A stretch of DNA of 64,000 nucleotides, taken from contig CAWDVR010000001.1 of NCBI GenBank assembly GCA_963805975.1, positions 320,001-384,000 on the forward strand, read 5' to 3'. The notes below the pieces were generated by a model. That model worked only from the letters and a program-made list of their open reading frames with translations. It was not told the origin of the DNA and searched no databases. How positions within the stretch are numbered: the first letter of the stretch is position 1; the number at the start of each line of letters is the position of its first letter. This document shows positions 1 to 64,000 of this stretch, piece by piece. A program made the position numbers and the translations under genes. Source of the stretch: an uncultured Acidobacteriota bacterium (GTDB lineage Bacteria > Acidobacteriota > Thermoanaerobaculia > Multivoradales > SZUA-115).

Positions 1-608
1 AAATGCGAGGTGATGACGGGGGCCGTGTAGGCCAGCTCCAGGCAGCACTCGCCGAAGGCGGCGGCATCCAGGGTGAGGTGGAACGCGGCGTCGACCAAGT
101 GGTCCAGCCCGGCCGGCGGGTCCGGCAGATCGAGCTCGTCGGCGAGGATCACCCCGACCACCACCGCCGCCACCACGCCGGCGACGATCCACCCCTTCGG
201 CACGTGCTCGAGCGTGGTCTCGACCTCCGAGACCTTGCCCTTGCGCACGCGGAAGATGGTCCCCTCGCCGTCCAGGCGCACGGCGTTGCCCTCGTCGTCG
301 AGCACGGCGGGGAAGTGGAGGCGGTACCGTCCCGGCGGCAGGTCGACGACGGACCAGGCGGGCCGCAGCGAGTGGAACACGGGCTGCCAGGTCTTTCCCT
401 GGCGGCGCTCCAGGTGGCTGACCACGAAACCGGGGCCGACCTGGCCCGCCTTGCGGGCGCCGTCGTCCGCGAAAACAGTCACCTGAACGCCACCGATATC
501 GCTGCCGGTGGCATGGCTGCCGGTGGTGCGCACCGAGACGCAGCCGGAAAAGAGCAGGGCGATCTGCAACATCGCGGCGAACCGTCTCGAGGCCGATCTG
601 TTGGGCAT
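1..608 (-). CDS. Hypothetical lipoprotein (partial, runs off window start)
   Basis: Hand translation of the minus strand from the ATG at 608: MPNRSASRRFAAMLQIALLFSGC (lipobox-like), then ...LPPGRYRLHFP... and a hydrophobic WIVAGVVAAVVVGVIL segment. No stop before position 1, so it is absent from the ORF track. The alternative ATG at about 572 is possible. Confidence 0.75.
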   Translation of the reverse strand, partial: MPNRSASRRFAAMLQIALLFSGCVSVRTTGSHATGSDIGGVQVTVFADDGARKAGQVGPGFVVSHLERRQGKTWQPVFHSLRPAWSVVDLPPGRYRLHFPAVLDDEGNAVRLDGEGTIFRVRKGKVSEVETTLEHVPKGWIVAGVVAAVVVGVILADELDLPDPPAGLDHLVDAAFHLTLDAAAFGECCLELAYTAPVITSH

Positions 609-621
609 GTCGGGAGATTGT

Positions 622-638
622 TGCATAAGCACTGCCAG
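622..638 (-). promoter_or_regulatory. Candidate sigma54 (-24/-12) promoter of the lipoprotein gene
   Basis: Minus strand reads CTGGCAGTGCTTATGCA: GG and GC separated by exactly 10 nt, resembling TGGCAC-N5-TTGCA. Confidence 0.55.
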
Positions 639-723
639 CACTGGGCAGCCTGGGATGGGCGGCTATACTCCTCGCACTCTCCGTCATTGCCCTGACGCCG
701 ACGAGTGAGAAAGGCACCCTGGG

Positions 724-2238
724 ATGACTGCCGCATCGAGTTCGCTCCCACCTACCGAAACCCGTGCCGCGACCGGCATCGCCGGCCTGGACGACATCCT
801 GGGCGGCGGGTTCACGCCGCACCGCCTGTACCTGGTCGAAGGCGTGCCCGGCTCCGGCAAGACCACCTGGCGCTGCAGTTCCTGCTCGAGGGCGCGCGGC
901 GCGGCGAGCCGGTCCTGTACGTCACGCTCTCGGAGACCGAAGAGGAGCTGCGCGCGGTGGCCGCGTCCCACGGCTGGTCGCTCGACGGGATCACCATCCG
1001 CGAGCTGGTCCCCGGCGAAGACAGCCTGCGGCCGGACGACCAGTACACCATGTTCCACCCCTCGGAGGTGGAGCTGAGCGAGACGACGAAGACGATCCTG
1101 GCGGACGTGGAGCGGATCAAGCCGGCGCGCGTGGTGTTCGATTCGCTCTCGGAGCTGCGGCTCCTGGCGGGCAACCCGCTCCGCTACCGCCGGCAGATCC
1201 TCGCCCTGAAGCAGTTCTTCACCGGCCGGAGCTGCACCGTGCTGCTCCTGGACGACCTGACCAGCGCCCACCACGACCTCCAGGTCCAGAGCATCGCGCA
1301 CGGCGTGATGCGGCTGGAGCAGTTGCATCCCGAGTACGGGTCGGAGCGGCGGCGGCTGATCGTGCTCAAGTACCGCGGCGTCCGCTTCCGGGGCGGGTAT
1401 CACGACTTCATCATCCGACGAGGGGGCCTCGAGGTCTATCCGCGCCTGGTCGCCAGCGAGCACCGTCCGACCGCGACATGCCGAGAAGCTCGCCAGCGGC
1501 ATCGCCGAGATGGACACCCTGCTCGGCGGCGGCATCGAACGGGGGACCAGCACGCTGATCGTCGGCGCGGCGGGGACCGGAAAGTCGTCGCTGGCCGCGC
1601 AGTTCGTGGCCGCGGCGGCCGCACGCGGCCAGAACGCGGCCCTGTTCATCTTCGACGAGAGCCTCAACACGCTGCTCACCCGCTGCACCGGGCTGGGGAT
1701 CGACCTGCGAAGACACCTGGACGAAGGCCGCGTGACCGTGCAGCAGGTGGATCCCGCCGAGCTGTCGCCGGGCGAGTTCGCCCACGCCATCCGCCGGGCC
1801 GTCGAGCAGCAAGGCGCCTCCGTCGTGGTCATCGACAGCTTGAACGGCTACCTCAACGCCATGCCCGGGCGAGCGCTTCCTGATCATCCAGTTGCACGAG
1901 CTCTTGACCTACCTGGGGCAGGCGGGCGTCGCCACGATCTGCTCATCGGCGCCCATCAAGGGCTGATCGGCGGCCAGATGATCACTCCCGTGGACGCCAG
2001 CTACCTCGCCGACGCGGTGATCCTGATGCGCTACTTCGAGACCAGGGGCGAGGTCCGCCAGGCCATCTCGGTCGTCAAGAAGCGCGGCGGCGCGCACGAG
2101 CGGACCATCCGGGAGTTTCGCCTGGACAGCGGCGGCATCAGCGTGGGTCCGCCCCTGCGGGACTTCCGCGGCGTGCTGACCGGGGTGCCGATCTTCGAGG
2201 GCGGGGGCGATCCTCTGCACGAAGGGAAAGCCTCGTGA
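724..2238 (+). CDS. kaiC: KaiC-like double-domain RecA/RAD55-family ATPase (frameshifted in this sequence; probable assembly indels or pseudogene)
   Basis: Pieces in three frames: [13 protein letters not shown]...[10 protein letters not shown] (Walker A), [13 protein letters not shown]; second domain [17 protein letters not shown]...[29 protein letters not shown]. Indels near 866, 1481, 1868 and 1939. A TATACT -10-like hexamer lies at 664-669. Confidence 0.85.
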
Positions 2239-3827
2239 CGGATGCCGCCCCCGAGAGCCTCGAGCTGACCGTAGTCATGCTGGCCCCGACGAGCAAGGAC
2301 GCGGCCTTGACCCAGTCGGTGCTCGGCCGGGCCGGGGTCGCGTGCGTTTGCTGCGCCGATCTGGATCAGCTCTGTGAGAGGTTGGAGGCCGGCGCAGGCG
2401 CCGTGCTGCTGCCGGAAGAGGCGGTCGTGCAGAGCCGGAACGATTGCCTGGTCGAATGGCTGGCCCGGCAGCCCCCGTGGTCGGATCTGCCGGTGCTCGT
2501 GCTGGCCCGGCCGGGGGCCGACTCCGCGGCCCTGGCGCAGGCCATGGACCTGTTGGGCAACGTCACGGTGCTGGAGCGGCCGATGCGGGTGGCGGCGCTG
2601 GTGAGCGCGGTCCGGACGGCCCTGCGAGCCCGGCAGCGGCAGTACCAGATCCGCGAGCACCTCGCCCAGCGTGAGCAGTCCGAGGCCGAGCTGCGGATGA
2701 ACGACCGCCGCAAGGACGAGTTCCTGGCCGTCCTCGCCCACGAGCTGCGAAACCCGCTGGCGCCGATTCGCAATTCCTTGCACATCCTGCGGCTGACCGG
2801 CCAGCAGGACCCGACCGCCGAGCGCGTCGGCGAAATGATGGAGCGGCAGGTCAACCACATGGTCCGCCTGGTGGACGACCTGATGGAAGTCTCGCGCATC
2901 ACCCGGGGCAAGATCGAGCTGCACAAGGAACGGGTCGACGTCGCCGCCGTCGTGCGCAGCGCGGTGGAGACGAGCCGGCCGCTCATCGAGGCCGCCGGCC
3001 ATCAGTTGACCCTCGAGGTTCCCGCCGCCCCGCTCATCCTCGAAGCCGACCCCGTCCGCCTCGCCCAGGTTCTCGCCAACCTCTTGAACAACGCGGCGAA
3101 GTACACCGAAGCCGGCGGGCAGATCTGGCTCGCGGTTCGGCAAGAGGACGAACGGGTGGCGATCTCGGTGCGCGACACGGGCACGGGCATTCCGTCCGAC
3201 ATGCTGCCCCGGGTGTTCGAGCTGTTCACGCAGATCGATCGTCACGCCGACCGCGCACAGGGTGGTCTCGGCATCGGTCTGACGCTGGTCAAGAGCCTGG
3301 TCGAGATGCACGGCGGCAGCGTCACGGCGGAGAGCGACGGGCCCGGGCGCGGCAGCGAGTTCGTGGTCCGTCTCTCCCTGGCTGCAACCCGGCCGGTCGG
3401 GGAGCCTGCGGGGACCGCGGACCGCCCGACGGCCGTGCTCGCGCTGCGCCGCGTCCTGGTGGTCGACGACAACCAAGACGCGGCCGAGAGCCTGGGCATG
3501 CTCCTCAAGCTGCTCGGCGCCGACGCTCACGTCGTCTACAGCGGCACCGACGCGCTCGAGGCGCTCGCGACCTACGAGCCGGCGGTGGTGCTGCTGGACA
3601 TCGGCATGCCGGGCATGAATGGCCACGAGGTGGCCCGCCGGATCCGGCAACGACCCGAGCTCCAGGATCTGACGCTCATCGCGCTGACCGGGTGGGGACA
3701 AGAGGAAGACCGCCGCCGCTCCCGAGCGGCGGGGTTCGACTATCACCTGGTCAAACCCGTGGACGTCAACGCCTTGCAGGCCCTGCTGACCTCGCTCAGC
3801 CCGCTCCAGACCGCTACCTCGCGTTGA
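2235..3827 (+). CDS. Hybrid sensor histidine kinase/response regulator (pseudo-receiver + HisKA + HATPase + REC)
   Basis: H box LAHELRNPLAPI, N box NLLNNAAKYT, DTGTGI, GGLGIGL, C-terminal VLVVDDN...LLDIGMPGMNG...HLVKP. GTGA overlap with the kaiC stop. Confidence 0.92.
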   Translation: MTDAAPESLELTVVMLAPTSKDAALTQSVLGRAGVACVCCADLDQLCERLEAGAGAVLLPEEAVVQSRNDCLVEWLARQPPWSDLPVLVLARPGADSAALAQAMDLLGNVTVLERPMRVAALVSAVRTALRARQRQYQIREHLAQREQSEAELRMNDRRKDEFLAVLAHELRNPLAPIRNSLHILRLTGQQDPTAERVGEMMERQVNHMVRLVDDLMEVSRITRGKIELHKERVDVAAVVRSAVETSRPLIEAAGHQLTLEVPAAPLILEADPVRLAQVLANLLNNAAKYTEAGGQIWLAVRQEDERVAISVRDTGTGIPSDMLPRVFELFTQIDRHADRAQGGLGIGLTLVKSLVEMHGGSVTAESDGPGRGSEFVVRLSLAATRPVGEPAGTADRPTAVLALRRVLVVDDNQDAAESLGMLLKLLGADAHVVYSGTDALEALATYEPAVVLLDIGMPGMNGHEVARRIRQRPELQDLTLIALTGWGQEEDRRRSRAAGFDYHLVKPVDVNALQALLTSLSPLQTATSR

Positions 3828-4605
3828 TCGCCTTGTCGTACTCCGCGTAGCTCACCGTAAAGTCGCGGGGGACCTTGGCGCCGGGGGCGCGGTAGCGGTT
3901 CACGTAGTCGAGGATGCCGGGGCTCGTCGTGCCCTGGCGCTTCTCGTAGTCGAGGAAGTCGGCCTGGAACCAGTCGAAGATCTTCGACAGGGTGACCGTC
4001 TTCGCCGCCGCGTCCAGCCTGCAGTTGCGCGCCTCGGCCACGAACTCCTCCATGGCGGCGTCGAGCTCGGCGTCGAGCGTCGCGGTCTCGAACGCCTTCC
4101 GAGGCAGGCGCGGGCAGCCGACCGAGGCGCAGTTGAGGGCGGCGTGGATGCGGGGGTCCGCGAATTGCCCGCGCACCACATCGTCCTCGAGCGCTTTCAG
4201 GTTCGTGGCCTCGCCGTCCACCCGGATGCCCATGCCGACGAAGAAGCTGTAGCCCGTGCCGAGCGGCGTCCACACCGTCTCCTTCTCCGGCCCGCGGGCC
4301 AGCACCCCGGCGAAGACCTGCGCGTTGTAGGCGTTCAGGTAGTAGGCGAGCCGGTCGTTGCGGGTGGGAAAGCGCGCCGGCGCGGACTTCGGGCCCACCG
4401 TCTTGATCGCCGCGAGGTAGCGGTCGAGCTCCACCCGGTCTTTGGCCAGGGCCTCGTAGCTCACCAGCCCGCGGTCGTCCACGTGCCGCGCCAGCACCGC
4501 CGTCCAATCGGCGTGCGAGAAGGGCTCGGCCGCCGCGAGATCGAGGGTGGCCAACCCGAGGAGACAGGCGAGAACGCGCCCGCCCCAGTGCATGCTTGGT
4601 TTCAC
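3814..4605 (-). CDS. DUF547 domain secreted protein
   Basis: Signal-peptide-like N-terminus; RLAYYLNAYNA, DPRIHAALNCASVGCPRL, LSKIFDWFQADF, YDKAIN motifs. GTG start at 4605 with GGGGAG RBS upstream. Confidence 0.85.
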   Translation of the reverse strand: MKPSMHWGGRVLACLLGLATLDLAAAEPFSHADWTAVLARHVDDRGLVSYEALAKDRVELDRYLAAIKTVGPKSAPARFPTRNDRLAYYLNAYNAQVFAGVLARGPEKETVWTPLGTGYSFFVGMGIRVDGEATNLKALEDDVVRGQFADPRIHAALNCASVGCPRLPRKAFETATLDAELDAAMEEFVAEARNCRLDAAAKTVTLSKIFDWFQADFLDYEKRQGTTSPGILDYVNRYRAPGAKVPRDFTVSYAEYDKAINAR

Positions 4606-4698
4606 GTCGTTCGCTCCCCGCGAGATGAAGATCGTTCCGGCGCCGGCCGAGAGCTTATCTCCTCCTCCGCCGAGGCTGGCCGGGTTACCATAGGCATT

Positions 4699-6339
4699 AT
4701 GAAGGTCGAAGAGCAGGAGACCCGCCCGCCGGCCAGGTCCGGTGCCTTGCGGCGCGCCACCGCCCTGCTTCTCCTGCTGCTCCTCGCCGTCAATGCCGCC
4801 GCGGTCTGGAACCTGGTGGCGGCGCGCCGCGGTGCCCGCCGCCTGGCGGTGGAGGACCTCGAGTGGCAGACCCGGGCCCATGCCCGCGCGCTCGAGGCCG
4901 TGCTCTCCGGCCTGCGCGGCGACCTGATCCTCCTCTCGCAGTCGCCACCCCTTGCCCAGGGGGCCGCGCCGCTCGCCACGGCCGACCCGGTGGCGCGGCG
5001 CTGGAGCCGCCTGGACATCGAAGGTACCCTGCTCCTCTTCCTGCGCGCCCACCCGGCCGTGGTCCGGCTCGAGCTCGCCGACGCCGCGGGAGAGACCTTC
5101 GCCGCCGCCGGCCGGCGGCAGGGTGCGCCGGTGCTCCTGGCCGAGCCCGCGCCGCGCGCTCCGGGGGAGGTGCTGCGGAGCATTTGGCCTCTCGGCTCGG
5201 CGGAGCCCGCCGCGGGCCGACTGGTGGCCGAGGTCGATCCCCGGCTCCTCCTGGCGAGCGCCATCCCGGGCTTCGACGAGCGCCTCCGCGTGCTGCCCGC
5301 CACGGCTCTTCCCGCCGCTGCCGCCGGCGACCTGCTGGTCGCACGCGCCCTGGTGACGGGGGACGGCTGGCAGCCGCCGGTCGCCTGGACCGTCGAGCGG
5401 CGCGAGGAGGAGAGCCGCATCGTGCAGTCGGTCGAGAGCCTCACCGGGCGCTTCGCCACCACCGTGGCGGCGAACGTCGCCGTGCTGGCGCTGACCTTCG
5501 CTCTCGGCCTCCTCGCCTTCCGCCAGGCACGGCGGGCGGCGCGCCTCGAGGCCGAGAAGGAGCAGCAGGCGCGGCTCGCGGCGCTCGAGCGCCAGGTGCT
5601 GGCGAGCGAACGGCTGGCGAGCGTCGGACGGCTGGCGGCCGGCATGGCGCACGAGATCAACAACCCTCTCGAGGGCATGTCGAACTACCTGCGGCTGCTG
5701 GAGGACGACCTCGCGGCCGGCGAGCCCTCGGCGAAGGAGCGGGAGGCCCGGGAGCTCGCGGGCAAGGTGCGCGAGGGCCTGCTGCGCATCGCCGGCATCA
5801 CCCGCCAGGTGCTGGCCTTCGCGAGCCCCGGCCAGGCAACCCACGGGCAGGGCACGGTCGGTCAGGCTCCCAAGCAGGCGGTGGAGCTCGGCGGTATCCT
5901 GGAGCACACCGTCGAGCTGCTGCGCGCCACGCCCTCGTTTCGCGGCGTCGAGATCGCCGTCTCGCCGCCCGGCGGGCCGCTCGCGGTCGCCGGCAACCCC
6001 GCAACGCTGGGCCAGCTCTTCCTCAACCTGCTGCTGAACGCCTGCCAGGCGCAGACGTCGGGCGGCGAGGTGGAGGTCGGCTGGCGGGCCCACGGCACGC
6101 GCGCCCTGGTCGAGGTGGCCGACCGCGGGCCCGGCCTGTCGGAAGAGGCGCTGGCGCACGCCTTCGAGCCCTTCTACTCGACCCGGGGCTCGAGCGGCCT
6201 CGGCCTCGCGGTGTGCAAGGGAATCGTCGAAGATCACCAGGGAGCCGTCCGCGCCGAGAACCGGCCGCAGGGCGGCGCGCTGTTCACGGTGGAGCTGCCG
6301 CTCGCCCGGGCCGGTGGCGGAGGAGAGGTGGAGGCATGA
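4699..6339 (+). CDS. Membrane sensor histidine kinase (NtrB-like)
   Basis: Two TM segments flanking a periplasmic domain; GRLAAGMAHEINNPL, QLFLNLLLNACQA, DRGPGL, FEPFYST, GLGLAV. Confidence 0.9.
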   Translation: MKVEEQETRPPARSGALRRATALLLLLLLAVNAAAVWNLVAARRGARRLAVEDLEWQTRAHARALEAVLSGLRGDLILLSQSPPLAQGAAPLATADPVARRWSRLDIEGTLLLFLRAHPAVVRLELADAAGETFAAAGRRQGAPVLLAEPAPRAPGEVLRSIWPLGSAEPAAGRLVAEVDPRLLLASAIPGFDERLRVLPATALPAAAAGDLLVARALVTGDGWQPPVAWTVERREEESRIVQSVESLTGRFATTVAANVAVLALTFALGLLAFRQARRAARLEAEKEQQARLAALERQVLASERLASVGRLAAGMAHEINNPLEGMSNYLRLLEDDLAAGEPSAKEREARELAGKVREGLLRIAGITRQVLAFASPGQATHGQGTVGQAPKQAVELGGILEHTVELLRATPSFRGVEIAVSPPGGPLAVAGNPATLGQLFLNLLLNACQAQTSGGEVEVGWRAHGTRALVEVADRGPGLSEEALAHAFEPFYSTRGSSGLGLAVCKGIVEDHQGAVRAENRPQGGALFTVELPLARAGGGGEVEA

Positions 6340-7718
6340 AGGGAACCGTCCTGATCGTCGACGACGAAGCCTATGTGCGCGACTCGCTGGCCGGCGTGCT
6401 GCGGCGGCGCGACTTCGCGGTGCGCACGGCGGCCGGCGGCGCCGAGGCGCTCGAGAGCGGCGCGCTGGCCGGCGTCGACGCGGTGATCGTCGACCTGCGG
6501 CTGGTGGGTGAGGACGGCCTCTCGCTGCTGCGCGAGATCCTCGCCCGCGAGGCGGAGATGCCGGTCATCGTCCTCACCGGCCACGGTACCGTCTCCTCGG
6601 CGGTCGACTGCATGCGGGCCGGCGCCTGCGATTACCTGCTCAAGCCGGCCGACACCGACGAGCTGGTGCTGGTGCTCGAACGGGCGCTGGCCGCCTCGCA
6701 CATGCGCCGCGAGCTCGCCTATCTGCGGGCGAGGAGCGGCGCTGGCGAGGGCGACGGCCGGCCGCTGGGCACCAGCGCCGGCTGGCGCCAGGTGCTGGAG
6801 GTGACGGCCCTCGCCGCGCCCTTCGACACCCCGGTGCTGCTGCTCGGCGAGTCCGGCACCGGCAAGGAGGTGCTCGCCCGCCACCTGCACGCGCAGTCCG
6901 CGCGCTCGCGCGCCGCGTTCGTCTCGGTCAACTGCGCGGCGATCCCCGGCGAGCTCTTCGAGAGCGAGTTCTTCGGCCACCGGCGCGGCTCCTTCACCGG
7001 CGCCGTCGCCGACCGCGAGGGCCGCTTCCGGGTGGCCCACCGCGGCACGCTGTTTCTCGACGAGATCAACTCGCTGCCGGCGGTGGGGCAGGCCAAGGTG
7101 CTGCGCGTGCTGCAGGACGGCACCTTCGAGCGGGTGGGGGACAGCCAGCCCACCACCGTCGACGTGCGGCTGATCTGCGCCAGCAACGCGGACCTCGAGG
7201 CCGAAGTGGCGGCCGGCCGCTTCCGGGCCGACCTCTTCTACCGCATCAACGTGATGACGATCTCGATCCCGCCGTTGCGCGAGCGGCCGGAGGACGTGCC
7301 GATCCTGGCCCAGGCCTTCCTGGCCGAGCTGGCGAGAAAGCTCGGCAAGCCGGTGCGCGAGCTCGATCCCGAGACCCTCGCCCTCCTCGGCTCCTACCAC
7401 TGGCCCGGCAACGTCCGCGAGCTGCGCAACGTGATCGAGCGCGGTCTCTTGCTGGAGAAGAGCGACCGCCTGACGCCGGCGAGCCTGCCGTTCCACCTCA
7501 AGCGTTCCCCGGCCGAGCGCCGGCGGGTGCCGGGGGACGGGACCGAGGACCTGAGCCTCCGCGCCCACCTGGCGGCCACCGAAGCGCGGCTCCTGGCCGA
7601 CGCCCTCGAGCGCGCCGGCGGCGTCAAGCGGGAGGCGGCTCGCCTGCTGGGAATCGACGAGCGCAACTTCGCCTACTTCCTCAAGAAGCACGATCTGATG
7701 GAGAAGAAGCGCTCATGA
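6336..7718 (+). CDS. Sigma54-dependent response regulator (NtrC family)
   Basis: REC (VLIVDDE...DLRL...KP), [37 protein letters not shown], Fis-type HTH. ATGA overlap with the kinase. Confidence 0.95.
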
Positions 7719-9472
7719 GCCGGGCGGCGAACGGCGCCGGCGTGGCGTCACCGCTTTTGGCGCTGTTGTTGGGGGCACTCTTGCTGGGGGCGGCCTGCGA
7801 GCGCGAACCGCGGCCTGAGCCTTCGCCCGTCGCCGAGGGGGCGCCGCCGGCGGCACCGGCTTTCGTCGAGGCCACGGCGGCCTCGGGCATCGTGTTCCGG
7901 CATCAGAACGCGGCCTCCTCCCGCCGGTTGCTGCCCGAGACCATGGGCGCCGGCCTCGCCTTCTTCGACGCCGACGGTGACGGTGACGCCGATCTCCTGC
8001 TGGTCCAGGGCGGCGCGCTCCCGGCCGGCGCCGAGCCTCGGCCGGTGGCGATGCTCTTCTCGAACCTGGGATCCGGGATCTTCGAGCCGGTGGATGCCGG
8101 CCTGGCCGCGGCCGGCTCCTTTGGCATGGGCGCCGCGGCCGGCGACCTCGACAACGACGGCGACGTCGACCTCTTCCTCACGGGCGTCGGGCGGCAGCTC
8201 CTGTTCGTCAACTCGGGCGACGGCCGCTTCCGGGAGGCGGGAGCCGAGCTGGGCCTCGACCGCCGCGGCTTCGGCTCGAGCGCCGCCTTCCTCGACTTCG
8301 ATCGCGACGGCTGGCTGGACCTCTTCGCCGGCCGCTACGTGACCTGGAGCGCGGAGCGAGACCTCATCTGCCGCCCCGACGGCGTGCACTCCGCCTACTG
8401 CACGCCCGAGGTCTACGCGGGCGAGAGCAATCTGCTGTTTCGGAACGTGCCGGCCGGTGGCTTGGAGGGCACCGGCGCGGCGAGCACGCCGCGCCGCCGG
8501 CTGCTCGACGTGACAGCCGCCGCCGGCCTCGCACTGCCGGATGGCAAGACGCTGGGCGTAGCCGCCGCCGATCTCGACGGCGACGGCTGGACCGACCTCG
8601 CGGTGGCCAACGACACGGCGCGCAACTTCCTGTTTCTGAACCGGCGCGACGGCCGCTTCCACGAGGTGGGGGTCGAGGCCGGCTTCGCCTACGGCGAGTC
8701 CGGCGCACCGCGCGGCGGCATGGGGATCGACGCCGCGGACGTCGACTCCGACGGCCTGCCGGACGTGGTGGTGGGCAACTTCGCGCAGGAGATGTCGGCC
8801 TTCTACCGCGCTCTCCCGGCGGGCGAGGCGGGAGGGCCGCTCTACGTCGACGATGCGGCGCAGGTGGGGCTGGGACTGCCGACGCTCATGACCCTCGCCT
8901 TCGGCGTCCTGCTCTTCGATTACGACGGCGACGGCTGGCTCGATCTGCTGCTCGCCAACGGCCATATCGAGCCCGAGATCGCCTCCTTCCGTCGCGGCCA
9001 GGAGTATGCCCAACCGGCCCAGCTCTTCCGCAACGACGGCCGCGGCGGCTTCGAGGCAGCGGGCGAGCTGGCGGGCGACCTGGCAGGGCCCTGGGTCGGG
9101 CGCGGCCTGGGGGCCGCCGACGTGGACCTCGACGGCGATCTCGACCTGGCGCTCACCGAGAACGGCGGGCCGGCGCACCTCTTCACCAACCAGGCCGCCG
9201 TGGGCTCCTGGCTGCGGCTGGAGCTCGCGAGCGCCGCGGGCGGGGCCACGCCCTACGGGACCAGGGTGCGCGTCACGGCCGCCGGCCGCACCTTCGAGCG
9301 CGAGCTCTCCGGCGGGCGCTCCTACCTCTCGGCCTCGGAGCCGGTGCTGACCCTCGGGCTGGGCGAGGCCCGGCGGGTCGACCGGCTGGAGGTGCGCTGG
9401 CCATCCGGGAAGGAGCTGGTGCTGCTGGGCCTGGAGGTGAACCGGGGGTATCGGCTGGTGGAGCCGGGCTAG
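7715..9472 (+). CDS. CRTAC1 family (FG-GAP/VCBS repeats + ASPIC/UnbV) lipoprotein
   Basis: LLGAAC lipobox; ETMGAG; repeated DxDGDGDxDL Ca-binding blades; C-terminal WLRLEL...SYLSASEPVLTLGLG...VRWPSG. Confidence 0.92.
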   Translation: MSRAANGAGVASPLLALLLGALLLGAACEREPRPEPSPVAEGAPPAAPAFVEATAASGIVFRHQNAASSRRLLPETMGAGLAFFDADGDGDADLLLVQGGALPAGAEPRPVAMLFSNLGSGIFEPVDAGLAAAGSFGMGAAAGDLDNDGDVDLFLTGVGRQLLFVNSGDGRFREAGAELGLDRRGFGSSAAFLDFDRDGWLDLFAGRYVTWSAERDLICRPDGVHSAYCTPEVYAGESNLLFRNVPAGGLEGTGAASTPRRRLLDVTAAAGLALPDGKTLGVAAADLDGDGWTDLAVANDTARNFLFLNRRDGRFHEVGVEAGFAYGESGAPRGGMGIDAADVDSDGLPDVVVGNFAQEMSAFYRALPAGEAGGPLYVDDAAQVGLGLPTLMTLAFGVLLFDYDGDGWLDLLLANGHIEPEIASFRRGQEYAQPAQLFRNDGRGGFEAAGELAGDLAGPWVGRGLGAADVDLDGDLDLALTENGGPAHLFTNQAAVGSWLRLELASAAGGATPYGTRVRVTAAGRTFERELSGGRSYLSASEPVLTLGLGEARRVDRLEVRWPSGKELVLLGLEVNRGYRLVEPG

Positions 9473-9606
9473 GCCCCTCACCCCGTCCCTCTCCCCGCAA
9501 GCGGGGCGAGGGCGCCGCCGCCCCCACCTCTTCTTCTGCTCGCGCGCGCTCTCTGCCTCTCGGACCCCCTCTCCCCGCTTGCGGGGAGAGGGCTGGGGTG
9601 AGGGGC
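9473..9606. repeat. Inverted pair of ~42-bp REP-like palindromic units between convergent genes
   Basis: GCCCCTCACCCCGTCCCTCTCCCCGCAAGCGGGGCGAGGG (from 9473) and a near-reverse-complement CCCTCTCCCCGCTTGCGGGGAGAGGGCTGGGGTGAGGGGC (to 9606). Each unit has an internal CCCCGC-AA/TT-GCGGGG hairpin. Confidence 0.8.
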
Positions 9607-9614
9607 GCTCGAGC

Positions 9615-11432
9615 CTACTTCCGCAGCGCCGCTTCCAGAGCCGCGAGGCGCGCCTCGAGATCGGCATTCTGCTCGGTGAGCGTGCGGATGGTCTGGTGCT
9701 GGTCGAGGGTGTGGAGGGTCAGCTCCTCGACTTTTTCCAGGAGCTGCATCTGGAACTGGCTGACGTTGAGGCCGTTCTTCTTGATCTCGGCCTGCGACGG
9801 CACGTTCGGCAGGTGCTTGTTCTGCTGCACGAAGGCGGCGAGCTCGTCGAGCGACATGCGCTCGTAGTCCGGCTCGAAGACGTAGTCCGGCACGTTGAGC
9901 GTGGTGCCGTCGTCGATGAACGAGCCGCCGGTGACCCGGATGCTGCCGCCGTTGACCTCGAGCCGGGAGCCTGCGGTCGGCGATGCGGTGCCGATGCCCA
10001 CCGAGCCGTCGTTCAGGATCACCATGCGGGTCTGCGGCGTGATGGTGCCGTTGGGCGTGGTCTGGAGGATGAACCGCGTGCCCTGGGCGGTGGAGGTGAA
10101 GTTCTGCTCGGCGCGCACCTCGAGGCGGGCGACGTTGTTGGCCGAGAAGTTCGTGCCGTCGTGGCCGCGGAACGAGAAGGAACCCAGGATGCTGTTCGTG
10201 GTCACCGCGTCGGGCGAGCTGGAAGTGCCGAGCGCGCGGCGCAGGAGCATGTTCGAGAACAGTGTGCCGTCGTCGCTGAACGTGGTGGCCTGGACCTGCG
10301 CGGCGGCGGCGCTCCGCACGATGTCCACCGAGGTCGCCGGCGAACCGGTGCCGAAGCCCACGTCGCCGTCGGAGGAGATGTCGACGCTCGAGGTCGGCGC
10401 ACCCGGCCGGATACGGAGCGGCAGGCGGGAGCCGCCGGTCACGTCGCGGACGAAGAAGTTAGCTTCGTTGGCGCCCACGTCCCAGGTCTGCGCCGTGAAA
10501 CCACTGCCGTTGGTCTGCTCCAGGCGCAGCGCAGGAGTGTTGCCGACGGCGACGTGCAGGTCGAGCGACCGGGTTGGCGGTGCCGATGCCGATGTCGCCG
10601 TCGGTCTCGACGACGAGCGCGTTGGCTCGCGCCGCCGCTTCGACGCTGAACAGCGGATCGTCCGCGAGCCGCCGCTGCGCGCGGTCACCGCAGTCGTCGA
10701 GGGCAGAAGCGGTTGGGACCCCCGGAGGCGGCGTCGTTGGCTCCAGCCTCCCAGTCGTTGGCGGCGAAGCCGGCGGTGCTGCTGGTGTCGTCGAACGTGA
10801 TGCGGGTGTTGTTCTCCATCAGCAGGATCGTGTGAAGTCGGAGAACGAGGGGCTGACCGGGCAGTCGAAGCCGACGCAGACGACTGTCGGTGAAGGTCGT
10901 CGCGGCGCGAGCTGGGGCTCACCGGCGAGGGCCTCGCCGGACCGGGCAGCGGGTGACTCGGGCGGCGAGGCCGCGGTGGGCTCGAGCTGGTTCTGCGGCA
11001 CGGCGAGCCGCCGAGGATCTGGAAGTGGCCCGAGCGCACCATGGGTCCGGCAGGCAGCTCGCCGCGGCGCTCCAGGTCGGCGATCACCGCGGCCTCGTCG
11101 ACGTTGCCTCGAGCCGGTGCCAGGCGCTCTTTGCCTCGGTCGAAAGGCGCGGAGCGAGCCGCAGCTCCCACGTAGGCGCCGTCCGCCAGGCGGCTGCCCG
11201 GCCGTGAAGAGATCGAAGGGATGCCTGGCCGGAGCCGAACTCGCGGCGGACGACCTGCCCGCCGGGCAGCGCCACGGTGAGCACCGCGCGCTCGTAGCTC
11301 GCCGTGACCTGCCAGTCGATGCTGTTCGCGCCGAGGCGACACTCACCAGTCGTCGTCTGCCGAGACCGCGAACGAGGTCAGGAGGCCGAGGGCGAGTCCC
11401 GAGGCCGAAGACCAGGGGAGAAGCTTGCGCAT
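9615..11432 (-). CDS. Secreted tail-fibre-like protein, paralog B (5' half heavily frameshifted; assembly error or pseudogene)
   Basis: ATG at 11432 after an AAAGGAGAA RBS (MRKLLP...). Fragments CVGFDC, ENNTRITFDDTS, ANDW lie in different frames. The intact 3' half (LDLHVAVGNTPALRLEQ...NVPDYVFEPDY...NKHLPNVPS...LLEKVEELTLH + coiled coil) is nearly identical to the adjacent paralog. Confidence 0.8.
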
Positions 11433-11535
11433 CAGCGTTCTCCTTTGGCGTGGTCGGTTCGGCGTTCTGTGCGGTCGAGATCCGGCAGGAGGCGGACGGC
11501 TGGCCGTTGCGGGCCTGGCGAGCGGTGGAAAGCCG

Positions 11536-11561
11536 CAGGGGCGCACGAGCGTGCGCCCCTG
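11536..11561 (-). terminator. Strong stem-loop between the two fibre genes (terminator/attenuator or mRNA stabiliser)
   Basis: CAGGGGCGCACG-AG-CGTGCGCCCCTG perfect inverted repeat, followed on the minus strand by only a short T run (CGGCTTTCC). Confidence 0.6.
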
Positions 11562-11583
11562 GCGGCAAGGCGGTCAGTCGGTC

Positions 11584-13356
11584 TTACGGCTGCGCTTCGA
11601 GGGCCTCGAGGCGCGCCATGAGCTTCTGGATGATCTGGTGCTGGTCGAGGGTGTGGAGGGTGAGCTCCTCGACCTTCTCCAGGAGCTGCATCTGGAACTG
11701 GCTGACGTTCAGACCGTTCTTCTTGATGTCGGCCTGGGACGGCACGTTCGGCAGGTGCTTGTTCACTTGTACGAAGGCGGCGAGCTCGTCGAGCGACATG
11801 CGCTTGTAGTCCGGCTCGAAGACGTAGTCCGGCACGTTGAGCGTGGTGCCGTCGTCGATGAACGAGCCGCCGGTGACGCGGATGCTGCCGCCGTTGACCT
11901 CGAGCCGCGAGCCGGCGGTCGGAGACGCGGTGCCGATGCCCACCGAGCCGTCGTTCTTGATCACCATGCGGGTGGAGGGCGTGGCGGAGCCGTTGGCGGT
12001 GGTCTGCAGGATGATGCGCGTGCCCTGGGCGGTGGCGGTGAAGTTCTCCTCGGCGCGCACTTCCAGGCGGGCGACGTTGTCGGTGGAGAAGGCGCTGCCG
12101 GTGTGGCCGCGAAACGAGAAGCTGCCCAGGATGCTGTTGGTGGTCACCGCCAGCGGCGCCGCGGAGGTGCCGAGGGCGCGGCGCAGGAGCATGTTCGAGA
12201 ACAGTGCGCCGTCGTTGCTGAAGGTGGTGGCCTGGACCTCCGCGGCACGGGCGCTGCGCACGATGTCCACCGACGTGTCCGGGCCCCCGGTGCCGATGCC
12301 GACGTCGCCGTCGGAGGAGATGTCGAGGCTCGAGGTCGGCGCGCCCGGCCGGATGCGGAAGGACAGGCGCGAGCCGCCGGTCACGTCGCGGACGAAGAAG
12401 TTGGCCTCGTTGGCGCCGATGTCCCAGGTCTGGGCGGTGAAGCCGCCGGTGTTGTTCTGCTCCAGGCGGATGGCCGGGGTGTTCGAGGTGTTGATGTGCA
12501 GGTCGAGCACCGGGGTCGAGGTGCGGAAGCCGATGCGGCCGATGGAGTCGGCGAAGATCGAGTTGGTCGACGCGCCGGCGGTGATGGTGAAGGGCGTGCG
12601 CGCGCCGGTCGAGTCCTCGATCGAGAACTTGCTCGAGCCACCGCCGGCCGAGTCGTTGGCGATCAGCCGCCAGTCGTTGGCGGGGAAGCCGACCTGGGTC
12701 GAGGTGTCGTCGAAGTGGATGCGGAGGTTGTTCTCCTTCAAGCGGATGGTGTCGAAGCCGAAGTTCTCGTTGTTGACGCAGTCGAGGCCGGAGCAGGTCG
12801 AGCCCTGGACGATGAGGTCGTCAGGGATCACCTGGTCGCGCACCGCGAGCGACGGGCCGCCCGGACGGGGGGTGGCGGGGGCGGCGGTGTGGTTGAGGGC
12901 CGGGCGCGGCTCGGCCTGGCCGGGGGGCACGATCGATCCGCCCTGGACCTGGAAGCTGCCGGACTGGATCATCGGGCTCGCGGGCAGCTCGCCGCGGCGC
13001 TTCATCTCGGCGATCACCGTCGCCTCGGCCGAGGTGCCGCGGGCGGCGGCGAGCTGGGCCTTGGCGTCGTTGGACAGGCGCGGCGCCAGGGTCAGCTCCC
13101 AGCGATAGCCGCCGTCCAGGCCCCGGCCGAGGTCGAACTGGATGGTCTGGCCGGCCGCGAACTCCTGGCGGGTGACCTTGCCGTCCGGGTGGGCGACGGT
13201 GAGCACGGCACGGTCATAGGCCGCCCCCACCTGCCAGTCGATGCTGCCGGAACCGAAGCTGGCGCTCGCCAGCTCCTCCTGAGCCAAAACCGTGGGCGAG
13301 GTCGCGAGGCCCAGCGGCAGCACCAGGCAGGCGACCAAGGCGAGAGTCTTCCTCAT
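11584..13356 (-). CDS. Secreted tail-fibre-like protein, paralog A, with C-terminal intramolecular-chaperone (peptidase S74)-like domain
   Basis: AAAGGAGAA RBS, MRKTLALVACLVLPLGLATSPTVLA signal peptide; DQVIPDDLIVQGSTCSGLDCVNNENFGFDTIRLKENN; repeated G(D/S)VGIGT..P beta-strand units; C-terminal VPDYVFEPDY...NKHLPNVPS...LLEKVEELTLH..Q and coiled coil. Confidence 0.85.
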   Translation of the reverse strand: MRKTLALVACLVLPLGLATSPTVLAQEELASASFGSGSIDWQVGAAYDRAVLTVAHPDGKVTRQEFAAGQTIQFDLGRGLDGGYRWELTLAPRLSNDAKAQLAAARGTSAEATVIAEMKRRGELPASPMIQSGSFQVQGGSIVPPGQAEPRPALNHTAAPATPRPGGPSLAVRDQVIPDDLIVQGSTCSGLDCVNNENFGFDTIRLKENNLRIHFDDTSTQVGFPANDWRLIANDSAGGGSSKFSIEDSTGARTPFTITAGASTNSIFADSIGRIGFRTSTPVLDLHINTSNTPAIRLEQNNTGGFTAQTWDIGANEANFFVRDVTGGSRLSFRIRPGAPTSSLDISSDGDVGIGTGGPDTSVDIVRSARAAEVQATTFSNDGALFSNMLLRRALGTSAAPLAVTTNSILGSFSFRGHTGSAFSTDNVARLEVRAEENFTATAQGTRIILQTTANGSATPSTRMVIKNDGSVGIGTASPTAGSRLEVNGGSIRVTGGSFIDDGTTLNVPDYVFEPDYKRMSLDELAAFVQVNKHLPNVPSQADIKKNGLNVSQFQMQLLEKVEELTLHTLDQHQIIQKLMARLEALEAQP

Positions 13357-13559
13357 AAATATTCTCCTTTGACAGGTGAGTGGCCGATCAATTCGACATA
13401 TCGCAAAAAGTCTCTCTCTTCCAGCGCTCAAAGAGCGCAGGTCAAGGAGGAGTGGAATTTCGGGAGTGGGGCCGCCGGGAACCGGCGTGAAAGCCTGTGA
13501 GCTCACCGCGAGCGCCGCCCAAGGCCGGACGTGCGAGCTGCCGGGAATGAAGAACTAAG

Positions 13560-13568
13560 ATCATAGCA
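13560..13568 (-). promoter_or_regulatory. Candidate extended -10 promoter (TGnTATGAT) about 200 nt upstream of fibre gene A
   Basis: Minus strand TGCTATGAT in an AT-richer intergenic stretch; no consensus -35. Confidence 0.4.
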
Positions 13569-13613
13569 CGAAAGAGCACCTGCCCATAGCTCGACACCCA
13601 GCAGGAAAAGGTG

Positions 13614-15191
13614 TCAGTCGGACTCGCGAGCTGCCTCTGCTCCTCCTCCGGCGAGCCGGCACGGTTTCTGGTTCTCGTACCAGGAGAGAGTCCCGCGGCG
13701 CCGCGCGAGCGTTACCGGGTCGCCCCCCTCGGCTCCGTCCAGTGCCTTGCGCTGCCAGACCACGGCCTCCTCGCAGCGTCCGGCCTCGGCGAGGGACATG
13801 GCCACCAGCTCGGCGCTCTCGGCCGAGGGCCGGGCGGCGAAGACGCGCTGGGCGAGATCCAGGGCGCGGGCCCCGTCGCGCAGCGCGAGGTCGGGGGAGG
13901 CGGCGAGCACGCGGGCCAGGGCGATCGCCACCAGGCCGCTCTCGGGGAGCGCTTCGAGAGCGGCTTCGAGCACGCTCTTCGCCTCGGCGTAGCGCCCGAG
14001 GCGGAGCAGGGCCTCGGCGCCGCCCAGCCGGACGCTCTCGTCCGCGGGCGCGAGCTCGAACGCCTGCCGGTAGTGCGGCAGCGCGTCCAGCGGCTGGCCG
14101 CTCCGGAGCAGCAGCTCGGCCAGCTCGCGGTGCGCCTCGGCATCGCGCGGGTTGGCCGCGAGCGCCCCTTCGAAATGGAGGCGTGCCTCCTCGGGCGCAC
14201 CGCGGCGGGCGAGCAGCACGCCCAGGTTGAAATGCGCCGAGGCCGTGGCAGGCGCGAGCTCCAGCGCGCGCCGGTACTCGGCCATGGCGCCGTCCGGATC
14301 CCCCATCTGCTCCAGCGCCGACCCCAGGTTGACGTGCGCGGCGGCGCTTGTCGGCGCGGCGGCGAGGGCCTGCCGGAACTCGGCCGCGGCGGCGGCGAAG
14401 TCGCCGGCGAGAAACGCCGTGCGGCCGCGCAGCAGGTGGACGCGCTCTCCGGCCTCGAGCTTTTCCAGCTCTTCGACCAGCGGATCCGGCACCTTGACAC
14501 CGATCGTGCCCCGCCGCTCGAGATGCTGCCGGGCGCGCTCGAGGTCGCCGGCGCCGCGGTAGGCGAGGGCCAGCGAGTAGTGGAGCGAGTCCGCCTGGGG
14601 GGCACCGGCGAGCGCCGCCTCGAAGCCCGCCACGGCGTCGGCCCAGCGGTTGGCCGAGAGCGCCACCTGGCCCAGGGCCGCCCACGCCGCCGGGGCCCGT
14701 GGGTCGAGCTCGAGCGCCAGGCGCAGCCAGGCCCTGGCCTCGTCGAGCCGGCCCTCGACGAAGCAGATCTCGCCCAGGTGGATGCGGGCCGCGAGGTTGT
14801 CCGGGGCCAGGGCGAGCGACCGCGCGAAGGCGCCGGCCGCTTCCCGCTGCCGGCCCTCGGCCAGGTGGAGCGCGCCGGCGAGGTGGGGCCAGCGCGGGTC
14901 CGCGGGAGCCAGGGCCTCGGCGTTGGCGTAGCAGGCCGCGGCCGGCTCCGAGAGCCGGTAGGCATGGTAGAGGCGGCCCATCTCGCCGAAGACCTCGGCC
15001 TTCTCGGCGGCGGCCCCGCCGTCCGCGATGACGGAGCGCAGCAGGGCCTCGGCTTCGGCGAGCTGTCCCGCCACCACCTGCTCCAGGCCGGCGAGGGTGG
15101 GGAACGGTATGGGGACGAGGGCCGGCTGGGCGAGGGCCGGCCAGCAGGTGGTGATCAGGAGCGCGGCGGCGAGGAGGCGAGCTGTGGCCAT
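13614..15191 (-). CDS. Secreted tetratricopeptide repeat protein
   Basis: Signal peptide ending ALA-Q; many TPR units (AHVNLGSALEQMG..A...YRRALELAP; AHFNLGVLLA); C-terminal ARVLAASPDLALRDGARAL. Confidence 0.9.
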   Translation of the reverse strand: MATARLLAAALLITTCWPALAQPALVPIPFPTLAGLEQVVAGQLAEAEALLRSVIADGGAAAEKAEVFGEMGRLYHAYRLSEPAAACYANAEALAPADPRWPHLAGALHLAEGRQREAAGAFARSLALAPDNLAARIHLGEICFVEGRLDEARAWLRLALELDPRAPAAWAALGQVALSANRWADAVAGFEAALAGAPQADSLHYSLALAYRGAGDLERARQHLERRGTIGVKVPDPLVEELEKLEAGERVHLLRGRTAFLAGDFAAAAAEFRQALAAAPTSAAAHVNLGSALEQMGDPDGAMAEYRRALELAPATASAHFNLGVLLARRGAPEEARLHFEGALAANPRDAEAHRELAELLLRSGQPLDALPHYRQAFELAPADESVRLGGAEALLRLGRYAEAKSVLEAALEALPESGLVAIALARVLAASPDLALRDGARALDLAQRVFAARPSAESAELVAMSLAEAGRCEEAVVWQRKALDGAEGGDPVTLARRRGTLSWYENQKPCRLAGGGAEAARESD

Positions 15192-15218
15192 GCCGCGTAG
15201 TCTAGCGGCCAGGCTTGT

Positions 15219-16901
15219 CTATCTCGATCCCGGAACCACCCAGTAGACGCCCGCGGGGAGGTCCTTCCACTGCCGGAGCGTGCTGCCAGGGCCTTCGACG
15301 CGCAGGGTGGCCGGCTCACGGCGCTCGCCCAGGCCGAAGAGCACGCGCGGGTCGCTCGCCGAGGCGTAGCTGCCGTCGGTGCGGGGTCGGCGCACCAGCG
15401 CCGGAGCGCCGGCGCGCAGCAGACGGACCGCGGTGGGGAACGGGCCGCCGGGACCGCCGGCGACCACTCCCAGCCAGCCGCGGTCCTGGCCGGCGGTGCT
15501 GGCCAGCAGGCGGGCGGGGCCGTGGTTGTGAGTGATCACGAGGTCCGTGTCGCCGTCGTTGTCGGCATCGCCGAAGGCCGTGCCGCGGCCCACCGCGGCG
15601 CCGGCGAAGGCGTCCCCGGCCCGGCCCGGCACTTCTTCGAACTTTCCTTTCCCCACGTTGCGGAAGAGCTGGTTGCGCTGGCGCAGCGGCAGGGGATCGC
15701 CGGCCCGGGCCTGCTCCTCGAGCGTGCGCACCGCACCGCTCGCGAGAAAGAGGTCGAGTCGGCCGTCCTGGTCGAAGTCCAGGAAGCCGGTGCCGAAGCC
15801 GGTCGAGCCCAGGGTGGCCGCCGCCAATCCCGCCTCGATGCGGCGGTCCTCGAACAGGCCGCCGCCCATGCTCACGTACAGGGCGTGGGTCTCGCCCTGG
15901 ATGTTGGTGACGAAGAGATCCTCGTCGCCGTCCTCGTCCACATCGCCGGCGGCGATGCCCATGCTGCCCTCGGGCCGCCCCTCGCGGTTGACGGCCAGCC
16001 CGGCGAGCAGCGCCTGGTCGTCGAAGGTGCCGTCGCCGCGGTTGAGCCAGAGCTGGTTGGGCCTGCCGTCGTTGGCGATGAGGAAGTCGACCCGGCCATC
16101 GCCGTCGAGGTCGCCGGCCAGCACCCCGAGGCCGGGCTCGGGCGCCGCGGCGATGCCGGCGCGGGTCGAGACGTCCTGGAAGCGGCCGCCGCCGAGGTTG
16201 CGGAGCAGCCGGTCGGCCACCGGCTGGAACGTGGAGGGCCCGCACCAGTCGCGGCGCGTGCTCGCAGCGTAGCAGGCGGGGTTGGCGTCGAAGGAAAACT
16301 CCACGTAGCTCACCACGTAGAGGTCGAGCCGGCCGTCGGCGTCGTAGTCCGCGAACGAGCCGGCGACCGACCAGCGGTCGTCGGAGGCCCCGCTCTCGGC
16401 GGTGCGGTCGGCGAAGGTGCCGTCCCCCCGGTTCAGGAACAGCCGGTCCGGGCCCAGGTTGGCAACGAAGAGATCGACCCAGCCGTCGCCGTCCACGTCG
16501 CCGGTCGCCACACCCATGCCGTAGCCGGTCTCGTCGAGGCCGCTCGCCGAGGTCACGTCGACGAACCGTGCCGCGAGCGTGCCGTCGGGCGCGAGCAGGA
16601 GGTCGTTGCGCAGCAGCCGGTCGCGCGGCACCTTGGCCGTGTCGGCCGGCGGCGGCAGCGGCCCGCCCTGCACCAGGTAGAGGTCGAGGTCGCCGTCGCC
16701 GTCGTAGTCCAGGAGCGCCGCTCCCGCGCCCATGATCTCGGGAAAATAGAGCTTTCCCGACATGCCGTTCGCATGCACGAAGTCGAGGCCCGAGGCGAGG
16801 GTCGCATCGGTGAAGAGCGCCGGCGGCTCCGCCGTGCAGGGCGGCCCGAGAGCGAGCGCCGGGACGAGCGTCCAGGCGATGGTTTGGCGGATTGCGGTCA
16901 G
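15219..16901 (-). CDS. CRTAC1 family (FG-GAP + ASPIC/UnbV) secreted protein
   Basis: PEIMGAG, DYDGDGDLDL repeats, GSYASASDPRVLFGLG. The frame extends upstream of the ORF-track start through a signal-peptide-like stretch to a CTG at 16901 preceded by GGGAG; the start is uncertain. Confidence 0.9.
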   Translation of the reverse strand: MTAIRQTIAWTLVPALALGPPCTAEPPALFTDATLASGLDFVHANGMSGKLYFPEIMGAGAALLDYDGDGDLDLYLVQGGPLPPPADTAKVPRDRLLRNDLLLAPDGTLAARFVDVTSASGLDETGYGMGVATGDVDGDGWVDLFVANLGPDRLFLNRGDGTFADRTAESGASDDRWSVAGSFADYDADGRLDLYVVSYVEFSFDANPACYAASTRRDWCGPSTFQPVADRLLRNLGGGRFQDVSTRAGIAAAPEPGLGVLAGDLDGDGRVDFLIANDGRPNQLWLNRGDGTFDDQALLAGLAVNREGRPEGSMGIAAGDVDEDGDEDLFVTNIQGETHALYVSMGGGLFEDRRIEAGLAAATLGSTGFGTGFLDFDQDGRLDLFLASGAVRTLEEQARAGDPLPLRQRNQLFRNVGKGKFEEVPGRAGDAFAGAAVGRGTAFGDADNDGDTDLVITHNHGPARLLASTAGQDRGWLGVVAGGPGGPFPTAVRLLRAGAPALVRRPRTDGSYASASDPRVLFGLGERREPATLRVEGPGSTLRQWKDLPAGVYWVVPGSR

Positions 16902-16966
16902 GGGAAGATCTCCCGCGAGCGCTCCTGCCGGGAGCCGGAGCGCCTGCCGAGGATAGCAGCGCCCCC

Positions 16967-16999
16967 GGCCCTGCTTGTAAAACGGGCCCTGCTTGTAAA
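16967..16999. promoter_or_regulatory. 15-bp direct repeat (GGCCCTGCTTGTAAA x2, 18-bp period) in a divergent promoter region
   Basis: Exact copies at 16967-16981 and 16985-16999. Confidence 0.55.
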
Positions 17000-17235
17000 T
17001 GAGGGCCGTCTGTGGCAGATTACGCGCCGCGAAGGCTGGGACGGCTCAGTACAACTTCGCGCTCTCCCGAGAAGCGGGTCCGCAAAGGGCCCCGGACGGT
17101 GGCCTCGCCGGCAAGGTCATCGCGCCTCCAGACTTAAGAGCCGGATCTTGAACTTGCGGTCCCGCCGCTCGTATTTCGAGTGCGCCTCCAATCTGTATGC
17201 GGGGCGACGGGCTGCGAAAGGAATGCGGACAGACG

Positions 17236-18768
17236 ATGAGCTTCAGCTCCCTTGGCCTCCACGGCGACTTGCTTCGTGGCGTAGACGACCTGGGCTTCAC
17301 CGAGCCCACCCCGATCCAGAACGACACCATCCCCGAGATCCTGGCCGGCCGTGACGTGCTGGCCGCCGCGAAGACCGGCAGCGGCAAGACGGCGGCGTTT
17401 CTCCTGCCGATCCTCCACCAGCTCCTCGACAAGCCGCGCGGCACCACGCGGGTGCTGGTGCTGACCCCGACCCGCGAGCTCGCGGCGCAGATCGCGGAGC
17501 ATCTCGAGGCCCTTGCTCGCCACACCGATCTCAAGGGCGCCGCGGTGTTCGGCGGCCTGGCGATGGGGCCGCAGGAAGAGGCGTTCCGTGCCGGTGTGGA
17601 CGTGCTGGTGGCCACCCCGGGACGCCTGCTCGACCACTTCCAGAACGACTACGCGCGCCTCGACGGGCTCGAGGTCCTGGTGGTGGACGAGGCCGATCGC
17701 ATGCTCGACATGGGCTTCCTGCCGGACGTCAGGCGCGTGCTGGCGGCGCTGCCGCCGCGGCGCCAGACGCTGTTGCTCTCGGCCACCCTGCCGCCGCCGA
17801 TCGTCGAGCTGTCGAGCGAGCTGCTCACCGACCCGGTGCAGATCAACATCGAGCGCAAGGCGCTGCCCGCCGAGGGCATCGAGCAGGCGATCTACCCGGT
17901 GCGCGAGGAGCTGAAGCGGGCCCTGCTCCTGGCCCTGCTCGGCCAGGGCGAGATCAAGAACGTCCTGGTCTTCACCCGCACCAAGCACCGCGCCAACCGC
18001 CTGGCCGAGTGGCTGAAGAAACACGGCATCTCCTGCGAGCGGATCCACGGCAACCGCAGCCAGCGCCAGCGCATGGACGCGCTCGCCGGCTTCAAGAGCG
18101 GCACCTACCAGGTGCTGGTGGCGACCGACATCGCTGCCCGCGGCATCGACGTCGAAGAGCTGTCGCACGTCATCAACTTCGATGTGCCCAACGTCCCCGA
18201 CGACTACATCCACCGCGTGGGCCGCACGGCGCGCGCCGAGGCCACGGGCGACGCGCTGACCTTCGTCTCGCCCCAGGACGAGGGCAATCTGCGCGCCATC
18301 GAGCGGGCGATCGGCCATCCGTTGAACCGCCAGACCCTGGAGGGGTTCGACTACGACGCCGTGCCCGCCGACCGCTTCGAGGTCCCGGTGGGCGAGCGCC
18401 TGGCCGAGATCCGCTCGCGCCGCGGCGACGAGCGCGGGCGCGCCACCGCCAGGAAAGATCGCCAGCCTTCTCCGCAGCAGCCGCAGAACCAGCAGCCCTA
18501 CAACAACCAGCCGCCGCGCACCTGGGACCCACGCTCGAAGCCCGCGAACGACGCCGCTCGGCCGTCCGGGTCGGGGGACGACCTCGATTCCGCCGAGGAG
18601 GCGCGCATCCGCGCCAAGGCCGAGCAGCAGCAGGCCGCCGCCGTCGAGGCGCGCACCCGCCCCTCGCGCATGGGCATCATGGAGCTGCGCAATGCGCGGC
18701 CCGCGGCTGCGGCCGCAGGCAGGCCCGCTACCCGCCGCCGCTCCCGCCGCGGGCGCTTAGGGCGCTAG
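17236..18768 (+). CDS. DEAD-box ATP-dependent RNA helicase (RhlE-like)
   Basis: Q motif PTPIQ, AKTGSGKT, PTRELA, TPGRL, DEAD, SAT, ARGID, HRVGRTAR; Q/N/R-rich disordered tail. Confidence 0.95.
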   Translation: MSFSSLGLHGDLLRGVDDLGFTEPTPIQNDTIPEILAGRDVLAAAKTGSGKTAAFLLPILHQLLDKPRGTTRVLVLTPTRELAAQIAEHLEALARHTDLKGAAVFGGLAMGPQEEAFRAGVDVLVATPGRLLDHFQNDYARLDGLEVLVVDEADRMLDMGFLPDVRRVLAALPPRRQTLLLSATLPPPIVELSSELLTDPVQINIERKALPAEGIEQAIYPVREELKRALLLALLGQGEIKNVLVFTRTKHRANRLAEWLKKHGISCERIHGNRSQRQRMDALAGFKSGTYQVLVATDIAARGIDVEELSHVINFDVPNVPDDYIHRVGRTARAEATGDALTFVSPQDEGNLRAIERAIGHPLNRQTLEGFDYDAVPADRFEVPVGERLAEIRSRRGDERGRATARKDRQPSPQQPQNQQPYNNQPPRTWDPRSKPANDAARPSGSGDDLDSAEEARIRAKAEQQQAAAVEARTRPSRMGIMELRNARPAAAAAGRPATRRRSRRGRLGR

Positions 18769-18777
18769 AGAGCTCTC

Positions 18778-19674
18778 TCAGACCGGCAGTGCGCGCAGCA
18801 CCTCGCGCACGGCCGGTACGGAGAGGCTGTTGCCCACCAGGCGCCAGGCATGGGCGAGCGGCAGTGTCTGCGGCAGCCGGTAGTGGGCTGGAAAACCCAA
18901 CAGATTGAGGATCTCGCGCGGTGAGAAGCGCCGCAGGCCCGGCGCCGTTCGCCCTCCCTCGGTTCTCAGGTAGGAGCCGCTCCGGACCGGCGAGCGGCCG
19001 TAGGCCGAGGTGAAGCAGGCGGAGAGGGCCGCGGGATCGCCGGCGTCCACCACGTCGATCGCCTGCCGGTAGCGGTCCGCCAGCGCGGGGTCGAGGGTCA
19101 GCGCGGCCGGCGCTTCCTCCTCCGGCAGCCACTCGAGGCAGCTCCGCAGCGGTACGGGGCTCGGCGCGGCCGGCGCCTGCCCGGCGAAGCCGCGGCGCGA
19201 GGCCACCAGGTAGAAGCGGAGCCGGCGGTTCGGGAGCCCCAGCGAAGAGGGGCAGAGCAGGCGCTCCGACACTTCGTAGCCGGCGGCGGCGAGCACCTCG
19301 CGGAGCTGGCCATGGGTGCGCGAGCCCTCGAAACCCGGCACGTTCTCGAGGGCGAGGAACGTGGGCCGCACCTCGCCGATCCGCTGGAGGAGCGCAAGGA
19401 GGGCCCAGGAGCGCGGGTCCTCGTCGTCCCGTTGCCGCCCGCGCCGGGTGAACGGCTGGCAGGGTGGGGACATCCACCACAGGTCCGCGCCGATCTCGGC
19501 CAGCTCGGCCGCCGAGACCGATTCGATCGTTCGCGCGGCGAGCGGATGCGGGAAGTTGGCCGAGTAGACGCCGAGCGCCCCGCGATGGATGTCGATCGCC
19601 CGCACCACCTCGGCCCGGCCGGCCAGCGCCGCCGCGGCACCGCCGATGCCGCAGAAGAGCTCGAGCGCTCGGAC
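18778..19674 (-). CDS. C5-cytosine methyltransferase of the Dnmt2/TRDMT1 (tRNA C38) type
   Basis: Motif I (V)RALELFCGIGG lies upstream of the ORF-track start; MSPPCQPFTRRG, LENVPGF, PNRRLRFY, CFTSAYG..RSGS, LRRFSPREI..LLGFP, LVGNSLSV. The start position reads GTC behind an AGGAG RBS. Confidence 0.85.
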   Translation of the reverse strand, partial: VRALELFCGIGGAAAALAGRAEVVRAIDIHRGALGVYSANFPHPLAARTIESVSAAELAEIGADLWWMSPPCQPFTRRGRQRDDEDPRSWALLALLQRIGEVRPTFLALENVPGFEGSRTHGQLREVLAAAGYEVSERLLCPSSLGLPNRRLRFYLVASRRGFAGQAPAAPSPVPLRSCLEWLPEEEAPAALTLDPALADRYRQAIDVVDAGDPAALSACFTSAYGRSPVRSGSYLRTEGGRTAPGLRRFSPREILNLLGFPAHYRLPQTLPLAHAWRLVGNSLSVPAVREVLRALPV

Positions 19675-19682
19675 GGCCGCTC

Positions 19683-19946
19683 CTAGCGCACGAAGAGGCG
19701 CTTGTACCAGGGCACGCCGGCGGCCTTCATCCGGTCGCGCTCTTCCTTGAGGCGCTTCTTCTCCTGCTCCTGAGCGATCTTCAGGAGGAACGTGTCCCCC
19801 TCGGGCTCGTGGCAGTCCTTGAACTTCTTGCCGCTGCCGCAGGGGCAGCGCTCGTTGCGGCCGATGCGCGCCACCTGGCGCGGCGCGGTCTTGGGCTGGA
19901 TTCGCTTGGGTAACTGGCCCGGGGGCTTGAGGCTGGGTTTTGCCAC
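19683..19946 (-). CDS. SEC-C motif metal-binding small protein
   Basis: [19 protein letters not shown]. Confidence 0.9.
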
Positions 19947-20033
19947 GGAATGTTCCTCTTCGTTGAGATCCGCGAGATCAGGGGATGGCCAGAGATCAGG
20001 GGAGGGGAAGTATCGCCGCGAACGGGCGCCGGA

Positions 20034-21782
20034 TCAACCTTCGACCACGGCCTGGTCGCGGATCTGCGCCGCCGCGGCCGAGCCGGGGGCATGCGTCAGG
20101 ATCTGGTGGATGCGGTCGAGCGCCTTCACGCTGTCGCCCACGCTCTGGTAGAGCACCACCTCGGTGTAGAGGTTCTCGGCCAGCGTGTTGAGCCGCGCGG
20201 TGATCGTTTCCGCCTTGGCACCGTTCGGGTAGCGGCGCAGGTACTCGGCGCCGTTGGCGAGGTCGGTGAAGGAGCCCGCCACCTGCTCGATGCGCCCGCG
20301 GGCGAGTGTCGCGAGCGCGGTGTCGGTGCCCGCGGCCAGCTCTTCCAGGGCGGCGAGGCTGTCGAGCACCGGCGCCAGGTTGGTGAGGCCGGCCCGCGCC
20401 CGGGCGGGCTCCGGGCTGTCGCCGGCCGCGCTCGCGGCCTTGAGATACATGGCCACCGCCTCGGCCTGCTTGCCGAGGCGGCTGTAGGCGTCCCCCAGCG
20501 CCAGCGCGGCTTTCGGCACCTCGGGAGCGTCCGGGAAGTTCGCCAGAAAGCGCTCGAGGAAGCCGGTCTCGTACACCGAGCCGGCGAGGATCTCGGCCGC
20601 CCGCGGGTAGAGCTCGCGCACCTGAGACTGGAAACCGGCGAGCTCCTCGCGCAGCTTGGGGAGGAGTGGGCCCTCGCGGTCCAGGCGCTCCAGATCGGCG
20701 GCCTCTGTCTCGTAGGCGGCGATCAGGCTGCCGTAGGCGCGGCTCTCCGCGATCAGCGCCATCTCCTGGTCACGCTTCTGGTGCAGGCGGCCGAGGCGGA
20801 TCTCGTCGGCCCTGGGGCCCGTGGGCCAGGCGAGGAGGGCTTCTTTCTCGAGCAGCGCCGTCACCTCGGGCTTGGGCTTGGCCGTCTCGAGGTAGCGCAG
20901 CAGCACCGCCTGGGTGCGGCGCCGGTAGTCGTCGTCGGGCTTGGCCGGCTGCGGCGTGAGGATGGCGGCCCGCACGTCGGCGCCGCGCACCCGCTCGTCG
21001 AAGAACGGGTGCGTCTGCCAGTAGCCGTACTCCTTGGTCTGCGGCAGGCGGGCGAGCATCAGGGTCATCAGCTCCTTGAGCCCGCCGGGCGCGAATCCCG
21101 CGGCGGCGGCGAAGCGCTGGCCCTCGTCGTCCGCCTCGCGCTCGAAGTCGCGGCTGTAGCTCCGCATCAGCAGCTCGCTGACGATCACGCTGGTGGCCGC
21201 CGCGCCCTCGACCATGGTGCCTTGGGGGTTCTCGCGGCGGCGGTAGGGGTCGTAGGGCGGCGTGTAGTCCCGCTCGCGGCGCTCGTCGTGGGCCTTGACC
21301 AGCACGCCGATCACCAGCGCCTGGCCCAGCACCTGGAGCAGTGCCTGCCGCCGCTGCATGCGCGTGCCGTGGTGCTCCACCACGTGCGCCACCTCGTGCC
21401 CGAGGAGGCCGGCCAGCATGTCGTCCGAGAGGCCCAGGCCCAGCATGCTGCGGGTGACGAAGATGTGGCCGCCGGGCAACGCGAAGGCGTTGGGCTCCGG
21501 CATGTCGATGACGTGGAAGGTGAAGGGGAACTCGTCGAACTGTGTGGCCTGCGCCAGCCGGTAGCCGATGGCGGAGACCCGCTCCTGGTCGGCCCGGTCG
21601 CTCGACTCGCCGAACATCTCGACCGCTTGCTGAGCCACTTGCAGGCTCTTGGTGAAGAGATCCTTGTTGACGATATCGAGCGCTGCAGGCTTGGGGACGG
21701 CCTCCTGCCCCTGGGCCGCGGGAGTGGCCGAGACAGCGAGGGCGGCGAGGAGCAGAGCTGCGGAGGTGCGCCGGAGTTGCAT
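20034..21782 (-). CDS. M48 family metalloprotease with TPR-like C-terminus
   Basis: Signal peptide; PNAFALPGG, HEVAH (HExxH), YSRDFEREAD, THPFFDER. Confidence 0.9.
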   Translation of the reverse strand: MQLRRTSAALLLAALAVSATPAAQGQEAVPKPAALDIVNKDLFTKSLQVAQQAVEMFGESSDRADQERVSAIGYRLAQATQFDEFPFTFHVIDMPEPNAFALPGGHIFVTRSMLGLGLSDDMLAGLLGHEVAHVVEHHGTRMQRRQALLQVLGQALVIGVLVKAHDERRERDYTPPYDPYRRRENPQGTMVEGAAATSVIVSELLMRSYSRDFEREADDEGQRFAAAAGFAPGGLKELMTLMLARLPQTKEYGYWQTHPFFDERVRGADVRAAILTPQPAKPDDDYRRRTQAVLLRYLETAKPKPEVTALLEKEALLAWPTGPRADEIRLGRLHQKRDQEMALIAESRAYGSLIAAYETEAADLERLDREGPLLPKLREELAGFQSQVRELYPRAAEILAGSVYETGFLERFLANFPDAPEVPKAALALGDAYSRLGKQAEAVAMYLKAASAAGDSPEPARARAGLTNLAPVLDSLAALEELAAGTDTALATLARGRIEQVAGSFTDLANGAEYLRRYPNGAKAETITARLNTLAENLYTEVVLYQSVGDSVKALDRIHQILTHAPGSAAAAQIRDQAVVEG

Positions 21783-21986
21783 GCGAGGCCCGAGCCTAGC
21801 AGGATCTGTACCAGGGACTGCCGTCGAGAGAAGTTGGCGCCTCGGTGCTGGCGTCCCGCTTCGGCCCGGAGCGCAGCGTTACCTGAAGGGGGCGTCGAGC
21901 ACCGGACCAGAGCGCAGGACGCCCACACCGTGCTGATTCGAACCCAGGCCGAAGGGAGCCGCCGCGACGCGTGGTAGCTTGCCGGC

Positions 21987-22859
21987 GTGCCGCCCGAGAT
22001 CGATCCCGACGACCCCTGGCTCTTCGAGCGCCAGGGGCTCGACTGGCGTTGGCTCTCGTGGCGCGAGGCGGCGGCCTCGATCGAGATCCTTTCGGCCGCG
22101 CTCGCCGCGCTGGCGCCGGGGAGCAGAGTGGCCTTCGACGGCCGGGCGAGCGTCGCCTCGGTGCTCGCCGACTGCGCGGTGCGCGCCGCCGGCCTCACCG
22201 CGGTGCCGGTCGTCGCCCAAGACCCTTCGGCCTTGGCGGAAGCGGCGCGGACACGTGGCGCGCAGGCGTGGCTGCCGCTGAGCTCCTCGGTGCCGGAGGT
22301 CGAGGAAGGCCTGTCCCTCCTCGCACTGCCAGCGGATCTCTCTTTCGGCGCGCCGCGGCTCCATCCTCCGGCCGGCCGGCCTGGGCGCTCGGCGCTCCCG
22401 GATGCCGCCGGCCTCGGGGCTCTCGCCACCGGTGGCGCCGTGGTGACCGGCGCCGCGGGCCACGCGCGGCTCGATACCGCCGAGCTCGAGGGGGAGGCGC
22501 GCCGCGTCAGCCAAGATCTCGGGGTGGCCCCGGCGCGAGACATCACCGTCCTCGCCGGCTCGTTGGAGCTGCCGCTCTCCCGCATGGCTCTCACCTGGGC
22601 CCTGGCCGCGGGAGCCGTGCTCGTCCTCGAGCCGGACGCGCAGGCCGGCGAGAGCGTCGCCGCCTGGGCGCGTCCCACGGTGCTCGCCGCGACCGCGAGC
22701 GAGCTCGCGCGCTGGGCCGACATGGCCGCCGAGGGCCGCGGCGGGAAGCGCTCGCCGCTCGGCCGGCTGCGCGCGTGGATGGTGGAGCAAACTGGGGGCC
22801 TACCCGAGGGAACTGTCGACTTCTGGCGGGAGCGCGGAACGGTTCTGGTGCGCTGCTGA
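21987..22859 (+). CDS. Degenerate AMP-binding-domain-like hypothetical protein
   Basis: WRWLSWREAAA..., AAGLTAVP, RPTVLAA resemble the N-terminal part of acyl-CoA ligases; no TSGxTGxPKG loop. Confidence 0.55.
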   Translation: MPPEIDPDDPWLFERQGLDWRWLSWREAAASIEILSAALAALAPGSRVAFDGRASVASVLADCAVRAAGLTAVPVVAQDPSALAEAARTRGAQAWLPLSSSVPEVEEGLSLLALPADLSFGAPRLHPPAGRPGRSALPDAAGLGALATGGAVVTGAAGHARLDTAELEGEARRVSQDLGVAPARDITVLAGSLELPLSRMALTWALAAGAVLVLEPDAQAGESVAAWARPTVLAATASELARWADMAAEGRGGKRSPLGRLRAWMVEQTGGLPEGTVDFWRERGTVLVRC

Positions 22860-22869
22860 GCCCACGGCT

Positions 22870-23700
22870 TCAGGTGCTCTGGAGAGCCGTGACCACGTAA
22901 CCGAAGCCCTCGGCACGGCTGTAGCCGGCGCCCTCGAACGCGTCGATCTCAGCCTCCATGGGCTCCATGAACCACGCTTCGGTCCCGAGCGCCCCCGGCA
23001 TGGCCCAACCCGGCCCCTTGCGGTTGGCGGTGTTCGTTCCCTTCGGGTACTTCACCTTGTCGCCGAGCCCCAGGCTCTTCAGGACGTAGGCGCAGCGAGG
23101 GCAGGTAGGCTTGGTGATCCGGATCTCGGTAATGTGACTGAAGGTCCCACTTCCGGTGCTGACGAACTGCGCCAGGGCCGCCATCTCGGCGTGGACCCCG
23201 GTACTTCCGCTGTAGCTTCCGGAGTAGTTGCCGGCGGCGGTGCGGACCTCGGCGTCGCAGCTATAGCTGCTCTCGGAGTCGTCCTTCGCATCGGCCACCT
23301 CCCAGGCGGCGTTCACACTGCCGACCGCTCCGGTTGCCGCGATCGTCAGCTTCAGGGTGTCGAAGAGCTGCTGCGCCCTGCCCGCGTTCCTCACCGCTCG
23401 CGCCGGCCTGGAGAGTTGCACCGCGGCAGGGCTTGGCTTGAAGTGTGCCGAGGGCCCCACCGCGCGCTGTACCGCAGCGCTCCTTGCCAGAGCCTGCTGC
23501 ACGTGGTGGGCGAGCGGCCGCTGCCCGGCCGCCGCCGGTCGCGCCTGGGCTACCGCCATCGCGTTCTGCACGTGAGGCGCCACGGCTCGCGAGGCCTGCG
23601 CGGCAGTCGGAGGCCGCCCGGCGCCGGGGAAGGCAGCGCGAAGCTGGATGGCGCGCTCTACGTGCGCGGCGAAGTGGGAGCCAGCTCGCGGTGGGGCCAT
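22870..23700 (-). CDS. Putative Zn-dependent nucleic acid/nucleotide deaminase (toxin-like) with low-complexity repeat leader
   Basis: ATG at 23700; VHAEMAAL, IRITKPTCPRCAYVL and GWAMP motifs; N-terminal AAHVERA/APHVQNA/AHHVQQA and AVQR/AVQL repeats. Confidence 0.75.
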   Translation of the reverse strand: MAPPRAGSHFAAHVERAIQLRAAFPGAGRPPTAAQASRAVAPHVQNAMAVAQARPAAAGQRPLAHHVQQALARSAAVQRAVGPSAHFKPSPAAVQLSRPARAVRNAGRAQQLFDTLKLTIAATGAVGSVNAAWEVADAKDDSESSYSCDAEVRTAAGNYSGSYSGSTGVHAEMAALAQFVSTGSGTFSHITEIRITKPTCPRCAYVLKSLGLGDKVKYPKGTNTANRKGPGWAMPGALGTEAWFMEPMEAEIDAFEGAGYSRAEGFGYVVTALQST

Positions 23701-23793
23701 GGGCTTGAGTCCAGGTGGTCGGGACAGGAGCTTTCGCCTCCGGAGGATATCCCAGGCCCCGTGGTATAAAACCGGCCCACGAGGAGAGATCGC

Positions 23794-25257
23794 ATGGCCG
23801 AGGCCACGAGCCAGCTCAGCAGGACCGCGGACGGCGATCCGCCGCCGGTAGCGCTGCCGCCCGCCAACGAGGCGTCGGCGCTCGAGGAGATCCACGAGCG
23901 CGCCGACACCGTGTGGACGCGGGGGAGCGGCATGCGGGGCATCCCGAAGCTCGCCAAGCGCCTGCTCAAGGGCAAGGGCGGCCGGGTGGCGATCGTCGAC
24001 GGGCTGCGCACGCCGTTCCTCAAGGCGGGCACCGCCTTCAAGGACATGGACGTGGTGGACCTGGCGGGTGTGGCCGCCGGCGAGCTCGTCACCCGCAGCG
24101 CCATCGACCCCAAGGAGATCCAGCTCTCGATCTTCGGCGTCGTGGTGCCGGCTCTCCACGCTCCCAACCTCGGACGCGAGGTGGTGTTCCGCGCCTCGCT
24201 GCCGGCGGGCATCCCCGGCTCGACCGTCAACCTCGCCTGCGCCTCCTCGAACCGCGCCATCGCCTACGGCGCGCAGGCGATCCTCGCCGGCGAGTGCGAC
24301 GTGGTGCTGGCCGGGGGCGCCGAGTCTCTTTCCAACGTACCGATCACGTTCTCGAAGCGCGCCGCCGACAAGCTGATGCGCTTTGCCAAGGCGAGGTCGC
24401 TGCCGGCCAAGCTGGGCGTGGCCTCGGAGCTGCGACTCGGAGACCTGGCGCCGGTGGCACCGGCCATCGCCGAGTACACGACCGGGCTCACCATGGGCGC
24501 CTCGGCGGAGAAGATGGCCAAGGAGAACGACATCTCGCGCCGCTCGCAGGACGAGATCGCCTTGATGTCGCACCAGCGTGCCGCGGCGGCTGCGGCCGAA
24601 GGCCGGTTCGACGGCCAGGTGGTCGCCACCTTCCCGCCGCCGGGCTACGACCAGCCGGTGACGCACGACAACGGCGTCAGGAGCGACAGCTCGCTCGCCG
24701 CGCTGTCGCAGCTCCCGCCGGTCTTCGACAAGCGCTACGGCACGCTGACCGCCGGCAACTCGAGCCCGATCACCGACGGCGCCTCGGCGGTGCTCTTGAT
24801 GAGCGAGGAGAAGGCCAAGGCCCTGGGCTACGAGCCGCTGGGCTACCTGCGCTCCTTCGCCTTCGCCGCGGTGGACCCGGGGGCGCAGCTCCTCCAGGGC
24901 CCGGCCTACGCCGCGCCCATGGCGCTCGATCTCGCCGGCGTCAAGCTCAAGGACATGGACCTGGTGGAGATGCACGAGGCGTTCGCGGCGCAGATCATCT
25001 CCAACTTGAAGGGCTTCTCGTCGAAGAAGTTCGCCAGCGAGGAGCTGGGCCGCGCCGAGCCGCTCGGGCACGTGGACTTCGCGCGCTTCAACGTCAACGG
25101 CGGCTCGATCGCCATCGGCCACCCGTTCGGCGCCACCGGCGCCCGCGTCACCTTCCAGTTGCTCAATGAGCTCAAGCGCCGCGGCGGCAACCTCGGCCTG
25201 GCCACGGTCTGCGCGGCGGGCGGCGTGGGCTTCGCGATGGTGGTGGAGCGGGAGTAA
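23794..25257 (+). CDS. fadI: Acetyl-CoA C-acyltransferase (3-ketoacyl-CoA thiolase, FadI-type)
   Basis: DGLRTPF, NLACASS (catalytic Cys), [34 protein letters not shown]; GAGGAG RBS; TGGTATAAA -10-like element at 23762-23770. Confidence 0.9.
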
Positions 25258-25378
25258 GGCGGCTTGTAGCCCACGACGCCCTGGCCCGCGACCCGCGAGG
25301 CGATCGAGTCGAAGTCCGCCCGCAAGCGCAGGAAAACAGTGCGGCTCAGGTGTCTCCGCCTTCCGCAGCAGCCAAGAG

Positions 25379-25642
25379 GTGGTGCAGACGGTGCAGGGCC
25401 TCGCGCTGGCATCGCCTCGCCCGGCTTCCGGGGCGACCGGCCTGCTCGGGCCGCTCGTCGAGTCGGCGCTGGCCGTCTCCGCGGGTGGTGGGCTCGCCAG
25501 GGTGAAGGTCTGCGGCGGTGAGTGCTGGCTCTTCCTCGACACCAGCCGCATGGGCCGCCGCCGCTGGTGCGACATGAAGGACTGCGGCAACCTCGCCAAG
25601 GTGCGGCGCTTCCGCGCCCGCGAGCGAACGGGCGCCGCCTAG
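25379..25642 (+). CDS. CGNR zinc-finger protein (short, lacking most of the ABATE domain)
   Basis: [39 protein letters not shown]; start uncertain. Confidence 0.7.
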
Positions 25643-26793
25643 ACCGGCAGCGGCGGCAGCTCGGCCTCGCGCTCGATCACCACCAGCGTCAGATCGTCGC
25701 GGATCGGGCTCTGCGAGGTGTGGCGGTCGAAGTCGGCCAGGATGCGGTCGTGGACCACCTGCGGCGAGCCCTCCTCGGCGGAGAGCGTGCGCAGGCGCTC
25801 GAAGCTGAAGGCACGGCCCTCGACGTCGATCGCTTCCGGCAGGCCGTCGCTGTAGAGCAGCAGCCGGTCGCCGGGCTCGAGCCGGGTCTCCTGCACTTGG
25901 GCCGGCAGCGGGTCCTGCAAGCCCAGCGGGAAGCTCCCGGTTCCAAGCTCCAGGAGGTCGCCGTTCGCTTTCCGCAGCAGCGGGAACGGGTGCCCGGCGC
26001 AGCAGTACACGAAGGCGCCGGTCGCCGGCTCCAGCAGGCCGTAGAACAGGCTCATGAAGGTGCGGCGGTCGCCGGTACGGCAGATGGTGCGGTTGAGCAT
26101 CGCCTGCACGCGGTCGCAGGCCGGGTCGACGTCGATCGCGGTGCGCAGCGTGGCGTGTGCGATCGCCATCACCAGGCCCGCGGCCATGCCGTGGCCCGAG
26201 GCGTCGCCCACCACCACCGCCAGCCGCCCGTCCGGCAGAGGCAGGAAATCGTAGTAGTCGCCGCCCACGGTGTTGGCGGTGCGGTAGGAATGCGCGAAGC
26301 GGTAGCCGGCGAGCTCGGGTGCGGCGCGCGGCAGGAGATCGGTCTGGAGCTGGCGCGCCACCTCGAGCTCGTCGCGCACCCGCACCTTGTCGACCATCTC
26401 GAGTGCCAGGAGCAGCAGCAGGGAGAAGCCGGCGAGCGCGCCCCAGAGCGGCGAGGCGTCGATCTCCACCTCCCAGCCCTTGGAGTCCACGTCGCCGGCC
26501 GAGAAGCTGAAGTCGAGGAGGTTGAAGAAGAGGAAGAGCAGCGCAGCGCCGAAGAGGACGCGCCGCGCCGGGGTGAGCTTGTAGGAGATGGAGAGGAAGA
26601 GCAGGCGCGCGCGGTGCAGGAACCGCTGGAAGCCCTCCTCCGGCTCGGGCTCCTCCTGGTCGCGGGTCAGCACCTCGTAGGCCTGCGGCGCCTCGCGGTC
26701 GAAGAGCCGCTTCAGCTCGTCGCCGGACAGCCCCTCGCCGTAGTGGCGCACGAGCTCGCGCAGGTTGGGGGCGGGTCGCTTGGGCGGGGCCAT
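25639..26793 (-). CDS. Membrane PP2C/SpoIIE (RsbU-like) serine phosphatase
   Basis: Two TMs; [40 protein letters not shown]. Confidence 0.92.
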
Positions 26794-26843
26794 GGCTGCT
26801 GTGTCTACGCGGGTGGCCGGTCGCGGGTTGCGCGGCGACGCGC

Positions 26844-28661
26844 TCAGGCCGGCTCCAGGCGGAACCGCGGCGCCTCTGCCGGCGCGGCGTCTTCGCGGGC
26901 GGCGAGCCGGGCCTTCATTCGTTCGCTCACTGCGATCACCATGGGCACGGGCTGCCAGGTGAACGGCCGGCCCGTCTCGCCATCGACCACCCGCCCCTCC
27001 GCGATCGCCTGCGAGGCCGCCGGCAGCGACAGCCCGGCCAGCGCCTGCCGCAGGGCATGGAAGCGGGCACGGTCCGCGGCGTGGAGCAGCTCCACGAAGC
27101 GCTCCGACTGCGCTGCCACGTGGAAGTGGGCCGGCACGAAGGCGATGCCATCGAGGCCCAGGCGGTCGCAGGCCAGCACCATGAGCACGATCACCTCGCG
27201 CAGGAGCCCGAGGCCGGGATGCTTCTGCCCCGGCAGCGGCGGGCGGTCGGGCGGGAAGGCGGCGCGCGGGTTCTGGAGCAGCAGCCACTCGACCGCCAGG
27301 AGATCGCAGCCGGGGAGGAGGCGCGCGTCCCGCCGCACACGGAGCTCGACGAGCAGCTCCTCGTCGCCCTCGCTGCCGAAGATGCTCAGCGTGTCCCCGC
27401 CGGGGTTCTCGAGCTCGAGCTCGAGGCGCGGCCGGGCGAAGCCCAGGGCGCGCAGGCGGGCGAGGAAACCATAGCGCTCGAGCGCCAGCTCGAGGCCGTT
27501 CGCGGAGTAGAAGCCGAGGAAGCGCGACGGCTTGGCCGCGAAAGCGGTGCCGGGCATGAGGTCCGCCTCGGTGAGCCCGAAGCCATCGCCGGACGCGGGC
27601 TCGGCGGAGAGCTCCGAGGCCGCCACCAGCGACGCCAGGTAGCGGTAGCGCTGCAGCGTGATCTCGGTGGTCGAGGGCGGCTCGATCGTCCGCCCGCCGG
27701 AGGTGAGCCAGCCGAAGAAGCGGGCGCTGTAGCGCCAAGCCTCCGTGCCGTACCCCCCCGCCAGCAGGATCACCAGCGGCAGGTCGCCGAGGCGCGACCG
27801 CAGCCGGCTCATCACGAGCTGGTCGCGGGCGAGCATCCCCTCGGCCGAGATCCGCCAGTTGCCGAGCGTGTCCGTGGCCGCGGGATCGGCCCCCGCCAGG
27901 TAGTACACCAGGCCGGGCCGGAACGAGGCGATCACCGGCACCAAGTGCTCCTCGATCGCCGCGAGATAGCGCGCGTCCTCGACCCCGTCGCCCAGCGCCA
28001 GGCAGGTCGAGGCCACGGCGTCGGGAGCGTCGCCGCCGGGGCCCGATCCCCACGTCTGGTTGTGGATCGAGAAGGTATGGACCGTGGGATCGCGGGCGAA
28101 GATCGAGCGCGTGCCGTTGCCGTCGTGCAAGTCGAGGTCGATCACCAGGATGCGTTCGGCAAAGCCTGCTTCGCGCGCCTGCGCGATGGCCACCGCCACG
28201 TCGTTGAAGGCGCAGAAGCCCTCGCCGCGCTCGGCGTGCGCGTGGTGGAGGCCGCCGCCCAGGTTCACCACCGGCAGGCAGCCGGCGAGAGCCAGGCGGG
28301 TCGCCAGCACCGTGCCCCCGACCATGGCGCGCTGGAGGTGGAGATAGCGGTCCTCGTCCGCTTCCGAGGCCGCGAGGCCCAGGAGCGGGGTGAGCGCCCC
28401 CGGCACCACGAGCGAGTCGAGGTAGGCCGGCGAGTGGACGCGTTGCAGCGAGCGGATCGACGCCTCGTTCGGCCAGCGCAGGCGCCCGCTCTTGAGCAGG
28501 CCCTCCATGGCCAGGAAGGTGATGACGTTCTCGCCGCGGCGCGGGTCGGCGGGCAGGCCCGGCACCTCGAAGGTGTACTTGCCGCCGTACACGAAGTACA
28601 CCGGCTGTGGCTGGATGAGGGACGCCAGGCGCCGGAGCGCGCGGCGGAAGCGGCCGGGCAT
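26844..28661 (-). CDS. Histone deacetylase family protein with C-terminal extra domain
   Basis: GGGLHHA, GFCAFNDVA, DLDLHDGNGT, GADPAATDTLG, GGYG; about 250-aa C-terminal extension (EWLLLQNP...LPGQKHPGLGL). Confidence 0.9.
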   Translation of the reverse strand: MPGRFRRALRRLASLIQPQPVYFVYGGKYTFEVPGLPADPRRGENVITFLAMEGLLKSGRLRWPNEASIRSLQRVHSPAYLDSLVVPGALTPLLGLAASEADEDRYLHLQRAMVGGTVLATRLALAGCLPVVNLGGGLHHAHAERGEGFCAFNDVAVAIAQAREAGFAERILVIDLDLHDGNGTRSIFARDPTVHTFSIHNQTWGSGPGGDAPDAVASTCLALGDGVEDARYLAAIEEHLVPVIASFRPGLVYYLAGADPAATDTLGNWRISAEGMLARDQLVMSRLRSRLGDLPLVILLAGGYGTEAWRYSARFFGWLTSGGRTIEPPSTTEITLQRYRYLASLVAASELSAEPASGDGFGLTEADLMPGTAFAAKPSRFLGFYSANGLELALERYGFLARLRALGFARPRLELELENPGGDTLSIFGSEGDEELLVELRVRRDARLLPGCDLLAVEWLLLQNPRAAFPPDRPPLPGQKHPGLGLLREVIVLMVLACDRLGLDGIAFVPAHFHVAAQSERFVELLHAADRARFHALRQALAGLSLPAASQAIAEGRVVDGETGRPFTWQPVPMVIAVSERMKARLAAREDAAPAEAPRFRLEPA

Positions 28662-28684
28662 CGGGGGAGTCCTCGGCGGCGAGT

Positions 28685-29008
28685 CTATTCGTTCTCGGTG
28701 GGCGGGCCCGTGGAGTCTGGGCTCTTCAGCTCCACCAGCGTCGCACCCCAGCCGCCCGCCTCGCCCGGCGCATCGCCGAAAGCGGCCACCCGCGGGTCCC
28801 GCGCCAGCAGCGTGCGCACCGTCTGCCGCTGCACCCCGGCACCACGGCCGTGGATGATCCGCACCCGCCGGAACCCCCGCGCCCAAACCTCGTCCAGATA
28901 GTCCCGCACCAGGTCCGCCACCTCGCGCGGCTGGAAGCTGTGGAGGTCGAGCACGTCGGTGATCGGCAGCTCGACGGGCGGGAGGGAGTCTTCCTCTTCT
29001 TCGTTCAT
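28685..29008 (-). CDS. Smr/MutS2 C-terminal domain protein
   Basis: LDLHSF, VRIIHGRGAGVQR, GGWGATLVEL. Confidence 0.9.
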   Translation of the reverse strand: MNEEEEDSLPPVELPITDVLDLHSFQPREVADLVRDYLDEVWARGFRRVRIIHGRGAGVQRQTVRTLLARDPRVAAFGDAPGEAGGWGATLVELKSPDSTGPPTENE

Positions 29009-29090
29009 CGGCGCTTTAGCTCGTCGAGCGCACGCGGGCGTGGCGGTTTCGCGAACAGCATGCGATGGATGTCCTCGGAGCTGTAGCGGG
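29005..29090 (-). pseudogene. Possible remnant of an AbrB/MazE-type antitoxin C-terminus
   Basis: RYSSEDIHRMLFAKPPRPRALDELK resembles the C-terminal helix of AbrB-family antitoxins. No AbrB N-terminal domain or toxin gene is visible. Confidence 0.35.
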
Positions 29091-29220
29091 CGGCGTCAGG
29101 CCGAGGAGAGCAGCCGTGGATGACCTCGGCAGTCGGTAAAGCTGCCGCAGCCTCGGAGTGGAGTTGCACGAGGAGAGCGAGGGCTGCTGGAGCAGGGTGA
29201 CGTGCCAAGCCCCGCGTTCC

Positions 29221-32169
29221 CTACTTGAACAGCTTCAGAAACACGATGTACGCCACCAGCCCGTCGTCCGGGCCGGCCACGGGGGTGCCGACGTCTACCT
29301 GGATCAGGGTCTGCCAGGGGCCCAGGAACTGGCCGACGATGCCCACGCCGGCCAAGAGCTCGTTGTCCAGGCCGGAGGTCTCGTCGGTGGCCCAGGCGGC
29401 GTCGCCCACCGCTTCGAGGCGGAACATCTCGCCGACCTCGAAGCCGTAGGAGAGGTGCGCGGCGTACCCTTCCTCGGCGCGTACCCGGTCGCTCTGGTAG
29501 CCGTGCACGCGGGTGCCGCCGAAGAAGCCGAACTGGTACTTGCTGAAGCGGTCGAGATCTTCGCCGCCGAAGGCGTCCACCTCCGCCGAGGCCCGCTGGA
29601 ACTTGGGCAGGTACCAGCTCTTCGAAGCCTGCACCTGCCAGAGCAGGTAGTCCTCCTGCTCGGGGTCGAACTCGGTGTTGCCCGGCAGGCCCCAGGGCTC
29701 CCAGCTCTGGCGCTTGTGATAGCTCGCCTGGAGGCCGAGCTGGTAGCCGGAGCGCGAGAAGCGGGAGGAGAGCTGGAGGCTGTGGGTGAGCGCGTCCTCG
29801 GGCAGCACGAGCTCGGCGGCCGTGTCGTCGGCGCGCTTGTACTTCTCGAACGAGAGCTCGTACTCCAGCTCCGCTTTGAGGAAATGACCGATCGGGTGCC
29901 CGGCGATCAGCGACACGTTGCCCCGCGTGGACTCGATCTCCTCGCTCTTGGACTCTTCGTCACCGCGGAAGAGCGTGTTGGACGTGGGGAAGGCGAACAC
30001 GAAGGCGTCGCCGCCGACGTCGAACTTGCTGCCCAGGAAGCGCGGCTGCGCGTAGTCCAGGGTGAGGAGCGCGCCGCCGAAGAAGGCGTTCACCTGGCTG
30101 CCCGTGCCGCGGAAGTCGAACGAGAAGTAGTTGAGCCCGGCGAGCGGCAGCGGGTAGTCGAGCGAGTCGTCGTAGAACACGCCGCCCAGGGCGAAGAGCT
30201 TCGAGGTGTCGAAGCCCTCCTTCACCGTGCGCTCGGCGGCACCCTCCTCCTTCACCAGGTAGCGCATGCCGGCCGGCGTGTCGCGCACCATGGTGGCATC
30301 CGAGTCCAGCACCGCCTGGCGCTGGCTCTCGAAGTCCGGGCCGTTGACCAGCACGTTGGAGATCTCGATCTTCCGTTCGACCACGGTCGTGGTGTTGAGG
30401 ATCGAGAGGAGCTGCTGCGCGGTGGTCGAGAGCGGCAGGAAGTAGCTCTCGGCGGCCCAGGGTGCGGCCTGGCCGTCCGCGGTCAGCGGGCGGAACGAGA
30501 CCGTCTCCTCGTTCGACAGCACCTCGCCTTCGAGGCCGAGCTGCACGGCGCGGGTCTGCACGCGGGCGAAGATCTGTTTGTCCACCCACACCGCGCCGCG
30601 GAACAGCTTCTCGGCCTCGGCCTGCGCCTCGGCCACCGGCCGGAACTCCACCACCCAGCAGTCGCGGCCGTCGATCTGCTCGCTGCCGCGCAGGCGGTAG
30701 GAGTAGCGCTTGGAGAGCTCGATCGCGAGCGGCATGGCCGCCGCCTTCTCCGGCTGGATGAGCGGGATCTCGGGCAGCGTCTTGCCGCGCCAGCGCACGC
30801 CGTTCAGGAAGAGGTCCTGCCAGGCCCAGTCGTAGCCTTGAGCGCGGCGGAAGAAGAAATCGCCTTCCAGCGTGGCCTCGAACGTGGCGGCGGCGCCGGC
30901 CGAGGCCTGGAAGCGCAGGTGGGTGGTGTTGGTGGCGCGGTAGTGGTCGACCTTCCGCTCCTGGGCGTCGTCGAAGGCTTGCAGCCGGCGCAGGATCTCC
31001 TCGACCGGGATCTCGCGCTCGGTCGCCACCTCGATGCGCTCGGCGATCCCGGAGACCTCCGCCGCCGTGGCGCGCTCGATGCGCAGCAGGGTGACCGGGC
31101 CGGCGTTGGGCACGGTGAGCGCGAGGCCGCCCTGCGCCTCCCGAAAGCCGGAGAGCGGCGTCGCCTGGCCGGTCGCGAGATCCACGCGCGCAGGCCGGCG
31201 CAGATTGGGGTCGGTCCACCGGAGCTCGAGGTCCTGGGCGCCCGGCGGCCGGCGAATCAGCACGCGGAGCGCGAGATCGCTGCCGCGCACGAAGGCCCAG
31301 CCGGCGGGCACCCCCTGCGGCACGGAGTAGGGATCGAAGGAGAGGTCGCCCGCGAACTCGTTGGCCACCACCACCAGCGGCGCAACGGCCCGCGGATCGA
31401 GCACCGCGCCCGGCTGGATCTCCAGGTCGAGCACCGCCACCGCGCCGCCGAGGCGACCGATGTCCGCCGCCCATGACATGGCCTCGGCCGGAGGGTTGGG
31501 GAAGGCGATGCCTTCGACCACCACCGGCCGGCCGGGGTCGAGCTCGGTGAGCCGCGCGAGCGCCGCCGTCAGCTCGGCCTCCGGCGCCACGGCGAGGGTC
31601 ACGCCGTCGACGTAGGCCGCGACCTCCTGGCCGTAGAAGGCGGTGAGGCCGGCGCTGTCCGTGGGCTGGAAGGCCTGGGTGAGGACCCGCGCGTCCGCCG
31701 CCGCGCCGGTGAGCGCCACCGCGGCGCGCTTGAAGAGGAAGGCATAGTCGTCCGCCGTGGCGCCGCCCTCGGGGGCCGCGGAAGGCGTCCACAGGATCTG
31801 GTAGTGACGGCTCGGGTTGCCGCGGGCGAGGGCGGTCGCGGCGCGGAGCTCGGCCTCGAGCGCGTCCAGGTGCTGGACGATCGGCGCCGGAGCGTGGAAG
31901 CCGAGCTTGATCCAAGGTTCGGCGCCCACCGCCTTCAGGGCCTCGGCCGAGGCACTGGCAGCCACCGGATCGCCGGAGGAGAGGTCGAAGTCCCACACCA
32001 CGTAGAGGCGGGAGTCCTTGCCGAGCTTGGGGGCCCCGGCGAGCGCGTTGATGACGGCTTGCGGATCGGAGACGTGCACGCCCACGCAGGGCATGCAAGG
32101 AGGCGCCGCGGCGAAGGCGGAAGGAGCGAGCGCTACGAGGAGGAGAGTCGCCAGGCGGAGAGGTCGCAT
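29221..32169 (-). CDS. Large secreted multidomain protein with probable C-terminal outer-membrane beta-barrel
   Basis: Signal peptide (AFA-A), CMPC; central LolA/MucB-like EQIDGRDCWVVEFRP...GAVWVDK; C-terminal amphipathic strands ending YIVFLKLFK. Confidence 0.8.
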   Translation of the reverse strand: MRPLRLATLLLVALAPSAFAAAPPCMPCVGVHVSDPQAVINALAGAPKLGKDSRLYVVWDFDLSSGDPVAASASAEALKAVGAEPWIKLGFHAPAPIVQHLDALEAELRAATALARGNPSRHYQILWTPSAAPEGGATADDYAFLFKRAAVALTGAAADARVLTQAFQPTDSAGLTAFYGQEVAAYVDGVTLAVAPEAELTAALARLTELDPGRPVVVEGIAFPNPPAEAMSWAADIGRLGGAVAVLDLEIQPGAVLDPRAVAPLVVVANEFAGDLSFDPYSVPQGVPAGWAFVRGSDLALRVLIRRPPGAQDLELRWTDPNLRRPARVDLATGQATPLSGFREAQGGLALTVPNAGPVTLLRIERATAAEVSGIAERIEVATEREIPVEEILRRLQAFDDAQERKVDHYRATNTTHLRFQASAGAAATFEATLEGDFFFRRAQGYDWAWQDLFLNGVRWRGKTLPEIPLIQPEKAAAMPLAIELSKRYSYRLRGSEQIDGRDCWVVEFRPVAEAQAEAEKLFRGAVWVDKQIFARVQTRAVQLGLEGEVLSNEETVSFRPLTADGQAAPWAAESYFLPLSTTAQQLLSILNTTTVVERKIEISNVLVNGPDFESQRQAVLDSDATMVRDTPAGMRYLVKEEGAAERTVKEGFDTSKLFALGGVFYDDSLDYPLPLAGLNYFSFDFRGTGSQVNAFFGGALLTLDYAQPRFLGSKFDVGGDAFVFAFPTSNTLFRGDEESKSEEIESTRGNVSLIAGHPIGHFLKAELEYELSFEKYKRADDTAAELVLPEDALTHSLQLSSRFSRSGYQLGLQASYHKRQSWEPWGLPGNTEFDPEQEDYLLWQVQASKSWYLPKFQRASAEVDAFGGEDLDRFSKYQFGFFGGTRVHGYQSDRVRAEEGYAAHLSYGFEVGEMFRLEAVGDAAWATDETSGLDNELLAGVGIVGQFLGPWQTLIQVDVGTPVAGPDDGLVAYIVFLKLFK

Positions 32170-32240
32170 AGCGGCGGAGCATATGCGCCCGTTATGGCAT
32201 TGTCACTCTGTGCGATGGACGCTACACTGCGGCTCGAACC

Positions 32241-33323
32241 ATGGAGTTTTCCGGCCGCCTGACGGCCTTCCCACCGGGCGATCTGCTGCAGTGGGCGCGC
32301 AATGACCGCCGCACCGGCGCGCTCGTGGTGCGCCGCAGCTCGCGCGAGAAGCGCATCTCGTTCCGCGACGGTAAAGTGGTCTCCTGCCTGTCGGACGACC
32401 CGGCCGAGTTCTACGGCCAGCACCTGCTGCTCAACGGCTTCGTCAGCGAGAAGGACCTGATCCGCGCCCTGACCCATTGCGGCCGCAGCGGCCAGCGCCT
32501 GGGCCTGGCGCTGCAGGAGCTCGCCATCCTCACCGGCGACGCCGTCCAGCAGACGCTGCGCAGCCACATTCAAGACCTGGTCTGCGACCTCTTCCTCTGG
32601 AACCGCGGTGTCTTCTACTTCGAGGCCGAGGTGCCACAGGACGAAGAGATCGGGCCGCTGCCGGTCGACACCTTGCACCTGTCCTTGGAGGGCACGCGCT
32701 GGGCCGACGAGCACGAGCGCATCCGCCGCGTGTTCATTCACGACGACATCGTGCTGCGCCGCCGGCCGGAGGCGAACGGCAAGGGCATGTCGCCGCTCGA
32801 GCAGTGGATCCTGGGCAAGGTCAACGACCGCCGCACGCTCGCCCAGCTCTACCGCGCCACCGGCGGCTCCTACTTCCGCTTCTTGCAGGGAGCGCTGGCG
32901 CTCTGCGTGCGCGAGGTGCTCGACCTCGCCGAGGTGCCGCAGCAGCTCTCGGTGGCGACCACCCACGAGATCAACCTCTACGACCTGATGCGCGAGCAGG
33001 CGAGCGAGGAGCAGGTTCTCGCCATGCACCGCCGGACCACGGTGCCGATGGCCGCGCTCGAGAACCTGGTGCCGCTGTGGGTCGGGCCGCCGCCCGCGGC
33101 GGAGCCGGGTGCGGGCCTCGCCGCCCGCTGCGCCGGCCAGGTCCGCCTGCTGGACATCCTGCCCGAGGACGCCTCGCGCGAGCTCGACCTCCTGCTCCAG
33201 GGGCTGCGCGAAGGTCAGGTCGCGCTCCTCCCGGCTCCGCTCGACGAGCTCGAGGCCGCGGCCGAGCGCGGCGCCAGCCCCCGCTGGTGGCGCCAGCTCT
33301 TCAGCGGCGGCTCCCGGCGCTAG
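32241..33323 (+). CDS. DUF4388 (PatA_N-like) domain protein
   Basis: MEFSGRL..F...DLLQW....RRTGAL...KRISFRDGKV...LFLWNRGVFYF...LEG.RWADE. Confidence 0.85.
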   Translation: MEFSGRLTAFPPGDLLQWARNDRRTGALVVRRSSREKRISFRDGKVVSCLSDDPAEFYGQHLLLNGFVSEKDLIRALTHCGRSGQRLGLALQELAILTGDAVQQTLRSHIQDLVCDLFLWNRGVFYFEAEVPQDEEIGPLPVDTLHLSLEGTRWADEHERIRRVFIHDDIVLRRRPEANGKGMSPLEQWILGKVNDRRTLAQLYRATGGSYFRFLQGALALCVREVLDLAEVPQQLSVATTHEINLYDLMREQASEEQVLAMHRRTTVPMAALENLVPLWVGPPPAAEPGAGLAARCAGQVRLLDILPEDASRELDLLLQGLREGQVALLPAPLDELEAAAERGASPRWWRQLFSGGSRR

Positions 33324-35977
33324 TCCCGCCGCAGCACGGAGGACGGCTCGGTGCCGGCCGCCTTCGCCGCCGGCAGGTAGGCGGCGAGGAGGGCCGTCAG
33401 GGCGAGGAGGGCCGCCGCCTGGAGGAAGGTCGCCGGGTCCGTGGGGCTCACCTCGAAGAGCAGCGAGGCCATGGCGCGGGTGAGGGCATAGGCGCCGGCC
33501 GCGCCGAGCACCACGCCGAGGAGGGCGAGGCGCGCCCCGCGCCCGAGCACTAGCGCCAGCACCTCGGGCCGGCTCGCGCCGAGCGCCATGCGGATGCCGA
33601 TCTCCTGCCGCCGCTCGGCCACGAAGTAGGAGGTGACACCGAAGATGCCGACCAGCGCGAGCGCCAGGGCGATCGCGGCGAAGCTGCCCAGGAGCCAGGT
33701 CTGGAAGCGCGGCTGGGCCGCCGCCTCGGCGACCAGCGCGGAGACCGGCCGGCTGCGGATGGCCGGGACGTTGGGATCGACGGCCGCGAGCTCCTTCCGC
33801 GCCAGCTCGGCCACCAGCCCGGCGTCGGCCGAGCTCCGCACCACGACGCTCACGCCCCGCGCCCAGGCGGTGAGAAAGCCGGGATCGAGCTGCTCGTAGG
33901 GCAGCAGCACCTCGGGCCGAGCGTCGGCCTCGAGCCGGCGGTGCCGGACGTCGGCGACTACGCCCACCACCCTGGCCCAGCCCTCCTCGCCGCTCGGCGA
34001 GAGGCGCTTGCCGAGCGCGTCCTCTCCCGGCCAGAAGCGGCGCGTGAAAGCCTCGTTGACCAGCGCCACGCGCTCCGCGCCCTCGCGGTCGGCGGCGGCG
34101 AGGTCCCGGCCGCGGGAGAGCGGGATGCCCATCGCCGCGAGGTAGCCGGGGGAGACGCCGCGCAGCCCGGCGACCGGCGTGTCGTCGCTGGAGCCGGGCG
34201 CGTAGCCATCTACCCGGAAGCCGTTCTCGAGATCCTGGCCGGAGAGCGGCAGGTGGGTGGTGGTGCCGACCGCCTCGAACAGCGGCTGCGAGCCCAGGCG
34301 CTCGAGGAGCTGCCGGTGGAAGGCGTGCATGGAGCCCGCCTCGGGGAAGCGCGCCGACGGCATCGCCACGTCGAAGGTCAGGGCGCTCGCGGGCCGGAAG
34401 CCCAGCTCCACGGCCTGCAGGCGGGCGAAGCTCTTGAGGGCGAGGCCGGCACCGGTCAGCAGGACCAGCGAGACCGCGAGCTCGGCGACCAGGATGGCCG
34501 CGCGCAGGCGCTCCCGCCCGGCACCCGGCGTCACGGTGCGGCCGGCGACCCCACCGCCGGCGAGCGGTGCGCCCCGCGCAGCCCGCAGCGTGGGGAGGAC
34601 GCCGAACGCCAGCGCCGCGATCAGCACGACGACGAGCGAAGCGGCGAGCACCCGCGGCTCGATCGCAGCCTGCTCGAGGCGCGGAATGTCCCGTGGCCCC
34701 AGCGCTTGCAAGGCGGCGAGCACCACCTGGGCGACGACGAGCCCCGCGGCGGCGCCCAGCCCGTAGAGCACCAGCGACTCGGTCAGGAGCTGGCGCACCA
34801 GCCGCCGCCGGCCGCCGCCGAGCGCCGCGCGCACCGCCATCTCGGACTGCCGGGCGCTCGCCCGGGTGAGCTGGAGGCTGGTCACGTTGGCACAGGCGAC
34901 CGCCAGCACGAAGGCCACCGCGCCGAGCAGCAGGAAGAGTCCCCGCCGTACGCCGCCCACCGTCTCCTCGGTGAGCGAGGCCATGCCGATGCCAGCCCCG
35001 CGGTGGCTGTCCGGGTACTCTGCGGCGAGCGCCACCGCCACCCGCTCGAGATCGGCCACCGCCTGCGTCGGCGTCACCCCGTCCCGCAGTCGTCCCACCA
35101 CTCGCAGGTAGCGCGACTGGCGGTTGATGGGAAGGTTGGCGTCGTTGGCGCCGCGCAAAGGTATCGGCACCCAGAGCTGGTAGCTCTTGTCCGGGAAGTC
35201 GAAGCCCGGCGGCATCACTCCCACCACTTCGTAGGGCTTGCCGTTGACGGTGAGCGTCCGGCCCACCACCCGCGGGTCGCGGCCGAAGCGGCGCTGCCAG
35301 AGGGCGTGGGAGAGGATCATCACCTGGTCGCGCCCGGCCTCGTTCTCCTCGCGCAGGAACGTCCGGCCGAGGAGCGGCCGGACCCGCAGCACGTCGAAGA
35401 GCTCGGCGGAGACGAGCTGGCCGATGGCGAGCTCGGCCTCGCCCTCGCCGGTGAAGGTGAAGCCGGTGCCCACGTACGCCGCCAGGTTCTCGAAAGCGCC
35501 GGTCTGGGCCTGCCAGTCCAGGAAGTCGAGGGGCGCGGCCCGCGTGCGGCCGATGTCGGCGCTGGCGTGCACCTGGAAGAGGCCCCACAGCCGGTCGGCC
35601 TCGGGGTAGGGGAGCGGGCGCAGGATCACGGCGTCCACCACGCTCACCACCGCGGTGTTGGCGCCGATGCCGAGCGCCAGGGTGAGCACCGCGGCGGCCG
35701 TGAAGCCCGGGTTCTTGGCCAGGGTGCGCAGCCCGTGGCGGGCGTCCTGGAGCAGGGTCTCGAGGAAGGCCAGGGTGTCCGCGTCGCGGGTGCGCTCGCG
35801 CAGCGCGAGCGGGTTGCCGAGCGCGAGCCGCGCTTGGCGCTTCGCTTCGGCGGCGTCCATTCCCCGGCTCTCCAGTTGCTCGGCGCGCAGCTCGAGGTGG
35901 CCTGCCAGCTCTTCGTCGATCTCGCTCGCCAGCCGGGAGCGCTGCAAGAGATTACCCAAGCGGTGGAGCCAGGCCAT
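33320..35977 (-). CDS. ADOP (acidobacterial duplicated orphan permease; MacB/FtsX-like)
   Basis: EIDEELAGHLE prefix, LALGIGANTA, ACANV, EMAVRAALG, EIGIRMALGA; duplicated architecture. Confidence 0.95.
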   Translation of the reverse strand: MAWLHRLGNLLQRSRLASEIDEELAGHLELRAEQLESRGMDAAEAKRQARLALGNPLALRERTRDADTLAFLETLLQDARHGLRTLAKNPGFTAAAVLTLALGIGANTAVVSVVDAVILRPLPYPEADRLWGLFQVHASADIGRTRAAPLDFLDWQAQTGAFENLAAYVGTGFTFTGEGEAELAIGQLVSAELFDVLRVRPLLGRTFLREENEAGRDQVMILSHALWQRRFGRDPRVVGRTLTVNGKPYEVVGVMPPGFDFPDKSYQLWVPIPLRGANDANLPINRQSRYLRVVGRLRDGVTPTQAVADLERVAVALAAEYPDSHRGAGIGMASLTEETVGGVRRGLFLLLGAVAFVLAVACANVTSLQLTRASARQSEMAVRAALGGGRRRLVRQLLTESLVLYGLGAAAGLVVAQVVLAALQALGPRDIPRLEQAAIEPRVLAASLVVVLIAALAFGVLPTLRAARGAPLAGGGVAGRTVTPGAGRERLRAAILVAELAVSLVLLTGAGLALKSFARLQAVELGFRPASALTFDVAMPSARFPEAGSMHAFHRQLLERLGSQPLFEAVGTTTHLPLSGQDLENGFRVDGYAPGSSDDTPVAGLRGVSPGYLAAMGIPLSRGRDLAAADREGAERVALVNEAFTRRFWPGEDALGKRLSPSGEEGWARVVGVVADVRHRRLEADARPEVLLPYEQLDPGFLTAWARGVSVVVRSSADAGLVAELARKELAAVDPNVPAIRSRPVSALVAEAAAQPRFQTWLLGSFAAIALALALVGIFGVTSYFVAERRQEIGIRMALGASRPEVLALVLGRGARLALLGVVLGAAGAYALTRAMASLLFEVSPTDPATFLQAAALLALTALLAAYLPAAKAAGTEPSSVLRRD

Positions 35978-35990
35978 CGGTCACCTCTCT

Positions 35991-36323
35991 CTACGCCAGT
36001 TGCAGCACCGCCGCGACGCCGCGCGCGAGGCGGTCCCAGCGCTCCTGCTCGGCCGCGAGCTGCTTGTGCCCCCGGTCGGTGAGGCCGTAGACGCGGGCGC
36101 GCCGGCCGTTCTCGGACGCCTTCCACTCGGCGGCGAGCAATCCGGCCTGCTCCAGGCGGTGGAGGGCGGGGTAGAGCGAGCCTTCCTCCACCCGCAGCAG
36201 CTCGCCGGAGCCTTCCTGGATTCGCGAAGCGATGCCGAAGCCGTGCAGCGGACCGCGGCTCAGGGTGGAGAGCACCAGCAGGTCGAGAGTTCCTTGCAGC
36301 ACGGCGCCCGGACGGCTCTTCAT
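35991..36323 (-). CDS. PadR family transcriptional regulator (acidobacterial type)
   Basis: LQGTLDLLVL..L..GPLHGFGIA..I...GSLYPALHRLE...SENGRRARVY.LT..G. Confidence 0.95.
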   Translation of the reverse strand: MKSRPGAVLQGTLDLLVLSTLSRGPLHGFGIASRIQEGSGELLRVEEGSLYPALHRLEQAGLLAAEWKASENGRRARVYGLTDRGHKQLAAEQERWDRLARGVAAVLQLA

Positions 36324-36329
36324 CGTTTC

Positions 36330-36372
36330 CCCTAGACGACTAGGGTACAGCGCCGAGGCCTAGATGTCTAGG
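36330..36372. promoter_or_regulatory. Two palindromic CTAG-N4-CTAG boxes, probable PadR operators
   Basis: CCCTAG-ACGA-CTAGGG (36330-36345) and CCTAGA-TG-TCTAGG (36359-36372) immediately upstream of the padR start. Confidence 0.75.
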
Positions 36373-36388
36373 GGAGAGGCGAGAACCG

Positions 36389-37543
36389 TCAGTATGGGTT
36401 GCGGCCGAACAGGAACTCGATGCCGAGGCCGATCATCGCGGAGCCGTCGCGCGGCTTGTCGCGCTCTTTCCGCGGCCAGGTGTAGCCCACGATCAGCTCG
36501 CCGAAGAGGAACGGCTTGCCCGCCGGCCGGCGGTAGATGGCACGCGCGCCGTACTCGCGCATCCTGATCTCGGCGTCGGTCGAGCCGCGGGCGAACCACT
36601 CGGCGGCGATGGCGCGCTCTCTGTGCAGGTTGCGGTAGAGCAGGAACGCCTCGCGCCAGGCCAGGCCCTCGGTCGATTCCGTCATCGTGCCGACGCTGCC
36701 CCAGCGGAAGACCAGGTTGCGCTTCAGCACGCGGTCGTAGTCCGCGCTGCTGGTGAAGCCGAAGCCCTCGCGGTTCTCCCAGAAGGCGGTCTCGCGAAAG
36801 CGCCACACTGCGTTCTCGCCGATGAAGATGTTGCGCCGGTAGCGGCCCTGCGCGAAGACCTCGGGCGCGCTCTTGAGCTTGCCGCCGACCCGGAAGTCCA
36901 CCTTCGATTGCCACTTGCCGGGCGGGGAGTAACCGAGGCCGGCGAGCCACCGCTCCTGGCTCTCGAGGCCGAAGATCGAGGAGCGGATGGCGAAGCCTTC
37001 CTGGCGGTCGGAGACGAACTCCTCCTCGTCGTCGCGGCCCAGGAAGAGGTTGACGCGGCGCTCGAGGTTGGGCAGGTCGTAGCGCAGGCGGAGCCGGGCG
37101 CTGGGGTCGAGCCCTTCGAACTCGGTGTAGAGGCCCGAGAGCTCGACCCGCCCGGAGACCGCGCGGGCGTTCTCGACGTCCGGCTCGCCGCCGAAGAGGC
37201 CGTCGAACCAGAGCGTGGCGCCGCAGAAGGTCGCTTCGAGGAGCCGGCGGGTGTCGTCGAGAAAAGCGCCTTCGTCCGGCTGGCGGCAGAGGTCGCGGAG
37301 TCGCGGGCGGGCGATCTCGGGTGGGGAGCTGGCAGGGGCCTTCGTTGCCACCGGCTCGCCGGGCATTGCCGGGTCCGTGACCCCTGCCTCGGGGGCCGCC
37401 GCCTCGGGAGACACCTTCTCGGCCGCGGGAACCGCGCCTGGCTGGGTCTCAGGCCGCGAGCGCCCGGCGCACCCGACCGCCACCAGCCCCAGTACCAGGG
37501 CTCCGACCAGCGCACCGAGGCGCCGGGCTGATGTGGGATGCAT
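36389..37543 (-). CDS. Hypothetical lipoprotein, probable outer-membrane beta-barrel
   Basis: LVAVGC lipobox, Pro/Ala linker, WFDGLFG, then alternating amphipathic strands ending GIEFLFGRNPY. Confidence 0.75.
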   Translation of the reverse strand: MHPTSARRLGALVGALVLGLVAVGCAGRSRPETQPGAVPAAEKVSPEAAAPEAGVTDPAMPGEPVATKAPASSPPEIARPRLRDLCRQPDEGAFLDDTRRLLEATFCGATLWFDGLFGGEPDVENARAVSGRVELSGLYTEFEGLDPSARLRLRYDLPNLERRVNLFLGRDDEEEFVSDRQEGFAIRSSIFGLESQERWLAGLGYSPPGKWQSKVDFRVGGKLKSAPEVFAQGRYRRNIFIGENAVWRFRETAFWENREGFGFTSSADYDRVLKRNLVFRWGSVGTMTESTEGLAWREAFLLYRNLHRERAIAAEWFARGSTDAEIRMREYGARAIYRRPAGKPFLFGELIVGYTWPRKERDKPRDGSAMIGLGIEFLFGRNPY

Positions 37544-37675
37544 GGCGCGTATCGTACGAGATTTCCCGTACCGATACACGCCATGCCGGAAAGAGGGGCT
37601 ACCAGCGCACGCGTACGGCCGCGGCGGCGTTGCGGCCGGGGGAGCTGTAGCGGTCCTTGACCGCGGTCCGGATTG

Positions 37676-38866
37676 TCAAGAAGCCGGGCGCCAGGGCTCG
37701 CCGCCGGAGAACCCCTCGTAGGAATGCCGGTACTCGAGGCTCGCCGGCACTTGGCGCAGGCGCTGGCCGTCCAGGGCGCCGCCGCGCGCCACGCCGTCGA
37801 AGCCGAAGCGGGAGCCCGAGTGCGAGTCCATGAGCACATCTTCCGTGGGATCGAGCGCCAGCACCAGCTCGCGATCGCCGAGCCGCCGGTCCCAGGCGCG
37901 GTAGGAGATGCCGTCGGCGCGCAGGTGGATGGCCAGAGGCAGCCCGCGGATCGTGTCCTGGAGCAGCCGGTCGCGGGCCAGCACCGACCACGGGTAGCTG
38001 CGCGCCTCGCCGCCTTCCTTCACCCCGACCACCCACTGCCAGGCGGGGCCACGGGCCGGGTCCTCGCGCTTGGCATCGAAGCCGTCGAAGCCGAACATCC
38101 GATAGCCCTCGGCAAAGGCCGGGTCCGGCTGCAGCACCAGGCTGTCGGGATGCAGGGCCAGCCACTCGCCGAGCGTCATCTGGTCGGCCAGCAGCTCCGG
38201 CAGCCGCTCCCTGAAGAGCGGGCCGACGATCGACTTGCCGTTCGCCTGGTACCACCAGGTGCCGGTCTCGCGGTCCTCGTAGACCGAGTTGTAGCGGTAG
38301 GCGCCCACCAGGTCGAAATGGAGCCAGCGGCTGCCGGCCCACGGCTTGAACACCTTGCCGGTGCGGCACATCGTGCAGTAGGTCACCCAGACCGGCTCGC
38401 CGCCGAGCGTGTCCTCTACCCGGTGGTGGTAGGCGAGGAGGCGGATGGGGTAGGCCCGGGCCTCGCCGCCGCGGGCAATTCCCAGCACCAGGGTCGAAGG
38501 TGGCAGCTCCGGGCTCGTCCCCTGGGCGAAGCGCACCGTCTCGGCCGGCCGGAACCAGGCCGCGGGGGCCATTTTGACTTGGGCCACCCAGAGCACCCCC
38601 GCGGCCAGCGCGACGCCCAGCACGGCCGCGACCTTGCGCCAGGCCCTCAGGGACGAGCGCAGCATCAGCAGCAGGCCGGCGAGGAGGAGGGCGCCGCCGC
38701 CGATCTCGGTCCAGGGCCGCAGGCGCTCGAGGTGCCAGGCAAAGGCGGCGGAGTCGAGCCGCTGCGAGCCGGGAAAGGGTTGGAAGAGGTAGGCCGCCAG
38801 GGCGGTCGGCAGGACGACCAGCAAGAGGCCCGTCCAGTAGACGAAGCGGGTGCGGCGTGCGCTCAC
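37676..38866 (-). CDS. DUF3179 domain membrane protein
   Basis: N-terminal TMs; ARAYPIRLLAYHHRVED, VTYCTMCRTG, DRETGTWWYQANG, DSHSGSRF..DG.A..G.L.G..L. GTG start assumed. Confidence 0.85.
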   Translation of the reverse strand: MSARRTRFVYWTGLLLVVLPTALAAYLFQPFPGSQRLDSAAFAWHLERLRPWTEIGGGALLLAGLLLMLRSSLRAWRKVAAVLGVALAAGVLWVAQVKMAPAAWFRPAETVRFAQGTSPELPPSTLVLGIARGGEARAYPIRLLAYHHRVEDTLGGEPVWVTYCTMCRTGKVFKPWAGSRWLHFDLVGAYRYNSVYEDRETGTWWYQANGKSIVGPLFRERLPELLADQMTLGEWLALHPDSLVLQPDPAFAEGYRMFGFDGFDAKREDPARGPAWQWVVGVKEGGEARSYPWSVLARDRLLQDTIRGLPLAIHLRADGISYRAWDRRLGDRELVLALDPTEDVLMDSHSGSRFGFDGVARGGALDGQRLRQVPASLEYRHSYEGFSGGEPWRPAS

Positions 38867-39011
38867 AGCAGAGGCTCCACGGGTTCGAGGGGGATGAAGA
38901 TCGAGGAGTGTGACACAGCACCAGCCCCACGATCGAAGAGCTTCGTGCCCAGGCCGGTTTTCGCTGCCGACACTCCGCTGCCGATAGAATCGGCGCCTTC
39001 TCGGCGCTGAC

Positions 39012-41981
39012 ATGGCTGCATTCGTTCCCTCTGGCAAGCGGCAACTCGGCCGGATCGTGGGGTGGCTGGGTCTCTTCGCCCTCGCTCCCTGCGTCGTTGT
39101 CGGCCAGCCGGCCGAGCGCGGCTTTCCTCTGCTCCAGACCTACTCCTTCGCGGTCGAGCCGAGCGCGCCGGAGAGCTTCGACGTCGCCCAGGACTCGCGC
39201 GGGCTGCTCTACGTGGGGAACCTGTCGGGCATCCTGATCTACGACGGCCACTGGTGGCATCGGCTCTCCAACCGCAACGGCTCGGCGGCGTTCGCGCTGG
39301 CCAGCGACGGGGGCGGGCGGGTGGCGGTGGGCGGGGTCGACGAGCTGGGTTACGTGAGCGTCGGCGCCGGTGGTGCGCTGGGCTACCACTCGCTCACCGC
39401 GCGGCTGCCGGAGAGCGAGCGCGAGCTCGGCGAAGTGCGGGCCGTGCAGCCGACAGCCGAGGGCTTCGTGTTCGTGGCCGAGCGCCGCGTCCTCACCTGG
39501 GATGGCAGCGCGCTCACCCCGGTGGCGGAGCTGGCGGCGGGCAGCGCGCCGGCCGCCGCCCACCGCGTCGGGGACGAGGTCTACGTGTGGGTGCCCGATG
39601 GGCTGAAGCGCCTGGCCGGCCGGAGTCTCGAGCCGGTCGCGGGCGGCGAGCAGTTTCGCGGCCGGAGGGTGGCGCTGATGCTGCCGGCCGAGGGCGGTGC
39701 CCTCCTCGGCGTCGAAGGAGAGGGGCTGTATCTGTTCTCCGGCGGGCGCGCCGTGCCCTTCGCGCCGGAGGCCTCGCGGTGGGCGGTGGCCAAGCGCCTG
39801 ACCCGCGGCCGCCGGCTGCCGGACGGCCGGTATGCGTTCGCCTCGGTCCACGGCGGCCTGCTGCTGCTGCACGCGGACGGCACGGTCGATCAGGTGATCG
39901 ACACCGCCGTGGGTCTGGCGGACGACTTCGTCACCGGCCTGACGGTCGATCGCGAGGGTTCGCTCTGGCTGTCGCTCCACAACGGCCTGGCGCGGCTCGA
40001 GGTGAGCTCGCCGCTGTCGGTGATCGACGGGCGTGCCGGGCTCAAGGGCTCTCCCATGCACGTCACCCGGCACCAGGGCCATCTGTGGATCGCCACCTCG
40101 GCCGGCGTCTTCACCACCCAGGGCGTGCGCGCGGACCCGGCCGGGCCGCTGCACGTGCGGCCGGTGCGCGGCTTGCCCGCCGCCCCGGCGTGGAGCCTGC
40201 TGTCGCTGGGGCACGTGCTGGCGGTGGGCACCTCGGCCGGGGTCTACCTGGTGGGCGAGAGCGGCGTGCGCCCGGTGCCCGGTACCGAGGCGACCAAGGC
40301 CTACCTGCTGGCCTTCTCCCAGGGCGAGTCGCACCGGGTGTGGGTGGGGATGCGCGAGGGCCTGGGCGTGCTGCTCCATGAGCAGGGCGAGTGGAGGTGG
40401 GGAGGTCAGGTCGCGGGAGTGCCGCGCTACGTGCGGTCGCTGGTCGAAAGGGAGAAGGGCGTGCTCTGGTGCGGCACCACTTTCGATGGCCTGGCCCGCG
40501 TGGAGGTGGCCTCCGACGACCTCCCGGCGCGGCGCGCGCGGGTGACGGTCAAGCCCGGCAGGGGCGACGGCGGCGTCGAGACGGGCATCTTCCAGGTGGG
40601 CGATCACATCCTCGGCATCTGGGGCGACCGCGTGCTGCTGCTCGACGAGACCACCGGCGCGCTGGCCGAGAACCCCTCGCTGGTGGCGCTCAACGACCGC
40701 GGTCAGGTCTTCAACGGGGCGCAGGACGCCGCCGGCAACGTCTGGCTCAACACCAAGCCGCCCACCGTTGCCGTGGACCGCGGGGCCGGCCGCGGCATCG
40801 AGGCCCGCTCGCTGGTCTCGGTGGTGGCGCGGGACATCCAGCAGATCATCGCCGAGCCGGACGGGGTGGTCTGGCTGGCGACCGAGCGCGGCCTCTTCCG
40901 CCACGCCGGCACCTTCCACGGCGAGCCCGCCGTGCCGCCGGCGCCCCGGGTGCGGCGGGTCACGCTGGCGGGTGGTGCGCTGCCGGTCACCAGCAGCGGG
41001 CCGGTGCTGCCGCCCGACTCCCGCCGCCTGCGCATCGAGCTCGGGCCGGTCTCGTACCGGCCGGGCCTCGCCTACCAGACCCGCCTCGACCCGCTGGACG
41101 GCGATTGGGGAGAGGCCACGGCCGAGCCCTTCGTCGAGATCGGCCGCCTCCCCGCCGGCGCCTACACCCTCCGGGCGCGCACCCGAGGGCCGAACGGCGA
41201 GCTGGGGCCGGAGACGGAATGGCCGTTTCGCGTGCAGCCGCCCTGGTACGGCACGCCGTGGGCGATCGCGCTGTGGGCGGCGCTGGGGCTGGTGGTGGTC
41301 GGCGGCTACACCCGGCTGCGCAGCCACACCCTGCGCCAGCGCGCGGGGGAGCTCGAGAGCCGGGTGGCCGAGCAGACCCTGGAGCTGCGCCGGGCCGTCG
41401 ACGAGCTGTCGCGCGCCCAGGGCGAGGTGGTAGAGAAGAACCGGCTGCTCGAGGTGGCGAACGAGCGCCTGGAGGAGCTCTCGCTCCACGACGATCTCAC
41501 CGCCATCTTCAACCGCCGCCGGCTGCAGCAGGCCCTGGACGAGGAGTGGAACCGCGCCCGCCGCCAGCGGTCGCCGCTCGCCTTCGTGCTCCTCGACCTC
41601 GACCATTTCAAGCGCCTCAACGACAGCCGCGGCCACCGCGAAGGAGACCAGGCGCTGCGCGCCGTGGCCCACCATCTAGCGGAGCACGCGCGGCGCACCG
41701 GCGACCTGGCGGCGCGCTTCGGGGGCGAGGAGTTCGCGCTCCTGCTGCCGGGGAGCGACATCCAGGGTGCGCTGCGGGTGGCCGAGGAGCTGCGCGCCGG
41801 CATCGAGGCCCTGGGCCTGCCGCACCCGGAAGCGCCCGGCGGCCGGCTCACCGCGAGCCTCGGCGTCGCGGCCCTCACACCGGGCCCCGAGGACCGGCCC
41901 GAGACGCTGATCGAGGCCGCGGACGCGGCCCTCTACCGCGCCAAGACCGAAGGCCGGAACCGGGTGCGGGCGGCCGGCTGG
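39012..41981 (+). CDS. Diguanylate cyclase with periplasmic beta-propeller/Y_Y_Y sensor
   Basis: Signal peptide, propeller repeats (DREGSLWL), LPAGAYTLRA, PPWY..WA TM, coiled coil, DLDHFKRLND, RFGGEEF, ALYRAKTEGRNRV. The natural stop appears lost at about 41980 (the ORF track runs to 42203). Confidence 0.9.
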
Positions 41982-43248
41982 CGCAGGAGGGCGGCGGCAG
42001 CACGGCGATGCCGTCCGTGGTCGCCGTCTGGGGCTCGAGCGTGGCGAGCGGGCCCAGGCGGCCGAGCTGGGGCCAGAGCCAGGCCACGAGACCCACCACG
42101 GCGAGCGCTCCCACCCCGCCGCCCACCACCGAGAGCACTGGGCCCACCAGGGCGGCGGTGGCACCGCTCTCGAAGCCGCCGAGCTCGTTCGAGAAGCCGA
42201 TGAACACGTAGTGGACGGCCGACACCCGGCCCCGCAGGTGGTTGGGGGTCAGGAGCTGCTCGAGCGTCCAGCGGATGACGACGCTCACCTGGTCGAAGAC
42301 CCCCACCAGGAACAGGCAGACGAGCGACAGCGGCAGCGAGCGCGAGAGCCCGAAGCCGATGGTGGCGAGGCCGAAGCCGGCCACCGTCACCAGCAGCACG
42401 CGCCCCGGCCGCCGCCAGGGCTTGAGCCGCGTGAGGGCGAGGGCCATGGTGAGAGCGCCCAGCGACGGCGCGGCGCGCAGCCAGCCGAGGCCCACCGGGC
42501 CGACGCCCAGGATGTCCTTGGCGAAGATCGGCAGCAGGGCCACGGCGCCGCCCAGGAGCACCGCGAAGAGGTCGAGCGTGATCGCGGCCAGAAAGACCGG
42601 GTTGTGGCGGATGAAGGCGAAGCCCGCGAACAGGTCGGCCCTGGCGAGCTCCCGGCCTTCGGGCCTGGGCTTGCGGGCGGGCAGCGTGGCGAGCGCCGCG
42701 ACGAAGACGGCCTGGGTCGCCGCGGCCGCCAGGTAGGCCACGGTGGCGCCACCAGAGGCGGCGATCAACCAGCCGCCGAGCGCCGGTCCGGTGATCAGCG
42801 CGATCTCGAAGCAGGAGGCGAGCCAGGCGTTGACCGACAGGAACTGCTCCGGCTTGAGCAGCTCGGGCAGCAGCGCGGCGGTGGCCGGCGCCGCGAACGC
42901 GCGGGCCGTGCCCACCAGCACGAGCAGGGCATAGATCGCCGCCACCGGCGCCCCGAAGTGCGACACCGCCGCGAGCCCCAGCGCGGCGGCGACGAAGAGC
43001 GCCTGCGCCGCGATGGCGACGTTGCGGCGGGAGAAGCGGTCTGCGACGTTGCCCGCCGGCACCATCAGCAGCAGCACCGGCGCGATCTCGAAGGCGCCCA
43101 CCAGGCCCAGCGACCAGGCGCTGCCGGTGCGCTCGTAGAGCTGCCAGCCGACGGTGACGGAGAGGATCTGCGCGCCGAGCACCGCGGCCGTGCGCCCCAG
43201 CGCGAAGGCGGCGACGCCCGGAATGCGCCAGGCCTCCGCCGGCCGCAT
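41978..43248 (-). CDS. MFS transporter (EntS/DHA3-like)
   Basis: VGWQLYERTGS, GNVADRFSRR, LDLFAVLLGGAVALLP, LRGRVSAV..FIGFSNELG; 3' end affected by the same probable indel. Confidence 0.9.
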
Positions 43249-43310
43249 GGTGCCGCCGGCACCCGCCCGCGGGTCCTTCCCTTGTTGCGGACCGGGATCC
43301 AACGTGGTCT

Positions 43311-43790
43311 CTAGAGCGCCGCCAGCACGGCCTCGGCGCCGGAGACGGTCACCCCCGGCGCGGGCTCGACGCCCAGGTAGCGCACCACGCCGTCCTCGAG
43401 CACCATGGCGTAGCGCCGCGAGCGGTGGCCCATGCCGGCCCGGGCGAGGTCGAAGTCCAGACCCACGGCGCGCGCCAGCTCGCCGTTGCCGTCGGCCAGC
43501 ATGGTCACGTGACCGGCGGCGTTGGTGGCCTTGGACCAGGCCCCCAGCACGTGGACGTCGTTGACCGCCGTGCAGGCCAGGAGGTCCACGCCCTTCGCTT
43601 TGAAATCGTCGGCATGGACCAGGAAGCCCGGCAGGTGGTCGTCCGAGCAGGTGGGCGTGAAGGCACCGGGCACGGCGAAGAGCACCACTTTCTTGCCGGC
43701 GAAGAGCTCGCCGGTGTCGACGGGCTGAATCCCGTCCGCGGTCTTGGTCTGCACCTTGATGCTGGGGAACTTTTCTCCGACTGCGATCAT
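43311..43790 (-). CDS. Peroxiredoxin (Prx5/redoxin type)
   Basis: LFAVPGAFTPTCS..HLPG, AVND..V, LADGNG, RSRRYAM. Confidence 0.95.
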   Translation of the reverse strand: MIAVGEKFPSIKVQTKTADGIQPVDTGELFAGKKVVLFAVPGAFTPTCSDDHLPGFLVHADDFKAKGVDLLACTAVNDVHVLGAWSKATNAAGHVTMLADGNGELARAVGLDFDLARAGMGHRSRRYAMVLEDGVVRYLGVEPAPGVTVSGAEAVLAAL

Positions 43791-43882
43791 GGAAAGGCCC
43801 TCGGGGTTGATTCGGCTTCGGGTTGGATGCAAGGAGGAAACGGCGGCTGCGAGGCGGGGTGGATCTTACCGCTATCGACCCA

Positions 43883-45196
43883 CTAGCGCTCGAACCCTGC
43901 CGCGGCGGCCGCCGCCACCGCCTTCGCCAGCAGCTCGTTGCCGCGCCGGCCGAGGTGGCAGCAGGTGTCCTCGTAGAGCGGCTCCGGGGTCGCCGCGAAG
44001 ATCTGCGTCAGATCGTGGAAGGCCACGCCCTGCCGCGCCAGGCCGGCGCCCGCTTCCCGCAAGCGCGGATAGCCGGCCGCGACCGCGCCGCGGTAGGGAT
44101 GGTCGGCGAGGAATGCCACGCGGCGTTCCTCCTCGCCCATGGGCTTGGCGCCCTCGTCGTACTGGTTGGGCTGCAGGAAATGCAGGTACTCGATGCCCTC
44201 GCCCCGGCAGAGGAGGTGCATCTGCCACGAGGAGCGCGCCCACACCCGCGCCAGGTCTAGGTAGAGATCATCGGCTGAAGGATACGAGCGGCCAGGGCCG
44301 CGGGCGGCGTAGCCGAGCTGCGTGGGGTCGTAGGTCGCGAGCGCCTGCTCGGCGACCTCGAGCCGGCGCGCCAGGGCGCCGTCGAGCGCTTTCCACAGCA
44401 GTCCGGCGGTGAAGCTCGAGCGCCACGGGCGGCGCGAGAAGCCGGCGGCCCGCTCCTGGCGCGCGCGGCGGCGGTGGGCCCGCTCGCCCAAGAGCTCCAC
44501 CAGCCGCGGGTCGAGCTCCGCCACGCGCGCGAACCAGCTCTGGGGGAAGAAGGGGAAGACGCCGCGCGGCACCAGGTCGGCGGCCGGCAGGGCCACGTCG
44601 TTGAAGCCGTCGAGGTTGAGGACGAGGTCGAAGTGGGCGCCCAGGACCAGGAAGTAGTTGAGCGTCGCGAGCTGCTGCGGCTGCTTGTAGCCGAAGGCGG
44701 CCAGGTTGAGGACGGCGATGCGGCGGCCGGCGAAACGCGGCAGCCGGGAGAGCTCGCCGGCGAGCAGCTCGCGGTGCTGGCCGGCGAGGATGTTCGCCAC
44801 CGAGCCGCCGACCACCGCCACCAGCAGCTTGTCCGGCGCGGCCTCCTGGAAGAGCGGCTCCACGTTGAGCGGGAAGCCGTGCTCGATCGCCTGGGGGTCG
44901 AACCCCCGCTTCGCCGCGGGATGCCGGTCGGCGTCCATCACGAAGCCGAGGAAAGGGTGCAGCGCCTGCTCGTCGCGGTGGCGGCGTGGAAAGGGGAGCG
45001 CGTCGAGGTTCGGTGCGGCGGCCTCCACAGAGCCCTGGGCGCGGACCGCCGTGCGCTCGCGTTCCAGGTCGCCCCAGGAGACCAGGCTGCCGGCGCGCAG
45101 GGAGAGAGCGGTGAAGGAGATCAGCTCGCAGGCCGCGAGGACCAGGACGGCGAGAAGGGCGGTGAAGAGGAGACGGCGGGGCGCTGACGCACGCAT
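43883..45196 (-). CDS. Hypothetical SGNH/GDSL-like membrane-anchored protein
   Basis: N-terminal TM; [42 protein letters not shown]. Confidence 0.7.
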
Positions 45197-45244
45197 GATG
45201 GATTCTGATCCCCCCGGTGCGGGAACCGGGCGGCCGGTGGAGGC

Positions 45245-45271
45245 GGACGGCCGGACCTGTGCCGGCCGTCC
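45245..45271 (-). terminator. Stem-loop downstream of recA
   Basis: GGACGGCCGG-ACCTGTG-CCGGCCGTCC 10-bp perfect stem; no clear U-tract. Confidence 0.5.
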
Positions 45272-45290
45272 TGAACCGGATCCTCGTGGT

Positions 45291-46334
<1,044 letters not shown>

Positions 46335-46539
46335 TCGAGTGGCTCCTGAGAACGTTCTGCGCCGCGGCTGGCCGGTATTGTACCTGCCCGCGCGGCGGTT
46401 TCGACAGATAATATGCGCCCGGTTTCCGCCTGCCCGAGGAGGCGGTGCACCGGGGCGCGCTCTAGCAACGGAATGGGGGGATCGTGAGCCGGGAACGCAG
46501 TCCACGGCCTGCCGCGACAGCGGTCGGTAAGGAGTCTCG

Positions 46540-47505
46540 ATGGTAACGGAGCCGCGTGCGGAGGGTCAAGCCGGCCTGGCGCCGCTCGCCGAGCGGCTGC
46601 GGGCCGCGAAGGGCCTCGCCGTCAAGCCCGCCGAGCCCCTCTCCCGCTACACCACCTTCAAGATCGGCGGCCCGGCCGAGCTGCTCGTCGAGGTGGAGTC
46701 GGAGCGCGCGCTCGCCCTCCTGCTCGCGGCGGTGCGCGCAGAGGGCGCGCCCTTCCACCTCCTCGGCCTGGGCTCGAACGTGCTCTTCCCGGACGCCGGC
46801 ATGGCCGGCGTGGTGGCGCGGCTGGGCAAGGGCTTCAAGCGCGTGTCGTTCGGCCGGGCGAGTGTCACCGCCGGGGCGGCCCTCGCGCTCCCCACCCTCG
46901 CCCGCCAGAGCGCGCGCCGGGGCCTCTCGGGCCTCGAGCCGCTCTGCGGCTTTCCTTCCACGGTGGGCGGCGCGGTGTGGATGAACGCCGGCTGCTACGG
47001 CACCGAGATCAAGGACGTGCTGCTCTCCGCCTGGCTGGTGGAGCGCGACGGCACGCGGCGCCGCATCGGCGTCCCGGAGCTGGGCGCCGGCTACCGCTCG
47101 ACTGCGCTCCAGGGCACCGATGCGATCGTCACCCGTGCCAGCTTCCGGCTCGAGCCGGCGGATGCTGCGGCCTGCACCGCGCGCATCGAGGAGCTGAACG
47201 CCAAGCGCTGGGCGAGCCTGCCCTACGGGGTGGGCAACGCGGGCTCGATCTTCAAGAACCCGCCGGGCGACTTTGCCGGGCGGCTGATCGAGGCCTGCGG
47301 CCTCAAGGGCCGGGAGCGCGGCCGGGCGGCGATCAGCCCCAAGCACGCCAACGTGATCGTCAACCTGGGCGGCGCCACGGCCGAGGACGTGCTCTGCCTG
47401 ATGCTCGAGGCGCGCCGGGCGGTCGCCGCGCGGTTCGGGACCACGCTCAAGCCGGAGGTGATCCTGCCGGGAGAGCTGGGAGAGAGGTGGCGAGCCGAGG
47501 AGTGA
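46540..47505 (+). CDS. murB: UDP-N-acetylenolpyruvoylglucosamine reductase
   Basis: [56 protein letters not shown]. Confidence 0.96.
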
Positions 47506-47511
47506 TCGCCG

Positions 47512-48108
47512 TCACCCGGCCGGCCGCTGCCAGATCGAGGTCACGGTGTTGATCTTGACGCTCTGGTGAGCGAGCGGCCAGGAGGGGGGCACGCCCCACT
47601 CCGCGAGCGGCAGCCAGTTGGTGTCGTCCACCAGCAGGTAGCCGCCGGGCTTCAGCTTGGCGAGCGCCGCGCCGACGCACGCCTGACGGTAGTGGCCGTC
47701 GACCTCAATGAAGTCGAAGTGGGCATCGGGGAACTCGCCGACGAAGGCGACGTAGCGCGGCATCGGGTCGTAGACCGGCCGCGTGGGCTCCTCCGGCGGG
47801 TGGTCGAGCGGGACCACGCGCACGTCGACGTTCCCGATCCCCTGCCGGCTGAGCTGGCCGCGGAGCAGCTCGAGCCAGGTCGGGTCGTGCTCGACTGTCA
47901 CCAGGTGACCGAGGCGTTTCGCGAACCACTGCGTGCTCCGTCCGCTGCCCCATTCGAGACCGGCCCCGTGCCGGGGCAGATGGGCGTCGAGAAAGCGGAT
48001 GGCGCCGGGCGCCAGGAAGGGCTCGTCGCGGTGCGCGCGCTCGTAGAAGAAGTACCAGACCCGGCGCAGGAAGCTCACCGGGTGTCGCGCCCAGTGACCG
48101 ACATTCAC
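47512..48108 (-). CDS. Class I SAM-dependent methyltransferase-like protein
   Basis: [42 protein letters not shown]; GTGA overlap with the upstream gene. Confidence 0.8.
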
Positions 48109-49433
48109 GGCGCGGGCCGCCCCGGCGACTTGTAGACCACGCCTTCCTTCATCACGAAGTCCACCGCCTGGAGCACCGAGACGTCCGCCAGCGGGTCGCT
48201 CGGCACGGCGACGAGGTCCGCCCACTTGCCGGGCGAGACGCTGCCCAGCTCGTCCTCGCGGCGCAGCAGCTTGGCGGCCTCGACGGTCGCCGCCTGGATC
48301 GCCTGCATCGGCGTCATCCCCGCCTCCACCATGTAGGCGAACTCCTTGGCGTTCTCGCCGTGCGGCGCCACGCCCTGATCGGTGCCGAAGGCGATCTTCA
48401 CTCCGGCCTTGAGCGCGCGGGCGAACATCGCCTTCATCTGCGGCCCGATCGCCGCCGCCTTCGGACGCACGATCTCCGGGTAGAAGCCCTCGACCTTGGC
48501 CTGCTCGCCGACGTAGCGGCCGGCGGAGAGCGTCGGCACGAGATAGGTGCCGTGCTCGACCATCAGGCGGATCACCTCGTCGTCCATCAGCGTGCCGTGC
48601 TCGATCGAGTCCACCCCGGCGCGTACCGCGCGCTTCATGCCCTCGGCGCCGTGCGCGTGCGCGGCGACCGTGAAGTCGTAGTCGCGCGCCGTGGTCACGA
48701 TGGCGCGGATCTCCTCTTCGGTGAACTGCGGGTTCTGCGGGCTCTTGGCGAGCGACAGCACGCCGCCGGTGGCGGTGATCTTGATCAGGTCCGCGCCTTC
48801 CTTGTAGCGCTGGCGGACGGCCTTCGCCGCCTCCAGCGGGCCGTTGACCACGCCGTCCTTCGGTCCCGGGTCCCCCCGCAGGTCCTGAGCCCAGCCGTTG
48901 GTGGGGTCGGCGTGGCCGCCGGTGGTGCCGATGCCCTTGCCGGCGGTGAAGATGCGCGGCCCCTCGACGAAGCCGCGGCGGATGGCGTCGCGGAGGGAGG
49001 CGGTCACGCCGTCCGAGTCCCCCAGGTTGCGCACCGTGGTGAAGCCGGCGAGGAGCGTCTTTTTGCCGTCGTACACGGCGCGCAGCGCCACGTCGGCCGG
49101 GTTGAGCGTGAAGCGCTCGATGTAGGACTGCGGCGAGGACTCGCCGCCGAGATGGACGTGCATGTCGATGAAGCCCGGCAGCACCACGTGGTCCTTGAGA
49201 TCGATCACGTTTTCGCCGGCCGCCGGCGCCTGGTAGCCCTCGACCACGGCCGCGATGCGCGGCCCGTCGAGCACCACGGTGACGCCCTTGCGCGGCGTTG
49301 CCGCCAGGCCGTCGATCAGCGTGCCGGCGTGGACCAGCGTGCGCGGCGCGGCCCCGGCAGCCGACGCTGGGGCCACCGGTGCCAGGGAGCAGGCGAGGGC
49401 GAGGGCGAGCAGTTTCGACAGGGGGCGTGGCAT
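48105..49433 (-). CDS. Secreted metal-dependent amidohydrolase (Xaa-Pro dipeptidase-like)
   Basis: Signal peptide; [47 protein letters not shown]. Confidence 0.92.
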
Positions 49434-49507
49434 GAGGCCTCCGAGGGGTGAAGTTCGAGCAGGTCGGGCGGGCAGCCTAGCATGCGCCCGAGAGCCCGCA
49501 CACGGCC

Positions 49508-51448
49508 TCAGGGCGGGGCCTCGGCCCCTCTGTCCGGCGTGATGCGGAACGCCACCACGGGCAGGGGACGGGCGCCGCCCTCGAAGACCTGGGTGACGCC
49601 GGGCCGGCTTCCGAAGTCGGCGACCTGCTGCCTCTTCGCCCGCCCCCAGCGCTCCGGAGGATGGATGATGACGTGGCTCACGCCGAGCGAGCGGAGGACC
49701 TCGAGCGTCTCGTCGTCGGGAATGGGGAAGCAGCAGCGGCCGAGGAGCGCGTAGTAGGTGGGTGGGATGAAGCCGCTGTAGCCGTTGATCAGCGGCTTGT
49801 GGTGGAACGTCTGGCGGTACATGTAGCTGATGTCCGGGAGCACTTCGCCAGCCGGCAGCTCGAGCACGGCGGTCACGTCCGGCTGGCGGCCGAGCCACTG
49901 GTAGACGGGCTCCAGCCCGGCCTCGTCCGGCACCGGGTTCCAGGCCATGGCGCGCGGCACGAGCTCGCCGCCGATCGCGACCAGCAGCAGACCCGTCACC
50001 ACGGCGCCGTGCCGTCCTGGCCAACGCCGCGCCAGCCGGTCCAGGGCGAGAGCCGCCAGCCAGGCGACGGCCAGCGACACGAAGACGTAGAAGCGGGCCG
50101 GCACCCGCATGCGGTCGAGGCCCGGCAGCACCTCGGCCATGGGCACGAAGACGATCGGGAAGCTGAAGAGGAAGCTGATCCCGCCGGCGGCGAGGAGGCC
50201 GCGCTCCCAGCCGCCGCGGCTCAGGGTCCAGGCCGGCCAGCGGCCCGTCCACCTGCGCGAGAGCCCCAGCCACGCGAGCAGGGCCACGCCCAAAAGCAGC
50301 GCCGGCCGCCGGTAGCCGTGCAGGCCGACCGAGGCCCGGAACAGCGTCAGCCGCTCGAGGTTTCGCAGCGTGTGCAGCTCGCCGAGCAGCCAGGCGAGCG
50401 CGGCGACGGTGAGGAGCACCGCGAGCAGGAGGCGCCGGCGGGAGGAGAGCGGAACGGCCGATTGCCGCTCCCGCTCGCGCCACAGCCCCGCCAGGCCCAT
50501 CACGGCGAGCAGGGTGGGCAGGAAGCCGGCGAAGAGCGTGTTCTCCGGCCGTTGGAGCGACCAGAGAGTGTCGCCGAAGTACCAGTTGCTGATCCCCGGC
50601 ATGAAGTAGCTCACGGCCGAGGCCCCCCAGTGCCGCCACTCGCTCATGCCGCGCTCGAGGTCGAGGCCCGTGGGCACCGTGTAGGGATAGAAGACCGCCG
50701 CCAGCAACAGAATGCAGCCGAGGGCCACCGGCGCGAGAACGGCCAGCGAGCGGCGCGAGAAGAGCTCGGACCGCAGCTCGCGGGCGCGCACGGCGAGGAT
50801 CGCCGCCATCGGCAGATGGATCATGTACGCGAGGTAGTTGCCGCCGCTCAGGTGCAGCGCGTAGAAGAGGAGGAACAGCACCGCCTTCTTGCCGGTGCGC
50901 TCGGCGAGCAGCCGGTCCCAGAACCAGAGCACCAGCGGCACCCACTGCGCGAGGAGGATCTGCAGGTGGCTGCGCTGGTCCATCCGGAACGGGGAGAAGG
51001 CGAAGATCAGCCCGCCGGCAAACGCCGCGGCCCGGCCCAGCCCGCACTGGCGGAGAACCCAGAACGTGGCGAGCCCCGAGAGCACGAACGAGGACAGAAA
51101 GAGGAAGTTGTAGGCCGCGACGGCGTTCGGCACCAGGGCGGTGAAGAGCGCGACGAAGGCCGAGGGCCCCAGCAGGTGGTCCGAGAGAGTGATCGTGCGC
51201 TCTAGAGGGAAGAAGAACGGCGCGCTCCAGTAGTCCGGCAGCCCCGCCGCCCACTGCCCGGCCCCCCACTTGAGGATCGAGAGGTTGAACAGCGGGTCGC
51301 CCAGGTCGGGAGCGATGGCCGAGGAGAGATCGCCCCAGCCGGGCCGCAGGCAGAGAAGCGTGAACGCGAGGTAGAGGAGCGCGGCGAGCCCGAGGCCGAG
51401 CACGCTCCGCGCGGGTGAGGATCTCGGTGCGGAGGAAGGCGAGCTCAA
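49508..51448 (-). CDS. Polytopic membrane protein, GT-C-fold glycosyltransferase-like
   Basis: GDPLFN..ILKW, FFP...TITLSDH, FAFSPFR...[19 protein letters not shown]; many TMs. Confidence 0.7.
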
Positions 51449-51551
51449 GGGACGGTTGGGTGCGAGCCAGGCTGATTCGACATTCCAGCCTAGGGGGCCG
51501 ATAAGAGTCTGTCAAGCTCTGCGGCGCGCTCGCGCTAAGCTCGGCAGCCTG

Positions 51552-52844
51552 ATGCCCGGTCTCCGCCAGCGGGTCGGCCAGTGGGTGGTCGCGGGCACCG
51601 AGCGCCTGCTGCGCTGGGGGCTCGCCGGGCGGCTGGACGCCGCACCGCGGCCACCGGCGGTCGCCGGCCTCGAGGCGCGCACGGACGAGCTCAACGCCGC
51701 GGCGGAACGCTACTTTGCAGGACGCACCGACCGCGAGTACCAGCTCGGCAAGCCCTTCACCGACCCTCTCGAGCTGCCGCAGTACCTGTTCAACGCGGGC
51801 ACGCTCCTGCACTGGCTGCGGGCAGGCCCGGGGGACACGGTGGCCGAGATCGGGGCCGGCGCCTGCTGGCTCTCCCACTTTCTCAACCTCTACGGCTGCC
51901 GTACGTTGGCGATCGACGTCTCGGAGACCGCGCTCGCTCTCGGCCGCGAGCGCTTCGAGCGCGACCCGCGGACGCGCCGGGAGCTAGATCCCGCCTTCCT
52001 CACCTACGACGGCCACCGGCTGCCGATCGACGACGGCGGCTGCGACCGCATCGTCCTCCACGACGCTTTCCACCACCTGCCCAACGCCCGCGAGCTGCTC
52101 TCCGAGATGGCGCGGGTGCTGAAGCCCGGCGGCATCGTCGCCATGTCCGAGCCCGGGCGTTTCCACTCGCAGAGCGACAGCGCCAGGGCCGAGGTGGCGG
52201 AGACCGGCGTGTTGGAGAACGACGTGGTGGTGGAAGAGCTGGCCGCGGAAGCCCTGGCGCGCGGCTTCACCCGTGCCACGGTGGTGCCGCTCGCCTTGCG
52301 CACGCCGTTCGAGATCGAGGCGCAGCGTTTCCCGGCCTTCCTCCGTGGCGAGCGGATGATCGAGCACTGGCGGGCCGTGACCGCGGAGCTCCTGGCCCAC
52401 CACTACCTGCTGCTCTACAAGGGCGAGCCGCGTCCCACCACCCGCCGGCCGGGGCGGCTGGAGGCCGCCCTGCGCTTTCTCTCTCCACTGCCGGCCGAGA
52501 TCGCCGCCGGCGGGCGCGTCGCGGTGAGGCTCGAAGCCTGGAACCAGGGGGACACGCGCTGGCTCGCGAGTACCACCGGGCAGGCCGGCTGGACCCGGCT
52601 GGGCATCCACCTCGAGGCCCTCGACGCGCCCGCGCAGTCGGACTTCGACTGGCAGCGCGCCGATCTGCCGGCCGACCTCGAGCCCGGCGAGCGCACCGAG
52701 CTGGCCTTCGAGCTGGCGCCCTTGCCGGGACCGGGCCGCTACCGGCTGGTCTTCGACCTGGTGGCCGAGCACGTCACCTGGTTCGCCGAGCGCGGCTCGC
52801 GCCCGCTCTCGGCCGAGATCACGGTGCGCACACCAGAGGGCTGA
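51552..52844 (+). CDS. SAM-dependent methyltransferase with C-terminal Ig-like (NBR1/FW-like) domain
   Basis: [26 protein letters not shown]; C-terminal NQGDTRW...RLGIH...DLEPGE...[18 protein letters not shown]. Confidence 0.85.
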
Positions 52845-52889
52845 GCGGCGGCCTGCCTGCCGGGGCGCTGCGATATGCTCCCCCGCCGT

Positions 52890-53594
52890 ATGCCGAAGCT
52901 GTCGGTGGTCATCCCCGTCTACAACGAGCGGGAGACGGTGACGCAGTTGCTCGAGCGCGTCGCCGCGGCGGCGTTGCCGGACGGTCTCGAGCGCGAGATC
53001 GTGGTGGTCGACGACGGCTCGCAGGACGGCACGCGCGAGGTGCTGCGGGGAGTCGCCGAGTCCGGGCGGCTGCCGATCCGCTACTTCGAGCAGCCGGTCA
53101 ACCAGGGCAAGGGCGCGGCCATCCGCCGCGGCTTCGCCGAGGCCACCGGCGACTTCCTGCTCATCCAGGACGCGGACCTCGAGTACGACCCCCGGGACTA
53201 CCCGGTGCTGCTGGCGCCGATCCTCGCCGGCGAGGCCGACGTGGTCTTCGGCTCGCGCTTCCTGGGCGGGCCGCATCGCGTGCTCTTCTTCTGGCACTAC
53301 GTGGGCAACCGCTTTCTGACCACGCTCTCCAACATGATGACCGACCTCAATCTCTCGGACATGGAGACCTGCTACAAGGTCTTCCGCCGCGAGGTCCTGG
53401 AAGGCGTGGCGCTCAAGTCCAACCGCTTCGGCATCGAGCCCGAGCTCACCGCCAAGTTCGCCAAGCGCCGGGCACGGATCTACGAGGTGCCGATCTCCTA
53501 CCGGGGACGCACCTACGCCGAGGGCAAGAAGATCGGCTGGAAGGACGGCTTCTCGGCGATCTGGGCCATCCTGCGCTTCAACCTCTTCGGGTAG
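52890..53594 (+). CDS. Glycosyltransferase family 2 (polyprenol-phosphate glycosyltransferase-like)
   Basis: [60 protein letters not shown]. Confidence 0.95.
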
Positions 53595-53642
53595 GAGCAT
53601 GGCTCTCAACTCTTCGCGGGTGGGCTCCGTAGAACCATCGGC

Positions 53643-54605
53643 ATGACGACCTCCACCCTCGAAGCGCCGGCCATCGCCTTTGCCGCGGCACCCATCCGGC
53701 GCCTCGAGGAGCAGATCGGCCGCGTGGTGCGCGGCAAGCCGGAGGTGATCCGGCTGGCGGTGATCGCGCTCCTCGCCGAGGGGCACGTGCTGGTGGAGGA
53801 CGTGCCCGGGGTCGGCAAGACCACCCTCGCCCAGGCCCTCGCCCGCTCGCTGGGCCTCGCCTTCCAGCGCATCCAGTTCACCAGCGATCTCCTGCCCTCG
53901 GACATCATCGGCGTCTCGGTCTACAAGCAGGACGCGCAGGTCTTCGAGTTCATACCGGGCCCGATCTTCGCCGGCGTGGTGCTGGCGGACGAGATCAACC
54001 GCGCCACGCCCAAGACGCAGTCGGCGCTCCTCGAAGCGATGAGCGAGGGCAAGGTCTCGGTGGAGCGCAAGCGCTACAGCCTGCCGCGGCCCTTCCTGGT
54101 GCTCGCCACGCAGAACCCGCTCGAGTACCAGGGCACCTATCCGCTGCCCGAGTCGCAGCTCGACCGCTTCCTGATGTCGCTGCGCGTCGGCTACCCGCCG
54201 GCGGCCGAGGAGCGGGCGCTGCTCCTCTCCGGCGGCGTCGAGGAGATCCTCGCCGGGCTCACGGCCGTGGTCAGCCGCGACGAGCTGCTGGCGCTCCAGA
54301 GCGAGGCGCGGCGCATCCGGGTGGCGGAGAAGCTCGCCGACTACATCCTGGAGCTGGCCAACGCCACGCGCCACGGCGGCGACTTCCTGCTCGGGGTGTC
54401 GACCCGCGGCGCGCAGGGCCTCTTTCGCGCGGCCCAGGCGCTCGCTCTCTGCGAGGGCCGCGAGTACGCGGTGCCCGACGACGTGCAGCGCCTGGCGGCG
54501 CCGGTCTGGGCGCACCGTGTGGTGCTGCGCCGCGGCGCCTCCGACCTCGACGCCAACCGCCGCGCCCTGGAGCGCCTGCTGGCCGCGACTCCGGTGCCGC
54601 TATAG
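53643..54605 (+). CDS. moxR: MoxR family AAA+ ATPase
   Basis: EDVPGVGKTT, RIQFTSDLLPSDI, ADEINRATPKTQSALLEAM, TQNPLEYQGTYPLPESQLDRF. Confidence 0.95.
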   Translation: MTTSTLEAPAIAFAAAPIRRLEEQIGRVVRGKPEVIRLAVIALLAEGHVLVEDVPGVGKTTLAQALARSLGLAFQRIQFTSDLLPSDIIGVSVYKQDAQVFEFIPGPIFAGVVLADEINRATPKTQSALLEAMSEGKVSVERKRYSLPRPFLVLATQNPLEYQGTYPLPESQLDRFLMSLRVGYPPAAEERALLLSGGVEEILAGLTAVVSRDELLALQSEARRIRVAEKLADYILELANATRHGGDFLLGVSTRGAQGLFRAAQALALCEGREYAVPDDVQRLAAPVWAHRVVLRRGASDLDANRRALERLLAATPVPL

Positions 54606-54611
54606 GAGCGC

Positions 54612-55634
54612 TTGACCACTCCGCGCGCCGCCCGCGCCGTGCCCGAGGGCATCCGCATCACCAAGGTCGGGCTCTGGTACATCCTCTTCACACTGCTCGT
54701 CGCCATCGCCGCCACCAACACCGGCAACAACGCCCTCTACCTGGTGTGGTCGGCGATGCTGGGCGTGCTGGTGGTCTCCGGCGTGGTGTCGCGCCAGAAC
54801 GTGCGGCGGCTGGCGGTCTCGCTCGAGCCGCCGGCCGAGGTGTTCGCCAGCCGTCCGTTCGGCCTGCGCCTCCGGGTCACCAACTGCGGGCGGTTCTGGC
54901 CGCGCTGGTTCCTGCTGGTCTCCGTGCTGCGCGACGGCCAGCCGTGGCTGGTGCCCTACCTCGCCTGCGGTGCCGCCGGGCGCGGTGACCTCGAGGTCTC
55001 GATCCCGCGTCGCGGCATCCATCCCCTGGGCGCCGTCCACGTGGCGAGCCTGTTTCCGTTCGGCCTCTTCCGCAAGGGCTCGCGCTACGCCACGGACCTC
55101 GAGCTGCTGGTCTTCCCCGAGATCTTCGCCGCCGCCTCGGCGGCGGCGCCGGAGCAGGGCGACCTGGGCAGCCGGCCGCACCGCCGCCGCGGCTGGGGGC
55201 ACGACCTCCATGCCCTGCGCAGCTTCCGCCCCGGGGACGACCCGCGCGGCATCCACTGGAAGCAGACGGCCAAGACCGGCGGCCTGGTGTTCACCGAGCG
55301 CGAGGCGGAGGAGAACCGGCGGCTCGCCATCCTCTTCGACAACGGGGTGGGCGAGCTCGGCGATCCGGCGCGTGCCGAGCGCTTCGAGCGGCTGGTCTCC
55401 GAGGCGGCCACCGCGGCCCTCGATTTCCTGGGCCGCGGCTTCGAGGTCGAGCTGATCACCCGCGGCGAGACCTGCGCGTTCGGCAGCGGGCCACGCCAGC
55501 GTCGGGCGGTGCTCGAGGCGCTGGCCCTGGTCGGGGGGGCGCCGCGGCAGGCGACGCCGCTCGCGAGCTCGGATCCGCGCGCCGCGACGCTGCGCCTGGC
55601 GCTCGAGCCCTCCGGCCGCACGGAGGCGGCGTGA
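54612..55634 (+). CDS. DUF58 domain membrane protein
   Basis: AATNTGNNALYL, FPFGLF, LRSFRPGDDPRGIHWKQTAK. Confidence 0.92.
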   Translation: MTTPRAARAVPEGIRITKVGLWYILFTLLVAIAATNTGNNALYLVWSAMLGVLVVSGVVSRQNVRRLAVSLEPPAEVFASRPFGLRLRVTNCGRFWPRWFLLVSVLRDGQPWLVPYLACGAAGRGDLEVSIPRRGIHPLGAVHVASLFPFGLFRKGSRYATDLELLVFPEIFAAASAAAPEQGDLGSRPHRRRGWGHDLHALRSFRPGDDPRGIHWKQTAKTGGLVFTEREAEENRRLAILFDNGVGELGDPARAERFERLVSEAATAALDFLGRGFEVELITRGETCAFGSGPRQRRAVLEALALVGGAPRQATPLASSDPRAATLRLALEPSGRTEAA

Positions 55635-57754
55635 GCTTCGGCCGCCAGAAGAGAATGCTGGTGGGCTTCCTCGCCCTGCTGGCGCCGCTGCCCCTGCCTT
55701 TCAACGACATCGTCTCCTGGCCGCTCTTCGGCGCCTACGCCCTCGCGGTCGGGCTCTTTCTGCGGCGGGCGGCGGCGGGCAGCGAGCGCTGGCTGCCGGC
55801 CTGGGGGATGAATCTCCTGGGCCTCGCCTATCTGCCGTTCTTCGCCCTCGACGTGCTGCAGCTCGCCTCCGGGGGGCTGGTCGGCCCGGTGGTGCACCTG
55901 CTCCTCTTCACCGTCGCCGCCAAGCTCTACGCCATGCACCGCGAACGCGACAAGTGGCAGACGCTGATGGCGATCTTCTTCCTCTTTCTCGCGGCGATGG
56001 CGACCAGCGTCCATCCGTTGGTGGTGGTCTACCTGGTGGCCTTCCTCGCCGGCGCGCTGCTCCTCTTCGTGCGCTTCGCCTTGCTCCACATCCTGGCGAG
56101 CTACGGCTTCCGGGACCCGGCCGCCGCCCTGGTGCCGCTCGGCCGCTTCCTCACCCTGGCCTGCCTGGCAGTGATGGTGACCTCGGTGCCCTTCTTCCTC
56201 TTCCTGCCGCGCATCAAGGCCCCGTACCTGGTGGCGCAGGGGGCGGGGGTCGGAGCGATGGCCGAGACCGTGGCCTTCACGGACGAGGTCACCCTCGACT
56301 CGATCGGCCGGGCGCGCGAGAACCCCGAGGTGGTGATGCGCCTCTCCTACGAGCACACGCCGGCCGATCCCGACCTACGCTTCAAGGCCGGGGCGCACGA
56401 CGTCTTTCGGTCCGGCGTCTGGCAGCGCACGGGCGGGGCGGGGGAGCCGCTGGCGCGCCGGCCGGGCGAGGACTTCTTCCGGCTGGGCGAGGCGCCGGTC
56501 GAGAACCGCGTCGCGGTCTGGCTGCGCCCGCAGGTGGCCAACCGCCTGGTGCTGCCGGTGGCCACGGCGCAGCTCGTGATCGACGCCTTCATGGTGGTGC
56601 CCACCCGCTGGGGCACGGTCGAGCTTCCGCAGCCCAAGAGCAACGTGGTGCAGTTCGAGGTCGGGCTGGCGGCCGAGCCGGTGCTCTTCGCGGCCGAGCC
56701 GGGTCTCCCCGGCGGCGGTGCGGACCGGGGAGGCGCGGCCGGGAGCCTGGACCTCGGGGCCGTCACCCCCGAGATCACCCGGCTGGCGGCGAGCGTCATG
56801 GGCGAGGGGAGCGACCGCGCCCGCACCGAGGCGCTGGAGCGCCATCTCGCCCAGGGCTACGCCTACAGCCTCGATTTCCTCGGCCGCACCGGCCGCGACC
56901 CAATCGCCGATTTCCTGTTCAAGTACAAGACCGGCGACTGCACCTACTTCGCGTCGGCCATGGTGCTGATGCTGCGCTCGCAGGGCATCCCGGCGCGGCT
57001 CGCCACCGGCTACCTGGGCGGCGAGTACAACCCGCTCGAGGGCTACTACATCGTCAGGCAATGGAACGCTCACGCCTGGGTGGAGGTTTACCTGGCGGGC
57101 GAGGGCTGGCGGGTCTTCGATCCCACGCCGGCGTCCGGCCGTCCGGGCCGCAGCCGCTCGGGGCTCCTGGCGGCGCTCGGCCAAGCCTACGACTACCTCG
57201 TCTTCCGCTGGGACCGCTACGTCATCACCTACGGCTTCGCGGACCAGCTCCGGATCCTGTTCGAGGTCCGTGACCTCTGGTCGCGCTTCTGGAACGAGCT
57301 CGGCGGCTCCGGCCGGCGGCAGCGGGCGGCTGAGGAAGAGCTGGCCGCGGGGCCGAGCGGCGCTGCCGCGGAACCCGAGCAGGATGCGGAGCCGCTGTGG
57401 CCCTGGCTGGCGGTGCCGGGGCTGGCGCTGGCCGCGGCCGGCCTCGCCCTGGCACTGCGCCGCCGCTCGCTCACCGCCACCGATGCCTACCGGCGCCTGC
57501 GCTCGGAGCTCGGCCGCCGCGGCCTGCCCACGTCCGCCGCGGCAGGCCCGCTGGCGCTCGGTGCCGCCGCCCGTGCCGCCGATCCCCGGCTCGCCGCTCC
57601 GGCCGGCCGCATCGTGGCCCTCTATCTGGACGAGAGCTTCGGCGAGCGGTCGATCTCCGACGCGGAGAGCTCCGAGCTCCGCCAGGCGCTCGCCGCCGTC
57701 CGCGAGCTCGGCCGCCGCCAGCCGAAGACGAGCCCACGTAAGGCCGCCGCCTGA
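55631..57754 (+). CDS. tgpA: DUF3488 + transglutaminase-like protein (TgpA-like)
   Basis: N-terminal TMs; GDCTYFASAM..MLR..GIPARLATGY.GGE, AHAWVEVY, W..FDPTP (Cys-His-Asp triad). Confidence 0.92.
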   Translation: MSFGRQKRMLVGFLALLAPLPLPFNDIVSWPLFGAYALAVGLFLRRAAAGSERWLPAWGMNLLGLAYLPFFALDVLQLASGGLVGPVVHLLLFTVAAKLYAMHRERDKWQTLMAIFFLFLAAMATSVHPLVVVYLVAFLAGALLLFVRFALLHILASYGFRDPAAALVPLGRFLTLACLAVMVTSVPFFLFLPRIKAPYLVAQGAGVGAMAETVAFTDEVTLDSIGRARENPEVVMRLSYEHTPADPDLRFKAGAHDVFRSGVWQRTGGAGEPLARRPGEDFFRLGEAPVENRVAVWLRPQVANRLVLPVATAQLVIDAFMVVPTRWGTVELPQPKSNVVQFEVGLAAEPVLFAAEPGLPGGGADRGGAAGSLDLGAVTPEITRLAASVMGEGSDRARTEALERHLAQGYAYSLDFLGRTGRDPIADFLFKYKTGDCTYFASAMVLMLRSQGIPARLATGYLGGEYNPLEGYYIVRQWNAHAWVEVYLAGEGWRVFDPTPASGRPGRSRSGLLAALGQAYDYLVFRWDRYVITYGFADQLRILFEVRDLWSRFWNELGGSGRRQRAAEEELAAGPSGAAAEPEQDAEPLWPWLAVPGLALAAAGLALALRRRSLTATDAYRRLRSELGRRGLPTSAAAGPLALGAAARAADPRLAAPAGRIVALYLDESFGERSISDAESSELRQALAAVRELGRRQPKTSPRKAAA

Positions 57755-57763
57755 TTCTCCGTC

Positions 57764-58629
57764 TCACCGGCCCGCCTTCCCTCCACCCGCACCAGCATCG
57801 CGAGCACCACACTCTCGACCTCCTGCGGGCGCCGCCAGGGCAGCAGGTGGCCGGCGCCGGGCAGGCGCCGGACCTCGGCCTGGGGGAGCACGCGGGCCAG
57901 GAAGTCGGCATTGGCCACCGGCACCAGCCCGTCCTGCTCGCCGTGGAGCACCTGGACCGGAACCCGGATCGAAGCCCAGAGAGGCAGCATCGCCTGGAGC
58001 TCGGCTCGAAGCGGCAGGATCTCGAGGTTGCTGGTCCGCAATTCGGGGGAGATCAGCCGGCCGACCCAGCGCCAGGCCGCCAGGTGGTTGTACCAGCGCA
58101 GCTTCTCGAACTCGGGGTCGGCGGGAGAGGAGACGAAGACCAAGCCGGCGACGAGCTCCGGATAGTCCATCGCCAGCCTGGCGATGACCAGCCCGCCGAG
58201 GGAATGGCCGACCAGGATGGCCGGCTGGGGCAGGATGGCGAGGAGAGGCGCGATCCGCGCCGCCTGCGCTGCGAGCGAAGGCTCGGCCCGGCCGGCGTCG
58301 GTGCCGCCGAACCCCGGCCGATCGACGGACACCAGCCAGGCTCGCGACGCGAGGTCCGGGTCGACGAGGAACTCGTGAAACGAGTCCCACGAGCCCGGGG
58401 AGCCGTGCACGAAGACCACCGGCACCTTACCGGGGTCTCCGCTCGTGACGTAGTGGAGCGGCCCGGCGGGCGTCGGGAAGATGGAGTCGGTGAGCGGTAT
58501 CTCGAGTGGGGGGATGGCAGCGGGCACGATCTCGGTCTTGGTCGCCACGGGTGGAAGGCAGCCCGCCGCCAGGATCAGGAGCCCTGCCCACGCGGTCCGG
58601 GGATGCAGGTCGAGGAAAGGGCGCATCAT
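57764..58629 (-). CDS. Alpha/beta hydrolase lipoprotein
   Basis: LAAGC lipobox, HGSPGSW, DRPGFG, GHSLGG, HGEQDGLVP, GAGHLL. The ORF as written runs to 57622 into tgpA; a TGA at 57764 in the adjacent frame is the likelier end. Confidence 0.88.
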
Positions 58630-58673
58630 GAGGGCAACCGCGAGCCTGGCAGCCTGGGCTAGGCTTGCGGCCC

Positions 58674-59495
58674 ATGCGTGTCGCCCTCGCTCAGCTCGCC
58701 ACCTCGCCGGACCGTCTGGCGAACCTCGATCGCGCCCTCGGCTCGATGCGCCGGGCCAAGGCGGAGGGCGCGGACCTGATCGCCTTCCCCGAGCTCGCCG
58801 TCGATCGCTTCTTCCCGCAGCGGCCCGGCGACGCTTCGGCGCGCGACCTGGCGGAGCCCATCCCCGGGCCCACGACCGAGCGGGTGGCCGCCCTGGCGCG
58901 TGAGCTCGAGCTGGTCACGGTGTTCAACCTCTACGAGCGGGACGGCGAGGGCCGCCGCTTCGACAGCTCGCCGGTCTTCGACGCGGACGGCAGCCTGGCC
59001 GGCGTCGCGCGCATGGTGCACATCACCGACTACGAGCACTTCCACGAGCAGGACTACTACCATCCCGGTGACCGTGGCGCGCCGGTGTTCTCGACTCGCG
59101 CCGGGAGGGTGGGCGTCGCCATCTGCTACGACCGCCACTTTCCGGAATACATGCGCGCGCTCGGCCTCGGAGGAGCGGAGGTCGTCGTCATTCCTCAGGC
59201 CGGCACGCTCGGCGAGTGGCCGGAGGGCATGTACGAGGCCGAGGTACGCACCGCCGCCTTTCAGAACGGCTACTTCGCGGCTCTCGCCAACCGCGTTGGC
59301 CGCGAAGAGGCACTCCACTTCGCAGGCGAGTCGTTCGTGGTCGATCCGGAGGGCCGGGTGCTCGCCCGCGGCAAGAGCGGCGACGAGGATCTGGTGCTCG
59401 CCGACCTCGACCTCGCCGCCGTCGCCGGCTCCACGGCGCGGCGCCTGTTCTGGCAGCACCGCCGGCCGGAGCTGTACCGCAACTGGTTTGCCTGA
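58674..59495 (+). CDS. Carbon-nitrogen hydrolase (nitrilase superfamily, N-carbamoylputrescine amidase/beta-ureidopropionase-like)
   Basis: MRVALAQ, FPEL, ICYDRHFPE, ANRVGRE, FAGESFVVDPEG, RRPELY. Confidence 0.9.
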   Translation: MRVALAQLATSPDRLANLDRALGSMRRAKAEGADLIAFPELAVDRFFPQRPGDASARDLAEPIPGPTTERVAALARELELVTVFNLYERDGEGRRFDSSPVFDADGSLAGVARMVHITDYEHFHEQDYYHPGDRGAPVFSTRAGRVGVAICYDRHFPEYMRALGLGGAEVVVIPQAGTLGEWPEGMYEAEVRTAAFQNGYFAALANRVGREEALHFAGESFVVDPEGRVLARGKSGDEDLVLADLDLAAVAGSTARRLFWQHRRPELYRNWFA

Positions 59496-59500
59496 AGCCT

Positions 59501-59770
59501 TCAATACTCCACGAACTCGTCGTCCGGGTAGCAGTACAGCCAGCGCTCGCCGGGCTCCGCCGAGGCGATCACCGGATGGCCGCTCGCCCGCGCGTGCCGG
59601 CTGGCGTGCTGGTTGGGTGAGCTGTCGCAGCAGCGCGTCGTGCCGCACTCCTGACAGGTGCGCAAATGGAGCCACTGCGCGCCGGTCTTCACGCACTCTT
59701 CGCACACCCGGTGCGCGGCGAGCTTGGGGGTCTCGATCGAAGCGATGTGAAGGCACGTCGAGGCGGGCAT
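59501..59770 (-). CDS. UBP-type zinc-finger protein
   Basis: CEEC...WLHLRTCQECG...CCDSSPNQHASRHA..SGHPVI.SAEPGE.W.YCY.D; strong GGAGAGGAG RBS. Confidence 0.92.
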   Translation of the reverse strand: MPASTCLHIASIETPKLAAHRVCEECVKTGAQWLHLRTCQECGTTRCCDSSPNQHASRHARASGHPVIASAEPGERWLYCYPDDEFVEY

Positions 59771-59798
59771 CGTCGTCTCCTCTCCTCCTGGCCGAGCT

Positions 59799-61076
59799 CT
59801 ACCCCGCGGCCAGCCGCAGCACTCGGACCGTCTCCTCGACCGCCTTCGGCCAGGAGAACTCCGCCGCGCGTCTTCGGCCTTTCTCGCGCAGCTCGGACGC
59901 CAGCGCGGGATCCGAGAGCACGCGCTCGAGCGCCGTGGCCCAGGCCTCGGCATCGCCGGGCGGTGCGTAGAGGGCGGCGTCGCCGGCGATCTCGCGCAGC
60001 ACCGGGAGGTCGCTCGCCACCAGCGGCGCGCCGAGGGCCAGGGCTTCGAGCGCCGGCAGGCCGAAGCCCTCGTAGAGGCTGGGGAGCACGGCCACGGCGG
60101 CGCCGCGCATCAAGACAACCAGCTCCTCGACCGGCAGGTAGCCCCGCTGATCGAGCCATCCTTCCTCGCTCGCCGCCGCCACGTGACGCCGGATCTCGGC
60201 CGTGTTCCAGCCGTACTGGCCGCAGAGCACCAGGCGCGCGGGCACCCGCTGCCGGAGCCGGCGCCAGGCTTCGATGAGCAGCACCAGGTTCTTGCGCGGC
60301 TCGAGCGTGCCGACGAAGAGGCCGTAGCGGCCCGGCCCGGCGGGTGCTGGAGCCACGGCCGCATCCCGTTCACTTCCCTGGCCGGGGCCATGGTGGACCG
60401 CGTGCACGCGGGCGCCGTCGAAGTGCCCGGCGGCGACGATCTCGCGGCGCACCGCCGCGCTGGGGGTGATGATCCGCTGGGCGGTGAGGAAGGTGCCGGC
60501 CAGGCGCTCGGCGAGCGCTTGGCGGCTGTCCGGCCGCACCGCCCACGGCACTCGCTCGATCGCGAGGTCGTGGACCGTCGCCACCAGGGCGCCGCGCGCC
60601 AGCCGGAAGTGTGGGGGAGCGAGGTAGTTGGGAGCGAAGAGCACCCGGTTGCCGTCCGCCGCCACCAGCAGCGGCGAGAGGCGATGGAGCCAGCGCGCGC
60701 GGCGCGCGGCGCCCAAGGCCAGCGCCGGTGGGTGGGGGTATTGCACCAGATCGAGGGCCGGGCCCACCGGCAGCTCGATCACGGGCTTCGGACCCTGCGG
60801 GTCGTCGATCAGCGACGGCCCGTAGAGCCGCAGGCGGAGGTCGTCGCGCGCAGCCGCGTGGCTGAGGAGCTGGTAGACGTACCAGCCGATGCCGGCGAGC
60901 GGCTCGTAGAGGCTCGCGATGTCGACGGCCACGGCGAGGCGCCCGCACTCCCGGGCCTCGCGGCGCCGGCGCCACGCCGCGCGCGCCAGCTCGCCGAGCC
61001 AGCCCAGCGTGGCTCGCCAGCGGCGCGCGGAGAGCCAGCCCCGCGGGCGCGAGAGGATCCGCAAAGTCTCGGTCAT
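59799..61076 (-). CDS. Glycosyltransferase family 4 (GT-B)
   Basis: GIGWY, TVHDL, VGTLEPRKN, PSLYEGFGLPALEA, FSW. Confidence 0.92.
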   Translation of the reverse strand: MTETLRILSRPRGWLSARRWRATLGWLGELARAAWRRRREARECGRLAVAVDIASLYEPLAGIGWYVYQLLSHAAARDDLRLRLYGPSLIDDPQGPKPVIELPVGPALDLVQYPHPPALALGAARRARWLHRLSPLLVAADGNRVLFAPNYLAPPHFRLARGALVATVHDLAIERVPWAVRPDSRQALAERLAGTFLTAQRIITPSAAVRREIVAAGHFDGARVHAVHHGPGQGSERDAAVAPAPAGPGRYGLFVGTLEPRKNLVLLIEAWRRLRQRVPARLVLCGQYGWNTAEIRRHVAAASEEGWLDQRGYLPVEELVVLMRGAAVAVLPSLYEGFGLPALEALALGAPLVASDLPVLREIAGDAALYAPPGDAEAWATALERVLSDPALASELREKGRRRAAEFSWPKAVEETVRVLRLAAG

Positions 61077-61151
61077 GAAAGGGAGCTCCGGCCGGCGATC
61101 ATAGCGAAGCGCGGCTAAGATACGCCTCCAATCCGATCGCCCCCGGCATCG

Positions 61152-62891
61152 ATGTCCCGCCCGACACTCCTCGCCCTCTGCCTCGCCCTCGGGCTCTCGG
61201 GCCTCGCCCTGTCGCTGCCCGGTCTCACGGGAGGCGGGCTGCCGCGCGGTGAAGAGGCCACCCATCGCCTGGCGGCCGAGAGCCTGCTCGCCGAGCGCGA
61301 CCTGGTGTTCGACCATCGCGACCTCGAGCGCGGCTATCGGGCCTGGCCGTCGGGGCCGCGGGGTATCGCCCTCCTTTCACCGGACGGGGGCGAGAGCTTC
61401 CGTTTCGCGGTGCCGATCGCGGCCAGTCTCGCGGCGCTGCCGTTCGTCGCCTGGGCCGGGGCGTACGGCTGGCTGGTCGCCAACGGCCTGCTCTTCGCCC
61501 TGGCTTTCGGCGCCGCTTGGCGTTGGGGCAATCGCTCCTCGCCGCTATTTCTCGCCGGTTTTTTCTGCGCTTCGGCGGTCCTGGGGCACGTGTTCCGGTT
61601 CGGGCCCGAGGCGTTCCGCTTCGCGGCCGTGGTGCTGGCCCTGGTCGCCTGGCAAACGCTGCGGGAAGGCCGCGAGAACGGCAGCCGGCGCCACCTGGTG
61701 ATCTGGGCGGCGGCGGGAGGGCTGGTGGCCGCGGCCGGCACCCACGCGCCGCTCGATCTGCTGGCCGCGCTCCCTGTCGCCGTGGATCTCGCCTGGGCTC
61801 GGCGCGGAAAGCCGCTGGCGGCGTTTCTCGTCGGCAGCTTGGCCGCGCTCGGCGGCCTGCTCGCCGCCCAGCACCATCTGCTCGGCACCGCCTGGCCCTC
61901 AGCGGGCGCCGAGGTGTGCCGGTTCTACGACGCTTTCCCCATCGAGGGGCCGGCAGACCTGTGGAGCCAGACCCTGCCGGAAGGCGCGGGGGCGGGGGCC
62001 GCGAGCGGAGCTCTCCGGGCCGGTGTCGTGAGCTTCTGGGTCGGCCGCACCACCGGGCTCCTCGCCTTCTTTCCGTTCGCCCTGGTGGCGCTCGCCGGGA
62101 GCGTGGGGCGGGGATGGGAGCGCCCGCGAATCCTGCTCCTGGTCGCGGTCCTGCTCGGCTGCGGCGCCCTGGTCCTCGCCGGAGGCGCGCGGCCCACGGG
62201 GCTGGGCGATCCCCGGTTCGCGGGGCTCTACCCGCTCCTGCTCTTCCTGCCCGGGAGGATCGGCAACCCACTGACGCTCGCGGGCCTCGCCGCCGCCGGG
62301 CTGTGGACCGCGCCGGCGGTCCTGGCCTCGTGGCTCGCCGTCCCTGCCACCGTTCCTGCGCCGGCATTCGCTCGCCTGCCGCTGGAGCTGCCTTTGCTGA
62401 CCGGCAACCGGCCGGGCCGCCCGGAGGGTGCGGGTCTGCCCGGCTACAGCGCCCGCGTGTGGGGCGAAGCCGTGTGGCTGCTGCCGGCCGATGAGTTCTT
62501 CGCCGGCGAGCGCAACCCGCGGGGGGTGTGGATGCGCGGCGCCTCGGCGGCGGAGGTGATCGTGGTCAGCCCGAGGCCGCTCGCGGCATTGGCTTTCACC
62601 GCCGTCTCGCTCGCCGCGGACAACGAGCTCCTGGTCGACGGCGGCGCCGGCACCGTTCGGGTGGTGTTCGACAGCCCCGGCAAGCGCGCCGGTACGCCGA
62701 TCGAGCTGCCGCTGGCCGCTTTGACCCGGGATCTCGGCGGTTTCTTTCCCAGCGAGACCTACTACCGGCTGCGGATGCGGGCGAGCGGCGGCCTGGTGCC
62801 GGCGCGGCGCGACGCTTCGGCGAGCGACCCGCGCTACCTCGGCGTCTTCCTCGAGCCGGCCTTTCTCGACAGCGCTGGGCAAGGGCGCTAG
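61152..62891 (+). CDS. Polytopic membrane protein, possibly GT-C-like
   Basis: GEEATHRLAAESL..ERDL.F...DL.R, many TMs, GRTTGLLAFFPF, C-terminal periplasmic domain ending DPRYLGVFL. Confidence 0.65.
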   Translation: MSRPTLLALCLALGLSGLALSLPGLTGGGLPRGEEATHRLAAESLLAERDLVFDHRDLERGYRAWPSGPRGIALLSPDGGESFRFAVPIAASLAALPFVAWAGAYGWLVANGLLFALAFGAAWRWGNRSSPLFLAGFFCASAVLGHVFRFGPEAFRFAAVVLALVAWQTLREGRENGSRRHLVIWAAAGGLVAAAGTHAPLDLLAALPVAVDLAWARRGKPLAAFLVGSLAALGGLLAAQHHLLGTAWPSAGAEVCRFYDAFPIEGPADLWSQTLPEGAGAGAASGALRAGVVSFWVGRTTGLLAFFPFALVALAGSVGRGWERPRILLLVAVLLGCGALVLAGGARPTGLGDPRFAGLYPLLLFLPGRIGNPLTLAGLAAAGLWTAPAVLASWLAVPATVPAPAFARLPLELPLLTGNRPGRPEGAGLPGYSARVWGEAVWLLPADEFFAGERNPRGVWMRGASAAEVIVVSPRPLAALAFTAVSLAADNELLVDGGAGTVRVVFDSPGKRAGTPIELPLAALTRDLGGFFPSETYYRLRMRASGGLVPARRDASASDPRYLGVFLEPAFLDSAGQGR

Positions 62892-62913
62892 GCTGCGGCG
62901 GCCGCCAGGTCTC

Positions 62914-63384
62914 ATGCCGATGACCGACCCCGAAGAGCAGCCCGACCCCGAACGCGAGCGGGTGGCCGCCGTGCTCGAGGCCCTCGAGGCCGGTGTGCGG
63001 CAACGCCGCGCCGAGCGCGCCACGGCCGGCGCCGACGACGGCGCGGCGCGGGCGCGGCTGCTCGAGGCGCGCCGCCTCGAGCACGTGCGCGAGCCGCTCC
63101 CGGTGTCGCCGCGGCCGGTGGTCGGCCGGCTGCTGGTGCTGGCCCGCAAGACGGCATACCACCTCTTCTTCAAGTGGCACGCGCGCGGCACCACCGAGCA
63201 GCAGAACGCCTTCAACCAGGCGACGCTAGCCCTGGTCGAGGACCTGCTCGCCGCCGACGAGGCCAAGGCCCGCGAGCTCGCCCGCCTGCGCCGCCGGGTG
63301 GACGAGCTGGAGCAACGCCTGGCGGAGGCCGGGCCCACCTCGGGCGATGCGGCCGGCGCTCCACGCGGTGATCTGACCTCGTGA
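62914..63384 (+). CDS. Hypothetical coiled-coil protein (glycan-locus associated)
   Basis: SPRPVVGRLLVLARK...KW.....EQQNAFNQA followed by a coiled coil; GTGA overlap with the next gene. Confidence 0.75.
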   Translation: MPMTDPEEQPDPERERVAAVLEALEAGVRQRRAERATAGADDGAARARLLEARRLEHVREPLPVSPRPVVGRLLVLARKTAYHLFFKWHARGTTEQQNAFNQATLALVEDLLAADEAKARELARLRRRVDELEQRLAEAGPTSGDAAGAPRGDLTS

Positions 63385-64000
63385 AGCGCGTCGTCATCGC
63401 CACCACCCAGGTGCCCTTCGCGCGCGGCGGCGCCGAGCTCCTGGTCGAGTCGCTCGGCAGCGAGCTCTCGGGCCGTGGCTTCGCCGTCGAGGTGGTGCAG
63501 CTCCCGTTCAGCTGGACGCGCCGCCTCGACGTGCTGAAGAGCGCCCTCGCCTGGCGCATGCTCGATCTGCGCACCCTGGTCGGCGAGCCCATCGATCTGG
63601 TGATCGCCACCCGCTTCCCGGCCTACCTGATCCGCCACCCGAAGAAGGTGGTGTGGCTGATCCATCAGTTCCGGCAGGTCTACGAGCTCCAGGGCACGCC
63701 CTACAGCGAGTACCAGGACACGGCCGAGGACCGGCGCACCGCCGCCATGGTGCGCGCCATGGATGCGCGGGCGCTCTCCGAGGCGCGGGGCCTGTTCTCG
63801 ATCTCGCGCAACACGGCGGCGCGCCTGGCGCGCTTCAACGGCCTGGAAGCCCATCCGCTCTACCCGCCGCCCAAGCTCGGTGGGGCGCTGCGCTCCGGCC
63901 GCTACGGCGACTACGTGTTCACCGCCGGCCGGCTGGATCGCATGAAGCGCTTCGACCTGCTGCTCGAAGCGCTGGCCCAGACCGCGAGCGGCACGCGGGC
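63381..64000 (+). CDS. Glycosyltransferase family 4 (partial, runs off window end)
   Basis: Hand translation from the GTG at 63381: MKRVVIATTQVPFARGGAELLVESL...IATRFPAY..RHPKKVVWLIHQFRQ.Y...SISRN...LYPPP...GRLDRMKRFDLLL. Confidence 0.88.
   Translation, partial: MKRVVIATTQVPFARGGAELLVESLGSELSGRGFAVEVVQLPFSWTRRLDVLKSALAWRMLDLRTLVGEPIDLVIATRFPAYLIRHPKKVVWLIHQFRQVYELQGTPYSEYQDTAEDRRTAAMVRAMDARALSEARGLFSISRNTAARLARFNGLEAHPLYPPPKLGGALRSGRYGDYVFTAGRLDRMKRFDLLLEALAQTASGTR

Follow-up and report, generated by a model that had tools for sequence, protein, structure and literature searches.

Chromosomal fibre genes related to Bdellovibrio MAT fibres in an uncultured Acidobacteriota bacterium, and their recurrent but optional link to CRTAC1 and TPR genes

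The 64,000-nucleotide stretch of Acidobacteriota DNA analyzed here (the window) encodes an intact fibre protein, F1, whose family is large and non-phage, with a shaft matching the mosaic adhesive trimer (MAT) fibres of Bdellovibrio in both sequence and fold and with swappable tips. Genes for CRTAC1 propellers (FG-GAP plus ASPIC/UnbV) are linked to fibres of this family across genomes, and that link is real but optional. We interpret F1 as a chromosomal MAT-related fibre, likely a trimeric surface adhesin, and the CRTAC1-TPR pair as a recurring, optional module that may dock or display it, a reading to which we assign a probability of about 0.5. The initial annotation proposed an undescribed fibre system spanning positions 3814-16901, and its gene order and strands were confirmed. 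The features are as follows.

3814..4605, minus strand: secreted DUF547 protein, a neighbor (Pfam)
4699-6339, plus strand: histidine kinase, neighbor of the fibre module (Pfam)
6336-7718, plus strand: sigma54-dependent NtrC-type regulator, neighbor of the fibre module (Pfam)
7715..9472, plus strand: CRTAC1-B, a lipoprotein encoded at the end of a separate kinase-NtrC-CRTAC1 operon (tree, operon comparison)
9473..9607, no strand: two inverted palindromes between the convergent ends of CRTAC1-B and F2 (sequence)
9615..11432, minus strand: fibre F2, an F1 paralogue with a broken 5' half (frameshift-aware alignment)
11537..11560, minus strand: GC-rich hairpin between F1 and F2 (read by eye; absent from the terminator-scan list)
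11584..13356, minus strand: fibre F1, 590 aa, intact (alignments, fold model, hydropathy)
12277..12837, minus strand: family-defining core of F1, residues 174-360, DQVIPDD to VGIGT (alignments)
12922..13281, minus strand: N-domain of F1, residues 26-145, a beta-sandwich (pLDDT ~95)
13560..13568, minus strand: extended -10-like element TGCTATGAT in the 257-bp gap 5' of F1 (read by eye; tentative)
13614..15191, minus strand: TPR protein with signal peptide, 525 aa, of a fibre-associated subfamily (Pfam, TPR tree)
15219..16901, minus strand: CRTAC1-A, FG-GAP propeller plus ASPIC/UnbV, whose usual partner is the TPR gene (Pfam, Foldseek)

Pfam searches agree with the domains first assigned: FG-GAP and ASPIC/UnbV in both propellers, TPR in 13614-15191, DUF547, HisKA/HATPase and Sigma54_activat. 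The kinase, NtrC and CRTAC1-B genes do overlap by ATGA, as expected for translational coupling. Export signals had been claimed for every non-regulatory product; assessed by hydropathy and by eye rather than by a dedicated predictor, the claim stands for the CRTAC1-B lipobox (LGAA-C), while the hydrophobic stretch of CRTAC1-A is weak (1.85) and F2 has a signal only across frameshifts. No ATG, GTG or TTG lies 5' of the CRTAC1-A propeller, and the CTG at position 16901 is its probable start. The hairpin at 11537..11560 is a possible terminator or stabilizer. A sigma70 scan of the 257-bp gap before F1 found no full promoter; the -10-like element tentatively suggests that F1 may have its own. The palindromes at 9473..9607, which we take to be REP-like, show high read depth, drawn from many contigs of the same bin.

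F1 begins with a signal peptide (residues ~1-25; hydrophobicity 2.9 and an A-Q-E cleavage-like site, by heuristic only), followed by an Ig/FN3-like N-domain with a helical hairpin (26-145), a Pro/Ala linker, the conserved core (174-360), a MAT-like beta-prism unit (373-491) and a PDYVF-type S74-like end with coiled coil (~495-590). The N-domain superimposes on DUF3244 protein 3sd2 (VIA Z 9.9, rmsd 2.1 Å, 83 residues), with further matches to a T9SS CTD (Z 8.5) and FN3 (Z ~8), and in other genomes it occurs as a separate small gene 5' of core-only fibres (hhalign 99.6%). The core, which carries an invariant Cys188/Cys193 pair across the family alignments, matches Bd2133 (8OND) by profile with an E-value of 6e-9. 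Other comparisons to Bdellovibrio MAT fibres gave a phmmer E-value of 1e-10 (to Bd1334), a Foldseek E-value of 3e-12, and a VIA Z of 12.6 against Bd2439 (rmsd 1.6 Å over 106 residues); residues 322-579 match the T5 fibre plus chaperone (VIA Z 10.2). The monomer model, weak across the core, is helical at the C-terminus. No Pfam family, the YadA-type membrane anchor barrel included, matches the fibre at E <= 0.01; with the modelled C-terminus helical, classification as a trimeric autotransporter adhesin was rejected.

The S74-like end proposed initially is retained as a variant. Neither F1 nor F2 has a Pfam S74 match, yet their PDYVF-type end aligns with the canonical S74 ends found in other members of the family (hhalign 96%, E 2e-9). 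The catalytic S-x4-K / SDxxxK motif is absent from both, with PDYVFE at the expected place, and self-cleavage is therefore unlikely; on the same two grounds, membership in Peptidase S74 (PF13884) was rejected.

Fibre F2 had been described as a gene, but 9615-11432 is not an open frame. Frameshift-aware alignment places 7 frame breaks (against F1) or 10 (against P0017), all single-base frameshifts and all within 11366-10566, compared with none in F1 and a frame change in 1 of 40 control genes from the genome. The 3' half is intact, with 86% amino acid identity to F1 284-579, and the broken 5' half may reflect either a pseudogene or a local assembly error.

The core defines a family of 2,000 clusters at 50% identity (E <= 1e-30). 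Among 150 distinct fibres, regular expressions sorted the ends into 95 canonical S74, 21 PDYVF, 11 LEGPE, 7 CDxVF, 10 other and 6 cut, and the family is plainly mosaic. Most carriers have a single copy, while tandem arrays reach eight in one genome. Homologs are labelled "tail fiber domain-containing protein" in databases, and this label, the decay of F2, and matches to PHROGs tail fibres (E 4e-16) are what favors viewing the fibre genes as relics of a prophage, a tailocin or a gene transfer agent. We give that origin next to no credence and regard it as largely refuted. Neither 50,697 phage records nor IMG/VR yielded a match to the core; no phage structural gene occurs among the 35 + 12 window ORFs scanned, as first claimed; and GC content is similar to that of the genome. 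Signal peptides score at least 2.0 by hydropathy heuristic in 125 of the 150 fibres, and 64 of 201 genomes of the class carry the fibre amid stable housekeeping neighbors, with guaA directly upstream at 29 of 32 loci in family f12. The phage-collection negatives, these vertical contexts and the MAT homology together bear out the proposal of a host-encoded, exported fibre.

Enrichment of CRTAC1 and TPR genes near fibres is found in three lineages, Acidobacteriota, Gammaproteobacteria and Alphaproteobacteria, in counts that include related genomes and so are non-independent. For Acidobacteriota, nine of the 14 other genomes that have both the TPR clade and a fibre core place the two within 10 kb, where arithmetic from the same genome counts gives an expectation of ~0.2, and CRTAC1-A adjoins the TPR gene in seven of those nine. 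At Blastocatellia-type loci CRTAC1-A stands beside the fibre in seven cases, with TPR seen in five. A CRTAC1 gene occurs within ~7 kb at 29 of 60 gammaproteobacterial fibre loci versus 0.75 expected, the expected count coming from PF07593 density and the observed one from a custom profile; five of the 29 have the same CRTAC1-A plus TPR pair. On six of nine alphaproteobacterial plasmids, from cultured strains, a CRTAC1-like gene follows the fibre gene in the same orientation, 0.1-3.2 kb downstream, and encodes a protein with seven to nine predicted membrane segments. The CRTAC1 genes so linked fall in different CRTAC1 clades. An obligatory system is nevertheless unsupported, because one large family, f12, has fibres without CRTAC1-A or the fibre-associated TPR: CRTAC1 is nearby at 1 of 32 loci, and the TPR clade is found in 0 of 48 genomes. 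The same-family genome G133 has fibre and DUF547 with neither CRTAC1 nor TPR beside them, and G015 and G113 have TPR near the fibre without CRTAC1-A.

Linkage of this kind could also arise if fibre, CRTAC1, DUF11/cadherin-like giant adhesins and glycan-modifying enzymes were separate surface components, gathered in shared islands for co-regulation and co-transfer without contact, the propeller itself acting as an adhesin or lectin displayed alongside the fibre. We consider this possible, although on the doubtful side. DUF11-type giants occur at 21 of 69 clustered loci, cadherin and Big_9 adhesins lie between TPR and fibre, polysaccharide export and sugar genes flank four plasmid loci, and fibre and partner may be divergent, convergent or co-oriented. 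Many gammaproteobacterial CRTAC1 and neighboring secreted proteins share an LFxDGFE-like C-terminal tail (20 of 60 loci), which fits plain clustering of surface genes. The CRTAC1-A fold, the only one of the two propellers checked, is closest to murine CRTAC1 (9ETN, Foldseek TM 0.71), and the next-best matches are the fungal GlcNAc lectins PVL and AAL2. Pairs of CRTAC1-A and TPR are moreover a general module, with three in the host genome, mostly distant from fibres and beside sulfatases, TonB-like barrels and TMTC-like enzymes. Mere clustering accounts poorly, however, for the immediate adjacency of CRTAC1 and fibre, often with no gene between, for two genomes (G202, G203) in which the sole ASPIC gene adjoins the fibre locus, and for the behavior of the TPR subfamily. 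The TPR tree splits at 100% support into one side with all 23 rows labelled fibre-adjacent plus five more, one of which (L142) is in fact fibre-adjacent, and another side with 0 of 28. The fibre-associated subfamily, in which C473 and C511 are invariant, is restricted among the 201 genomes to fibre-bearing ones, at about one per genome, whereas its sister never tracks fibres. Separately, an in-frame UGA at a conserved column was seen in 0 of 166 alignments to CRTAC1-A and in 1 of 147 to CRTAC1-B, there in a signal-region overhang; selenocysteine recoding of these CRTAC1 proteins was rejected.

The second CRTAC1, the kinase and DUF547 do not emerge as members of the system, and the suggested sigma54 control was not upheld. 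CRTAC1-B sits in its own clade (SH-aLRT 98). The sensor domain of the kinase occurs in 4 of 201 genomes, and in all three of the others (G005, G133, G181) the operon is intact and unlinked to fibres, lying either on a different contig or at a distance of 220 kb. Proximity of DUF547 to fibres is confined to the same family (G133) and a single close relative (L107). No TGGCA-N6-TTGC site with one mismatch or fewer exists in 3700-17300 by consensus scan, which could miss weak sites, and looser matching across six intergenic stretches reached at most 8 of 12. L107 does repeat the arrangement, with fibres converging on CRTAC1-B, NtrC, kinase and then DUF547, but it is highly improbable that the entire block is a single system in which kinase-NtrC activates the fibres and both CRTAC1 genes. 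The operon looks like a separate module, its sigma54 regulator a bystander. Regulators are able to act at a distance, so NtrC could still control the fibres in trans.

Under the docking-module reading, F1 would be exported by Sec, to judge from its signal peptide, and would trimerize into an intertwined beta-prism like its solved homologs, nucleated by C-terminal S74-like helices that probably stay attached, since the Ser-Lys motif is missing. N-domain and core would be the base, next to the cell, and binding would take place at the variable C-terminal units, an orientation we infer. A CRTAC1 propeller at the envelope, soluble in the Acidobacteriota locus and membrane-embedded in roseobacters, would be the putative holder or scaffold of the base, with TPR as periplasmic helper; the kinase-NtrC-CRTAC1-B operon and DUF547 would be mere local neighbors. 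CRTAC1 and TPR are thus candidate anchoring or assembly partners. A bolder extension, which we rate as rather unlikely, makes CRTAC1/ASPIC-UnbV proteins envelope receptors for domesticated phage-type fibres across phyla, an integrin-alpha-like propeller gripping the FN3-like N-domain or the core and so displaying the trimer; the propeller would be membrane-embedded in roseobacters, and a soluble form aided by a TPR protein would serve Acidobacteriota and some Gammaproteobacteria. If true, it would give the CRTAC1 family its first bacterial function, none having been found in the literature searched, and would suggest how the cell might hold on to MAT-like fibres.

A different role, which would fit both partner models, is contact with other microbes as in Bdellovibrio, for recognition of prey or competitors, in place of attachment to surfaces or biofilm matrix. 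In its favor, MAT fibres are displayed on the cell surface and one of them, Bd2439, binds glycans of prey (PMC10769870), and the MAT homology, tip swapping and the eight-copy array point the same way. Single copies in most carriers, the presence of biofilm roseobacters among them with the gene amid polysaccharide genes, and the lack of any toxin or lytic gene among the scanned window ORFs make it improbable.

The large fibre family repeatedly meets CRTAC1 genes that differ in clade, in Acidobacteriota, in Gammaproteobacteria and in roseobacters, joining the question of fibre anchoring to that of CRTAC1 function, and cultured, harmless marine strains with compact plasmid cassettes carry the link. 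Candidate adhesins of phage-fibre type emerge as common among soil and marine bacteria that are not predators, where databases mislabel them as virion parts.

Among known systems, CRTAC1-A resembles murine CRTAC1 (9ETN) in its FG-GAP propeller and C-terminal ASPIC region (profile E 7e-28) and differs in being bacterial and having a dedicated TPR gene as pair mate. The TPR protein recalls PrsT of PEP-CTERM systems and comparable periplasmic TPR helpers in surface-protein systems, being an exported TPR solenoid near surface-protein and polysaccharide genes; PrsT (TIGR02917) is its best NCBIfam match (E 4e-35), but its 120.9 bits fall short of the cut-off, 312, and membership was rejected; no exosortase was seen in the window. 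Phage S74 fibres (T5 pb1, 4UW8; K1F endosialidase) share a beta-helix shaft that leads into a helical, chaperone-like end, while F1 has a signal peptide and no virion context, and F1 and F2 lack SDxxxK. The fibre type itself cannot be called undescribed, as it is published for Bdellovibrio bacteriovorus (Bd1334, 8OML; Bd2439, 8OL4; Bd2133, 8OND; Bd3182, 8OJN; PMC10769870). That paper leaves open what holds the fibres on the cell surface, its main text names no CRTAC1 or TPR gene neighbors, and it describes a conserved, beta-rich N-domain of ~130 aa after the signal peptide, reported without PDB homolog (PMC10769870). By that description the 120-aa beta-sandwich of F1 may differ, as it has PDB analogues and can stand as a separate gene; the F1 family is also shorter (~400-600 versus 626-1151 aa), usually has one or two copies rather than 21, has its own DQVIPDD core, and occurs in hosts not known as predators. 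Both are chromosomal and have a signal peptide, with a conserved N-terminal and a variable C-terminal part, homologous beta-prism units with VGIGT..P capping loops, and S74 and non-S74 ends within one family.

The gene order and domain content first assigned to the locus are borne out by the sequence and a domain scan, as follows.

4699-9472, plus strand: operon encoding a kinase, an NtrC regulator and the propeller protein CRTAC1-B, with a DUF547 gene divergent to it
9615-11432, minus strand: fibre gene F2
11584-13356, minus strand: fibre gene F1
13614-15191, minus strand: gene for a TPR protein
15219-16901, minus strand: gene for CRTAC1-A, an FG-GAP plus ASPIC propeller

The three operon genes share ATGA overlaps, in keeping with the translational coupling claimed for them, and phage structural families are absent from the 47 window ORFs scanned, again as claimed. 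The remaining window genes are housekeeping genes (RecA, MurB, thiolase, DEAD helicase and others) in a genome of 5.36 Mb and about 70% GC. A KaiC-like ATPase gene broken across frames (705-2238, plus strand) precedes a hybrid histidine kinase (2235-3827). ORFs 22870-23394 and 29221-32094, both on the minus strand, match no Pfam family at E 1e-8; the former carries, by eye, a deaminase-like HAE...CxxC pattern. CRTAC1-A is present as described, with the signal peptide attributed to it appearing only if translation starts at the CTG at 16901. Upstream of it lies an 18-bp tandem duplication (16967-16999, minus strand), of which only a single copy is present in one soil contig from a close relative; the duplication is a repeated binding site or else a variant of assembly or strain.

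F2 is not an intact gene as assembled. Frameshift-aware comparison finds 7-10 single-base frameshifts in it, all inside 11366-10566, compared with none in F1 and 1 in 40 for control genes of the genome. The sequencing runs listed for this sequence include none of RNA, and the 5' half of F2 is spanned by no long contig in three soil DNA runs in which shares are small. The frameshifts reflect either decay to a pseudogene or an assembly error.

Control of the fibres by the sigma54 system, suggested as possible in the initial annotation, is unlikely: three genomes (G005, G133 and G181) keep an intact kinase-NtrC-CRTAC1-B operon that lies far from their fibres, and a consensus scan of the locus found no sigma54 site. 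The sensor domain of the kinase occurs in 4 of 201 class genomes, the window layout of fibres plus operon recurs at one other locus only (L107), and CRTAC1-B forms its own clade in a quick tree. The regulator is treated as a bystander. A selenocysteine reading of CRTAC1 was also considered and is inapplicable to the CRTAC1 clades at the window.

The fibre core is present in 64 of 201 class genomes (the unpublished genome G179 is counted only in this survey, in the sensor-domain tally, also n=201, and in the TPR-clade tallies below for the class and for family f12), in 77 of the 301 genomes from the order to which a Lysobacterales-titled genome belongs, on nine plasmids, and in 2,000 clusters (50% identity, E <= 1e-30). 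No match to it turned up in 50,697 phage records or in IMG/VR. Among 150 distinct fibre ends, 95 are canonical S74, 21 belong to the PDYVF class, as does that of F1, 11 to LEGPE and 7 to CDxVF, with 10 others and 6 cut. The N-domain is fused to the fibre in most members; in the others a small secreted gene of its own encodes it, and the mature fibre there would start at DQVI; a short-protein search with this domain returned one match. In f12, a large fibre-bearing family for which 32 loci were fetched from 35 positive genomes, guaA lies directly upstream in 29 of 32 and ftsZ downstream in 26 of 32; with flanks so often kept, the fibre genes there are long-standing, vertically inherited residents.

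Genome G020 carries tandem arrays of five (C10:128141-136526; L044) and three (170826-175262; L046) fibre genes, the larger adjoining a polysaccharide locus. A locus in a record titled Patescibacteria (L160) is nearly identical to Lysobacterales loci and is probably a mis-binned contig. Giants of 1,700-4,900 aa (P0121, P0127, P0128, P0129, P0133 and P0159) contain one to three fibre cores each, add M10 peptidase, dockerin or Calx-beta domains, mostly have S74 domains, and are possibly self-processing polyproteins. In P0161 (Saprospiraceae) the core is joined to a C-terminal domain of the type IX secretion kind, and in P0125 part of it lies inside a YadA-like autotransporter, so different export routes make use of the same fibre shaft. 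A weak search of six longer homologues found no fibre-CRTAC1 fusion; of ten long or unusual homologues scanned, one, P0129, has FG-GAP repeats, distant from its fibre cores and lacking an ASPIC domain.

ASPIC genes are frequent in the source genome (14 matches), and CRTAC1-A followed by TPR is a module repeated there in three copies, so adjacency by itself says little. A second CRTAC1-TPR pair (C1:581635-589433) is bracketed by two proteins that by eye are TMTC-like membrane proteins, with a small secreted protein in between. In Acidobacteriota, 14 other genomes have both a fibre and the TPR clade: the TPR gene and a fibre core are no more than 10 kb apart in nine, 24 kb apart in one, and unlinked in four. 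Gene density predicts by hand arithmetic about 0.2 co-locations against the nine observed. CRTAC1-A is included in seven of these nine loci, in one genome (G093) as a single 966-aa frame. A TPR tree, built by a quick method, divides its 56 rows by a 100% split: 28 rows never adjacent to a fibre on one side, and on the other 23 labelled adjacent plus five, of which L142 is mislabelled and truly adjacent and four come from fibre-bearing genomes. The fibre side is inflated because rows outside the class sample were picked for adjacency. It holds the window TPR; the two paralogues in the same genome fall on the other side. Among the 30 top loci of the class, the fibre-side type occurs in no fibre-less genome, 27 of the fibre-less TPR carriers belonging to one genus. 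A CRTAC1 gene occurs at 18 of the 73 best GTDB fibre loci; 11 are type A, seven of them Blastocatellia-type in divergent orientation.

The link extends to other phyla. In Gammaproteobacteria a CRTAC1 gene occurs in 29 of 60 fibre loci (about 14 kb fetched each) versus 0.75 expected, several loci being near-copies; the 60 come from 77 positive genomes, less two already in hand and 15 with short contigs or weak matches. The neighbours vary in orientation and in clade, as taken from the quick tree, and the CRTAC1-A-TPR pair appears in five of the 60. On six of the nine plasmids, all six from cultured roseobacter-type strains, the order runs from a small N-domain gene through the fibre gene to, within 3.2 kb, a CRTAC1-like gene whose product measures about 1,000 aa and has 7-9 membrane segments by prediction. 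Sel1-repeat genes, unrelated to the window TPR, lie upstream in three of these. In the roseobacter CRTAC1-like proteins (L271, L273, L276-L279) an ArsP_1 permease-like membrane region precedes the propeller. One plasmid locus adjoins type II secretion genes; since the source genome has two secretin genes, a type II-like route for the window fibre is possible.

The enrichment of CRTAC1/TPR neighbours proposed initially is seen in Acidobacteriota, Gammaproteobacteria and the roseobacter plasmids. In f12, CRTAC1 lies near the fibre in only 1 of 32 loci and the TPR clade is found in 0 of 48 genomes. G133, of the same family as the source genome, has a fibre without the CRTAC1-A-TPR pair. Fibre loci also gather DUF11 and cadherin-like giants, sugar genes, and proteins with a common C-terminal tail. 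These results speak against an obligatory system, and with other surface genes accumulating at the loci a surface island is still a serious rival explanation. Glycan loci coincide with 11 of 59 class fibre loci versus 1.8% of own-genome windows, a count not relied on because the queries were taken from those loci, making it partly circular. The LFxDGFE-like tail ends many secreted neighbours, CRTAC1 proteins included (L143, L181-L197, L229, and C1:683307-686597 of the source genome); it matches no NCBIfam model and is probably a sorting signal.

The data show how the fibre is built from domains, that it is homologous to solved fibre units, that ends are mosaic across the family, that its setting is not that of a phage, and that the linkage recurs. 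In the mechanism we infer, F1 would be exported by Sec, assemble as a trimer oriented base-out, and keep its chaperone-like end uncleaved, with the propeller docking the fibre through a putative contact and TPR as helper. The CRTAC1-A model is confident (pLDDT 93.3); its first match is murine CRTAC1 (TM 0.71), followed by fungal lectins and by the heads of integrin alpha chains; bacterial integrin-type propellers are the subject of PMC3192720. New here are the linkage counts in three lineages, a fibre-tracking TPR subfamily, an apparently non-cleaving end, exclusion of the regulator from the fibre module, and cultured strains named for testing, Tateyamaria omphalii DOK1-4 (pDOK1-4-5) and Roseovarius faecimaris MME-070 (pMME07001). 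No paper on the fibre family or the CRTAC1-fibre link was found in the literature within reach, which excluded most subscription journals.

Among named sequences, F1 has its nearest homologues in Thermoanaerobaculia, Acidobacteriota; it matches no Pfam or NCBIfam family, and its atlas look-alikes are exclusively unnamed or S74-labelled clusters. Among PDB sequences F1 matches only four constructs of the mosaic adhesive trimer (MAT) fibres of Bdellovibrio (best E 1e-10), to which the core profile adds Bd2133 (E 6e-9). In the AlphaFold monomer (mean pLDDT 73.3, pTM 0.42) the N-domain is modelled confidently and resembles sandwich domains of three kinds at Z 8-9.9, namely DUF3244, type IX secretion C-terminal and fibronectin III; the core is predicted poorly, as expected were it an intertwined trimer. 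PMC10769870 describes MAT fibres as cell-surface trimers with a signal peptide and swapped tips, 13 of 21 having an S74 end with SDxxxK, and gives their surface anchor as unknown; two of its supplementary text files contain no match to Acidobacter, Thermoanaerobac, Xanthomonad, FG-GAP or CRTAC. The S74 likeness first proposed for the window fibres holds for their ends, from which the catalytic motif is absent in both F1 and F2. F1 is a sequence and fold homologue of the MAT shaft units, one unit superposing on Bd1334 as well as on Bd2439 (the latter at Z 12.6 and rmsd 1.6 A over 106 residues), and over residues 322-579 it shares, by structure alignment (Z 10.2), the shaft-plus-chaperone arrangement of the T5 fibre.

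Follow-up and report, generated by a model that had tools for sequence, protein, structure and literature searches.

A repeat-bearing leader joined to a predicted zinc deaminase in an uncultured acidobacterium: a possible toxin of a contractile injection machine

Introduction

In the cytidine deaminase (CDA) superfamily, the HxE motif supplies a zinc ligand and the catalytic glutamate and the CxxC motif binds zinc. Deaminase toxins carried by injection systems are already known, and the kind of protein described here is not new. The OTT_1508-like clade (Pfam PF14441) is defined by GxxK ahead of CxxC and an aromatic-x-x-P loop, and the group has been suggested to deaminate cytosine (Iyer et al. 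2011, PMC3239186). EAT11, a toxin associated with an extracellular contractile injection system (eCIS) in which DUF4157 is joined to a deaminase, kills both E. coli and yeast (PMC8213781). DUF4157 serves in the same source as a marker of eCIS, and disordered N-termini are described as eCIS loading sequences (PMC8213781, PMC11297309, PMC3482391, bioRxiv 10.64898/2026.05.27.728243). DddA and DddB/BadTF3 (PDB: 6u08, 8e5d and 9k3e) are deaminase effectors of type VI secretion systems (T6SS), and DddA has a cognate immunity protein (title of 6u08). Effectors can also be recognized by N-terminal markers such as MIX, FIX, RIX, DUF4123, DUF1795 and DUF2169 (PMC10673891).

Here we describe a gene within a 64,000-nt stretch of an uncultured Acidobacteriota genome (the window). 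Its product, encoded at 22870-23700 on the minus strand, is named P0002, the source genome G000 and the other genomes compared G followed by three digits.

Results and discussion

The P0002 gene and its locus

The gene lies between two housekeeping genes of opposite strand:

22870..23700 (-): P0002 gene, 276 aa, a repeated leader plus a deaminase domain; a discrete insertion between the AMP-binding gene and the thiolase
21987..22859 (+): flanking AMP-binding-family gene, convergent, outside the system
23794..25257 (+): flanking thiolase, divergent; its antisense frame creates an apparent 909-aa ORF

Translation from ATG 23700 to the stop at 22870 yields 276 aa, the final 276 codons of a 909-aa ORF (22870-25599, minus strand). 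The initial annotation had taken this part for a separate gene, which is borne out by the homologues: five were recovered from 5022 candidates, one of them labelled Thermoanaerobaculia by its source, and the three full-length ones (P0004, P0005 and P0007) all open with the P0002-type leader. The upstream portion of the ORF is antisense to the thiolase (Pfam, E 5e-64) and has a GC3 of 0.70 versus 0.96 in the thiolase. A single 909-aa protein was ruled out by the homologue starts together with this antisense position and GC3. No clear ribosome-binding site precedes ATG 23700. The presence of a signal peptide was judged from hydropathy only, the best 12-residue mean in P0002 being 0.83. The surplus of A/T-ending codons reported for the catalytic half stands in part: its GC3 of 0.87 is below that of the thiolase (0.96) and of an M48 gene (0.94), but equals that of the AMP-binding neighbour (0.88). 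The bias is weak, as the catalytic half lies at the 12th percentile of 3068 genes and the leader (GC3 0.79) is more A/T-ending.

The P0002 gene is an insertion. In G686, a genome of the same genus, about 150 bp separate the end of the AMP-binding gene from the thiolase and the deaminase is absent (empty site); both genes likewise adjoin in G688, G689, G695, G161 and G189, and the thiolase loci of 11 relatives fetched contained no deaminase match. The same insertion is present on a soil contig, with a diverged leader region, and the orthologue in G133 sits in a different neighbourhood. Neither a target-site duplication nor mobile-element ends were evident at the insertion. In G691, two unrelated genes fill the same gap (L194:4199-7085), which suggests a possible insertion hotspot. 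The window also holds, some 3 kb away from the deaminase, a short C-5 cytosine methyltransferase-like gene (18778-19608, minus strand; Pfam DNA_methylase, E 1e-27).

The deaminase domain

The C-terminal part of P0002 contains the following features:

22873..23412 (-): deaminase-fold domain, residues 97-276, from AlphaFold2 and from structure and sequence matches
23185..23193 (-): H170-A171-E172, predicted zinc ligand and catalytic glutamate, invariant in 65/65
23092..23103 (-): C200-x-x-C203, predicted zinc ligands, invariant in 65/65
23257..23259 (-): C148, an extra cysteine ahead of strand 1, shared by at least 90% of family members
22996..23007 (-): W232-x-x-P235, loop after strand 4 (aromatic-x-x-P), pattern present in 53/65 members

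The motifs were found where they had been reported (VHAEMAAL at 23196-23173, IRITKPTCPRC at 23124-23092 and GWAMP at 23010-22996). The catalytic half, searched against 1.84 billion representatives, retrieved 70 matches at E <= 0.001. From these, 63 were aligned with P0002 and P0003 to give 65 sequences; the seven omitted were three long proteins of repetitive sequence and four fragments about 110 aa in length. The initial reading of HxE and CxxC as deaminase motifs agrees with the invariance of H170, E172, C200 and C203 throughout the aligned relatives, which shows that the motifs did not arise by chance. The Pfam model dCMP_cyt_deam_1 matched 60 of the 65 members at E <= 0.01 (six at E <= 5e-6) and OTT_1508_deam matched 48 (five at E <= 5e-6). 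All 22 matches of the family profile among PDB sequences were deaminases, the closest being T4 dCMP deaminase (E 5e-7).

The AlphaFold2 model of residues 101-276 (pLDDT 91.7, pTM 0.87) places HAE and CxxC each at the opening of a helix and lacks the fifth core strand. In a VIA structure comparison the first 19 rows were all titled deaminases or a TadA editor (Z 6.1 for the best match, with an rmsd of 3.6 across 90 residues). The top rows include enzymes for guanine, cytidine and dCMP, and the subfamilies are tied, many of them having free nucleosides or nucleotides as substrates. Foldseek, proposed earlier as a check, was run with two models and gave nothing at E <= 0.001. The initial annotation had named a CDA-like fold as a point on which its reading could fail; the model, the VIA rows and the PDB sequence matches all indicate a deaminase. 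As these lines of evidence are consistent but the subfamilies are tied, the fold is secure and the substrate is not. P0002 is very probably a zinc deaminase. Its substrate would most likely be cytosine in a polynucleotide (DNA or RNA), to which we assign about an even chance.

P0002 had been likened to OTT_1508-like deaminases, a comparison that holds as a resemblance. Both have HxE, CxxC and the aromatic-x-x-P loop, the fifth strand is missing from the model, DUF4157 (PVC-metallopeptidase) and T6SS-type carriers occur in both groups, and PF14441 is the best Pfam match of P0002 (PMC3239186). Its score, however, is 22.7 bits against a cut-off of 27, and only 5/65 members are near or above that cut-off. 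Read against Table 1 of PMC3239186, GxxK is missing from all 65 sequences: P0002 has RITK, glycine occurs in 0/65 and lysine in 25/65. The residue ahead of aromatic-x-x-P, conserved as polar and usually histidine in the clade, is lysine in the consensus, and the P0002 family differs further by its extra conserved cysteine before strand 1. With the aromatic-x-x-P pattern in 53/65 members and GxxK in none, the family resembles the OTT_1508 clade without belonging to it. DddA and DddB share with P0002 the fold and the T6SS delivery proposed here, but match its structure weakly (Z 3.5-3.8, under the housekeeping deaminases); P0002 has neither PAAR nor RHS and, unlike DddA, no immunity protein.

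The family is patchily distributed (2/201 class genomes). With its profile, G000 was the only one of 401 phylum genomes to score at E <= 1e-6 (six candidates scored per genome); a metagenome scan with the close subfamily confirmed 0/441 stretches, and tblastn against plasmids and phages gave no match. An atlas feature search with the homologue P0004 returned a single cluster without a name (0.82), which serves only as a lead. The 180-aa domain is a candidate from an unnamed deaminase family.

The leader and its dispersed family

The N-terminal third of P0002 consists of a repeated leader:

23413..23700 (-): leader, residues 1-96, Ala/Pro/Arg/Gln-rich, net charge +9, with three [APH]HV[QE] repeats, ending in AVQL
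23656..23667 (-): leader repeat 1, AHVE
23566..23577 (-): leader repeat 2, PHVQ
23497..23508 (-): leader repeat 3, HHVQ
23413..23424 (-): VQ(L/R/P) junction from the leader to the variable tail, recurrent across the family

The repeat follows the pattern [AP]HV[QE]xA, and no Pfam or NCBIfam family covers the leader. In the leader model, pLDDT is below 50 and three short helices are seen. The homologues are 39-43% identical to P0002 in the leader versus 57-66% in the catalytic part. Two repeats within 80 residues occur in 9 of 43,649 ORFs of G000, compared with a mean of 0.36 and a maximum of 2 in 72 shuffles and with none in reversed ORFs. A motif HMM combined with a profile search raised the repeat-bearing genes of G000 to 16, two of them apparently frameshifted, and a linked DUF4157 subtype without repeats added two further genes, giving 18 family genes at 12 sites. 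The designation of P0002 as an orphan has therefore to be dropped, as its N-terminal third is a leader common to 16 G000 genes of a dispersed effector family. Most leaders terminate in the VQ(R/L/P) junction, and the sequences behind it are diverse, with two related pairs among 17 tails compared. Fusions of the leader to DUF4157 are seen in P0082 and in two genes of G000; with other tails, the leader recurs in G133, G564 and seven further database proteins. Within the repeats, the His-Val codons vary synonymously as those of the genome do, so that the motif is selected at the protein level; a DNA-level palindrome as the origin of the repeat was ruled out by this variation. No convincing shared promoter motif was found upstream of the 18 family genes, and neither a sigma-70 site nor a terminator was found.

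Four further G000 tails look deaminase-like by eye ([HC][AS]E ... PC...C): C2:204105-204914(-), C2:474096-475337(+), C3:466234-467247(-) and C6:169238-170017(-). The C3 tail alone has a Pfam match (dCMP_cyt_deam_1, E 4e-5), and the two C2 tails are related (36% identity).

As in the MIX-, FIX- and RIX-type markers, a conserved N-terminal module precedes variable tails and a stand-alone copy occurs beside vgrG (PMC10673891); in contrast to them, the leader is a short low-complexity repeat without Pfam or NCBIfam match. That survey of vgrG neighbourhoods does not mention DUF4157 in its main text. A search of freely accessible literature found no description of the HVQ leader, the DUF4157 subtype or the P0002 family. 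With many dispersed effector genes marked by one simple repeat, new effectors could be sought through it in uncultured Thermoanaerobaculia-like bacteria.

Exchange of carriers and tails

By pattern labels, the N-termini of the 65 deaminases comprise seven HVQ leaders, 14 PPVYRP-type leaders, four DUF4157 domains, one RHS core (TIGR03696) and nine other types; 30 have almost no N-terminus, some of them probably truncated calls. In a tree of 28 of the 65 sequences, which contains some long branches, a single clade of the seven leader-bearing members was rejected (p-AU 3e-8), and the tail of the RHS-core protein P0063 grouped with the leader-bearing deaminase P0057 (100/100). One C-terminal domain on several carriers and one carrier with several tails is the criterion for polymorphic toxins; judged from its sequences, the deaminase family shows this pattern. 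At L099:13-3932, a deaminase of the P0002 family is immediately followed by tandem genes with leaders of the PPVYRP type, which represent a second low-complexity leader family.

Linkage to the type VI secretion system

We consider it probable, with good confidence, that P0002 is an exported effector. Its leader would tag it for loading into a contractile injection machine, in all likelihood the T6SS of the lineage rather than another system, and would be read by the machine itself or by an adaptor. A stand-alone DUF4157 protein encoded beside vgrG may serve as the latter. Once injected, the domain would deaminate bases, most likely cytosine in DNA or RNA.

G000 carries one T6SS, whose tssC is in pieces, and two eCIS loci; no FHIPEP match was found in this genome. 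Four of its 18 family genes fall in the stretch from clpV to just beyond vgrG/PAAR, one of them 22 nt before vgrG, a linkage that taken alone is not significant (P 0.11). The P0002 gene itself is on a different contig from the T6SS. A leader gene of G133 begins at the stop of clpV, and in G159 and G167 two genes of the DUF4157 subtype each lie between clpV and vgrG. In G564, which has the leader and both machines, 60 kb around tssC contained no family gene. Family genes are thus found at the T6SS locus in 4/5 genomes and at 0/5 eCIS-like loci examined, which favours T6SS delivery, although the linkage rests on two lineages with one common locus layout. A 29-row DUF4157 tree separates 25 copies from T6SS loci, dispersed sites and deaminase fusions from four eCIS-locus copies (97/95, bootstrap not fully settled). 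The DUF4157 subtype sits in T6SS loci, though DUF4157 is used as an eCIS marker, and eCIS-toxin predictions based on this domain may therefore mix two machines.

The subtype pattern matches 6/201 class genomes. Four of these hold 3-10 copies; all four have VipB (24/201 across the class) and three have Pvc16_N (28/201, a tally that includes the unpublished G179 and G004). VipB is also present in 3/3 genomes with the full leader. Three further genomes with the deaminase family all have Pvc16_N, and one has VipB. Three verified alphaproteobacterial carriers of the subtype, from the Allosphingosinicella genus, count against the T6SS: they show no VipB (6/121 genomes of the genus have it), and two of them have Pvc16_N and gp19. 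They lack HVQ repeats, and they are draft genomes with completeness not given. Single pattern matches in G059, G127, G617 and G585 were excluded from the carrier counts, as the DUF4157 core was not seen. Of the two subtype genes between clpV and vgrG in G159 and G167, one is a tail-less DUF4157 gene of about 200 aa that lies divergently just before vgrG (L140:10609-11199 and L143:10330-10971, respectively) and is a candidate for a T6SS adaptor. In G000, tssC is split into five pieces, which together with the two frameshifted leader genes are found at C6:145168-146072 and C1:440962-443506; tssC is also fragmented in G564 and G159. Such breaks may reflect assembly error or decay.

For the mode of delivery alone, we hold the T6SS to be evenly balanced against all other routes. 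The overall reading, a leader plus predicted zinc deaminase forming a toxin loaded into an injection machine, most likely the T6SS, is drawn from sequence and in our estimate could go either way.

Alternative readings

The same toxin may instead be eCIS/PVC cargo, its disordered leader being a loading sequence read by a Pvc15-like AAA ATPase. This reading was preferred at one stage and downgraded after the locus and DUF4157-tree evidence, and we now consider it rather unlikely. G000 does hold two eCIS loci, Pvc16_N occurs in 4/5 genomes with this deaminase family versus 28/201 class genomes, and in the fifth, G133, neither Pvc16_N nor gp19 was matched, but a divergent sheath/baseplate/PAAR locus is present. 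System-specific disordered N-termini are reported for eCIS cargo (bioRxiv 10.64898/2026.05.27.728243), which often comes without immunity genes (PMC3239186, PMC8213781), and alphaproteobacterial subtype carriers lack VipB. The leader-DUF4157 fusions point the same way, although DUF4157 is seen on paralogues and homologues and not in P0002. EAT11, compared by its description, likewise places a deaminase on an injection-system targeting module and has the architecture of this family's DUF4157 fusions (PMC8213781); P0002, in contrast, is without DUF4157 and distant from every eCIS operon, and the subtype linked to it differs from the eCIS-locus copies. The genomic positions argue against eCIS loading: five eCIS-like loci (two in G000 and 40 kb each in G133, G159 and G167) contain no family gene and 0/18 family genes lie within 10 kb of either G000 eCIS locus, whereas 88% of known eCIS toxins are encoded within ten genes of the operon (PMC11297309). 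Moreover, the DUF4157 copies at eCIS loci form a separate group in the tree, no leader was matched in the 27 further class genomes positive for Pvc16 (with only 24 candidates scored in each), and Pvc16_N is so common in Allosphingosinicella (56/121) that it says little there. A portable export or processing module, composed of leader and DUF4157 subtype and using any host injection system or an unrecognized route, would account for G649, in which the subtype was found and VipB, Pvc16_N, gp19 and Baseplate_J were not, and for the lack of a single marker common to all carriers. The carriers are draft genomes of unclear completeness, however, and a single machine is suggested by the position between clpV and vgrG, which is conserved; we regard such a module as distinctly unlikely.

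Two other readings dispense with export or with the leader altogether. P0002 may be an intracellular enzyme, either an anti-phage deaminase that depletes or mutates nucleotides or a salvage deaminase, with a leader irrelevant to export. T4 dCMP deaminase as the closest solved sequence, the guanine, cytidine and dCMP deaminases heading the structure comparison and the missing immunity gene would suit this very unlikely case, which is contradicted by the RHS and DUF4157 fusions of the same domain, by its patchy distribution and by the housekeeping neighbours without any PADLOC match. It is extremely improbable that the leader is untranslated and that translation really starts around residue 94, where the 182-aa P0003 (87% identical) is called to begin. 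Gene calls without leader exist for P0003 and P0006, a clear ribosome-binding site before ATG 23700 is missing and the GC3 of the leader is low; yet the leader is open, in frame and conserved at the protein level in P0004, P0005 and P0007, its repeats vary synonymously, and the soil contig retains a diverged stretch of about equal length at the leader position.

Target and immunity

As initially noted, no immunity gene adjoins the P0002 gene, the downstream neighbour being the convergent AMP-binding gene 11 nt away. Based on our own gene calls, no small co-oriented immunity candidate was recognized after 15 listed family genes either. A target cell only distantly related to the producer, perhaps a eukaryotic one, is proposed here and would account for the missing immunity genes. 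Of the 47 members with a long enough stretch ahead of the domain, 12 have an NLS-like basic cluster there, versus 1.3% of 2889 genome windows; 500 shuffles gave a mean of 4.4 and a maximum of 11, and such clusters occur in 1/65 C-terminal windows. Since this test was post hoc, the members are related and P0002 itself has no NLS-like cluster, the inference of a eukaryotic target is only moderate, and we place its chance a little short of even. Of the two roles proposed initially, effector or defence, the toxin-like character is supported by the swapped carriers and the fold; a role in defence is not, as PADLOC matched 0/9 proteins and the neighbours are housekeeping genes only.

The broadest proposal is that the HVQ leader and the DUF4157 subtype are an undescribed effector marker of a genome-wide, immunity-free arsenal of 18 genes, with five deaminase-like tails, delivered by the T6SS to eukaryotic nuclei, and that P0002 is the founding member of an unnamed clade of nucleic-acid deaminases of compact size. 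We advance this combination tentatively and hold it doubtful as a whole.

Other injection-related observations came from the genomes compared. The divergent G133 locus mentioned above (L085, C12:60000-79999) is contractile-injection-like, with weak sheath, Baseplate_J, PAAR and spike matches and neither Pvc16_N nor gp19. The Pvc16_N count in the Allosphingosinicella sample reflects a high eCIS frequency in that genus, and G563 and G592 contain tandem arrays of DUF4157 toxins.
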